Part shown: positions 1 to 64,000 of the stretch, in pieces
Layout of the letters: every line of letters begins with the position of its first letter
Numbering within the stretch: position 1 is the first letter of the stretch
Assembly (NCBI GenBank): GCA_032718475.1
Contig: JAUCBJ010008916.1
Coordinates: forward strand, 1,155-65,154
Reading direction: 5' to 3'
From: Nemertoderma westbladi
Lineage: Eukaryota; Animalia; Xenacoelomorpha
DNA length: 64,000 nt
The notes under the pieces: model-generated
Databases searched by the model: none
Told to the model about the DNA's origin: nothing
Seen by the model: the letters and a program-made list of their open reading frames with translations, nothing else
Translations under genes and position numbers: made by a program

Positions 1-759
1 AATACGGTATAATGAAAGGTGAAAGATTTTTCATGAAATTGTCAACTTCAAAACCCTACTACTTCTACAATTTTTGAGTAATTAGTCTGAAACATACTGT
101 GGGTGTCTAGATAGCCACCCTGCATAAAAGTATCAGTCAACTTTTCGAAATTTTTTGTTAATAAAATTTAATACTATTTATAAAAAACCTAAAAATTTGC
201 ATAAATTTGCAGCGCCACCTAGCGGTGCGGAATTATTTTAACAAAATTTCGTCTGATAGATTTGTTGACCATCTTTGATCTATCATATAAAAAAACTTTC
301 ATGTGATTATATTCAAAACTGAAAAAGCCTTAGGGTTTTAAGCGCAACCAAGTTTTATTTGTTGTTAACTAGTATTAACTAATATTAAATAGCGAAAAAA
401 AAAATTTTCTGACCTGTCATGTAGAATAGTAACTTAGGCACCTATATGCCAAATGTTAGCCAAAACCAAACAATTTTGAAACGCTGAGAGTGATAAATCG
501 AAGAGTTGTCCGAAAATGGCAACAAAGAGTAACACCGAATGGGGCCCCTGTGTTTCCAATAATGGAGGGACAGCCGTCGGAAGCCAATGAAAGGGACCCC
601 TGGGTGGCCAAAGAGGGCCTCATCTTTAGTATACAAAAAGCTAAGTATATTAGCTTAACATATTTTCGAAGTGATAACAATCAATACATTTTACAAAAAT
701 AATAATACAATTTTTCCCGTTGATATGGTAATTACAGCTGTAAATAGACCACAGTACGC

Positions 760-1330
760 CAGCCCTGTGATACAGCCAATACAGTCAATACCGCAAATCG
801 GCCCTGTTGAGACAGACTCACCTTCACATACGTTAATTTCCATCCCCATTAATTGTCTACCTTTTGCAAAGGCTCTGCCCTCTGCCAGGGACTACACCCA
901 ACTGAGCAAAAATAATGAAATCATCTTATCGAGGGTGAAAAAAGTGGTCCTATACGCACACCTGAGTGCACGTTTATTTTGGTGCATTAGGTAGGCGTAC
1001 TCCATAGGGTGGGTCCAGGATACCCAATACATGTACAACAATAGGTGCAATTATTCTTGATATCTATTCAGCCAATTTATCTGTGGTAGATAATCCCAGT
1101 ATTCAGCTGCTGCCTCAATGATTAATAACAATAATTAGGTAATTAATATGACCATTTACAACAATACATTATACGATATATGGGCCAAGGTAATATCTGA
1201 GAAATTGATAAAAGATTGCCAAGTTCATTGTGTGAAGTAATCAGATCAAAGAAAACATTATATGTTTGTGTGAAATATTTAGCTTTTTGGCTAAGGATTG
1301 TAGTGTTAGAGCCCTGCAACACATACCGAC
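760..1330 (-). pseudogene. Possible highly degenerate CR1/L2-group LINE RT C-terminal fragment
   Basis: Minus strand gives PMEYAYLMHQNKRALRCAY (resembles LINE 'P.LEYA...QKRALR') and VLQGS (resembles GVPQGS). No intact ORF; boundaries approximate. Confidence 0.3.
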
Positions 1331-1484
1331 AGAGGGCTCATCAAAGTTATTGCATAAGCCCCACTCAATTATTGTAATTATAATAAAATATACATTTATT
1401 TGGAAAAAAGATATCAATCAAATATATATCGGAACCAATATCTTCTAATTTACTCCAATTCTACTATTAATATTGTTAATTTCG

Positions 1485-1925
1485 CAATCCAACATCCACC
1501 AAGCGTCCCCAAAACACCCCATCCCTTCTCCCCACCCCCAATCCAACATCCACCAAGCGTCCCCAAAACACCCCATCCCTTCTCCCCACCCCCAATCCAA
1601 CATCCACCAAGCGTCCCCAAAACACCCCATCCCTTCTCCCCACCCCCAATCCAACATCCACCAAGCGTCCCCAAAACACCCCATCCCTTCTCCCCACCCC
1701 CAATCCAACATCCACCAAGCGTCCCCAAAACACCCCATCCCTTCTCCCCACCCCCAATCCAACATCCACCAAGCCTTCCAATAACACCCCATCCCTTCTC
1801 TCCACCCCCAATCCAACATCCACCAAGCGTCCCCAAAACACCCCATCCCTTCTCCCCACCCCCAATCCAACATCCACCAAGCGTTCCCATAACACCCCAA
1901 CCCCATCCCTTCTCCCCACCCCCCA
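1485..1925. repeat. C-rich minisatellite, 54-bp unit, about 8 copies
   Basis: Unit CAATCCAACATCCACCAAGCGTCCCCAAAACACCCCATCCCTTCTCCCCACCCC repeated nearly perfectly. Confidence 0.95.
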
Positions 1926-2804
1926 GGTAAAGCCAAGCCAATGTTCTGTGGAGTGAGATTGATAAATCGATACTATTAACTCAGAACGGTAGCAGCCCAT
2001 TCGCGGCTGCAATGGAAGTTTAACATAATGTATGCAGCGCTATGCGTTAACGGATAATAACCAACTTTAATGGGTGGATTGCCGCTGCTTGTGGGCATGA
2101 AATACACACGAGGTTTGTTCACTAGGTGCGCCAAGATAGAAACACATCCTTGGTCCCTAGGCTGGGGACATTACCGGCATAATAAAGGTTCTATAATATA
2201 GAGCCAACTGCTTTATCATTCAGGAGGATCCCTTGGAGAAATTAGCCACTATACGCTGCATCCAACTTTACTCACTCAAAGCAGCGGATGCCAAGAAATG
2301 AAAGAGCTGAAGACGGAATTCTGATGGTCCATTGCAGCATTTATTACTATGGTTGTGGCAACCCGGGTTCAATGCGTTCAACCTAGATTTTCCTCCCAGA
2401 AAATCTGGGGTAATTTATACTAAAAATAGTCTCGATGCGAATTCGGGTTTGTCTAGGTCCGTAGACAAACAACTTGCATTGCGCACACACATTACTGCTA
2501 TCCACATTTAGATAAGCCTTCCTACCATTCCTACATCTAAAGAGTGAAAATAGTCAAAATAGACAAAATAGTTGTATCGCTGTCGATATGAAAACTCGAT
2601 TGTGGGCCGCGCATGACAAAAGCCTTCGATCTTTAAGTCCTTTTCTGGTAATCATTATATGTCATTGCCATTGACAAACTATTCTCTTAACATAAACCAT
2701 GAATTTTTATATATCACCTCGAAATATAGCTTTCTTCACATCTACACAATAATTTTAAGATTAGTTCATATTAATTGGTAATACCAATTCATCAAATCGG
2801 ACCT

Positions 2805-3602
2805 ATATTCTACTCGGTAAAATTAAATATTCTACTCGGTAAAATTAAATATTCTACTCGGTAAAATTAAATATTCTACTCGGTAAAATTAAATATTCTA
2901 CTCGGTAAAATTAAATATTCTACTCGGTAAAATTAAATATTCTACTCGGTAAAATTAAATATTCTACTCGGTAAAATTAAATATTCTACTCGGTAAAATT
3001 AAATATTCTACTCGGTAAAATTAAATATTCTACTCGGTAAAATTAAATATTCTACTCGGTAAAATTAAATATTCTACTCGGTAAAATTAAATATTCTACT
3101 CGGTAAAATTAAATATTCTACTCGGTAAAATTAAATATTCTACTCGGTAAAATTAAATATTCTACTCGGTAAAATTAAATATTCTACTCGGTAAAATTAA
3201 ATATTCTACTCGGTAAAATTAAATATTCTACTCGGTAAAATTAAATATTCTACTCGGTAAAATTAAATATTCTACTCGGTAAAATTAAATATTCTACTCG
3301 GTAAAATTAAATATTCTACTCGGTAAAATTAAATATTCTACTCGGTAAAATTAAATATTCTACTCGGTAAAATTAAATATTCTACTCGGTAAAATTAAAT
3401 ATTCTACTCGGTAAAATTAAATATTCTACTCGGTAAAATTAAATATTCTACTCGGTAAAATTAAATATTCTACTCGGTAAAATTAAATATTCTACTCGGT
3501 AAAATTAAATATTCTACTCGGTAAAATTAAATATTCTACTCGGTAAAATTAAATATTCTACTCGGTAAAATTAAATATTCTACTCGGTAAAATTAAATAT
3601 TC
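2805..3602. repeat. Minisatellite, 22-bp unit, about 36 apparently identical copies
   Basis: ATATTCTACTCGGTAAAATTAA repeated with no variant noticed. Confidence 0.97.
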
Positions 3603-3630
3603 AGCGGATTAAAAATGAATGCGAAACAAA

Positions 3631-4673
3631 TACAACTGTAAGTAGTAACTATAGTAACTGTATGTAGTATACTACTACTGTAAGTAGTAACTATAGTAAC
3701 TGTATGTAGTATACTACAACTGTAAGTACTAACTATAGTAACTGTACGTAGTATACTACTACTGTAAGTAGTAACTATAGTAACTGTAGGTAGTATACTA
3801 CAACTGTAAGTAGTAACTATAGTAACTGTATGTAGTATACTACAACTGTAAGTAGTAACTATAGTAACTGTACGTAGTATACTACAACTGTAAGTAGTAA
3901 CTATAGTAACTGTATGTAGTATACTACAACTGTAAGTAGTAACTATAGTAACTGTACGTAGTATACTACAACTGTAAGTAGTAACTATAGTAACTGTACG
4001 TAGTATACTACAACTGTAAGTAGTAACTATAGTAACTGTATGTAGTATACTACAACTGTAAGTAGTAACTATAGTAACTGTATGTAGTATACTACAACTG
4101 TAAGTAGTAACTATAGTAACTGTACGTAGTATACTACAACTGTAAGTAGTAACTGTAGTAACTGTATGTAGTATACTACAACTGTAAGTACTAACTATAG
4201 TAACTGTACGTATATACTACAACTGTAAGTAGTAACTATAGTAACTGTATGTAGTATACTACAACTGTAAGTAGTAATTTTAGTAACTGTACGTAGTATA
4301 CTACAACTGTAAGTAGTAACTATAGTAACTGTATGTAGTATACTACAACTGTAAGTAGTAACTATAGTAACTGTACGTAGTATACTACAACTGTAAGTAG
4401 TGACTATAGTAACTGTATGTAGTATACTACAACTGCAAGTAGTAACTATAGTAACTGTACGTAGTATACTACAACTGTAAGTAGTAACTATAGTAACTGT
4501 ATGTAGTATACTACAACTGTAAGTAGTAACTATAGTAACTGTACGTAGTATACTACAACTGTAAGTAGTAACTATAGTAACTGTATGTAGTATACTACAA
4601 CTGTAAGTAGTAACTATAGTAACTGTACGTAGTATACTACAACTGTAAGTAGTAACTATAGTAACTGTATGTA
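3631..4673. repeat. Minisatellite, 42-bp unit, about 25 copies (left arm)
   Basis: TACAACTGTAAGTAGTAACTATAGTAACTGTA(T/C)GTAGTATAC; the T and C variants often alternate. Confidence 0.96.
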
Positions 4674-6612
4674 CTAGGATACTACTACTAGGATCGGCAT
4701 GCTGCATTGCAGCTGCATTTTTAAGAATGCTGTGCCGGCTTGTCAACAAAATTACACCGCCACAACTCCCTATCACCCATGACATTTGCTAGATCATCCG
4801 CATCTTCAAGGCCAGTGTCATTTAAGATGCGTCTCAAGAAAGTCATGGGCTGTCCACCGTGGTTATTCACTCCATGAGGCTGCCAAAGTACAAGATTATG
4901 CACTGGCTGGTCCTCACGGCGAAAGCAATGTCCTGCAAAGCGGAGGCGATTTTGTTCTAGTGTCAAGCTTGGGGGAACCAATGAGACACCTCCAATGTTA
5001 TATAGTGTCTGGTTGGAAATGTGTGCTGTGCATTGTACTTGACACAATGAACCCGGCGTAGCATTCTTGTGAATGTGCCATCCAGAGATTTGGTGTCCTC
5101 AGCAGTTAGAGCCCAGCATGGACTCCCGTAGAGGAGTACTGGAACGACTGCTGCTCTAAATAATCGGACCTTAAGTTTCCGATTAATTCTCGGTGACTTC
5201 CAAATCCTGGAAAGCCTATTCAAGGCTGCCCATGCCTTTCCCTTACGTATTCGAAGGTCCTCACCTGACTTCCGGATCCATGATCCCAGGTAACAGAAGT
5301 CGTCCACATGCTCAAGCATACCATCCTTTGAGCTTATGCTCATCCGATCAGAGACTTGCTGAGGACTTTCAAAGTTAACTGTCAAAATTTTGGTCTTTCT
5401 GGAGTTAATAAAAAGACCAACACTAGAAGCAGCATGTTCTAATGAGCTGAGGAGCCGTTGGGCTCCCTCTAATGATTCTGAGAGTACTCCTAAGTCATCA
5501 GCAAAGTCTAGATCAGTTAGGTACTTGGCAGGATTTCGTCGACTTCTGGAGCCAGTAGGTGGAGTTATCATCACCCCATCATCATTATGATGATCTAAGG
5601 ACATGCGTAGAACATAGTCAACCACAATAATGAACAAGAATGGTGCAAGTGTGTCTCCTTGGAGGACGCCCCATAACACTTCAAATGGTTCTGTGTCACC
5701 GTCAACAGTAGACACAAATGTTGTCGAACCAACGTATACTGATCTGATTGCTGCAATAATTTCATCAGGAATCCCATATAATGAAAGTATGCTGAACATA
5801 CGTGAGCGAGAGACTGAATCAAAGGCCTTGAATAAGTCAACAAAGATAACAGCCAGATGCCTGTCTTTCTTTTTTGAGAATTCTTCAATTATCTTTCTAA
5901 GTGCCAAAATGGGCTCCATGGTCCCACGACCTTTACGGAACCCATTCTGATTTCCACGGAGCAGTCTCTCAATGGGATCCCTGATGCGATTTAATAGAAT
6001 CCTATTGTATAGCTTTGCAGCAATCGAGATCAATGAGATTCCCCGAAAAGAACCATAGAGTGTTAGATTGCCCTTCTTGGGAACTGACACCAACTTATTT
6101 GTTTTCATTTCTTGTGGGACTCTTGTTGTTCGGTACATGTCTACTATGATGGGATAGATGAGCTTTAAACACTTTTAAAAGACTTTTAAAACACTTTTAA
6201 CATTTTAAAGACCTCAGGGGGAACACCATCTACTCCACTGGCACGATTGGTCTTAATGCTCTTTGCAGCAGCCTTCACTTCTGCAAAGGAGATATCGCCA
6301 ATGGGAATATCTGGGAGTACAGACTCAGACACTTTTACTTCTATAAAGTTATCAGGCAATACCCTGTCATTATTGAGGAGCTTTTCAAAGTGGGCTTTCC
6401 AACCATTGAGGCGATCGGCTGGTGATTCCGCCTTAACCTTGGTGGTTGGTTGGCTTTTCCGCCCAGTAAGCAAATTTATCGATTTCCATGCCTGGGATGA
6501 TTGCCTGCTGTCGTCAGCATCATTGATGGCATCAACCTGTTGGTTTATTAGCTCCTGTAGATTAACAGAGTACTGCCTGTTCAGGGACCTAGATGCAGCC
6601 TTAACTGCATTC
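4674..6612 (-). mobile_element. 5'-truncated RTE-clade non-LTR retrotransposon, frameshifted RT
   Basis: RT motifs FRGISL, QNGFRKGR, FVDLFKAFDSV, GVLQGDTLAPFLF, FADD, YLGS and RTE-type C-terminus RLRFAGHCFR. TAG-repeat 3' tail at about 4674-4692. A 28-bp candidate TSD TAAGTAGTAACTATAGTAACTGTATGTA lies at 4646-4673 and 6613-6640. Confidence 0.93.
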
Positions 6613-6784
6613 TAAGTAGTAACTATAGTAACTGTATGTAGTATACTACAACTGTAAGTAGTAACTATAGTAACTGTACGTAGTATACTACAACTGTAAG
6701 TAGTAACTATAGTAACTGTATGTAGTATACTACAACTGTAAGTAGTAACTATAGTAACTGTACGTAGTATACTACTACTGTACG
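6613..6784. repeat. 42-bp minisatellite, right arm, about 4 copies
   Basis: Same unit as 3631-4673, resuming after the RTE insertion. Confidence 0.95.
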
Positions 6785-7526
6785 ATATGGTTGATCGAGT
6801 TTTCAGTGAGGGAATCTATGCAGATTTGCTGGTGTTGCACATTTCCTACAGGCTCTACCTGCCCATTCCATTGCTCAATTAGATGTCCTGTCTCATCCCA
6901 TCACCTCACCTGGGTTCGCAACCACAGATCAAGCAGTCATTGAAAGCATGATGGCATTGTGCAATGTGTCTACCGTTACCGTATGTATCAATCTCAAAAC
7001 ATTAACTAATATTGATTACTTATTGATAAAATTCCTATCACTACAAATTAAAGAAATATTTCACATTTGACTGACTGGTGTCTGCAATAATTAAAGCTAA
7101 AGGACGAGGACATAGGTGTCCTATAATGGAGGAATAAAGGAAATGATTATTCTAAAAGAAAAGAGAGTGAAAGAAAGCGATAAAACTGCAATGAGCGTCA
7201 ATTTTGGAGTAAAAGAGCCGCCAATCCCGCCTTATAGGTAACAGCCATCAGTGAGAAGTCCACTTATTGCATCCCGTGTTTCGTTTTCCACGTTCATTGT
7301 CTAATATTACGAGAACGTATGCAGGAATACGCTTTCAATATAATGTTAATTGTTAAAGTTCGCCACAGATTGGTCTATAGTGGTGACATTCATGCGTGTC
7401 CAATCAGGAGGCCCTGGTTTTACAGTTAACACTTACACTTAACTAACTGTGCTTTAAATTCCACAACATACCCCAACCCAGGCTTTTGTTCGGGGCTGGT
7501 CCATAAATTAGAACCAACTTAACTTG

Positions 7527-7772
7527 GGAAACAGAGTGAAAAGTTTTATTGTGGAAGATCACCCATGGTGGTGAACAGACATTCCTTTAGGAAACAAGTG
7601 GAAGGGTTTACTGTGGAAGATCACCCATGGTTGTGAACAGGCATTCCTTTAGGAAACAGAGTGGAAGGGTTTACTGTGGAAGATCACCCATGGTGGTGAA
7701 CAGGCATTCCTTTAGGAAACAGAGTGGAAGGGTTTACTGTGGAAGATCACCCATGGTGGTGAACTGGCATTC
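7527..7772. repeat. Minisatellite, about 63-bp unit, about 4 copies
   Basis: GGAAACAGAGTGGAAGGGTTTACTGTGGAAGATCACCCATGGTGGTGAACAGGCATTCCTTTA repeated. Confidence 0.92.
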
Positions 7773-8223
7773 CCCGGCTTAATGAGCCTAAACGATTATC
7801 TTATGCCATTGTTAAAGTTATATAATTATTTCAATTATTTCCTTGATGGTCATGGGACAGCAATGGCCGGAAAACATTAAGATTTAAGAAAACAAATACC
7901 AGAGAGTCCATTTTAATAGGATTCCTATTGGAAATGAGTCGGCCACATGTGGTTAATCCAAATTGAATCGTCACAGCAATGGAAGGTTGCTAGGAGGCAC
8001 ATTATCTAGGGCAGTAAGTGGTCCTAGAAACAATGATTAAGAGGGCAAACTTTAAATCAGTAGGCAATTTGAGTGCCATAATTCTATAAAATATTGAATA
8101 TACGCACTGGAAAGATAACAGCAAGAATGATTCCAATAAATAATTAATAATGTAATCACGCACACTGAGTGCCACACCCAATTAGATTTATGATAGGAAA
8201 TCATTTCGTTATGTGAGATGTAC

Positions 8224-11200
8224 AATGAAGAAAGCGAGCTTAGCATATGAGTACCACTGTGTTACTGTTTCAACCATTGTCTGTCTAATGAAGAAAGCGA
8301 GCTTAGCATATGAGTACCACTGTGTTACTGTTTCAACCATTGTCTGTCTAATGAAGAAAGCGAGCTTAGCATACGAGTACCACTGTGTTACTGTTTCAAC
8401 CATTGTATATCTAATGAAGAAAGCGAGCTTAGCATACGGGTACCACTGTGTTACTGTTTCAACCATTGTCTGTCTAATGAAGAAAGCGAGCTTAGCATAC
8501 GAGTACCACTGTGTTACTCTTTCAACCATTGTCTGTCTAATGAAGAAAGCGAGCTTAGCATATGAGTACCACTGTGTTACTGTTTCAACCATTGTCTGTC
8601 TAATGAAGAAAGCGAGCTTAGCATATGAGTACCACTGTGTTACTGTTTCAACCATTGTCTGTCTAATGAAGAAAGCGAGCTTAGCATACGGGTACCACTG
8701 TGTTACTGTTTCAACCATTGTATGTATAATGAAGAAAGCGAGCTTAGCATACGAGTACCACTGTGTTACTGTTTCAACCATTGTATGTATAATGAAGAAA
8801 GCGAGCTTAGCATATGAGTACCACTGTGTTACTGTTTCAACCATTGTATGTATAATGAAGAAAGCGAGCTTAGCATATGAGTACCACTGTGTTACTGTTT
8901 CAACCATTGTATGTATAATGAAGAAAGCGAGCTTAGCATATGAGTACCACTGTGTTACTGTTTCAACCATTGTATGTATAATGAAGAAAGCGAGCTTAGC
9001 ATATGAGTACCACTGTGTTACTGTTTCAACCATTGTATGTATAATGAAGAAAGCGAGCTTAGCATATGAGTACCACTGTGTTACTGTTTCAACCATTGTC
9101 TGTCTAATGAAGAAAGCGAGCTTAGCATACGGGTACCACTGTGTTACTGTTTCAACCATTGTCTGTCTAATGAAGAAAGCGAGCTTAGCATATGAGTACC
9201 ACTGTGTTACTGTTTCAACCATTGTATGTATAATGAAGAAAGCGAGCTTAGCATACGAGTACCACTGTGTTACTGTTTCAACCATTGTATGTATAATGAA
9301 GAAAGCGAGCTTAGCATATGAGTACCACTGTGTTACTGTTTCAACCATTGTCTGTCTAATGAAGAAAGCGAGCTTAGCATACGGGTACCACTGTGTTACT
9401 GTTTCAACCATTGTATGTATAATGAAGAAAGCGAGTTTAGCATACGAGTACCACTGTGTTACTGTTTCAACCATTGTATGTATAATGAAGAAAGCGAGCT
9501 TAGCATATGAGTACCACTGTGTTACTGTTTCAACCATTGTATGTCTAATGAAGAAAGCGAGCTTAGCATACGGGTACCACTGTGTTACTGTTTCAACCAT
9601 TGTATGTATAATGAAGAAAGCGAGCTTAGCATACGGGTACCACTGTGTTACTGTTTCAACCATTGTATGTATAATGAAGAAAGCGAGCTTAGCATACGAG
9701 TACCACTGTGTTACTGTTTCAACCATTGTATGTATAATGAAGAAAGCGAGCTTAGCATATGAGTACCACTGTGTTACTGTTTCAACCATTGTATGTATAA
9801 TGAAGAAAGCGAGCTTAGCATACGAGTACCACTGTGTTACTGTTTCAACCATTGTATGTATAATGAAGAAAGCGAGCTTAGCATATGAGTACCACTGTGT
9901 TACTGTTTCAACCATTGTATGTATAATGAAGAAAGCAAGCTTAGCATATGAGTACCACTGTGTTACTGTTTCAACCATTGTCTGTCTAATGAAGAAAGCG
10001 AGCTTAGCATACGGGTACCACTGTGTTACTGTTTCAACCATTGTATGTATAATGAAGAAAGCGAGCTTAGCATATGAGTACCACTGTGTTACTGTTTCAA
10101 CCATTGTCTGTCTAATGAAGAAAGCGAGCTTAGCATACGGGTACCACTGTGTTACTGTTTCAACCATTGTATGTATAATGAAGAAAGCGAGCTTAGCATA
10201 CGGGTACCACTGTGTTACTGTTTCAACCATTGTATGTATAATGAAGAAAGCGAGCTTAGCATACGAGTACCACTGTGTTACTGTTTCAACCATTGTATGT
10301 ATAATGAAGAAAGCGAGCTTAGCATATGAGTACCACTGTGTTACTGTTTCAACCATTGTATGTATAATGAAGAAAGCGAGCTTAGCATACGAGTACCACT
10401 GTGTTACTGTTTCAACCATTGTATGTATAATGAAGAAAGCGAGCTTAGCATATGAGTACCACTGTGTTACTGTTTCAACCATTGTCTGTCTAATGAAGAA
10501 AGCGAGCTTAGCATACGGGTACCACTGTGTTACTGTTTCAACCATTGTCTGTCTAATGAAGAAAGCGAGCTTAGCATACGGGTACCACTGTGTTACTGTT
10601 TCAACCATTGTATGTATAATGAAGAAAGCGAGCTTAGCATACGAGTACCACTGTGTTACTGTTTCAACCATTGTATGTATAATGAAGAAAGCGAGCTTAG
10701 CATATGAGTACCACTGTGTTACTGTTTCAACCATTGTATGTATAATGAAGAAAGCGAGCTTAGCATACGAGTACCACTGTGTTACTGTTTCAACCATTGT
10801 ATGTATAATGAAGAAAGCGAGCTTAGCATATGAGTACCACTGTGTTACTGTTTCAACCATTGTCTGTCTAATGAAGAAAGCGAGCTTAGCATACGGGTAC
10901 CACTGTGTTACTGTTTCAACCATTGTCTGTGTAATGAAGAAAGCGAGCTTAGCATACGGGTACCACTGTGTTACTGTTTCAACCATTGTCTGTCTAATGA
11001 AGAAAGCGAGCTTAGCATATGAGTACCACTGTGTTACTGTTTCAACCATTGTCTGTCTAATGAAGAAAGCGAGCTTAGCATATGAGTACCACTGTGTTAC
11101 TGTTTCAACCATTGTATGTCTAATGAAGAAAGCGAGCTTAGCATATGAGTACCACTGTGTTACTGTTTCAACCATTGTCTGTCTAATGAAGAAAGCGAGC

Positions 11201-13603
11201 TTAGCATATGAGTACCACTGTGTTACTGTTTCAACCATTGTCTGTCTAATGAAGAAAGCGAGCTTAGCATACGGGTACCACTGTGTTACTGTTTCAACCA
11301 TTGTCTGTCTAATGAAGAAAGCGAGCTTAGCATACGGGTACCACTGTGTTACTGTTTCAACCATTGTCTGTCTAATGAAGAAAGCGAGCTTAGCATACGG
11401 GTACCACTGTGTTACTGTTTCAACCATTGTCTGTCTAATGAAGAAAGCGAGCTTAGCATATGAGTACCACTGTGTTACTGTTTCAACCATTGTCTGTCTA
11501 ATGAAGAAAGCGAGCTTAGCATACGGGTACCACTGTGTTACTGTTTCAACCATTGTATGTATAATGAAGAAAGCGAGCTTAGCATACGAGTACCACTGTG
11601 TTACTGTTTCAACCATTGTATGTATAATGAAGAAAGCGAGCTTAGCATATGAGTACCACTGTGTTACTGTTTCAACCATTGTCTGTCTAATGAAGAAAGC
11701 GAGCTTAGCATACGGGTACCACTGTGTTACTGTTTCAACCATTGTATGTATAATGAAGAAAGCGAGCTTAGCATACGGGTACCACTGTGTTACTGTTTCA
11801 ACCATTGTATGTATAATGAAGAAAGCGAGCTTAGCATACGAGTACCACTGTGTTACTGTTTCAACCATTGTATGTATAATGAAGAAAGCGAGCTTAGCAT
11901 ATGAGTACCACTGTGTTACTGTTTCAACCATTGTCTGTCTAATGAAGAAAGCGAGCTTAGCATACGGGTACCACTGTGTTACTGTTTCAACCATTGTCTG
12001 TCTAATGAAGAAAGCGAGCTTAGCATACGGGTACCACTGTGTTACTGTTTCAACCATTGTCTGTCTAATGAAGAAAGCGAGCTTAGCATATGAGTACCAC
12101 TGTGTTACTGTTTCAACCATTGTCTGTCTAATGAAGAAAGCGAGCTTAGCATACGGGTACCACTGTGTTACTGTTTCAACCATTGTATGTATAATGAAGA
12201 AAGCGAGCTTAGCATATGAGTACCACTGTGTTACTGTTTCAACCATTGTCTGTCTAATGAAGAAAGCGAGCTTAGCATATGAGTACCACTGTGTTACTGT
12301 TTCAACCATTGTATGTCTAATGAAGAAAGCGAGCTTAGCATATGAGTACCACTGTGTTACTGTTTCAACCATTGTATGTCTAATGAAGAAAGCGAGCTTA
12401 GCATATGAGTACCACTGTGTTACTGTTTCAACCATTGTATGTCTAATGAAGAAAGCGAGCTTAGCATATGAGTACCACTGTGTTACTGTTTCAACCATTG
12501 TATGTCTAATGAAGAAAGCGAGCTTAGCATATGAGTACCACTGTGTTACTGTTTCAACCATTGTCTGTCTAATGAAGAAAGCGAGCTTAGCATATGAGTA
12601 CCACTGTGTTACTGTTTCAACTATTGTCTGTCTAATGAAGAAAGCGAGCTTAGCATACGGGTACCACTGTGTTACTGTTTCAACCATTGTCTGTCTAATG
12701 AAGAAAGCGAGCTTAGCATACGGGTACCACTGTGTTACTGTTTCAACCATTGTCTGTCAAATGAAGAAAGCGAGCTTAGCATACGGGTACCACTGTGTTA
12801 CTGTTTCAACCATTGTCTGTCTAATGAAGAAAGCGAGCTTAGCATATGAGTACCACTGTGTTACTGTTTCAACCATTGTCTGTCTAATGAAGAAAGCGAG
12901 CTTAGCATACGGGTACCACTGTGTTACTGTTTCAACCATTGTCTGTCTAATGAAGAAAGCGAGCTTAGCATATGAGTACCACTGTGTTACTGTTTCAACC
13001 ATTGTCTGTCTAATGAAGAAAGCGAGCTTAGCATACGAGTACCACTGTGTTACTGTTTCAACCATTGTATGTCTAATGAAGAAAGCGAGCTTAGCATACG
13101 GGTACCACTGTGTTACTGTTTCAACCATTGTCTATCTAATAAAGAATGCGAGCTTAGCATACGAGTACCACTGTGTTACTGTTTCAACCATTGTCTGTCT
13201 AATGAAGAAAGCGAGCTTAGCATACGAGTACCACTGTGTTACTGTTTCAACCATTGTATGTCTAATGAAGAAAGCGAGCTTAGCATACGAGTACCACTTT
13301 GTTACTGTTTCAACCATTGTCTGTCTAATGAAGAAAGCGAGCTTAGAATACGAGTACCACTGTGTTACTGTTTCAACCATTGTATGTCTAATGAAGAAAG
13401 CGAGCTTAGCATATGAGTACCACTGTGTTACTGTTTCAACCATTGTATGTCTAATGAAGAAAGCGAGCTTAGCATACGAGTACCACTGTGTTACTCTTTC
13501 AACCATTGTATGTATAATGAAGAAAGCGAGCTTAGCATACGAGTACCACTGTGTTACTGTTTCAACCATTGTATGTCTAATGAAGAAAGCGAGCTTAGCA
13601 TAC
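8224..13603. repeat. Satellite array, 63-bp unit, about 85 copies
   Basis: AATGAAGAAAGCGAGCTTAGCATA(T/C)G(A/G)GTACCACTGTGTTACTGTTTCAACCATTGT(C/A)TGT(C/A)T. The long ORFs on both strands follow from the 21-codon unit. Confidence 0.97.
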
Positions 13604-13607
13604 CCTG

Positions 13608-14287
13608 ACGGCTCGGTACCCTGACACTAACCTGGCTCGGTACCCTGACACCAACCCGGCTCGGTACCCTGACACCAACCCGGCTCGGTACCCCGACACC
13701 AACCCGGCCCGGTACCCTGACACCAACCCGGCTCGGTACCCCGACACCAACCCGGCTCGGTACCCCGACACCAACCCGGCTCGGTACCCCGACACCAACC
13801 CGGCTCGGTACCCTGACACCAACCCGGCTCGGTACCCCGACACCAACCCGGCTCGGTACCCCGACAACAACCCGGCTCGGTACCCTGACACCAACCCGGC
13901 TCGGTACCCCGACACCAACCCGGCTCGGTACCCCGACACCAACCCGGCTCGGTACCCCGACACCAACCCGGCTCGGTACCCCGACACCAACCCGGCTCGG
14001 TACCCCGACACCAACCCGGCTCGGTACCCCGACACCAACCCGGCTCGGTACCCCGACACCAACCCGGCTCGGTACCCCGACACCAACCCGGCTCGGTACC
14101 CCGACACCAACCCGGCTCGGTACCCCGACACCAACCCGGCTCGGTACCCTGACACCAACCCGGCTCGGTACCCCGACACCAACCCGGCTCGGTACCCCGA
14201 CACCAACCCGGCTCGGTACCCTGACACCAACCCGGCTCGGTACCCCGACACCAACCCGGCTCGGTACCCCGACACCATCCCGGCTCA
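13608..14287. repeat. GC-rich minisatellite, 24-bp unit, about 28 copies
   Basis: CGGCTCGGTACCC(C/T)GACACCAACC; abuts the 63-bp array. Confidence 0.96.
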
Positions 14288-14508
14288 GTGCCATGAGGTA
14301 CCTGAAGAGAAGGTTCTCCTTAAGTACAACAGACCAGTAGTAGATGCTTTTATTTCGTTACTGCGAGCTATAAATATATGAATAATAATAATCTTTAACA
14401 TTTTTACAAAGAACCATTGAACCATATAATAACCATAACCAACCGTAATAACTAACATATCACTAAACTATTTCATTCAAGTGCGGAATAATTTTAATAT
14501 GCATAATA

Positions 14509-16908
14509 TTGTCATTATGTTTTAATTATACTATTTTTAATAAAACTAACGCCAGAGCACAAAGCGAAGCAGCGACAGAAGTATATAGAGATAAACCAAA
14601 CTTAAAACATTTATTATGTAATTTCAACGCCAGTGCCACCCATATAGCACCTTTGTATGTACCATATAATTATAATTACCGTGCCTTACTTACGAATTGC
14701 CATGAACTTATTTACGCCATATTATTAATTCCGTTGTTCGCCAATATTCATTTATTACTATTAAAGTGCAATTTACTATATAACAGGTTAGAGCGTCCCA
14801 TACTGAGTTGCCAGCAAGGGGCTTGTTATATGTTTATGGCGGGTTTATTTAGAATTGAAACTCGGCGCATATGTATATATCTTGTATATTTGATATTAAT
14901 GTTTAACAAATATATTTTCTTATTACATTTACATTGTGTAAATGAGGTTTATGTAAACTTTGCTGTAAATATCCTAGCCAGTATCTATGGCAACTATATT
15001 CGCCCATTTTTGTCGCAAAAGAAAATAATATTATTAAAATCTAAGCCAAATCTTCTTCGAAAAACTAAATATAAACCAATTAGACTTTCATTGTTAATTC
15101 TTTTACAGATCTTAATACCGCAAGTATTCATCCTAAATCAAATTCACTTTTTCCATACTATAATCACTGCCACTGCTGTATTAATAGATTTCCTACTCGC
15201 AATATGGCTTGTTACAAAACAATACGGTAAATTAGAATGTAGAAAACCCACAGGTTTAGTAGGTTTAGTATGTTTAGTATTAACTATACAATTAGCGTCA
15301 CAATTGTCGGTACATAACCGTTTTACTGTTACAGCACACGCCTACAATATAAAAGTACTTAGTCCCAATAGACGTTACTCAGGTTCTTTACTTAGTCCAC
15401 GCCTAACAGTCCCAAGAGTGCACCAAGTAACTCATATGCTCACACAATTTTTTATAAGTTTAGGTATCAATATAATAGTTTACATATCAGGCAACATTTT
15501 AGCAAACATATTCGCCCAATGCAATGATATAGAAACTAACCCGGGACCTAAAGGTACACAGCCAACTAAGACGAACAATCGACCTAATACACAATGTATA
15601 ACAGTAACCGACTACATGACACAAAATCCTAACGGGGTAAATTTCATTTTAATCAACACCCGCAGTTTAGTGAAAAATTATGAAGAATTAAAACAATTAA
15701 TTATGTCTCTTAACCAGTACGCAATAATTGGAGTAACAGAAACATGGTTAAAGCGGAAACATAGTAAACAATCTATTTCAATACCTGGATATGTACATTA
15801 CCGTAACGATAGGAGGAAAAGAAAGGGAGGGGGGGTTCTTATTTATATTCCAGAAAACTTGCCGCATAAAGTAAAGCAGGACATCCAAAATAAAAACTGC
15901 AAATCTGCATATGAGTCACTTTGGATAGAAATCGATACCAGTATTCTATTCGGCGTAGTATATCGACCCCCCAAAAATGTATCTTTTCTTGAAGATTTTC
16001 TTGAAGAAACGGAAAATGCACTGAACTACAATTATAGTAATACAATCATAGCAGGTGACTTTAATTGTGATATGTTAGATAAAAATAATGTGAAAGTGAA
16101 GGAACTTGAAAACTATATGATTACTTATAATCTAGACCTACTTAATGAACTTACCCCAACACGATATGGCAATGGGAAAAACAAAAACTCATTACTTGAC
16201 TTATACCTCACTACCTCCCATAATAAATCCATTTATAATTCAATAACAACACCGAGTGGCTTCTCTGACCACGATTATGTATTATTACATTGTGACACGA
16301 AGCTAAGCGCGACACCCACGTCCAAAAAAAGTAGCATAAGAATAACATACAGAGATTATAAACAGTTCTCAGAAAAAATGTTCTTGCAGGATATATCGCA
16401 AATAAATTGGGCCCCACTATACAATAACGCGGACATTGACAAATCATATAATTACTTCGAACATGAAATTGAAAACGTACTAAACAGACATGCTCCTATA
16501 ACAACAAAAACAATAACAGAAAACAGAACTAAGAACACTACAAACAAAAATGCATGGGAAACACAGGAACTAAAACAACTAAATAAACAAAAAATGGACT
16601 CACTATATATCTGGAGAACAACTAAAACTGATGATGATTATGCAAACTTTAAGACGAATAGAAATAAATACAATAACTTAAATCGCACATTAAAAAATAA
16701 TTATATGAAATCAAAATTTGCTGGGGCAAAAAATGCAAAATCACGCTGGAAAATAATTAACTCAATTTTAAATAAAAAAAGTACGAGCGATATGATTAAT
16801 ACAATAAAAACTAAAAATGGAAAAATTGAACACGGTTGCAAAATAATAGCTAATATACTCAACTCTACATTTTTAACACTGGGACTACAGACTAGAAATA
16901 TCACTTGA
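14509..16908 (+). mobile_element. CR1/L2-group LINE ORF, 5' half: hydrophobic N-terminus, 2A-like peptide, APE endonuclease; ends before RT
   Basis: APE motifs NTRSL, VTETWL, RNDR, GGGV, VYRPP, AGDFN, LLDL, SDHD, followed by the linker YRDYKQF...INW. The frame ends near LNSTF, and no matching RT half is seen downstream. Confidence 0.9.
15526..15549 (+). other. 2A-like StopGo (ribosome skipping) motif DIETNPGP
   Basis: Exact D(V/I)ExNPGP consensus, in frame (codon 340), just upstream of the APE domain. Confidence 0.85.
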
Positions 16909-17523
16909 ATAATAGCATTGGGGTAGGCAGGTCGCTTGGTTGGTTGGATTGGTGACAGCCGTGGTGGAGTTGGCAATCAATATAATATCTGCTGTAGTTG
17001 GTGGCCACGTTGTCAGCATATACAGTATACACTGGTTGGTTGCGTGAATAGGAAATAACTATGGAAATATTCGTATACGTGTAGCCGGAAACGTGGCGGA
17101 ATTTCAACACGTATCCTACTGCAGGACTGGTAGGTTGCTTGGTTGAATGGATTGGTGACAGCCGTCGAGGAGTAGCCGTGGTGAGTTGGTAATCGATTCG
17201 ATATAATAGGGTAGTGTGGGGCTAGCCACGCGATGAGAGGTTACGTTACGCGAAGATGAATATGCTATGGTTGGTTGATGCAACGACGCGAACCAATACT
17301 GACGGGAGGTAACAGCTGTAGGAGTAAGGAGGGCATCGCGAGGTTAGGCTACGCGTAGGTGATACGCAGCGATTGGCTGAAGGTAAGAATACTGTTGGTG
17401 ACAGATGGTCATTAAACACCACGATTTAGCACCGGAATTTGGCATTTTTAATAGCCCTCTGAGATCTGGCCCGTAGCCCAGGCTAGGGAGGAGTTAGCCG
17501 AGGGCTATGCTTCTCCTACTACT

Positions 17524-18454
17524 AATATGGCCAAGCATTGGCCAAGCTCGGCCAATGAGAGCTTTTCCTCTTTGTGTTGAAAGCTACCTGCAACAGCTCA
17601 CAGGGTTCAGTGTGTTGGTTTTTCCAGAGCCTAAGAACATCGGCCATGGAATTATTCTGAATTATTCCAACATTAGAACGATTTTAATTATAAGAACACA
17701 TAACTGTTACCGCAGTGGACCGGCACGGTACGGTACGGTACGGGACGGTACGGTACCTACTGCTGTATTGCACATTATTTACTGCTATTTACTGTTTGTT
17801 ATTAATTGTATCAGTTGTTTACATATTGTTATTTGGAGAATAACGATAAACGATCAGAAACCCCGATCTTCTTGATACACTAAGGTTAGAGAGACCGGTT
17901 ACATATAGCAATTGCGACTTATATTATCGTGGTTTGTAGTGAATTGAATGCTATTTTATAGGCCCTACAAATGTCGGTTGCTATTCTCTTTATATATGAT
18001 TAAAATCAGTGACTATCGGCAATTCAGTGTGCAGCGGTGTGCAATAGTCTGTATGTGCTTGTCCGCGTAACAAAGCATCTCCTAAAGAATGCGCCTTATG
18101 TGTAACTTATAATCCATTCCGTTGTGTTTAGTGTAAGCCATAGCTCTGTTTATATAGATAGAGCGCCACGTCCTAAAGGAACTGCTAATATTTCCCGAAA
18201 GTGAATGATATTTGTCAGGAATTATATTAACGATCAATCGAATAGTACGGTAGGCCTGCACCGCAATCAAATTAAAGCATCCGAATCCAGTCTCCCGGGT
18301 ATATCCAGCGGGTGAATGGTCGCGCATAGACTGGCTTCGGCTAATGTTGGATTTATTTGTGTCAAATACTTGTCATAGGCTAAAGTCGATTTATAACCTA
18401 GAAGATATATAGATTTGGCGGGTTAAACTGCCAAAGGTCTTAAAAGCGCGAACA
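17524..18454 (+). repeat. Copy 1 5' LTR (first ~270 bp missing)
   Basis: Matches about 32400-33299, ends GCGCGAACA, contains (GGTAC)n. Confidence 0.9.
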
Positions 18455-18801
18455 GTAACAGTTATATATTCTGATTGCAGTGTAGGCAATAAATACAGTT
18501 TACTATTGTTCTGGTAAGAACAATAACGGTTATTGCTTCTTTATTGCAGTAGGCAATAAAGCTGAAGTACCGGCCAACCGGTACCCAGTAGGCCTGACTA
18601 CCTAACCACCCGGACCGGTACCTACAGCAGTACAGGTACAGCAGTATTATTCGATTGTGATTACTATATACCGGTAGGTCTTAATAATTAATCGGGGACG
18701 CCTGGTTTTTATTGGGATTTTACTTAGGCCTATTTCTGTCAGTTTTATTTATTTGTAGGCTAATATTGAGCAGAAGGTGTGTAAGCCTGCTCAGATTGTA
18801 C

Positions 18802-19375
18802 AGATAATTTGTAGGCTGGACTGTTGTCTGACTGTTGTTAAGTCTGAAGGGACTGTAGTGTGTGTAGAGCGTATGTCCGAAAAAGTACTAGTTAGGAAAG
18901 TAGGGGCTGCCAGTGCTGTGAGGTGAACCCCCTCGAAAGAATAAGTCGTACTACTGGGTTAGAATGCATACTAACTAACCATTTCGGAGTCTGCATATAC
19001 TGTAGTTTATTTAGGCTTGATAGTAGTCTGCCAGCGTTTGGTCTGTACTTTGTTTGTGTAGTCTGCACGGGTAGCGTATTATTTCTTATCTAGATAATTT
19101 GTAGGCTGGATTTTGTCTGGCTGTTGTTAGGTCTGAAGAGATTTCGGTGTGTGTAGAGTGTATGTCCGATAAAGTGCCAGTTGGGAACATAGGGGCTTCT
19201 AGAGCTGTGAGGTAAACCCCCTCGAAAGAATAAATCGTACTACTGGGTTAGAACGCATACTAACTAACCATTTCGGAGTCTGCATATACCGTAGTTTGTT
19301 TAGGCTTGATAGTAGTCTGTCAGTATTTGGTCTGCATTTTGTTTGAGTAGTCTGTACGCGTAGCGTAATATTTAT
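18802..19375 (+). repeat. About 290-bp tandem duplication in the 5' leader
   Basis: AGATAATTTGTAGGCTGGA starts at 18802 and 19092; an equivalent duplication is at about 34970-35545 in copy 2. Confidence 0.85.
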
Positions 19376-20823
19376 TATTCAGAGTTTATGCGATTATTCG
19401 CAACATTCATATCCCCAAGTTTATTCCTACAGTAATTGTGCTTGTTATATATACCGTTATAGTTAAACTAACCCCGGTACTACATCAGGGCTGCTTGGCG
19501 TAGGTAAAGACTGGTGATTTTGTGCCCCGGTCACTCCAGCAGATACCGTGGTTCTTTTGGCTGTTCAAGTATTTTTAACTACTGATTATTTGTTGTATAA
19601 GTACTTGTACCTAATTTAGGGTTTAGTGTACAGTGTTTTCCGATGGTGATTAGTGTGTAGGCAGTATATTTGTGTTGTAAAGTGGTTAATAGGCACGTTG
19701 GTTCTGGTAGACCGCGGTAATTAACTTCTAGGTAAGAACACTCCGTGATACATAACGTAGTACTTATAGCGATACGGCTATAAGTTGTCAGACGGTGGTA
19801 TTTTCCTATCTGGACAACGCAGTATATTTACTACTACTTATTATTTCAAATACCGTAGTACCCTGTCCATTGTAATAACCAGATATTCTAACCCTTTGTT
19901 AGGCTGGTTTGTAGACTTCTTGTAAAATTACCCTAAAAATTCGTACTAGTAAATTTTGTATTTATTTAGAGATTGTAATCTCACCCCGAATTGTACGTAA
20001 TTTGTAGTATTAAGTAACTTAGGTAAATTAGAATTATTTGTTTTAGTGTCCAACAAGTAGCACTTCACTGAGAGCGCACAGCTTCTGTGTAGTGACTCCC
20101 CCCAGAAATAATAACATTTATTTCAAATATTGACAAAAACCCATTAAACGGGTATATATATATTATAAATCAACTCAAACGATTTATAAATAGTAGGCCT
20201 GCCATACAACAATTAGGTCTTAATCAGTTGGACCACTGCTTAAACAACGGTAATAAAGTAAGCAAAGTAACCAAGTAACCCCTAAAATTTCAGAAATTCA
20301 ATTATTCTAAAATAATTGACATACCGGTATTTACCATAGGCTTATTATATTTATTTCTATAAATTTAGGCTGAAATCATACCGGTATTCTGTAATTAATT
20401 CTAGTTCATAATTATACTTATATATATACTATAAGTGTAAGCTGTATACCGGTATTCACGATAGGCCTATTATATATTTATAAATTTAGGCTGAAATTAT
20501 ACCGGTATTCTGTAATTAATTCTAGTTCATAATTATACTTATATATACTATAAGTGTAAGCTGCATACCAGGATTCACGATAGGCCTATTATATATTTAT
20601 ATATATTTGTGCTGAAATTACCTACCGGTATTCTGTGACAAACCTAGTCTGTAATAATCCTTATATATACTATAAGCATACCGGTATTCTAATATATTAT
20701 ATATATATCACGCTACACTGAGTAGCAGTATCGGTAATTAATTACTAGGCTAACGGTGATACTGAATTTCTAGACTTGCTTAAACTGTAATATAGCAGTA
20801 GGCATTCAACTGTACAAACCAAC

Positions 20824-23800
20824 ATGTCTGACACAAAGCAAAACCTGTCAGACAGTCTCCTAGATACAACCATATGTGACCCAGACAGGAGTGTGGAACG
20901 TGTAGGACCGAAGTTCAACTCACCTCCTACTGTAAGAAAGATCATCCCTCCCGTAGTAATATCAGACCCTAGGCTAGTCCAACATCGTAGGTCTATCATA
21001 GGCACTCGAGCTCAGGTCAAGCGGGACCAAGAAGCAGCAGAACAGCAACTTCCCGCGAGCCGAGAACTTATTTCTCAGCGGCCCGACAGCTCCAGTAGTG
21101 CGGATACTGTAGAGCTGACACCCGAGCACGGAGCAAAGATGACAGATGCGGTTTATTCGGATCCCCTTCTCATCCTTCCTGCAGCCGTACTCACGAGGTT
21201 ATTGATTGCGGTGGAGGAACACCAGATTGATTGGGCGAGAAGTAAACAATCGACCTAGGATAGTTATGCGGGATATACAAGGGAAGAACTGAAGTCTATT
21301 GTCGAGTCGCAATGGAACTTCCCCGGACCCAGACTCCCGTTTGACTTATCGGAAGCTGCCTGGGAAGATATACACAGGATGGGAGTGACAAAAGAAACCA
21401 GCGATCCAGCTGTATGGAAGAGGTCAGCAGCCGGATACGTACAGGGATTCTTCAGCTCTATGGAGAGATTAGAGGAACAATTGTTTCGACAACCACAAGG
21501 ACCTCAAGAGCAGGGAAAGCTGCTTTATCAAGTTAGAGAAAGAATTCTAAGAATCAGACTAATCTTATCTGCCTTTGAGGAGGCTTCCAAAAGAAGACAA
21601 GACACGTCGTTGCAAGTTGCCGTAAAGACTTGGTTTCAGCGGGTGAGCCTCCAAGTTCAAAGAACTACCCCGTGGAAATCTCAGTTGGATGAGCGCTCAA
21701 CCCATGGAGAATCAACAGACGCTACCTTTTCCCAAGTGGAAAGCGAAGCGACAGCAGAGAAACCGCATAAGAGGGATGCCATTGACATCTATCTGTCAGA
21801 CTATCAACGCTTTGTAGGGGACGAAGAATTGAGTAGATGGCTGGATGGACTTAGCCCTAATAGTGAAGGAGCCAAGCTTGTGTTGGACGCAATCGATGCG
21901 GATAGGATAGCTGCGAACCAAGCTAAATTTGATGAAAGCATCCGCATCGCTAAGGTTCAAGAAGAACAAGTAAAGAAAAAACGTATAGAAGACAGAAAGA
22001 TAGCAGCAGCGGCAGCAGCAGTGGCAGAAGCAGAAAGAAAGGTGGCAGTGGCAGAGGCAGAAAGAAAAGCGGCCTTGGCAGCTACAGTGGCAGAAGCAGA
22101 AAGAAAAGCGGCTTTGGCAGCTGCAGTGGCAGAAGCAGAACGAAAGGCGTCTGAAGAGACTGCCCAACTAGAGTTGGAAAATCTTCAAGAGAGGCAAGAC
22201 AACTTTAATAAACAGTTAACAGCTAGTAATATGCAGATGATGAATTGATCTACTCCCAAAAGACAAGGTTATACATCATCTGAGGAAGGCGGTACCACCG
22301 ATCCTGAAGGCGGAGGAAATAGATCTCGTCTAAGTAGGCGTAGAAGAACATCTCACCGTCACAAATTGCCTGATTTGCCCCCAGCTGTTAGAAGGCAACT
22401 AACTAACACAGACTTAGGTAGTGCAGAACCCACAGACCAAATAATTAAAATAGAAAGACTCCCTACTATAGTAGATGAGCCTGAAATAATTAGGCCTGTT
22501 CTTGAAATCACCCCTTCGGTGATAGAGACACCTGTGCTCCCAGAACCTACCTCTAAATTCCCTCTGCACAGCACTAAGCTACCTGTGCCCCACAGAACCA
22601 CCCCTGAAAATGTTCATGTCCCTGACTCCGAGCGAAAAATTAATGATTTGTCGCCCGTTGTCCCTCGTCCGCCCGCTACAACGTTGGCGGCTCCCGCTTC
22701 GGCGGTCGAGTGGGTGGATGAGAGACGGCGGGGGATGGATCTCCTGCTCGGGCAGATGCAGGAGACTGTTAAGCAGTTCAAGGGCACAGTAAGGGAAAGT
22801 AGGTTAGAGTTGCAAGAAGTGCAGCAAAGTATCGCATTAGAACGCGATAAATTAGTAAATACACAAAAGGGTATACCACCACCCCCGGTAACAATGTGTC
22901 AACCTGTTAGGTCTGAAGTATCTCATGCGCAAGGTGTGGAGCCTACACGCATCTATACTGCTAGTGAAGTGGAAACTCCTATAGTAAACCCTATTAAGGG
23001 TAATTATAAACCCGTTGACAATGATATCCCATATAGACTTGATAATAATCCGAGAAATTTATATACCGATAACTCGATATTAAATAACACGATGCACCAA
23101 GAAAGTTTTACGCGTCAAATGGCTAGAACCGAAGCCCGTCAAGCGGTAAAGGTGGGAGAGATCGTCAAGTTCAATGGAGATGAGATGAAATGGTTACCTT
23201 TTAATGAATATTACAAATATAACATACAGAACTCTGTGCTATCTAATGGAGAGAAACTTAGATTCCTCATCGAGTGCTTGGAAGGATCTCCCAAGTTAAT
23301 GGCGTTAAAGTTTATTGGACATCCAGACGGATTAAGGCAAGTTCGGGATACACTAAACATCAGGTATGGTAATAGGAATAATATAGCTAAATATTTGTAA
23401 GCAAAATTAGTAGCGCCCCGAAAGTTCATTAGCAGCGGGATAATAGAGTTTTCCGATGAGATTCAAGAGATCTGTAGACAATTAGATTGGTTAGGTAAGT
23501 CTCATGAATATCAGAGTTCTATGGTTATTGGAGCCGTGGCTTCTACTTTACCGAAGGGTGGAGTAGGTACACGCTGGGATAAGAAAGTGTTATATATGAT
23601 GGAACAACAACGACGAGACCCTACCATGGCTGATCTCATGTCATTCTTAGATGGAGAAGTGAAATTACAGCTCCTAAAGCAGTCCAGAGAGAAGACACCG
23701 GAAAACAAGGTAAGTGAGAAACCCGTTTCTAGGAGAAAGGTAACACCAGTGTGTTATACAGACGACGGCGAAAGCCAGACTTCTCAAGGAGAGGATAGCG

Positions 23801-26800
23801 GGAAAGACACTGAAAGATCTTATTATGTCAATAAAACGCCTAAAGAACAGGTAAGTAAATTCAAGTCTCGAACCAATGACAGGAGAGAACAGGTAAGAAA
23901 AACTCCTCCTACGTCTCCCAAGAGAATTCAGGTGAGAAAGCCCGAAGAAAGAACGAGTGTGCACAATGTTATTCAAAATAAGGTAAGTAACATCAAATCG
24001 AAATGTGCGCTATGTGACGGGACCCACCGTTTGAATATGTGTGATGAATTCCTGAAGAAATCATTAACGGAGAGACGGGAAGTCATGTGGGATAAGCGGT
24101 TGTGTTATAATTGCCTCAGACAAGGACACCAACGGCGAACCTGTTACTCCGACACAAGGTGTGCAAACTGTGGTGCGAAACATCATATCTTGTTGCACAC
24201 TGAATTTGAGCGAAACAGCCAGAGTCAGGTAAGTGATTCCGAACTACATGTCCAATTCAGTGATGTGAACGACACTGACCAAAGTTCTGAGATGGAAGGA
24301 TTCTATACAGATGAATTCTCCGACGAAGATGAATCCTGTTACATGATAAATACCGCAGTGTATCGAGCACTTACGTATGAAAAAGACACAGACAGCGACC
24401 TTACCCTAACTACTTCTGATCGACAACCATCTTGGAAACCGCCACCTTCCAATGTAGGAATCCGAGAATTTCCTGTAGTACAGGTAAGGGTCCACGACCT
24501 AAAAGGAGTTATGTAGTGAACGCCCTCCTTGACTCCGGTAGTACAGGAACATTCATCGACAAAGAACTAGCCGAAGACATCTTTGCTGGACAACCCAAGT
24601 TCCGAACTAAGCTAAACATGTCAGGAATTATGCAGGTTTGGAAATCTACAGTAATAGCGGATTATTATGTAGGTGCGTTGTCCACCCCCCAGGATGAACT
24701 AGGAGAACATAGTATAAGGTCAGTAAAAATGGTGGCGATAAAGAACTTTGCTACCACCCAAGTGGAACCTTATAATTGAGATGAGGACGATTTCACCCAG
24801 CAGCTTGAAATACCTAGATTCAACACCGATTACCCTGGAGTGCAAATACTCATCGGTCAAAATGCGCATGAAGCGCCCGAGACATTGGAGAAACGGCCTG
24901 CTCAACCGCAACCACTACAAGCTTATGCGGGAAGAACTAGAGTGGGTTGGTACTTTACGGGCCCTTCCCGTAGAACTCTCATGGAAAGATTACCGAAAGA
25001 CCAGGTATATCAAGTAAGAGAATGGGAAGTCGAGGGCAGTGAGTTAGACGATCCAACTGAGGGAACACCATACTCCTCAGATAATGACGATGTCCACCAA
25101 CTTTTCGACGAAGAGAATACCATTGATCTCCTTAAGGAAAACGAGACTTGGCAAAACCAAGTGAACTTATGTCAGCTCCTTCTTCCATCAGAGCGAGACG
25201 ACTATAACGACAAACTTAATGACGTCATTGAACGTTATAATGCCAAGACTCGGGATGAACACGCCGTACGATTCTTTACTCAAGAGGCTGTAGAGCCCAA
25301 TTCATACGATAAGGCCCTATCAGTAGAAGAAGAAAGAGCCAAGCAGATCCAAGAGACAACTACACGTTTTCTTAAAGATCAAGGTAGATATGAGATCGGT
25401 TTACCTTTCCGAAAGCGAGAACCAAAGTTCGTAAACAACAGACCCTTGGCGGAGAAAAGAATTGCTCAACTACATCGACGCCTTACGGCAAATTCTTCAG
25501 CTAAAGAAATGTATCAAACGCAGTTGAAGAAATTTATTAGCAAGGGATATGCGGAGCTAGTACCGGAAGAAACACCTATAACTGAGAGAACGTATTATTT
25601 AACTCACCATTACGTTCCCAAACCCGGTAAACCCCATGAGGTACGAGTGGTGTTTGACGGCTCCGCCCTCTATATGGGCCAATCCCTTAATTCCGAATTG
25701 TTACCCGGACCCAACTTACTCCAATCCTTGTTGGGAATACTCCTAAGATTAAGACAATATTCAATTGCTTTCGCCTCAGATATAGAAGGCATGTTCTTAC
25801 AAGTCAAGGCGCTGGATAGGGATTGAGATAGCCTACGATTTCTGTGGTGGCCTGAAGGAGACCTCAACCAGAAACCGGTGGAGTACTGGATGACCATCCA
25901 GGCATTTGGGATAATCTCAAGCCCTTCAAACGCCTGTTCAGTGGTGCGCACCACTGCGGATGACAACCGAGAAGCCTTCTCTAAAGAGGTGATTGACAAC
26001 ATCAAGCGGGATATATACATGGACGATAATCTAAAGTCCCTTCCATCAGTCGAAGAAGCCATTGACGTCGCTAAAGGAACGGTAGAGTGCTTAAAAAGAG
26101 GTGGATTTCGATTAACTAAATTCACCAGCAACTCCCGTGAGTTTCTGGAGTCGATCCCGGTAGAAGATCGAGGAGCGAAAGACCTAGATCTAATAAAAGA
26201 TGATCTCCCAGAAACTAAGACCCTTGGTTTGAAATGGGACACAGAAAGAGATATCCTGTTTTTCCAACTAAAACAGCGAGATAATCCAGTTCGGACTAAA
26301 CGGATTTGTTTAAGTATCCTGAGCACTTATTTCGATCCATTGGGATTTATTAGCCCAGTTATATTGATTGCTGGGAGTTTAGTACAACAAATGTGGCTTG
26401 AAAACCACTCATGGGACGATCCACTTAAGGGAGAATTATTAAAGAAGTGGATGAAATGGGAAGATTCTCTACCAGCCATCGAGAACTTTATAATTTCCCA
26501 TTCATATTTTGGTCATGTTCTCCCTACGTATTCCTATCAACTCCACGTGTTTGGAGACGCCAGCGATATGGGAATAGGTATAGTAGCCTACCTAAGGGTG
26601 GAAACTCCGGACGGAATCAAAGTCGCCTTGGTTACCTCCAAGGCATTGATAAACATTAAGTTGAAAGTTCCTCGAGCAGAGTTAAAGGCGGCTCTATACG
26701 CTACAGCCATCGGCCGGAATGTAACAGAACAGATCGACTATCCACTGGAGAAAACTGTCTATTGGACCGACGCTTTACTCGTGTTGGAGTATATAACCAA

Positions 26801-28889
26801 TGAAGTCTGTCAGTTCAGCGTCTTCGTTACCAACAGAGTAGCCATTATACTCAGTCGCACAACGATGGATCAATGGAGACATTGCCCCGGAACGATTAAT
26901 CCAGCAGACATCGCCTCCAGGGGAGCAACTCCACAAGAACTGGTAGATACTCCAGACTGGTTAGGTGGACCCGACTTCCTCTACAAAGAAGAAGAAGAAT
27001 GGCCTCCTCATCTTACTACCACAGAGATTAGACAGGCCAAGGGAGCGGAGAAAGTCAAACCTAAAACTCGGGCGAGTAAATCGAAGTTATTCAAACCCAT
27101 GGTAGATCTGTCTGTACTACATACTTCCGGAGACGACGCTTTGGATCAGAAACCCACAGCCACAAATAAGCTTGTTGTGGAAATCCGTGAGAAGGATTGG
27201 AAATCTGGAGTACCAGACGTCTCGCAAGGACTCTCACCTCTTCTGCAGAGAGCGATACATCACTACAGTTCCTGGAATCGGCTCTGTAAGGCCGTTACAT
27301 ATTTAAAGAGATGTTTTCACCATCACTACTCCGGGATGAAGACCAAAAGTGATACCGCTCCAATAACATCGGTGCAAGTCCATGTTATTAAAGATCTTCC
27401 CAAATATAAGATATCCGACAGGTTTCTGAAGGAGAAGATCAGTTATCAGGAGCATGAAGAAACCAACAAGCAGATGCTGAGACTCCTGCAATGCTATGAG
27501 GATTCCGATAAGTATTTCCTGTTGTTAAGGCGCTTAAGGGATCGTTTCTCTAGCACAATGATAGATGGGTTGATACGTGTTGGAGGAAGATTAACGAATG
27601 CTCCATTATCCTTTGACACTAAGTTTCCCATACTCATTAGAAATCTTGAGATACAAGTCAAGATGATTGTAGATGTTCACAGCAAACTTTATCATGCTGG
27701 TAGAGAACGAGTTCTTAGCGAAATTCGAACTCGCTATTATTTTTATAAACCCCGTAGAGCTCTGAACCAAGTTCTTAGGAACTGCATACCCTGTAGGAAA
27801 GCATTCAGTAGGCCTTTAACACAGCGAGAGGCAGAATTACCTAGGGAACGAGTAAGCTTCTATGAACCACCCTTTACTAATACCGGTGTAGATTTATTTG
27901 GCCCTATTGAAGTATATCGTGCTAGGACTATAGTCAAGAGATGGTGTGTCATCTTTGTTTGTATGACTTGTAGAGCTATCCATCTCGATATGGTGAACGA
28001 TTTATCTACCAACAGCTTCCTATTAAGCTTACGACGACAGATCGCTTGCTTTGGAACTAGTAACACGATGAGATCTGATAAGGGAACAAACTTCATTGGT
28101 GCCAACAATGAAATCAAAGCTTACGTCAAAGATTGGAACCAAAGACAGGTGGACGATCAGCTACGAGTAACAGCGTCTAGCTGGACCTTCAACGCCGCCG
28201 ACGCCCCTTGGTGAGGAGAAAGTTGGGAGAGATTAATAAGAAGTGTGAAGACCGCATTTCACTTTATAGTGCCATGCCGCGCGTATCTCACCGACGAACT
28301 TTTGCGGACGTTAATGGAGGAAATCGCCGCCTATCTCAACGAGAGACCGCTTATGCCAGTCTCATCGAGTCCCGATTCCCTGGAAGCGCTAACACCCGCG
28401 CACTTCCTACTGAAGAAACCTGTAGCCATGCTCCCACAATCGGAAATCACAGACGGAGACGAATACTGCCGGCAAACTTGGCAACTCATGCAGTTGTTAT
28501 CCCGTCGTTTCGCTGACCATTTCGAAAAACATTATCTGCCCACGCTACAACTTCGAACTAAGTGGTTTGCGCAGCAAGAAAACGTCAGCGCTGGAGACAT
28601 GGTCCTTATTGTGGATTCAGATCTTCCACGTAAGCGGTGGCAGACAGGTCGTATCATCGAGACTCACATCTCGGATGACGCTTTGGTGCGATCGGTAGAA
28701 CTCGTCGTCATGCGACGTAACTTCAAGAAACCGGGAATTGTCTTCGAGACACAGCAGCTCAATCGCCCAGTTGGTCGTTTATGTTTACTGGAAAGTGACA
28801 GAGAACTCTCCGGAAACTATGGAAGGCAAGATACTCTTCCCACGACCACCTCCCTAATCCAACAAACATCTAGGGACTCCCCAACTTAA
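20824..28889 (+). pseudogene. BEL gag-pol polyprotein, disrupted by 5 in-frame stops and 2 frameshifts
   Basis: DUF1759-like KFNGDEMKW; three Zn knuckles (CALC..H....C, CYNC....H....C, CANC...HH..LH); protease LLDSGS; RT VRVVFDG, DIEGMF, YMDD; RNase H VFGDAS, RAEL, WTD; integrase HHCC, GVDLFGP, SDKGTNF, WERLI. Stops at 21256, 22246, 23398, 24777 and 25824; frameshifts near 24500 and 28210. Confidence 0.95.
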
Positions 28890-30528
28890 CAACGGCTGGA
28901 GTGGGTGTGTGACTATATTTGTATTTGTTTTTATTCTTTTATATTTATGTATGTATTATTATGTAATTTTATTATAATCGTTTTCGTTAATTTTATTTAG
29001 TAGAATGTTATTTTAGCGATTATTTAGTAGATTAGTGCAATATATTAGCGTTTATTACTTAATTACTTATATATTATAGATTTAGTGCGACGGCGAGAAA
29101 TAATTCTTTTCTCTTTCCTTACTGTCCGTATTACATTATAAATACGTGACTACCGTAAGATGAAATGTCCGTACTTATTAAAGTACAATAAAGCTCCTAC
29201 TATATTCAAGTATTATCGGTAAGTAGAGTATTAGGAATGCAAAGTTCAGATCCTCGTGTCTTGGCTAAACCAAGCTCTGGGTAGACCTTGGAAACGACTT
29301 GCCTCTTCTCACTGACATTGCTTCGTGCGATATTGCTCTCATACCGTATATTAAATAATACATATAGTAGCGTGATGTCCCTTTAACAGTAGCGTAAAAC
29401 GCAAAATAAATCTGTTAAACCCTTTGACCATCTGCAATTCTAGTCGATTAAGATATCGCGGCACCCACCGATATACTTGAAAGACAAAATTCTAGAATCA
29501 GTGGTTAACGTCCCCAGACTTGTTCTGGAATAAACCGGTGCCCATCCTAAATATTAACTATTAATATTTATAAAATCTGTCAAATTTCAGATCCTTTAAC
29601 ATTCTAGTCGATTAAGATATCGTAGCACTTACCGATACTCTTAAAAAGACAAAATTCTAGAATCAAGGATCCCAGTCCCCAGACTTGTTCTGGAATAAAA
29701 TTGTGTCTATTTTAATATTAAATAATAGAATTGCGGGAATAAATTTAAATTCATCTTTTAATGAATTTGATAAATTGTTATTTTATACAATTTATAATAT
29801 TCCCAAAATTCCATTAATTAATAGATCATGGGAGCGGAGATTCACCTATTAAGTGTATTAGTGTGCGAGAATCTCCAATATAGAGTCAATAGCCGATAAA
29901 ATTCATAAAATCATGTATAAAGATGATATTGACCATTAAAGACTCACTATTAAATAGCCTCCCAGATCTGTATGCATGGGAATTACCCTAATTCTACCGC
30001 TAGCTTTCCATAATGTCACCATAGCAACAACCACGCTAGAATTAGAAGCGAGTTAACAGAACAATAAAAAGCTTGCTCATTGAATATCATACAGAATAAA
30101 TAGCACACCGCTAGTATCCAAGGATACATAATAACAACGTGACATTCTGGAAGGCACTTGACTAACGGACAAATGACCCGAATGTGTGATAGAATGTGTA
30201 CCATTTGTGACAGTTACGTGGAATTTGTGCGTTTGTAGGTGAATGTTACTACTAAGGTGTGTTTACAGTAGCGAGTCGCAATTGTGAAAGTAGCCCTAAC
30301 TCTCCAGTAAGAACCTGAAGTATATCTAAGCCTTTGGGACGGACGGTGGAGTGACTCGTGCTGGTTGTTGTAGTCGTTGTGCAGCTACGACGTTGGCGAT
30401 AGGCACATCGGCGAAAGTACACCAGCGCTGAGGATCTCGCACTGTCCGGGGGCAGAGAGGGGTAGGCAGCGACGCCCGCTCGCCTAAATATAAACTCATT
30501 ATAATATGGATAAACTTATATAGCAGAT

Positions 30529-32105
30529 ATGATTGAGTTGATAGAAGATGATCTTGGTATCAGGGAGCGATATACTCTACCTTTACAAGCGTTTGTTGAT
30601 AGCTTGATACGCGGCGACGCTAGTCCAACTACTACGGAGGACGATGGTCGTTATATCGAACCGCCAATGTCCCAGGAGCAACTTACGCGTGAATTGGACT
30701 ATAGAAAATTCACCGCTCGCTGTGCGCGTCGTAAATGGTACGTATATGGACTTCTTAACTACTGGTCATCCTATCGACCTACACGATACGAACGATATAG
30801 ACACCAAAAGGGAAATGGTTTTATTTAAATATCATACCCAGCGGAAGCGGAACGATAAACTGAGACTCGAACACGAAAATTCTATTCGAAACCGACTCGA
30901 AAGTGAGGATGTTGAAGAGCCGGATAAACGCAGCGACTTCACCAAAATATCTGGAATTCCTGGGAGAAACATATCTCGATATTACCAGTCAACAGAATCT
31001 AGGAACTCGATATCCTCAAGGTATATATCATGACCGCATGGTAGAACTCAAACGGCTCTATTCCACTATGATGTATCTTACCGCCGATCGACCGCTACCT
31101 GTTGTACCGGATAGCTTCGAACAGATGGAGGAATATTGTAAGCTGGAGAAAGATCACTCGCGTTCCCCCTACAAGACGTGCGTCTTTGGTATTATTGCGA
31201 TGAATGCCCTAGACCCAACCAACAAACAGAAAGACCTAAACATCCGCGGAGACGTTGCACTAAACACGGTTTTACTCGCTATACTTGCGGGAGTTTCGAG
31301 CGAAATTTGTTTGACGTATCACCTACGCTCGTTCGACTCAGACGATCCTTAAATAAACCAATGATCAGAGTTTCGGAATACTCGATCAGACCTCCTCATT
31401 CCCTAGTGAGACCTCAGACTCTTGATCCTATTAGTATGACGGATCCTCCCGAGCTGTACTCACTGTTCAAAGATCTAGTGTTACCTGAACAATTAGTCGG
31501 TGGCACCCCGGTTGTGGGCTTCCTAGATATTAGCCCATCCTCCCTAACCGGATTGGGACGCGGACATTTAATATCGCCGTTTAACCCTTACCATCGTCCC
31601 GGCTTAACACGATATAACCTGTCACCAAAGTGGCGGAGAGCGTTGTACCAAATGAGTTAGACACTATTCTACAAAGATCAGAAAAGGAACTTACGCTTGT
31701 TCAGATAAACGTAAATTGCACTAGCAAGTCCAAGCGGTAAACAAAGTAACTTTATCTCAGTTCGATCGGGAAATCCAGAATCTCTAAGAAGTTATCGAAC
31801 TTGGACGACCCTATTCTCTGCGAGAGTTTTTGGATGAACGTATCCAGCTACGAGCAGAGGAAAATCAGCTCGAGGAGAAGCATATCGAAACAGCGGATAC
31901 CCCGACCATAATCCTACACCTTCTGATGCAATCATATTGCACCCTTCACCCAGGAGTTATGGCCCTCCTAGTAAAGTGGCTCCCCCCAAAGAGAAAAGGA
32001 TTCTTGCTAGCTTTAAAAAACTGCGTAAACGCCGTCCACGCAAGACAGACTAACTGTTTAGAGTATTTTTATATTTTAGAAACTGTGATTTTTTATATTT
32101 TATAG
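30529..32105 (+). pseudogene. Extra ORF (ORF3) of unknown function in the env position, frameshifted, about 500 aa if joined
   Basis: Pieces 30529-30828, 30644-31033, 30903-31352, 31178-31660 and 31830-32105 tile the region. The homologue in copy 2 differs by many third-position synonymous changes. Confidence 0.7.
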
Positions 32106-32131
32106 AATTAAATCCCATTTTCTGGGAGCGG

Positions 32132-33299
32132 TGTAAAAGCTTTTGTGGGATATAACTGGCCCTTTTGCTTCGCAATCCAGTTTCCCTCAATGCGCTCAAA
32201 TACTCTAAAGAAAAACTCCCTAACTCAAATGATGCAAGCTACTGGCTGATTGGCTGATTTGCTGTACGTATGGCCTCTTTGTTCTGTTCGATCAACCAAC
32301 CAGAGCAAGGTCAACCAAGCAGAGTGATTCATCCTGTGTGTTGGCTAAGGGCTGCAAAAACCCGAATAGTTCGGCATTTAGACATTCGTGGAATCTGTGG
32401 AATATGGAGCTCTGCCAATGAGAGCTTTTCCTCTTTGTGTTGAAAGCTACCTGCAACAGCTCACAGGGTTCAGTGTGTTGGTTTTTCCAGAGCCTAAGAA
32501 CATCGGCCATGGAATTATTCTGAATTATTCCAACATTAGAACGACTTTAATTATAAGAACACATAACTGTTACCGCAGTGGACCGGCACGGTACGGTACG
32601 GTACGGTACGGTACGGTACCTACTGCTGTATTGCACATTATTTACTGCTATTTACTGTTTGTTATTAATTGTATCAGTTGTTTACATATTGTTATTTGGA
32701 GAATAACGATAAACGATCAGAAACCCCGATCTTCTTGATACACTAAGGTTAGAGAGACCGGTTACATATAGCAATTGCGACTTATATTATCGTGCTTGTA
32801 GTGAATTGAATGGATATGTCGGTTGCTATTCTCTTTATATATGATTAAAATCAGTGACTATCGGCAATTCAGTGTGCAGCGGTGTGCAATAGTCTGTATG
32901 TGCTTGTCCGCGTAACAAAGCATCTCCTAAAGAATGCGCCTTATGTGTAACTTATAATCCATTCCGTTGTGTTTAGTGTAAGCCATAGCTCTGTTTATAT
33001 AGATAGAGCGCCACGTCCTAAAGGAACTGCTAATATTTCCCGAAAGTGAATGATATTTGTCAGGAATTATATTAACGATCAATCGAATAGTACGGTAGGC
33101 CTGCACCGCAATCAAATTAAAGCATCCGAATCCAGTCTCCCGGGTATATCCAGCGGGTGAATGGTCGCGCATAGACTGGCTTCGGTTAATGTTGGATTTA
33201 TTTGTGTCAAATACTTGTCATAGGCTAAAGTCGATTTATAACCTAGAAGACATATAGATTTGGCGGGTTAAACTGCCAAAGGTCTTAAAAGCGCGAACA
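32132..33299 (+). repeat. Copy 1 3' LTR (1168 bp)
   Basis: TGTAAAAGC...GCGCGAACA, preceded by the PPT-like tract. Confidence 0.93.
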
Positions 33300-33473
33300 T
33301 ATACTGTATGAGCGTCGTATACGTATATGTCTACTATTTAGTGTTTATACTTTATTATTTTACTGTATAAGTACGTTGTTGTTGTGTACTGTTTATTCAT
33401 TTATATTATAATCTATGTGCTTTGTATATGTGTTCTGTATAAATCTTTATTCTTTATTATTTTACTGTATATG
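33300..33473. repeat. TG/TA-rich ~104-bp tandem repeat, left remnant (BEL target sequence)
   Basis: Homologous to 45406-45760 (TATGTGCTTTGTATATGTG, TTTAGTGTTTATAC). Confidence 0.75.
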
Positions 33474-34676
33474 TGTAAAAGCTTTTACTGAATTGTCCGG
33501 TTATTTTTCCTTATTTTTCCCGTAAAGTACTCTGTAGTTGGTTTACCAGGCATAAAAAGGCCGTGTCCTTGCTGTACTGGTGTTTTAGCGGACATAAGAG
33601 CTATTTCTTCTGTATTTGTACTTTAGAGGACATAATCCGTAATTCCATGACGTAAAAGCTCGATACTCTTGAACAGTGTCGCTACCATGACGACAGCTAG
33701 CAGCTGATATTGCCACGTCGACGTTTCTTTGTTTCTCTGTTCTCTTGTTGTTCAGGTTGACCAATCAGAGCGTTTGTTGTCTTTGTGTTGGAGGTATATA
33801 CAGAAACTCAGTAGTTCAGTGTTATGTTTTGGCCCAGAGCCTAAGAACCGGCTTTGGCACCTCCGTGTTTCAGTTTTTAGTCTTACACTAGTAGGTTTAA
33901 TTATAAAGGGCATATATCCTTTAACTCATGGAATCACTGCTGACTGATCATACATGCTGACTGCTGAAACATTGCAAACTCATAACAATCAGTGTTTTCA
34001 TTGTTGTTTTATACTGCTATTCACCGTCAGTTCTTCATAATATGGTTGATGAATAATTATATTTGGAATAACGATAAATAACCCCGAAACCCAATATTCT
34101 TGATATACCGAAGGTAAGAGAGAAGGGTTACAGATAAACGATTGTGACTTATGTTAAAGTGGTTTGAAGTGAATCTAATGTTATTTGATAGACCCTACAT
34201 GAGTCAGTCTGTGTTCCTTTTATATGTGACTAAAATCAGTGAAGATCGGCAGATTAGTGTGCAGTATTGTGCAGCATTGTGTATGAGTGAGTCTGTTAAA
34301 GAAGCATTCCTAAAGAATGCGCCATATATGTGAATTATAATTAAGCCATATCGTTGTGAGTAGTTTAAGTCATAACTCTGTTTATGTAGATAAAGCGCCA
34401 CGTCCTAAAGGAACTGTTAATATTCCCGAAGGTAAATAATATTGTCAGAGATTATATAATACTGTCAGTCGAATAATACATTAGGCTTACATAGCAATAA
34501 AATTAAACCGTCGAACCCAATCTCCCGGGAATATCCAGCGGGTGAATGATCGCGCACAGATTGGTTTCGACTAGTGTAGTGAATCAAATACTTGTCATAG
34601 ACTAAAAACCGATTTAATATCTAGAAGACATCTTAATTTGGTGGGTTAAACTGCCAAAGGTCTGAAAGCACGAACA
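33474..34676 (+). repeat. Copy 2 5' LTR
   Basis: TGTAAAAGCTTTTACTG...GCACGAACA; CCAAT near 33761 and TATA-like near 33795. Confidence 0.95.
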
Positions 34677-35932
34677 TTAAAGGATATTGCTTCTTTGTTG
34701 CAGTAAGCAATAAAGTTGAAAGTACCGGTCAACCGGTAAACCTGAACCGGTACACTCTGTAGGTCAGTAGGCCTAACTGTTCTAACCGGTACTTCAGTAT
34801 AAGTACACTAGTATTATTCGATTTGATTATTGCATACCGGTAGGCTGTTTAAGGGATTAGGGATTGATCACCCCTTATACCTTTATATGGTTTACTTATT
34901 TCTGTCAAGTTTTATTTATTTGTAGGCCAGTATTGAACAGAAGGCGTGTAAGCCTGATCAGATTGTACAGACGATTTGTAGGCTGAGCTGTTGTCTGATT
35001 GCTGTTAAGTCCGAACGAATTGCAGTGTGTGTAGATCACCTGTCCGATTAAGTACGATTAGGCAGTAGGGGCAGCGAACGCTGTAAGGTAATCCCCCAAC
35101 TAAAGAATAAGTCGCACTACTGGGTTAGAGCGCATACTCCCTAATCATTTCGGAGTCTGCATGTCCTGTGGTTTATTTAGGCTTGAGAGTGGTCTGCCAT
35201 CGTTTAGTCTGTACTTTGTTTGTGTAAGTCTGTACGGGTAGCGTATAATTTTATTTAGATAATTTGTAGGCTGGATAGTTGTCTGGCTGTTATTAGGTCT
35301 GAACGGATTGCCGCGTGTGTAGATCATCTGTCCGATTAAGTACGATTAGGCAGTAGGGGCAGCGAACGCTGTAAGGTAATCCCCCAACTAAAGAATAAGT
35401 TGCACTACTGGGTTAGAGCGCATACTCCCTAATCATTTCGGAGTCTGCATATACCGTAGTTTGTTTAGGCTTGATAGTAGTCTGTCAGTGTTCGGTCTGT
35501 ATTTTGTTTGAGTAGTTTGTACGCGTAGCGTAATATTTATTATTCAGAGTTTATGCGATTATCCGCAACATTCATTCCCCAAGTTTGTTCCTACAGTAAT
35601 TGTGTTTGTTATACATACCGCTATAGTTAAATTAACCCCGGTACTACACGGGCTGCTCGGCGTAGGTAAAGACTGGTGATTTTGTGCATCGGTCACTCCA
35701 GCAGATGCCGTGGTTCTTTTAGCTGTTCAAGTATATTTAACTACTGATTATTTGTTGTACAAGTACTCGTACTTAATTTAGGGTTTAGTGTACAGTGCTT
35801 TCCGAAAGTAATTAGTGTAGGCATTATATTTGTGTTGTAAAGTGGTTGATAGGCACATTCGATTAGCTCTATTAACTTCTAGGTAGGAACACTCCGTGAT
35901 ACATAACGTAGAACCTATAGCGATACGGCTAT

Positions 35933-37069
35933 CAGTAAGGGAAAATACCCCGAATCGGGGTATAGAAGCAAACCCCCATTCGGGGTTTTGTGATACCCCG
36001 ATTCGGGGTTCTCCCATAGACATTTTTTCTCCTTCATTTCCGCATATGAAGATTTTAATTCCGCAATTTCGTTTTAACATATTCGAATACACATTGGTGT
36101 GTAGTACAAATAAGAAAACTTTGGAGTAATAATGAAATCTTCCGGCTTCGATATTGTACCGGAAAATCTAATGTAAATTGTACCCCGAATCAGGGTATCC
36201 AGGACTCCCTGTACCCCGAATGGGGGCTTGTGATATATTCATACAGCCTGCAGAAGCACCGATTCGGGGTCAGTATTTTCTAGTACACCGATTCAGGAAT
36301 TCAATTTTCTCGAAAATACACCGAATCGGCTCTTTTTTTCCACTCTGACACCGATTCGGTGTATATTTTCTAGTCTTTTTTTATATTTTTTAATGGATTT
36401 TCGTGATCTAATTCATGCAAAACCCGACTTGGCGAATTAATATCCCGCCTCAATGTTAAATTATCAATTTAGGGAAAGGAGCTGGTTACAGTGGCACGTT
36501 ATTTTAACCAAAACAATAAACTAAGCACAATAGAATAGGTTACAACAGTCTTATTTTTGAGAGTAGTCCGCGGTTATTTGCGTCGAATTTACCTTGGAGA
36601 GGGATTAATTTTTATTGCGTCCAGATCCCCCCCCCTATCATATCCATATTTATAAATCAGTTGATAGACAAATAACACTGCAATAATAATAATGTAAATG
36701 TACAATATAGTAATATACGGTCTGACAGTACCTCCCGTACTTCAGTAGTAGGCCCTATCTATCAATATAGTTACTACATTTATATTATGACTGTATGAAA
36801 CAGTATTGTACTGCACAAAATGTAATTTTCGCACTATGAATTCCAGTCTGGCGTGAGTGAAACATCATTTTTCTGGAGGGGCGTAAATAAATCCTATACC
36901 CCGATTCGGGGTATACCTAATTTTTCCGCTGCCTGAGGATTTTCTAGTAGAGCACCGATTCGGGGTATAGCTTTCTACTGAAAATCTCGAATCGGTGTCA
37001 CTATTTTCCACTATGACACCGATTCGGTGTATAGAGCTGTACCCCGATTCGGGGTATTTTCCCTTACTG
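35933..37069. mobile_element. Non-autonomous TIR element (MITE) with 5-bp TSD, nested in the copy 2 leader
   Basis: 30-bp perfect TIR CAGTAAGGGAAAATACCCCGAATCGGGGTA; TSD GCTAT; the empty site GATACGGCTATAAG is present in copy 1 near 19771. Confidence 0.93.
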
Positions 37070-37992
37070 GCTATAGGTCGTCAGGCGGTGGTATTTTCCT
37101 ATCTGGACAACGCAGTGTATTTACTACTACTTATTATTTCAAATACCGTAGTACCCTGTCCGTTGTAATAACCGGTTTTCTAACCCTTTGTTAGGCTGGT
37201 TTGTAGACTTCTTGTAAAAATACCCTAAAAATTCGTATTTGTGTTTTTGTAAATTTTTGTGTTTATTTAGAGATTGTAATCTCAACCCGAATTGTACGTA
37301 ATTCGTAGTATTAAGTAACTTAGGTAAATTAGAATTATTTGTTTTAGTGTCCTATACGTAACACTTCACTGAAAGCGCACCGCTTTGTGTAGTGATTACT
37401 CCCCAGAAATAATAACATTTATTTCAAACATAGACAAAACCCATTAAAACGGGTATATATATTATAAATCAAATCCAACGATTTATAAATAGTAGGCATA
37501 CCATAAAACCATTAGGTCTCAATATCAGTTGGATTACTGCTTAAATAACGGTAATAAAGTAAGTTAAAGTAACCAAGTAACCCTGAAGTTCAGAAATTCA
37601 ATTATTCTAAAATAATTGATATACCGGTATTTACGATAGGCCTATTATCTTATTTCTATAAATCTAGGCTGAAATTATACCGGTACTTGTAATTAATTCT
37701 AGTCCAGAATTATATATACTACAAACTGTAAGCTGTATACCGGTATTCCCGATAGGCCTATTATATATTTATATATATTTGTGCTAAAATTATACCGGTA
37801 TTCGGAGATAAACCTAGTCTGTAATAATAGTTATATATACTATAAGCATTCCGGTATTCTAATATATTATATATATCACGCTACACTGAGTAGCAGTATC
37901 GGTAATTAATTACTAGGCTAGCAGTTAATACTGAATTACTAGACTTGCTTAGACTGTAATATAGCAGTAGGCATTCAACTGTACAAACAAAA

Positions 37993-40900
37993 ATGTCTGA
38001 CACAAAACGGGCACTGTCAGATAGTCTTTTGAAAGGTATTAGAATCAGCCTTAGACTTGGACAGTATCTTGAAAAGATAGAAGCGGAAAGAAAAGCAGCA
38101 GCGGCAGCTGCAGAAGCGGAAAGAGAGGTGCAGCAGCGGGTCCGGGAGTTGGAAGAGACTGTTCAACAGCTAAAGGGAACCGTAAGAGAAGTAAGTTAGA
38201 ATTACAGGAAGTGCAGCAAAGTATCGCTTTAGAATGCGATAAATTAGTAAATACACAAAAGGGTATACCACCACCCCCTGTAACAATGTGTCAACCCGTT
38301 AGGTCTGAAGTATCCCATGCGCAAGGTGTGGAGCCTACACGCATCTATACTGCTAGCGAAATAGAAACTCCTATAGTGAACCCTATTAAGGGTAATTATA
38401 GACCTGTTGATAATGATATTCCATATAGAACTGATCATAATCCGAGAAATTTATATGCCGATAACTTGATATTAAATAGCACGATGGCCCAAGAAAGTTT
38501 TACGCGTCAAATGGCTAGAACCGAAGCCCGGCAAGCGGTAAAGGTGGGAGAGATCGTTAAGTTCAATGGAGATGAGATGAAATGGTTACCTTTTAATGAA
38601 TATTACAAAGATAACATACAGAACTCCGTACTATATAATGGAGAAAAACTTAGATACCTCATCGAGTGCTTGGAAGGATCTCCCAAGTTAATGGCGTTAA
38701 GGTTTATTGGACATCCAGACGGATTAAGACAAGTTTGGGATACATTAAACATCAGGTATGGTAATAGGAATAACATAGCTGGGTATTTGTATGCAAAATT
38801 AATGGCGCCCCGAAAGTTTCTTAGCAGCGGGATTATAGAGTTTTCCGATGAGATTCAGGAGATCTGTAGACAATTAGATTGGCTAGGTAAGTCTCATGAA
38901 TACCAGAATTCTATGGTTGTAAGAGCCTTAGCATCTGCTTTGCCCAAGGGTGGAGTAGGTACACGCTGGGATAAGAAGGTGTTATATATGATGGAACAAC
39001 AACGACGAGACCCTACCATGACTGATCTCATGTCATTCTTAGATAGAGAAGTGAAATTACAGCTCCTAAGGCAGTCCAGAAGAAGACATTGGAAAACAAG
39101 GTAAGTGAGAAACCCGTTTCTAGGAGAAGGGTAACACCAGTATGTTATACCGACGACGGTGAAAGCCAAACCTCTCAAGGAGAGGACAGCGGGAAAGACA
39201 CTGACAGGCCTTATTATGTCAATAAAATGCCTAAAGAACAGGTAAGTAAATCCAAGTCTCGACCCAATGACAGAAAGGAACCGGTACAAAAAACCCCTCC
39301 TACGTCTCCTAAAGGAATTCAGGTGAGAAAGCCCGAGGAAAGAACAAGTGTGCACCACATAGCACAGGTTAAAGTAAGTAACATCAAGCCGAAATGTGTG
39401 CTGTGCGACGGGCCCCACCGTTTAAATGCGTGTGATAAATTCCTGAGGAAATCACTCGAGGATAGACGTGAAGTCATGTGGGATAAGCGGTTGTGTTATA
39501 ATTGCCTCAGACGAGGACACCAACGGCGAACCTGTAACTCCGACGCAAGGTGTGCAAAGTGCGGCGCAAATCATCATATCTTGTTGCACACGGAATTCGA
39601 ACGAAACAGCCCGAGTCAGGTAAGTGAGTCCGAACTACATGTCCAATTCAGTGATGTGAACGACACTGATCAATCTGAGATGGAAGGATTCTATACGGAC
39701 GAGTTCTCCGACCAAAACGAATCCTGTTACCTAATAAACACCACCGCAGTGTATCGAGCACTCGTGTATGAGAAAGACACAGACAGCGACCTTACCTTAA
39801 CTACTTCCGATCAACAACCATCTTGGAAAGCGCCAACTTCCAATATAGGAATCCGAGAATTTCCTGTAGTCCAGTTACGGGTCCACGGACCTCAGAAGAG
39901 CTATATAGTGAACGCCCTCCTGGACTCCGGTAGCACAGGAACATTCATCGATAGGGAACTAGCCGAAGTCATCTTTGCTGGACAACCCAAGTTCCGAACC
40001 AAGCTAAACCTGTCAGGGATCATGCAGGTTTGGAATTCTACTGTAGCTGCCGACTATTATATATGTGAGTTGTCCACCCCCCAGGACGAACTAGGAGAAC
40101 ATAGCATCAGGTCAGTGAAAATGGTGGCTATAAAGAACTTCGCTACTACTCAAGCAGACCTTTATAATTGGGACGAGGATGAGAGCATCCAACATCTTAA
40201 CATACCTCGATTCCAGACTGATTATCCTGGAGTGCAAATACTCATCGGCCAAAACGCGCATGAGGCGCTGGAGACATTAGAGAAACGACCTGCTCAACCG
40301 CAACCACTTCAGCCCTATGCGGTAAGAACTAGAGTAGGTTGGTACCTTACTGGACCTTCCCGTAGAACGCTCAGAGAAAGACTGCTTCAAGATCGCGTCT
40401 GCCAGCGGAGTAAATGGGAAGATGATACTAGTGAGGGAGACGACCCAACTGAGGGAACACCACACTCCTCAGATAATGACAATCTTAGCTCCAATGTAGA
40501 TCAATGGAGATATTGCCCCAAGAAGTTTAATCCAACAGACATCGCTTCCAGAGGAGCAACTCCTCAAGAACTGACAGATACTATAGACCGGTTAGGTGAA
40601 CCCGACTTCCTGAGTAAGGAGAATGAATGGCCTCCCCATCTTACTCCGACTGAGATTAGACCAGCCAAGGGAGCGGAGAAAGTCGAACCTGAAACCCGGA
40701 CGGGTGGATCGGAGTTATTTGAACCCGGGATAGATCTGTCGGTATTACATGTTGCCAGGGACGACGCCGTGGATCTGAACCTCCCCACCGCGAGTGGATC
40801 CTTCATGAAGATCAGAGAGAGCGATTGGAGCTCTGGAACATCAGACGTCTCGCAGGGACTCTCACCTCTCCTGCAGAGAGCGACGGACCACTATAGCTCC

Positions 40901-41134
40901 TGGAATCGGCTTTGTGACGCCGTCATATACTTTGAGCGATGTTTCTATCGTCACTATTCCAGGACAAAGAGGAAACCTGGAATTGTATTCAGGATGCAGC
41001 GACTCAATCACCCAGTCGGTCGTTTGTGTTTATCGGAAGGGAATGGAGGACTCTCCGGAAACTGTGGAAGGCAAGATTCTCTTCCCACGACCACCTCCCT
41101 AATCCTTCAAACATCTAGGGACTCCATAACGTAA
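37993..41134 (+). pseudogene. Shortened gag-protease ORF fused to short pol remnants; two 1-bp frameshifts
   Basis: Gag knuckles and LLDSGS are retained; RT/RNase H and the integrase core are absent. Single-base deletions near 38190 and 39080 relative to copy 1. Confidence 0.9.
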
Positions 41135-42789
41135 CAACATATGGAGTGGGTGTGTGACTCTATTATTTTATATTATTTTATTATTTTTATATTTATGTAT
41201 GTATTACTATGTAATTCTATTATAATCGTTTTCTTTAATTTTATTCAGTAGAATGTTATTTTAGCGATTATTTAGTAGATTAGTGCAATATATATTCGCG
41301 TTTATTACTTAATTACGTATATATTATATTTAATGCGACGGCAAGAAATAATTATTTTCCTTCTTCCTTACTGTCCGTATTACATTACAAATACGTAACT
41401 ACAGTAAGATGAAATGTCCGTACTTATTAAAGTACAATAAAGCCACTACTATATTCAAGTATTATTGGTAGGCAGAGTATTAGGAATGCAAAGTTCAGAT
41501 CCTCGTGTCTCGGCTAAACCAAGCTCTGGGTAGACCTTGGAAACGACTTGCCTCTTCACACTGACATTGCTTCGTGCGATATTGCTCTCATACCGTATAT
41601 TAAATAATACATATAGTAGCGTGATGTCCCTTTAACAGTAGCGTATAACGCAAAATAAATCTGTTAAACCCTTTGACCATCTGTAATTCTAGTCGATTAA
41701 GATATCGCGGCACCCACCGATATACTTGAAAGACAAATTCTAGAATCAGTGGTTAACGTCCCCAGACAAGTTCTGGAATAAATCGGTGCCCATCTCAAAT
41801 ATTAATTATTTAATATTTGCAAATCTAATAAATCAAAATCTGTAAAATTCAGATCCTTCAGCAATTCTAGTCAATTAAGATATCGTAGCATTTACCGATA
41901 TTCTTAAAAAGACAATTGTCATAGAATTAAGGATCTTGTGTCCCCAGACATATTCTAGAATCAAAATATGTCAATTTAATTATCAAATAATAAAATTTCA
42001 GGGAATAAATTTAAATTCATGCCTTTTAATGAATTTAATAAATTGCCATTTTTACGCAATTTATAACATTCCCAAAATTCCATTAATTAATAGATCAAGG
42101 GAGCGGAGATTTATCTTATTATGTGTATGAGTGTGCGAAAGTCTCCCAAACATAGTCAATAGCCGATAAAATTCATAAAGTCATGTATAAAACAGAACAT
42201 TGACTATTAAAGAATACTATTAAATAACATCCCAGATCTGTATGCATTGGAATTGCTCTAATTCTACCGCTAGCTTTGCATAATGTCACCATAGCAACAA
42301 CCACGCTAGAATTAGAATTGAGTTAAAAGAACAATAGAAAGCTTGTCCCATTGAATAGCATAGGGAATAAATAGTGCACTGATAGTATCCAAGGATACAT
42401 AATAATACAGTGACATTCTGGAAGGCATTGACTAACGGACAAGTGACCCGAGTGTGTGTAATTTGTGACAAGTTGTGTGTGTGGTACTTGTGAGTTTATA
42501 GGCGAATGTTACTACTAAGGTGTGTTTACAGTAGCTAGTCGCAATCGTAAAAGTAACCTAACTCTCCAAGGAAAACCTGAAGTACATCTAAGCCTTTGGG
42601 ACGGACAGTCGAGTGACTTGTGCCGGTTGTCGTTGTCGTTGTGCGGCTACGTCGTTGGCGAAAGTACAGCGGCGACGACACATCGGCGCTGAGGATCTCG
42701 TACTGTCCGGGGGTTAATTGGAGTAGGCAGCGACGCTCGCTAGCCTGAATATAAACTCATTATAATATGGATAAACTCATATAGCAGAT

Positions 42790-44175
42790 ATGGTTGAGTT
42801 GATAGAAGATGATCTTGGTATCGGGGAGCGATATACTCTACTTTTGCAAGCGTTTGTTGATAGCTTAATACGCGGTGACGTTAGTCTAACTGCTGCGGAG
42901 GACGATGGTCGTTATATCGAACCGACAATGTCCCAAGTGCAGCTCTCGCGAGAGTTGGACTATAGAAAATTCGCTGCTCGATATACGCAGCGTAATGGTA
43001 TGTATATGGACTTCTTAACCATTGACCATTCTATCGATTTACACAATACGGACTATGTCGACTATATATCCTGCCCAGCGGAGTCGGAACCATAAACTGA
43101 AATTCGAATGCGAAAATTCTATTCGAAATCGGCTCGAAAGAAAAGACATTAAAGAAACAAATAAACGCGGTAACTCCAACATATATTTGGAATTCTTGAT
43201 AGAATCATTGTAACTACAAATAAATATCATCCGCGTTTCCCCTACCAGACGTGCGTCTTGGGTATTATTACGGTAAATGCCCTAGACCCAGCCAATAAAC
43301 GGAAAGACATAAACATCCACGGAAACGTTGTGTTAAATACAGTTGTGTTCGTTATATTTACTGGAGTTTCGAGCGAAACTTGTTTGACGTATCACCTATG
43401 CTCACTCGGCTCTAACGATCCTAGAGTAAACCTACGATCAGAGTCCCGGAATACTCGGTCAAACCTCCTCATTCCTTAGTTGGACCTCAGACCTGCGATC
43501 CTGGTGGTGTCGCGGATCCTCGCGGACGGTATTCACTGTTCAAAGATCTAGTGCTACCCTAACAATTAATCGGTAACACTCCGACAGTGATTTCTAGCTA
43601 GCCGCCCATCTTACCTAGCCGGATTGTGACGCGGACACCTAATATCACTATCCAACAGTATGGTCGTCCCGTTTAACTCGATACAACCCTTCATCAAAGT
43701 GAAGGAGAGCGTTGTACGAAACGAGTTAAACGCTATTCTATAAAGATCAAAAAAGAAACCTGCGTTTGTTCAGATAAACGTAAGTTATAACAGTAAGTCC
43801 AATCGATAAACGAATTGTCTTTATCTCAGTTCGATTGTGAAATCCAGAATCTCTAAGAAGATATCGCACTTAGACAACCCCATTCTCTGCGAGAGTTTTT
43901 GGATGAACGTATCCAGCTACGAGCGGAGGAAAATCAGCTCGAGGAGAAGCATATCGAAACGGCGGATACCCCGACCACAATCCTACACCTTCTGATGCAA
44001 TCATATTGCACCCTTCACCCAGGAGTTATGGCCCTCCTAGTAAAGTGGCTCCCCCCAAAGAGAAAAAGACTCTTGCTAGCCTCAAAAAACTGCGTAAACG
44101 CCGTCTGCGTAAGAAAGACTAACTGTTTAGAGTATCTTTATGTTTTAGAAACTGTGATTTTTATATTTTATAGAC
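42790..44175 (+). pseudogene. ORF3 homologue in copy 2, degraded and internally deleted
   Basis: MVELIEDDLGIGERYTL... and DERIQLRAEENQLEEKH... match copy 1. Confidence 0.65.
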
Positions 44176-44200
44176 TGAAAATCCCATTTTCTGGGAGCGG

Positions 44201-45405
44201 TGTAAAAGCTTTTACTGAATTGTCCGGTTATTTTTCCTTATTTTTCCCGTAAAGTACTCTGTAGTTGGTTTACCAGGCATAAAAAGGCCGTGTCCTTGCT
44301 GTACTGGTGTTTTAGCGGACATAAGAGCTATTTCTTCTGTATTTGTACTTTAGAGGACATAATCCGTAATTCCGTGACGTAAAAGCTCGATACTCTTGAA
44401 AACAGTGTCGCTACCATGACGACAGCTAGCAGCTGATATTGCCACGTCGACGTTTCTTTGTTTCTCTGTTCTCTCGTTGTTCAGGTTGACCAATCAGAGC
44501 GTTTGTTGTCTTTGTGTTGGAGGTATATACAGAAACTCAGTAGTTCAGTGTTATGTTTTGGCCCAGAGCCTAAGAACCGGCTTTGGCACCTCCGTGTTTC
44601 AGTTTTTAGTCTTACACTAGTAGGTTTAATTATAAAGGGCATATATCCTTTAACTCATGGAATCACTGCTGACTGATCATACATGCTGACTGCTGAAACA
44701 TTGCAAACTCATAACAATCAGTGTTTTCATTGTTGTTTTATACTGCTATTCACCGTCAGTTCTTCATAATATGGTTGATGAATAATTATATTTGGAATAA
44801 CGATAAATAACCCCGAAACCCAATATTCTTGATATACCGAAGGTAAGAGAGAAGGGTTACAGATAAACGATTGTGACTTATGTTAAAGTGGTTTGAAGTG
44901 AATCTAATGTTATTTGATAGACCCTACATGAGTCAGTCTGTGTTCCTTTTATATGTGACTAAAATCAGTGAAGATCGGCAGATTAGTGTGCAGTATTGTG
45001 CAGCATTGTGTATGAGTGAGTCTGTTAAAGAAGCATTCCTAAAGAATGCGCCATATATGTGAATTATAATTAAGCCATATCGTTGTGAGTAGTTTAAGTC
45101 ATAACTCTGTTTATGTAGATAAAGCGCCACGTCCTAAAGGAACTGTTAATATTCCCGAAGGTAAATAATATTGTCAGAGATTATATAATACTGTCAATCG
45201 AATAATACATTAGGCTTACATAGCAATAAAATTAAACCGTCGAACCCAATCTCCCGGGAATATCCAGCGGGTGAATGATCGCGCACAGATTGGTTTCGAC
45301 TAGTGTAGTGAATCAAATACTTGTCATAGACTAAAAACCGATTTAATATCTAGAAGACATCTTAATTTGGTGGGTTAAACTGCCAAAGGTCTGAAAGCGC
45401 GAACA
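44201..45405 (+). repeat. Copy 2 3' LTR
   Basis: Near-identical to 33474-34676; preceded by CTGGGAGCGG. Confidence 0.95.
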
Positions 45406-45760
45406 ATATGTGCGTTGTAGTTGTTGTGTACGGTGTATGCGTTTATATTATACTGTATGTGCTTTGTATATGTGTAATGTTTAGTGTTTATACCTTATTA
45501 TTATACTGTATATATGCGTTGCAGTTGTTGTGTACTGTGTATTCATTTATATTATACTGTATGTGCTTTGTATATGTGTAATGTTTAGTGTTTATACCTT
45601 ATTATTATACTGTATATATGCGTTGCAGTTGTTGTGTACTGTGTATTCATTTATATTATACTGTATGTGCTTTGTATATGTGTAGGCCTACTGTTTAGGG
45701 TTTATACTTTATTATTATTCTGTATATGTGAGTTGTAGTTGTTGTATGTGCGCTGTATTA
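45406..45760. repeat. About 104-bp TG/TA-rich tandem repeat, about 3.4 copies
   Basis: TACTGTATGTGCTTTG recurs at 45451, 45555 and 45659. Confidence 0.85.
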
Positions 45761-45772
45761 TACAATAAATTA

Positions 45773-45813
45773 AGCATTGATAAAGATAGCCATTGGCTTA
45801 CGAAACGTCTGCT
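45773..45813 (+). ncRNA. Penelope-type minimal (variant) hammerhead ribozyme motif
   Basis: AGCA-TTGATAAAG-atAGCCAtTGGCTta-CGAAAC-GTC-TGCT: stem I AGCA/TGCT, a palindromic stem II and palindromic ACGT stem III. The core deviates from CUGANGA. Confidence 0.45.
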
Positions 45814-46094
45814 AGGCCTAATTACCTACTATTTTTTCATACCTGTGGCTGACAGTCCTTCCTTTGTTTTATCGTTTAATATTTACTCGCCACATTCCCC
45901 AACATGAATTTTAATTCATTCCAGGTCATGGTGTAGATGTGTATAGTAAATAAATTAATTGTAAATGCGGCCCCTGAGAACCGTTATTAGTATCTGACAC
46001 TGACAGTTACTGTATTTCTTGCCGACTAGTTTCTTTATTAATTCGATAATACAATACATCAATAGATCCAAAAATTAAGTTCCTGCAATGGGTC

Positions 46095-46290
46095 CGCATC
46101 TCACCGGAGTGCGGAGGTCGTGGGTTCGATCCCCGCATGGGCCAGTGCAGTTTTCGTTTACGGTGAGGGGATCTCTGGAATTCCCTCTGGTGATATAATA
46201 GTTCTCGGGGGACTGCACTGAAAATAAATAAGCGTAATGTAATCCCTTTGTGCGTAATGTAATCCCTGGCCTGTCGGTCGAAAAAAGCCT
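46095..46290 (+). mobile_element. tRNA-derived SINE fragment
   Basis: GGAGGTCGTGGGTTCGATCCCCGC gives a B box and T-arm; there is no full cloverleaf; A-rich end near 46281. Confidence 0.55.
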
Positions 46291-46292
46291 AA

Positions 46293-46690
46293 AGGCCTGT
46301 TTACACGTGGCAACTTTTAGAGCAACTTTCTCGGCAACTTGTAGAGCAACCCAGGTTGCCGATCAAGTTGCTCCGTGTAAACACGTAAAAAGTTGCTGTA
46401 AAAGTTGCTCAACTTTTACGGCAACTTGAAGAAATTTGCGTTGGCGAATTAAAGCGGGATAATCAAATTAAATGATCAAAAACTAACTACTATATAAAAT
46501 GACCCACTATTTTACAGTCAAACGAGCCAAGTTGCTCTAAAAGTTGCCGGTCAAGTTGCTGGTAAAGTTGCTGGTAAAGTTGCTGGTAAAGTTGCCACGT
46601 GTAGACAACCATTAAATTAAGTTGCTCCAATAAAAGTTGCTATAGTTGCCGATAAAGTTTCTCTAAAAGTTGCCACGTGTAAACAGGCCT
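46293..46690. mobile_element. PIF/Harbinger-like MITE
   Basis: TIR AGGCCTGTTTACACGTGGCAACTTTTAGAG; flanked by TAA and TTA; many internal AAGTTGC repeats. Confidence 0.88.
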
Positions 46691-46921
46691 TTACTTTAGT
46701 ATATTTTACTTTTTGATCAATAAAATTTCGATATGCGGAAATTTCTTTGATCAACTCAGATACATTCACATTACATCTACATGATTATCTGTGATTGTGT
46801 GTCGTGTGTCGATGTTCTATCCAACTTGTGGCAGTTTCTTTGAAATTCATAAATAAATTATAGATTTTAATTTAGTTTATTTTCAGTAGCATTTACATTT
46901 GGTTTGGTTTATTTAAATGAG

Positions 46922-47129
46922 TTACATTGGGGGCGGAGAACCCACTCTGTTGTTTAAGCTATTCAAATTGTGATGAATGGCGCCTTGGAATTTCCCACCA
47001 GTATGTTGGAATGAGTTGGGGTCGCTCAGCGAGTTTCCCATGTTCAGCAGGGGGTTATGGTGAGGGAAACTGTTGTGGCTAGAGAAGCTGTGTTGGCTAG
47101 TCCCGGCTTTGGGTTTCAATATGTAGAAA
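46922..47129 (-). CDS. PP1-like phosphatase, exon 2 (C-terminal tail)
   Basis: Acceptor TTGCAG|TTTCTAC. Splicing gives LTC-SFYILKP, matching the PP1 consensus LMCSFQILKP. Confidence 0.8.
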
Positions 47130-48259
47130 CTGCAAGGATTATTTATTTATCGTGACATCAGACGTTTACAGGCGGAAATGTGGAGTTCTATATCCTTAAA
47201 GCCATTTTTACATTATTGTCTAAAAATACTTGTTTCCCTGTGTAAAAGTTGCCATGGTTAAAAATATAAAAAGGACCACCTATTATGTATTTTATTCCAA
47301 AATTGTAACATTACTCAACGCCGATAGTATTGACAGCGAGTTGTTATTTATCACTTTACAACTTTTGAGGACATTACAGTATTGTATTGGCCTATACATT
47401 TAGTATTGTATTTGGTGTTATCCGTTAAGTAATGTCCCCTTAGTGGACATTACTTAACGCCGTCATTGGTTACCACGTAAACAATAGGTGGAAATTTGCC
47501 TGACAGCCAGATAGGCCTACTGCCTACCTACCGGTAGGCGGGGTATAGCTATTAATAACCAGTTGGGCCTAGCTATATTATTATACCATGGCTCCACACG
47601 CCACCATAAATATAAGCTAACTTATTTATAACATAATTTATGTCATTTTTACAATTATTTATACAGCAACTAATATAATTTGTGCAGTTTCTATCACTTA
47701 TAATGTATATGTACAATGATTTCGCAATGTTAAAATTTTGGAATAAAACTACATACATTCATGTTGCAAAGTACTTTAGAGTGTTCTGATCCTCGTGGCT
47801 TTATTTTCACTCACTCACTAATATTCGTTCGTGTAACAAAAGCCACTCGGATCATCACACTGTAAAGTATTACCTCCAGTAAGTAAATAGTAAGTATGTA
47901 AATAGTTATTACCTTCCGGTTGTATACTGTAGGCAATTAGGCTGTAATTACCTATAATATTGTTTCATACATATATTTTCCTTTTAAGGTTAGTTTAATT
48001 CATAGGCTACTTTAAAGAACGCAACATAAGCCGGTGTCAGCATACTGCACAGTACGTAACCTACTCAAGTAATCTACCAGTAGTACAGTAGGTCTACTGT
48101 AGCTAGCTATTTTAGCTACACCATACTATTTTTTCTATTATTTGGCCATCTATAATATTAACTAAATTGGTTGTTTAATTTTTGAGTGGTATCCAGGTAT
48201 CACAGGTTGTGGGTTTTATTTCGCCTATTTTCGCCTGATGCCAAAATAAAGACACATGC

Positions 48260-49137
48260 CTGCAGGTGAGGTCCTCGCTAACTCTCATCATTGCTCCCGC
48301 GTTGTCGAACTCCCCGCAGTAGTTCGGTGCCGAGAATATCGTAACGAGTTGCTTATCCGCGAAGAACTCGTATCCATCCTCCATGACCTGGTGGGCCCGG
48401 CAGATGAGCTCGATGTCGTGTCTCTCGAGGAAGTTGGTGACCGCGTCGGCGCCGAAAGTGAATGAAACCCCGCGTTCGTTCTCACCCCAGCCGCTCAGCT
48501 CCTCGCAGGGGTCGGACCACAACAGATCGCATAGCAACCCGTAGTCAGGCACGTCTGTAGGTCTAGCGATACTCGATATCTGCTCCAACTTACGGAGTTC
48601 TGGACTAATCCCGCCGTGACAACAAAATATCTTGTTTGACACAACAGCAGCAATCGGCAGACAGTTGAAACAATCGATGAACGATCTCCAAATCCTTATA
48701 TGGTATCTTCTTTTACATTCATCGTGGAAACCGTACATTCTATTTATAGCTGCAGCCTCATGGTTCCCTCTCAACATGAAAATATGTCTAGGGTATTTAA
48801 TCTTATAAGCCAATAAGAGACAGATAGTTTCTATACTTTGTTTACCCCTGTCAACGTAATCACCAAGTAACAGGTACTTGGAGGCTGGTGGGTGTCCCCC
48901 GTTATCGAAGTACCGCAGTAGGTCGGTATATTGGCCGTGAATGTCGCCTAATATCTTTATCGGCGCCTCGACGTGCAATAACGCGGATTCTTTGAGGAAA
49001 ATATCTCGGGATTTGATGCACATACTTTGTACCTCGAATTCACTTAGACTCGCGAAGGAAATAGATTTGTGTCCGCGAATTTCCAACAACGAGGCGATAA
49101 TATTGTCCACATCAAAGGGTCCCGGTGATTCTGACAT
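48260..49137 (-). CDS. Divergent Ser/Thr protein phosphatase PP1 catalytic subunit, exon 1 (361 aa spliced)
   Basis: GDIHG, GDYVDRG, RGNHE, HGG, LLWSDP, RAHQ and [13 protein letters not shown] are intact; donor AG|GCATGT at 48260/48259. Confidence 0.93.
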
Positions 49138-49310
49138 AATAATAATATGTAATTAAGAATCAGGAAGTTAAATATATTATAATTAGTCACGTATATTTTA
49201 GTTTATATTCCCTACTTTTCGTTTATAAATGCTACTGTTGTGTTGATGTTACTTTACAGAATACAAGATAAATTATATCTGTCGATGAAAACTATTCATT
49301 AATCTATTCT

Positions 49311-49324
49311 GTTACTATGGAAAC
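49311..49324. promoter_or_regulatory. RFX X-box upstream of the PP1-like gene
   Basis: GTTACTATGGAAAC, 174 bp upstream of the ATG, fits the X-box consensus. Confidence 0.55.
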
Positions 49325-51499
49325 TGTATTTATTAACCGGGATATTAATTAATTGTCCTTTCAAATATTTTAAAAAATAGTTTCCGCCGTACCGTCGAAA
49401 GTTTTCATTTGAAGTCGAAGTTTTTAGACTAGCTTTGGGACCGGCGACGGGGTTTTAGGTAGACCTACTTTTTTAGCTAAATTTTGTATAAACATGAAGC
49501 TGCTGTAAGTTTGTCGAGTGAGTGAAGCCCAAAAAGTCAATAGATTACTCTTTATTCTTAGATTATATATATTATATTATATTATATTATATTATTAGGA
49601 TATCGCGGAGACATCACAGTCATAGCAGCGATTGAACAATAAAATCATCGATTTAAAATTACAAGTAAAAACTCACATAAAATATACACAACGTCTTATG
49701 CTATGGCTTAAGTTGTTACCTATTGTTAAAATGTTAAAATTGTTACTTTTTCGATACAATGTATGTTATTAATGCATACAATTTTGTGAATCTAATAATT
49801 TTTATATTGTACCGGTAGCTAGTTTTTTTTTTATAATAGCTACTGTACTACAGTAGCTAGTGTTTTTCAAAAACAATAAATTTGTATTTTGATAGAATTA
49901 TTGTTTTGAAACATGGCTACCGGTAGCTATTATCTTTTATGGTATAGCTAGTGATTTACATAGCTAGTTATTAAAAGATAGTTATTTAATATTTTTCTGT
50001 CGAGTAATTGAGGTCATTAGTATAGTATCTATGCCTAAATTAAAAAAAAATTGATTAAAATTATTAGTGATTATCGGTTTATATCTTGGGGTTTTTCGTT
50101 CTAGAACAAATATTTGACCATCTGACAGTAATATGGTAGCCAGTAATTTGGATTTTGTGTTAGCTAGTACTTTTTATTAGCTTGTAAAAAAATTAAAAAT
50201 GTAATTTAATCCTCAAATATATTTGTCAATAAGAATAAGAAACATGAAATAAATAAGCATTAGAATAAGAAATTAAATTGAAATTTAAATAAATTGAAAT
50301 TTAATTTATTTATGTAAGTAACCATAGCAACAAAAATATATAATTCTAGAATAAAATTGATAATACAAAGGCAAACAACAGTAGTAATTGGAGTAATGGA
50401 GTAATTAATTACATTTCATATTGGATAAACAGGATGTTTCTTTCTTGTTAATTCTGACAGTTCATGAAAAGAAGTATCTTTAACAACTAACTAACATAAA
50501 AATGGGCTAGAGTTCCGTATGCAGTCGCAATTGAAATTTTTATATTCATTAATGAAATTGTGTACTTTTTGCATAGTAATATCACCACATTTTTTTGCGT
50601 TCTAGAACATTATATTTTTTATTTTATTTATATTCTAGAATAGTGTTTTAATAATTATATTTTGTTCTAGAACTCTACACTGTTGCCATGGTTACAATGA
50701 TTTATGTTATAAAAATGTTGTGCTATATGGAACTGTTAACAAAAATAAAAAAATAAAATAAAAAATATACAGTACCTTGATTTTTGATTAGCGGTAGCTA
50801 ATGTTCTGAAATTAGCTAATATTGTGTTCTATCTACCAATGTTGCTTAACATTAATCAATAACAAAACACACATTAAAGTTAATTTTTTTAATCTGTAAT
50901 TTTTTTCAAAAACATTATAGCTACCCTTGAAAAAAACACTAGCTAACATCAAGAACACTTTAGAACATTTTGTATATCTTACATGTATATTGAAATGGAA
51001 TCGTGTTTGAATTAATTTTAGCACCACAATCAGTATGGTGCTCAATTTTTTTTGCATCAATCGGGTTTTTTAGTCAATGACCAATTTCCAAAGAGGAGAC
51101 CATACCACGGGCCTGTCTTGAAATACCTACTATGTGATAGCCTTAGTTCACTAGTGCTACACGTGTCGGTACTGTAGTACTATGGAAACTAATACAACCC
51201 AGAGTAATGTACAATGTAGGCCTACAAAAGTACCAAAGGTCAAGAACAATACCAACATGTCGAAGAATAACTTAACACCCCCCCCCCCCCCCCCCCCACC
51301 CCCACACGGATTAACTTTTTGTTGATGCAACTTGTGCCTGTGTGAGGGACAAAAAGTGCCTAGTGTGAGGGGGTCAGCGATAAGTTGCTGGACTATCTCA
51401 GCAACATTTCGCAACAAAAGTTTGATGAAAGTTTCTGTGTATTTGGAAGTCCGACACCTCCTGCTGCAACATTTTTGAAAAGTTGCTACAGCCATTAAA

Positions 51500-53155
51500 A
51501 AGTTGTGGACACAGGTTGCAGGCACAAGTTGCAGACACAAATTATAGTTGTGGACACAGGTTGCAGACGCAAGTTGCGGACACAAGTTGTGGACAGAGGT
51601 TGCAGGCACAACTTGTAGTTTTGGACACAGGTTGAGGCACAAGTTGCAGACACAAGCTGTAGTTGTGGACATAGGTTGCAGACACAAGTTGTAGTTGTGG
51701 TCATAGGTAACAGGCACAAGTTGCAGACACAAGTTGTCGACAGAAGTTGTGGACATAGGTAACAGGCACAAGTTGCAGACACAAGTTGTCGACAGAAGTT
51801 GTGGACACAAGTTGTGGACACCCTGTGTCCACAACTTGCACAAATTGTAGTTGTGGACACAGGTTGCAGACAGAAGTTGTGGACACAGGTTGCAGACACA
51901 AGTTGTAGTTGTGGACACAGGTTGCAGGCACAAGTTGCAGACACAAGTTGTGGACAGAGGTTGGAGGCACAAGTTACAGACACAAATTGTAGTTGTGGAC
52001 ACAGGTTGCAGACACAAGTTGTGGACACAAGTTGCAGACACAAGTTGTGGACACAAGTTGTTGAAACAGGCTGCAGACACAAGTTGTAGTTGTGGACACA
52101 GGTTGCAGACACAAGTTGTGGACACAAGTTGCAGACACAAGTTGTAGTTGTGGACACAGGTTGCAGGCACAAGTTGAAGACACAAGTTGTAGTTGTGGAC
52201 ACAGGTTGCAGGCACAGGTTGCAGACACAAGTTGTTGACACAAGTTGTGGACATAATTTGTGGACACAAGTTGTGGACACAGGTTGCAGGCACAAGTTGC
52301 AGACACAAATTGTAGTTGTGGACACAGGTTGCAGGCACAGGTTGCAGACACAAGTTGTTGACACACGCTATGGACATAATTTGTGGACACAAGTTGTGAA
52401 CACAGGTTGCAGGCACAAGTTGCAGACACAAATTGTAGTTGTGGACACAGGTTGCAGACACAAGTTGTGGATACAAGTTGTGGACACAGGTTGCAGGCAC
52501 AAGTTTCAGACACAAATTGTGGACAGAAGTTATGGACACAAGTTGTGGACACAGGTTGTAGGCACAAGTTGCAGACACAAATTGTAGTTGTGGACACAGG
52601 TTGCAGACACAAGTTGTGGACACAGGTTGCAGACACAAGTTGTAATTGTGTACACAGGTTGCAGACACAAGTTGTGGACACAAGTTGCAGAAATAAGTTG
52701 TAATTGTGGACACAGTTTGCAGACACAAGTTGGGGACACAAGTTGCAGACACACGTTTTGGACACAAGTTGTGGATACAAGTTGCAGATACAAGTTGTGG
52801 ATACAAGTTGCAGACACAAGTTGTGGACACAAGTTGTGGACACAGGTTGCAGACACAAGTTGTGGATACTAGTTGTAGACACAAGTTGTGGACACAAGTT
52901 GTGGACTCAGGTTGCAGACACAAGTTGTGGACACAAGTTGCAGACACAGGTTGGGGACACAAGTGGCAGACACAAGTTGTGGACACACGTTGCAGGCACA
53001 AGTTGAAGACACAAGTTGTGGACACAAGTTGCAGACACAAGTTGTGGATACAAGTTGCAGACACAAGTTGTGGACACAAGTTGCAGATACAAGTTGTGGA
53101 TACAAGGTGCAGACATAAGTTGTGGACACAGGTTGCAGACGCAAGTGGTAGACAC
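51500..53155. repeat. Degenerate satellite of shuffled 12-bp units
   Basis: GTTGTGGACACA and GTTGCAGACACA variants with GTTGTA spacers; ORFs in many frames. Confidence 0.93.
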
Positions 53156-53293
53156 GACAAATGTTACTCAGTGTGAGAGGGGGTCCGCCTTATTTATTTA
53201 CAGACCTTGAATTGGTGGTGGTAAATGATTAGATCACAAATAACTATTAACTACTGGATTGTAAATTTGTAAACCTTCGATCAAAATACTAAG

Positions 53294-53808
53294 ATGATGT
53301 GTAACAGTGATTCCAGTAACTCTCACACTCCCTCCATACACAGTCGACGTAGTGTGGAATCCCGTCGCAATGTTACAGTTTCAATCACGAAAGATAAAAC
53401 ACCCTCGGATATCGGCAGTGCATCTCCCAAGAAAGGTCGATCTGTTTCGCTAATACAATCACAAAGTAGGTCTATGGTACCAAGCTCCAAAGATATGTCA
53501 ATAGAAAGTTCACAGATTGTCAGCAGTCAAGGTTCTTGGTCAAACACATACAGCAGCAAGGAAAGTTCAACGATTCATGTTGAATCCACGTCCATACATA
53601 GGGCCAAAGTGACCAGTGGTTGCAGTAAAGTTACCATGCCAAGTGCAAGTATGAGGTCTATTGCTGAAGAAACTGCGTTTGATTTATTTTTGGTCAGTAA
53701 GGAAACTGAAAAAAAATCCGGTCCACCTGAAAATAATGTGGAAGTCGTCGTTGATATTAAAATCAATTCCATGGATGATGTCATCGCCGAATTGGATAGG
53801 ATTTCAAG
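53294..53808 (+). CDS. Unknown protein, exon 1 (Ser-rich)
   Basis: ATG-initiated ORF ending at the donor AAG|GTGAGT, phase 2. Confidence 0.75.
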
Positions 53809-53971
53809 GTGAGTAAAATTGATGGTCAATAATTTATTTATTTGCTAAATGCGGTTACTGCAATAGAGAATAATTTCAATTCAAAAAAGTGCAATTACAA
53901 TAAATTATTATTAATGTAAAAGTTCCCCCTTGCTATTTTTTCCCTTCTTACTAGGTTGTTTTTTTTCATAG

Positions 53972-55802
53972 GGATTTGTCTAAAAAATCAGATGGTATCA
54001 AGAGCTATTTTTGCGATCTAGGAGTCGAAGGAGAAAGCACGGAAGATCAGGGCCTGTCGTCATCGATAGAGGCTATTATGGTTAAGTATTGGAACCAAGC
54101 AACAGAACTTCAACGCAGACACATACAGGAGGAAAAACTAATAACGTCCCTCCATGACTGGTTTAGAGACAAAGAGGAAAGGGGCTTAGAGCAACTGGAG
54201 GGACTGAAAGAAGACAATGTCAGAGTTGGTTACATTGAAGAAAAGGTGCGGGAAGCTTTAATAAAACTCAAGCGTGGTCTCAGGAAAATGAAGTCATCCG
54301 ACGCCACGTCCGATGAAGGTAAACATGAAGCGACAGGCGTAGGGCAGAGAGAAAAGTTGTTTACCGAGATAAGAGGGAGTGTCGCCGAGATTGCAAAACT
54401 CCACGATGATGCTTCTCTGGGTATTTTAGCTGAACAGGAGAATATGTGGACCAAAGCTGCGGAGAAAATCCTGCAGTATACAAACGAGGCGCACCTTCAA
54501 AAAGTCCCTGTGAGAGTTCGCGATATTGAAAAAATTATGAAGCGCATGAAATGCGATTTGGAAAACGATTCACTTCAACAGCACTTGGCTTTAAAAGCTC
54601 TAAGTTTCATTCAGAGTGACTTCCAACAACGCAATCGAAGTCTAACGTTGCAAAATCTTGAGTTTAAAGAGAAGATAGAAATTCAGAGCCTTCAGTTAGC
54701 GGAATGGAAGAGCAAGGCCAACTCCAATTGCGGAAACATCGTGGAAATCGTCCAGCCTCTACTGGACAAAGAATCACCGCCGCTGGACAAAGAATATCAA
54801 ATAAACCCTCTCGATCTCAGTGAGTATGAGTGTTCACCAGACACCCCCGGGGCCATTGAAGTCGGAGACACACATGTGATGGCTGGCAAGTTGTTAAGTC
54901 GTCATTTGACGGAACGGATTATTAACGAGCAACTTCGCGCTACAAATGCAAAAATGAAGAGGAGAATAGAAAGATTAGAGAGAAATGTCGGAGACCAATC
55001 TCAGACTTGTTATGGGAAATCTCGCGAATATGTTCGACAAACGAATGATCATGTAAGATTATCAGAAGAAGGTGCTGTTCTCAGTGAGTCACCGCGTGCT
55101 ATATCGCATTTGCGGAAGATGAATGGGTCTGCGTCGGATGGCCTGCCGTATTCCGTGAAACAAACTCCCGCCAGTTTACCGGGTTGGGCGAGACGAAATG
55201 AGGCTTGGCTCAAGAGAGATAACGCCAGTCTCCAGCGCATATGCTGCGTGCGATGCCAGAAGGTGAGAACTAGAGATGCAACAGCCCAGACTTCAGTTAG
55301 TGGACAACCGTGGGTAGTGACAATAGAGAATAGGTGCATGGAGTTGGTGAAGCAATTTGTGAATGGTCATCTGTCTTTAGACAAAGTATCTCCTAAGGAT
55401 ATGCATATCCTGCAGGAGGGTATGAGAAAATGCATAGGAAAAGATGATAAATTTGGTGCCCCGAAAAGTCTTTTCCCCAACGTTCTGAAAGATCTTCCTA
55501 TGGGCGGGACACATGGCAAGCCGAGTTTGAGGAGCAGGGACACTCCAAAGAGTCCAACATCGGCACATAAAGAGAGTCCAATTCATTCAAAGGATCGCAA
55601 GACAAAGGGAGGAGATAGTTGCAAGTCGATGAAGGAAGAATATCGCACACCAAACGACACAGAGAAAACGAGAGAGAGGGAACGCGGCGTTTTGATATCC
55701 AAGTCCGAATGTTTCCCGTATGACCCATTTCAGGAGAAAGTTGTGTTCGAAAAAAAGTTTGCTAAGATGAGAAAAAGTAGAATTGCACCAATTTTACAAT
55801 AA
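53972..55802 (+). CDS. Unknown coiled-coil protein, exon 2 (about 781 aa spliced)
   Basis: Acceptor TTTTTTCATAG|G restores the frame into a 608-codon non-repetitive ORF; AATAAA near 55952. Confidence 0.8.
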
Positions 55803-57029
55803 TTTGAACAGTAAAATATTGTGTTTCTTGTAAATGTATTATTTACCACTTACTAATTCAGTAACTAAAGAGATTTTGCTTTAAATTGTTTTATTTTACG
55901 TCAATTTAAGACCCTCCACCAGTTTACATGTTACAAGGAGCCAAATCTAACAATAAACACTTTAAATAAGACTAGGATTAATTTATTGTCGTTCGCGTAA
56001 ATATAATTAGGGTATCCTAATTGTCTTTCTACATCGATCTACAATGAGCAGCGCAATGTGTACAATGGCATGAAGTAAACCTGCTCTCTGCATGAAAGAG
56101 TTGTTGTCCAACTGCCACAGAAAGAAACTACGGTAATTACTATCCAGTAATTAGTGCGTGCTGCGCGACTCTGTGTAGGTTATGGTACCGGTCCCCTCTG
56201 GTATTCTTATTGGTGATATAACATTTTGCAGAGGTTGCGGGTTACGGCCGTAGTAAATTAAATGATAAAAGCAGATGAACATCACAACCATGGAGTTCCA
56301 CTTGAGATGTACAAGACCTCGGGGTTTCAAACATTACAAATTTAAAAGTAACTTCGTGATACCAAAAAGTTCTCGGAGTTAATAACACGACGTTAAAATC
56401 AGATAGGCTAATAATATCTGATATTGTATTGACTATATGATAGACTTACTTGGCTGCACCATCAACTATCCTGTATCCCGCTATTATCGAGGCCATAAGT
56501 AATCCACCACAAGAGCCTAGCCCATATATGGTGGTGGTCAAGATCCTTTAATTCGTTTTCACAACAAAAACTTAATAATAATTCTTAATTAAGTAATTGC
56601 CGTGAACGTCTGCCACTAATATTCACAGCAAATTAAGTGATTACGAAATTTATATTTCTTTTCCTGGCAACACAATACCCATTTACTGCAAACTGTGAAT
56701 ATCACTCAGTGTATTTCACGCACAAGCAGGAATGCAACTATAACCAAACGAAAACAAGAACGTAACGAAAAAAACTTTACGCGGAAATAAATAAACAATT
56801 CATTAAAATGACTCAATGAAACGAAATGTTTAGTTTCGTAATTTGTTTGGTTTCGTTATATTAAAAATTAACTATTTATTACATGGGAAAAGTGTATAAC
56901 TTATTATAACTATTCCAGAGGTAATTTACCTGCCGTGCTCAAGCCAGGTTAATAGAGTCGAGAGACTAGAGAAAAAAAGAAACGTCCCTACGGAAGTCGA
57001 TTTTTTTTACATTTTTATAACTCCCAAAA

Positions 57030-57160
57030 ATAAAACTATAACCTGTTCCATTGACTTTAGTTTATTGTTTTGGTTAAAATTACGTGCCACTGTAACCTGC
57101 TCCTTTCCCTTAATTGATAATTTTGGAATCCGGATCCGGATCCGCGTTTTACACCTACCC
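57030..57160. mobile_element. One-ended fragment of a TIR-like element carrying the shared internal module
   Basis: Reverse complement of the AGGGAAAGGAGCAGGTTACAG...AACCAAAACAATAAAC module, ending CCGCGTTTTACACCTACCC. No partner end was found. Confidence 0.45.
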
Positions 57161-57251
57161 GGCCATCTCTATACATTTTTCATGAGTGCCAGCTGGTGTT
57201 TTTATCATTGCGCCTATGGCAATTTTCGTGTTTAGGGGCTATTTGTCGAAA

Positions 57252-57445
57252 TAAAACAAGTTGAGATGTTTCAATTTAAACCGCGATTTCCCCAGTACCC
57301 TTAGAAATCCATTTTCATGGTTCATGCAAAATTTCATCGAAATCGTTAGAGCAGTTTTTGCTCTAGGTCAGTAGTCAGTAGCCAGTAGCCGGTAGCCAGT
57401 AGCCGTTTTTTCTTACAGTAATCAAGTCTAACGACTTGCTAATAA
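57252..57445 (+). mobile_element. Helentron-associated (HINE/DINE-1-like) non-autonomous element
   Basis: AAACAAG start, ATGCAAAATTTCATCGAAATCG core, (CAGTAGC)n microsatellite, 3' hairpin CAAGTC-TAAC-GACTTG at 57423-57438. Confidence 0.55.
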
Positions 57446-57552
57446 TATATGAATACATTTTAATAGCTACGTAAATACGATTAAACAGATGTAATGTATT
57501 TTCCCCAGCTACTCATGAGATAAACAAATGTTCCAGAATATGCTGTATTTAT

Positions 57553-58245
57553 TAGGGATGTGGCGAATGTCCGCATCCGCATCCGTGGATATCCGCATGA
57601 TTTTTCGCATCCGCATCCGCACCCATGCCATGCGGATGTAACATGCAGATGTTACATGCACTATTCAAGCATCCTGTCTGAAGGTCCAGTAACCACTCAA
57701 TTAAATTTTTAATAATAATTCCTTTTTCCCTTATGAAATTTTTTTTATTTTATCTTAAAATTATCAAAGTATTAAATATCAAAATTATTTCTTACTACTT
57801 ATTTCTTATATCAACTTGGCCAGATGCAAAATAAACTACTGTACTGTATTATGCCAGGACCTAATGTCCCAAAACCTCATGACGAAGGCCAGGACCCAAC
57901 GACCACTCACATGACCTACGACGCATTACTGGGCAGCCTATGCCCATGAATCGGTACAATGTTGCAATGCAATACTGCGTAAGCTGTAGGCCATACAGGT
58001 TATACACTAATACTAGAAGGGAACAATATAAAAAATGTTTGTTGTATTATTGTTGTTATATTATGTCCCATTCTGTTCTATAACCTTAGACTCTTGTTAG
58101 TTTATTAATATAAGATTAGAATATAATATTAAATGATGGTATAACCTCGATGTAAAAGGGAGGCCAGGCAAAAATATATATGTTTTAATAGACATCCGCA
58201 TCCGCATCCGCGGATGTTAAAAATATGACATTCGCAACATCCCTA
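57553..58245. mobile_element. hAT-like MITE
   Basis: TIR TAGGGATGT(G/T)GCGAATGTC; 8-bp TSD GTATTTAT/GTACTTAT; subterminal (ATCCGC)n. Confidence 0.9.
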
Positions 58246-59430
58246 GTACTTATTAAACGGAATAAAATAACCTCGCATAGATGTCGATATCAAACGATTG
58301 TAGCAAATGATTGAAAGCAATTCTGGCTGAATTGGGGGCCTACGGGGACAGGTACCTGAATAACGACACTATATTCCAGGATATTGTGTATGTAAACCTC
58401 CGATATATAAATACACGCGGGTCATATCGATGAAAAGTTATATTTTACACACGATAATGTAAATAATTAAAAAAGTAGGAAACGAAACGAGAATTTGATC
58501 AGGACTTGACAAAATGAAACTAAATAAAATTAAAATTGTTTCGTTATGCCATCCTGCCTTGACTACCGGTACAAGTTCGAGAATATATAATAAATAGGCA
58601 CCGAAGCCTAATTAAACAGAGATCACTGTAATCTCAGACAAACTTATAAAAACACTTTATTACATAACGGAAAGTGACGACCTGTAAATATTGTATTAAT
58701 AGACAAACACGCTGGCAATTCAATATCACATCACACCATTCATTAGTCGAGTCAATGTAACCAAAAAAGGGGGTCAACATTCATCCAAACCAACTATTTA
58801 TTATTCTAAATTACCTTGTTAATACCCCTAAAAATTCTACAAAAATATATTATGCGGATCACTTTCAATTTCCTGTTTCTTTCCTTAGCAACATGGATTT
58901 TACTTAGCAACAAGGGGTCTATTGGTGGGATTTTCTCTAAATTTGGTACAGACCAACTTTACTCTAATGACTATCGATTTACAGAAGTATGCACTTCTAT
59001 ATAGTTACTAATTTAGTTTCCAGAGCAACGGAAATTTGTGTAATAATTTAACCATTTTTAATACCAACTTTGCTGGTACAATACAGAGAGCTTATTAACA
59101 CAACTTCACTACTAAACGGGTCTATGTGGAAAATAACATTTTACACACTTTTTTTTATTAAAAAGGTAATATAGAATCCAAAATATGTGGTTCGGATTGA
59201 TTGCGAAATACTTATGGGTTTTTTTTTGCTAGATTTACTCGTCTAATACACACACACACACACATCCGACATACAACATGCTTTGTATACAATATTGATT
59301 AAGTTACAACACTGAAAACGTGACTATATTACGAACTGAGAAGACTGTCAATCATAGGTTACTGTTGTAGCAAAAAACAAAATTATGGAATGAACAATAA
59401 CAGAATAAAGGTAGCAGTAACCAATAGCCG

Positions 59431-60066
59431 TTAGCGTTGCAATGATGTAACTGTGAGAGCAAAACTCAAGTCAACACAACTACCTTCTTTATCTGCTTTG
59501 TAATCTAACATTAATTCTTTGAAAACAATAAAGTCAGATAAAGAATACAAGATTTCGAATATCTCTCCATCCAGTTCACTTTTCCGGAGTTGTATCTCCT
59601 TGGAAAACTCCTCCATAGAAAATCCCGGGATTCTTAACCTCAGTTGATTTTCTATGTAATTCTCAAACAATTCTTGGTATTCTTTAAATATATCCGTGTA
59701 AATAAATTTGTTTTCTTCCGAATCGTTAAATTCTGCGTAATATTTATCGATAAATTTGTACTTGAGTTCATTGAAAGATGGTTCTAACACAATATCCTCG
59801 ATATGACCTATAACGATGTCGAATTGGGCGGAATCATCGCTAGACGATTCATCTTGTAGGTCCAGATCGAATGGGTTGGGAGCGAATTCGAACGGTTTCA
59901 GATAATCTCCGGTGGCTCCATTGTGGGTCAACTCTCCCTGACTCGATGAAACGGCGCTGGTTTCGGCGCCTCGCTCATTTTTCTCACTAATACGTAAATT
60001 CGCCGTATCGCAAAGATGCAAACACTTGTTTGCATCGGCAGAGGTTGTGGTACATTCCATATCCAT
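59431..60066 (-). CDS. ARL2BP: ARL2-binding protein (BART), no intron in the CDS
   Basis: FDIVIGHIEDIV...FIDKYYAEFNDSEENKFIYTDIFKEY...DFIVFKELMLDYKADKEG..DLS.AL.VTSL follows ARL2BP throughout. First in-frame ATG is at 60066. Confidence 0.93.
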   Translation of the reverse strand: MDMECTTTSADANKCLHLCDTANLRISEKNERGAETSAVSSSQGELTHNGATGDYLKPFEFAPNPFDLDLQDESSSDDSAQFDIVIGHIEDIVLEPSFNELKYKFIDKYYAEFNDSEENKFIYTDIFKEYQELFENYIENQLRLRIPGFSMEEFSKEIQLRKSELDGEIFEILYSLSDFIVFKELMLDYKADKEGSCVDLSFALTVTSLQR

Positions 60067-61230
60067 GTCGCGAAAACAGAATCCTAAATCAAACCAAATT
60101 CTAATAATACCAGGAATAACAGGCAGATACCTCTGCACGGCAACCGAAATGATCTCCGACTCCGAATAGGCCTAATTTAGTAATTAGTAACAAAGGTGCC
60201 TAACTCCAAATGTAATTGAGTATGACTGATGCAGCATGCTGGTATAGCATAGGGTGGTCTCATGGACTACATAGGTTACTAGGGTGGCGGTAAATATCGT
60301 AAATTAAAACGGTAATTGTTCTCTCATACAGTACTGCAGTAGTTCCTAACCTATTCAACAATAATGTATAGTCTAGGCCTATTATATTCCAGTATTCAGA
60401 TATTACTGTATTTGGGCCTCATGACATAGGGTTTGCGCCTTTGCGGTTATGGCAATGGAGAAGGACATTAAACATTAGTGTTAAATTACAGTTTTGATAC
60501 AGCAGTATGGTTTTAATTAGAGTTTTGGCCTGATCAATGCACACTAGCCCAACAGGAAACCAACCAGGGATACAGTCAAACCACGGAATGACTCTGAACT
60601 GCAACTGCAGCAGGAAAGAACCGGTAAGCCTGCAAACAACTAAAAAAGTTAAGTTTGTTACCGTACGACTAAGATAGAGCCCAAAAAGATGGAGAGGGTG
60701 CTGTTCGTGTGAAATGGCTGAGAGTGAAAAGTGGAGGGGGACCTACCCTACAGGCAACCGGTGAAGTTAATATATACGAGCTACCGGTAGGGCCCTACTG
60801 TTTGATTCAAAAATAAAACGGCGCGTAATGTTACACTGATTTATTACTTACGGAAGCCCATTACGGCCACCTTCGCGGACATCATGACAAACTGAGGGGA
60901 TACCAGATACCCCGGATACCTGCAAAAGCGCGCCGTTGACAAAATTTTGTCAAAGGCGCGCGGTCTGTCAATAGCGAGCCCCATTCTGCCGTTGTCAGAT
61001 TGTCAAATATTCTGTCAATGGCGTGCGCTCTTCAATGCCCTGCGCCGTTGTCAAATTTTTTTGTCAACGGCGGGCGCACTGTCAACGGCGCATGCTCTGA
61101 CCTGTCTATTCAACAAGCTGTAGGCCTACTGCATGCAGTACAAGTACTGCTGTACAGTACTGCTGTATTGTGTTTACTTCAGTGCTTCTCAGGTTGACAG
61201 TTGTTATCGGCTGATCGGTACCGTACCGTA

Positions 61231-62151
61231 CCGGTGTAACAGGAAAATATGCCCCCCCGGGAAATGTGCCCGGGGGGGCATATTTTCCTAGGAAAAAATG
61301 CCCCCCCGGGCAAATTTCCCTAGGAAAAAATGCCCCCCCTTAGGAAATTATGCCCCCCCTGAATTATACAATAAACAAAACTTATTACTACAGTACTACT
61401 AAAACTTACAAAAATTATACAAAACAATAAACAGTCACTTTACCAAATGAAGGAAAGGAGCAGGTTACAGAGGCAGGCCTTTCTAACCAAAACAATAAAC
61501 GATCATTTAACTAATTGAGGGAAAGGAGCAGGTTACAGAGGCGGGATTTTCTAACCAAAACAATAAACAGTCACTTTAGCAAATCAGGGAAAGGAGCAGG
61601 TTACAGAGACGGGATTTTCTAACCAAAACAATAAACGATAACATTACCAATGGAGAGAAAGGAGCAGGTTACAGAGGCGGGATTTTCTAACCAAAACAAT
61701 AAACAATCACTTTACCAAATCAGGGAAAGGAGCAGGTTACAGACTTAAAAAAGCTTGGAGCTGCTCGGCGCCCACACAACACCACACACTCGCACTGCTG
61801 TTATACCAGTACTTACTACAGTAGCCTACTGACTTACTTCAGTATGCAGTTCTACATCCCTTACTGCCTTACCTGCTTACCTACCGGCAGACCGGTACCG
61901 TACTATTCTTCCAACTATTACAAGTTCTGCAGTTGGTAGATTAAAAGTGGCTACCAGCAGACCGGTGTCGTACCAGTTTTCAGACTTTTGAGGGGGGCTA
62001 ATTTTCCTGAGGGGAGGCATTATTTCCTAAGGAGAAAATGCCCCCCCGGGCAAAATTTCCTAGGAAAAATTGCCCGGGGGGACATAATATCCTAGGAAAT
62101 AATGCCCCGGGGGGCATATTCTAGGGGGGGCTGATTTCCTTGTGACACCGG
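61231..62151. mobile_element. TA-flanked TIR element (MITE) with internal ~60-bp tandem repeats
   Basis: Ends CCGGTGT(A/C)ACA; subterminal CCTAGGAAA..TGCCCCCCC repeats; about 6 copies of the GAAAGGAGCAGGTTACAGA...AACCAAAACAATAAAC module at 61420-61743. Confidence 0.88.
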
Positions 62152-62406
62152 TACTGCTGTGCTAAATGTATTAGGCTTACCAACACCAGAAGTTTTTTAA
62201 TTGAGTTTTATATCTATAGCACTAAATAGCAGCAGAGCAGTAGAGTAATCATCAGTAGCTGTAGTAGCAGTAGGCCCCTATGTCTGTGTGTACCGGTACC
62301 CGGTACTGATATCTGGATATAGGTCAGTAGGTGGTACGGATACGGCAGTACAGAACTCCAACATTTAACATTATTGGTGAGATTATTTTAATTAGACACT
62401 CTCATT

Positions 62407-64000
62407 ATGGTCGTCTGTCCACGTTGTTCATTTTCCAACAATGAGGAGTTTAACTTCTGCAATAAATGTGGTTTGCCTATCACTGGCAGTTGGTCGTCTG
62501 GCAATGACGACAATGTTCAGATGTTAGTAGCAATATAGGAAGTGATGGAGTTGCAACCTTGTTACATGCGACAATTCCCAATTTCAACGAATTTTTAAGA
62601 GAGAAAAGTCGTGGACATCTAGGCCAAGGTTCTTCAAGTTCGTCGATGACGCCAAGGATCGTTACACCTAATCCAGCTAAAAAGGCCAAGATAGAAAAAG
62701 TAAAATATGTTAATATAGACATCGGTTTTATGAAATATGATCGTAAACTTGGTAATTTAAAGCCCTTCTTAGGTAAAAGGGTAACCATTGAAGTCGCATC
62801 ATCTGCAGATTACGATATGATTTTTAAGAACGGTGTCGCTCAATTTAAAATGCAAGTAAGTGATGTTGTTGATGGAGAAACTGATGAGGATGACTTACTC
62901 TTGATATACAAATGTGGGCGGCAGATAGCCAATAAACTTCCTGCTAGCGATGAAGCATTTGTTCTTAGTAAATATCAATCTATTGTAAAAACCGATTACC
63001 GACGAATTTGTTTATACCTAGCGTTTAAGTGCGACTTCGACCGAATTCGTAATGGGGCTTTATCTCATCAATCCCAAGGTTATGTAACTGCTATAGACAC
63101 AGGGGAACTGGTAGTAGCCCCTTCAAAGTCTAGTCAAAGCGATAGGCAACAACTAAAGAGAAGCCAAACATGCCAAAGTGTACATGAGGAGCCTACTACT
63201 GATGTTGAGAATATCGAGGCTTTTCAAAGACCCCCAATAATTCTCATTGATTCTGGTCCTACACTAGAAAATATCGCGGTTGAGGATGACGATGAAGATC
63301 ATGATAGTGAAATTATTTCTACCAGTAGTAATAATTCACCGTCGAGGTTTTTTAATGTTGACAGAGACTTTTTACAATGCACTGGACTAATAGATTGGAT
63401 TGTCACAAACAAGGACATCCGCGAAATTACCGAAGGTGGGAAGTTATACGATTATGATGATGACAGTAGGGAATATTGTTTTATTCGAATAAGACGCCGT
63501 TTGTTATTAAATGACTTGTTCGATGTTTTACCGAAACTGAATGTTCTGGACTATATTAAGGTGAGATATGTTGGTGAACCTGGGGCCGATCAAGGTGGTT
63601 TGCGACGAGATTTATTTGGTTGCTGCGTGAAAGATTTATATACTGTGAGTTCTTTGTTTAGTATGGTTGATGGTTTCCTTGTCCCTTCTGCCGCGGACAT
63701 GTCAAAGGTGGTTAGTGGTCAGTTTGAACTTCTGGGAAAATTTATCGCCCTGCTTTTCCTTCATGGTGAACAATTACTTAGCGTACTACACCCTGTAGTT
63801 GCTGCGTATATCTGTTATGATGATGCATACAATTCCATTGATATTCTGGCGAGACACCCCGTTCTATCGCATTGCGGTTCTGAAGTAATTAATGATGGCA
63901 TTTTTGCTGAGATATTCTGTGCTGAATGTTTGGATTTCGGGCTGCAGCCACCCTCCAAACCTAGCCTAGACCAACGCAAAGAATTTAAGTATTTCAGTAA
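62407..64000 (+). CDS. Zn-ribbon plus HECT (G2E3-like) E3 ligase ORF; partial, one frameshift near 62510-62535
   Basis: MVVCPRCSFSNNEEFNFCNKCG, then a frame from 62508 that appears open to the window end, with IRIRRRLLLNDLF and IKVRYVGEPGADQGGLRRDLF (HECT N-lobe). Missing from the ORF track because it runs off the window. Confidence 0.8.

What the first reader, a model, noticed from the sequence alone, without database searches (positions are those of the whole stretch)
30529..32105. Unrecognised non-env extra gene in a BEL family, with signs of purifying selection
An ORF of about 500 aa sits in the env position, 1.6 kb after pol. It starts acidic (MIELIEDDLG), with no signal peptide or Cys-rich ectodomain, unlike the viral glycoproteins captured by other BEL/Pao elements. 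Coding is supported by synonymous changes (cag gag caa ctt acg cgt gaa vs caa gtg cag ctc tcg cga gag; gca/gcg; aca/acg), and copy 2 corrects the first frameshift of copy 1. The region is still present, though decayed, in the derivative that lost RT and integrase. It could be an anti-silencing factor or a captured viral or host protein.
Basis: partly seen in the sequence, partly recalled or inferred. Interest (0 to 1): 0.8.

Follow-up and report, generated by a model that had tools for sequence, protein, structure and literature searches.

The report
Broken orphan gene in BEL retrotransposon
A retrovirus-like jumping gene of an animal genome carries, where some relatives have an envelope gene, a third gene that is broken in both copies seen here, matched no known protein, and likely encoded a soluble, possibly nuclear helper protein rather than an envelope.

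Summary
Partly confirmed. Both BEL/Pao copies in the window carry a plus-strand, coding-derived region between pol and the 3' polypurine tract (coding-path z 5.9 and 3.5; reverse strand, spacer and LTR null). It is not an intact 500-aa ORF. The frame from ATG 30529 is 99 aa, the longest open piece is 172 codons, and at least four frame changes and a stop are needed to reach the end. About 270-390 codons are well supported; the tail is weaker. Between the two copies selection is not significant (dN/dS 0.80, P 0.12; gag 0.39). Variants segregating among family copies in public reads are mostly synonymous (7 of 11, P 0.009), while differences private to copy 1 are neutral. No signal peptide, Cys-rich ectodomain or clear anchor; no homologue found; structure models too poor to use. 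The 9-mer ATATAGCAG precedes only the gag and ORF3 starts, which suggests a subgenomic mRNA. Best reading: an orphan accessory ORF3, once selected, now decayed here, likely a nuclear regulator (CERV- or Tas-like; weak support). Side find: no tRNA primer site, but a covarying Tf1-type self-primer.

The parts
17551..18454 (+). 5' LTR of copy 1, 5'-truncated remnant
   Evidence: 7 mismatches and 2 gaps in 904 columns against the 3' LTR
18455..18465 (+). primer site without TGG; exact complement of an 11-mer in its own LTR (17700-17710, 32563-32573)
20790..20798 (+). ATATAGCAG ending 26 nt before the gag ATG; candidate splice acceptor or start signal
20824..24516 (+). gag of copy 1, three zinc knuckles, DUF1759; stops at 21256, 22246, 23398
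24519..28889 (+). pol of copy 1 (PR, RT, RNase H, integrase); frame change near 24500; stops at 24777, 25824, 28212
28895..28910 (+). purine-rich tract followed by TG right after the pol stop, in both copies; possible relic of an older element end
28890..30528 (+). non-coding spacer, 20 ATGs, internal duplication, second copy of the PPT 9-mer at 29829 (copy 1)
30489..30494 (+). TATAAA 40 nt before the ATG, in both copies
30518..30526 (+). ATATAGCAG ending 3 nt before the ORF3 ATG; same word as before gag
30529..31138 (+). ORF3, 5' part, about 202 codons, acidic; broken in copy 1 at 30733 and 30944
31139..31400 (+). ORF3, ambiguous part: two frames open in copy 1, one with a hydrophobic 19-mer, the other with CxxC-x16-CxxH; family indel at 31138-31139
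31401..31708 (+). ORF3, third part; open to a stop at 31658 shared by both copies; synonymous bias continues to the double stop at 31706 and 31712
31709..32053 (+). coding-like tail in changing frames, ending KKLRKRRPRKTD-stop; 95% identical between copies from 31800; link to the upstream frame not shown
32123..32131 (+). polypurine tract
32132..33299 (+). 3' LTR of copy 1 (TG...CA, 1,168 nt)
33474..45405 (+). copy 2: LTRs 99.5% alike, 5-bp target duplication, gag and protease kept, RT and integrase deleted
42790..44122 (+). ORF3 region of copy 2, with three deletions (23, 137, 26 nt) and several stops

Best explanation
The region is the broken remnant of a third, non-envelope gene of this BEL/Pao family, which was likely under selection while the subfamilies diverged, was likely expressed from its own subgenomic mRNA, and would have encoded a soluble, possibly nuclear helper of the element. 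Shown: coding origin, position between pol and the PPT, presence across the family, breakage in both copies here. Inferred: expression by splicing to the ATATAGCAG site shared with gag, or from the TATA box 40 nt upstream, because the spacer's 20 ATGs would block scanning. Most weakly inferred: the function, a regulator acting in trans on the element's own RNA or promoter (export, transcription or protection from silencing), as CERV does for Cer1 and Tas for foamy viruses. Action in trans would let many copies lose it. Odds: real non-env accessory gene 0.85; nuclear regulator of this kind about 0.3.
For: Coding path z 5.9 and 3.5 with null controls; the path's first two breaks fall within 15 nt of indels seen independently in public reads. 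202 codons are open across breaks fixed by those indels (chance 1.5e-5). Segregating family variants are synonymous in 7 of 11 (2.9 expected, P 0.009) in the 5' part, and in 13 of 25 (P 0.016) or 15 of 24 (P 0.0006) over the two candidate paths. Near-fixed differences from copy 1 are not (1 of 7, 4 of 13, 2 of 13). ATATAGCAG occurs 4 times in 64 kb, only before the gag and ORF3 ATGs of both copies (1 of 100 shuffles reached 4); three donor-like sites are conserved in the leader. No signal peptide (best hydropathy 0.46 in the first 68 codons), few Cys, acidic head, basic tail that fits the K-(K/R)-X-(K/R) import consensus quoted in PMC10309623. Contigs of a second organism code cover 30 of 30 bins of the ORF stretch.
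Against: Two-copy dN/dS is 0.80, not significant. The variant tables are cut by the tool (40 of 749 and 40 of 412 rows shown), and the 15-of-24 path was chosen after seeing the data. No intact copy was seen, and no contig spans the region. Stops at 31658, 31706, 31712, 31785 and 31835 are shared by both copies, so the basic tail may not belong to the same protein. The shared 9-mer was noticed post hoc and amounts to two independent places (my rough chance estimate about 0.02). No homologue or reliable fold supports any function.
Confidence: 0.4

Rival explanations
1. Dead cargo: a gene captured from a virus or the host, useful briefly or never, carried along because its two ends overlap cis-acting RNA signals near the PPT.
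For: Later stops and frame changes are shared by both copies. Many internal deletion joints in public contigs, e.g. 30647-31376, 31215-31859, 31566-31779. The tail is 95% identical with no codon bias and folds moderately (z -2.0).
Against: Synonymous excess among segregating variants; start signal shared with gag; no donor found in viral, phage, PDB or 1.84-billion-protein searches.
Confidence: 0.25
2. Two or more overlapping or spliced ORFs rather than one: a first of about 275-290 codons ending at 31352-31406 and a second from 31142 to 31660, with the tail as a further exon. This concerns structure and is compatible with the best explanation.
For: Two frames are open over 69 codons (chance 0.023). 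Acceptor-like AGs are conserved at 31406, 31704 and 31953. CERV is built from exons in different frames (PMC10309623).
Against: No conserved strong donor after 30738 and no conserved slippery heptamer near the shifts. A family indel at 31138-31139 could join the frames in some copies.
Confidence: 0.3
3. A degenerate envelope or a FAST/sORF2-like membrane fusogen that lets particles pass between cells.
For: Env position. One hydrophobic 19-mer (hydropathy 1.84 in copy 1, 1.61 in copy 2) near the end of the shorter ORF reading.
Against: No signal peptide, 4 Cys in the first 270 residues, no MGxxxS/T start, one K/R in the 13 residues that follow the hydrophobic stretch before the stop in copy 1, and it exceeds the 60-210 aa sORF2 screen. 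The stretch holds N, T, S and E.
Confidence: 0.1
4. Remnant of a separate transposon nested after an older element end (PPT plus TG right after pol), later fixed inside new LTRs.
For: PPT-like tract plus TG at 28895-28910 in both copies, second PPT 9-mer at 29829; element about 16 kb, above the 4.2-10 kb range.
Against: No transposon domain hit. The spacer and ORF match nothing else in the window except copy 2. The ORF start shares a 9-mer with gag, and the tail ends 70 nt before the PPT.
Confidence: 0.07

Closest known systems
CERV of Cer1, a Ty3/gypsy element of C. elegans (PMC10309623; abstract, outline and passages)
   Same: Orphan accessory protein of about 500 aa, partly coded in the env position, once taken for env, with a basic import signal and a Cys cluster; needed for nuclear export of genomic RNA.
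   Different: Gypsy, not BEL/Pao; spliced from gag exons; intact and tested. No sequence similarity detected here; splicing, location and function untested here.
Non-env ORF3 of bdelloid Juno/Vesta LTR elements (PMC5408684; parts 1-2 of 5 read)
   Same: ORF3 after pol that is not env; family-specific.
   Different: Those are GDSL esterases, DEDDy exonucleases, coiled-coil or membrane proteins in non-BEL clades; no such Pfam hit here.
env-bearing BEL/Pao elements: roo (F type), mosquito chuvirus-glycoprotein elements (PMC13524379 passages; PMC8742986 whole text)
   Same: Same superfamily, third gene in the same position.
   Different: Theirs are glycoprotein fusogens; this lacks signal peptide, Cys-rich ectodomain and a clear anchor.
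Plant eORF-3'F of SIRE and Athila/Tat/Ogre (PMC6317226 passages)
   Same: Sense extra ORFs of 250 codons or more after pol, mostly without known domains (21.4% had one), behind long non-coding spacers.
   Different: Plant copia and gypsy lineages; no plant mobile domain or Transposase_28 hit here.
Foamy-virus Tas (search listing and abstract starts only)
   Same: Nuclear regulator tied to an internal promoter.
   Different: Retrovirus that keeps env; analogy only, nothing tested.
Tf1/sushi self-priming (PMC7175516 passages)
   Same: 11 nt after the 5' LTR pair with an 11-mer of the element's own LTR.
   Different: Chromoviral gypsy elements; here the RNA start and the cleavage are not shown.

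Membership tests
BEL/Pao (Belpaoviridae) | pol order PR-RT-RH-IN with the Pao-type domain | tested here: met
   LDSG 24528, YMDD 26016, HVFGDAS 26544, HHCC 27678-27783, DLFGP, SDKGTNF; Peptidase_A17 E 6.8e-34; all 114 homologues listed carry PF05380, top hit 35% identical
BEL/Pao (Belpaoviridae) | Gag with three zinc knuckles (recalled as typical) and DUF1759 | tested here: met
   knuckles at 24004, 24103, 24160; DUF1759 E 1.2e-12 in copy 2
BEL/Pao (Belpaoviridae) | LTRs of 0.2-1.2 kb and a PPT of about 10 nt | tested here: met
   LTRs 1,168 and about 1,205 nt, TG...CA; PPT 32123-32131
BEL/Pao (Belpaoviridae) | 18-nt primer site for tRNA-Arg or tRNA-Gly (ICTV profile) | tested here: not met
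   no TGG within 30 nt of either 5' LTR; self-complementary 11-mer instead
BEL/Pao (Belpaoviridae) | genome of 4.2-10 kb | tested here: not met
   copy 1 spans 17551-33299 with a truncated LTR, about 16 kb
BEL/Pao (Belpaoviridae) | placement in an RT tree with reference clades | not tested
   no named reference set at hand; filed as BEL/Pao-type by pol domains
Env fusogen (F, gB or phlebovirus type) | N-terminal signal peptide | tested here: not met
   best 19-mer hydropathy 0.46 in the first 68 codons, acidic start (hydropathy only, no signal-peptide predictor)
Env fusogen (F, gB or phlebovirus type) | Cys-rich glycosylated ectodomain | tested here: not met
   1, 0 and 3 Cys in the first three pieces, one NxS/T
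Env fusogen (F, gB or phlebovirus type) | C-terminal membrane anchor | tested here: inconclusive
   one borderline 19-mer (1.84, 1.61) at about 31254-31310; none in the tail
Env fusogen (F, gB or phlebovirus type) | sequence or fold homology to a viral fusogen | tested here: inconclusive
   no hits, but model pLDDT 47.5 and 30.5
sORF2/FAST-like fusogen | 60-210 aa, MGxxxS/T start, membrane helix followed by three or more K/R | tested here: not met
   criteria from 10.1101/2025.03.14.642691; start MIEL, longer, one K/R after the hydrophobic stretch
CERV-like nuclear regulator | basic nuclear import signal and Cys cluster on the same protein | tested here: inconclusive
   KKLRKRR tail and CxxC-x16-CxxH exist in copy 1, but in frames whose link is unproven; the Cys motif is broken in copy 2
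CERV-like nuclear regulator | spliced mRNA, nuclear location, need for RNA export | not testable with these tools
   no RNA run on record for this stretch
Tf1-type self-priming | primer site complementary to the element's own LTR, kept through sequence change | tested here: met
   two different 11-mers, each pairing with its own LTR at the matching place; own duplex -15.6 and -19.5, swapped -3.6 and -3.8 kcal/mol; 15 and 24 of 20,000 shuffles
Tf1-type self-priming | complement is the RNA 5' end and is cut by RNase H | not testable with these tools
   needs RNA end mapping

The most novel reading that the evidence does not exclude
A deep-branching, about 16-kb BEL/Pao lineage is organised like a complex retrovirus without an envelope: it primes itself instead of using a tRNA, and it makes a subgenomic mRNA, through the same acceptor word as gag, for an orphan nuclear regulator of a new protein family that serves gag-protease-only derivatives in trans.
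Probability: 0.25. Interest if true: 0.7.

Novelty: new variant of a known kind. Interest (0 to 1): 0.42.

Why it matters
Extra genes after pol are known in gypsy and copia elements and often turn out not to be env (CERV, rotifer enzymes, sORF2). In the papers I could search, BEL/Pao third genes are described only as env-like (Repbase, GyDB, supplements and subscription journals not seen). A selected, non-env orphan ORF3 would widen that picture and offer a candidate transposon-encoded regulator in animals. The value is held down because both copies here are broken, the protein's extent is uncertain and nothing identifies its function.

Tried and rejected
Sequence searches, all blank for the extra gene: Pfam, PHROGs, NCBIfam, PDB sequences (13, 53-55; best E 0.2), word-based homologue search (403 candidates, longer proteins only; 60 candidates), HMMER over 1.84 billion representatives, viral contigs, phage records, exact 22-mer in metagenome contigs. 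Coverage was uneven. One search used one frame (second piece, 31142-31657 and tail); the first 68 codons went to no large protein set, and 30948-31349 only. ESM Atlas: top hit 0.91, bacterial hypothetical, recognition below threshold; a second Atlas query could not be run. Single-sequence AlphaFold2: pLDDT 47.5 and 30.5; no Foldseek match at E 0.001; best VIA Z 7.1 over 62 residues, a common helical bundle. No relative of pol with flanks in metagenome or viral contigs. No whole genome held. No RNA holder listed; no evidence either way. Rfam found nothing in 17000-46000. The conserved spacer block does not fold better than shuffles (z -0.23). Minus-strand coding rejected. Programmed frameshifting: no heptamer conserved at the shifts. 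I first took the CxxC-x16-CxxH frame as the true one. The codon model, copy 2's stops (0 against 3) and family variants (6 of 10, one a stop-to-stop change, against 3 of 10) favour the other frame, while the family indel favours this one; left open. Host species not identified.

Full report
Setting. The window holds two related LTR elements in tandem. Copy 1 runs from a truncated 5' LTR (17551-18454) to a 3' LTR (32132-33299). Copy 2 (33474-45405) has 99.5% identical LTRs and a 5-bp target duplication. Pol of copy 1 is BEL/Pao-type by domain order and Pfam; its top homologue among 114 listed is only 35% identical. Copy 2 keeps gag and protease but lacks RT and most of integrase. Copy 1 itself has three stops in gag and three in pol. 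No genome is held for the window, so other copies were seen only as contig pieces from four public runs.

Is there an ORF? Not as described. From ATG 30529 the frame is 99 aa; the longest open piece is 172 codons. But the region derives from a gene. A codon model trained on the window's genes, this element's gag-pol included, finds a path with z 5.94 in copy 1 and 3.48 in copy 2 (0 of 200 shuffles each). The reverse strands, spacer and LTR score -1.1 to 0.2, the leader 1.1. The path's first two breaks lie within 15 nt of 30733 and 30944, where copy 2 and contigs of all four runs differ in length from copy 1. With those breaks fixed, 202 codons are open (chance 1.5e-5). From 31139 to about 31350 two frames are open in copy 1. 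One has a hydrophobic core and is favoured by the codon model, by copy 2's stops and by family variants. The other carries CxxC-x16-CxxH, runs on to 31658 and is favoured by an indel at 31138-31139 in some copies. After 31658 both copies share stops in every frame, and this 3' part alone is weak (z 1.8, 7 of 200). It ends in KKLRKRRPRKTD, 70 nt before the PPT. So 270-390 codons are well supported, and about 500 is only the span.

Selection. Between the two copies dN/dS is 0.80 over 295 codons (P 0.12), against 0.39 for gag and 0.28 for protease; the RNase H relic gives 0.75. Public contigs add a second test. Of the single-base differences shown by the tool (40 of 749 and 40 of 412 rows; 48 lie in the ORF span, and I used the 38 within 30529-31705), those segregating among copies are synonymous in 7 of 11 in the 5' part (2.9 expected, P 0.009). 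Over the two candidate paths they are synonymous in 13 of 25 (P 0.016) or 15 of 24 (P 0.0006, path chosen afterwards). Near-fixed differences from copy 1 are neutral (1 of 7, 4 of 13, 2 of 13). This is the pattern of a gene selected while subfamilies diverged and decaying after insertion. The contigs also show many internal deletions, so much of the family does without it. A run with another organism code covers 30 of 30 bins of the ORF stretch.

What the protein is. Nothing identifies it. All family, homologue, Atlas and structure searches were blank or uninformative, with uneven coverage (see Tried and rejected). It does not look like env: no hydrophobic start, four Cys in about 270 residues, one borderline hydrophobic 19-mer. 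It fails the published sORF2/FAST screen (10.1101/2025.03.14.642691, passages). The head is acidic and the possible tail is basic.

How it would be expressed. The spacer holds 20 ATGs, the longer gag leader 5, so ribosomes are unlikely to scan to ORF3 (inference). TATAAA lies 40 nt upstream in both copies. ATATAGCAG occurs four times in 64 kb, ending 26 nt before each gag ATG and 3 nt before each ORF3 ATG, and three donor-like sites are conserved in the leader. A shared splice acceptor giving a subgenomic mRNA, or an internal promoter, is the likely route; neither is shown.

Mechanism and rivals. I commit to an orphan accessory gene for a soluble regulator acting in trans on the element's RNA or promoter. 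The nearest tested analogue is CERV of Cer1, a 517-aa nuclear export factor once taken for env (PMC10309623); I came to it through unchecked notes of this scan. The gene's reality I put at 0.85 and this function at about 0.3. Rivals are dead captured cargo kept by cis signals, several overlapping or spliced ORFs, a degenerate fusogen, and a nested transposon remnant.

Comparison and novelty. Non-env extra ORFs after pol are known in rotifer (PMC5408684, parts 1-2 of 5) and plant (PMC6317226, passages) elements. For BEL/Pao, the ICTV profile (PMC8742986, whole text), PMC3118150 and PMC13524379 (passages) name only env-like third genes, and searches listed no title on a non-env case. Repeat databases, supplements and subscription papers were not seen. 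Unchecked notes of this scan mention other BEL elements with extra genes. The element departs from the ICTV profile in size and primer site, so I file it as BEL/Pao-type by pol, without a tree.

Side result. Neither copy has a tRNA primer site. The 11 nt after each 5' LTR differ between the copies, yet each pairs exactly with its own LTR at the matching place (15 and 24 of 20,000 shuffles; own duplex -15.6 and -19.5 against swapped -3.6 and -3.8 kcal/mol; pair probability 0.4 and 0.75-1.0 in the folded leader). This is the Tf1 arrangement (PMC7175516, passages). Earlier notes report it in other genomes; they are not independent support.

Verdict. A real but broken non-env ORF3 of unknown family in a divergent BEL/Pao-type element: new variant of a known kind, interest 0.42.

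Noticed in passing
18455-18465 and 34677-34687; complements at 17700, 32563, 33914, 44643: No tRNA primer site. Each copy's 11 nt after the 5' LTR pair exactly with its own LTR at the matching place though the two 11-mers differ: candidate Tf1-type self-priming. Unchecked notes of this scan report the same in BEL/Pao of other genomes; two paper searches listed no title on it for BEL/Pao.
   Followed up: partly
33474-45405: Copy 2 is a young (LTRs 99.5%) gag-plus-protease derivative without RT and integrase; gag and protease are under purifying selection against copy 1 (dN/dS 0.39, 0.28), like plant TR-GAG elements (search listing only).
   Followed up: partly
33300-33473 and 45406-45745: Both elements border the same roughly 104-nt tandem repeat; copy 2 has a 5-bp target duplication in it. 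Possible preference for this satellite.
   Followed up: no
35934-37068: A 1.13-kb non-coding insert with 32-nt terminal inverted repeats is nested in the leader of copy 2.
   Followed up: partly
18455-20823: The 2.37-kb leader holds only 5 ATGs against 20 in the 1.64-kb spacer, and a 289-nt tandem duplication in both copies.
   Followed up: partly
29270-29450: Spacer block nearly identical between the copies (3 changes in 180 nt) without unusual folding or Rfam match.
   Followed up: partly
4963-6174 (-) and 14467-16908 (+): LINE fragments (RT; endonuclease) among satellite arrays of 22, 42, 54, 63 and 24 nt.
   Followed up: no
48175-49137 (-), 54078-55802 (+), 59431-60066 (-): Host-like ORFs: a divergent PP1-type phosphatase, a 574-aa ORF with no significant Pfam family, and a BART/ARL2-binding domain protein.
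   Followed up: no
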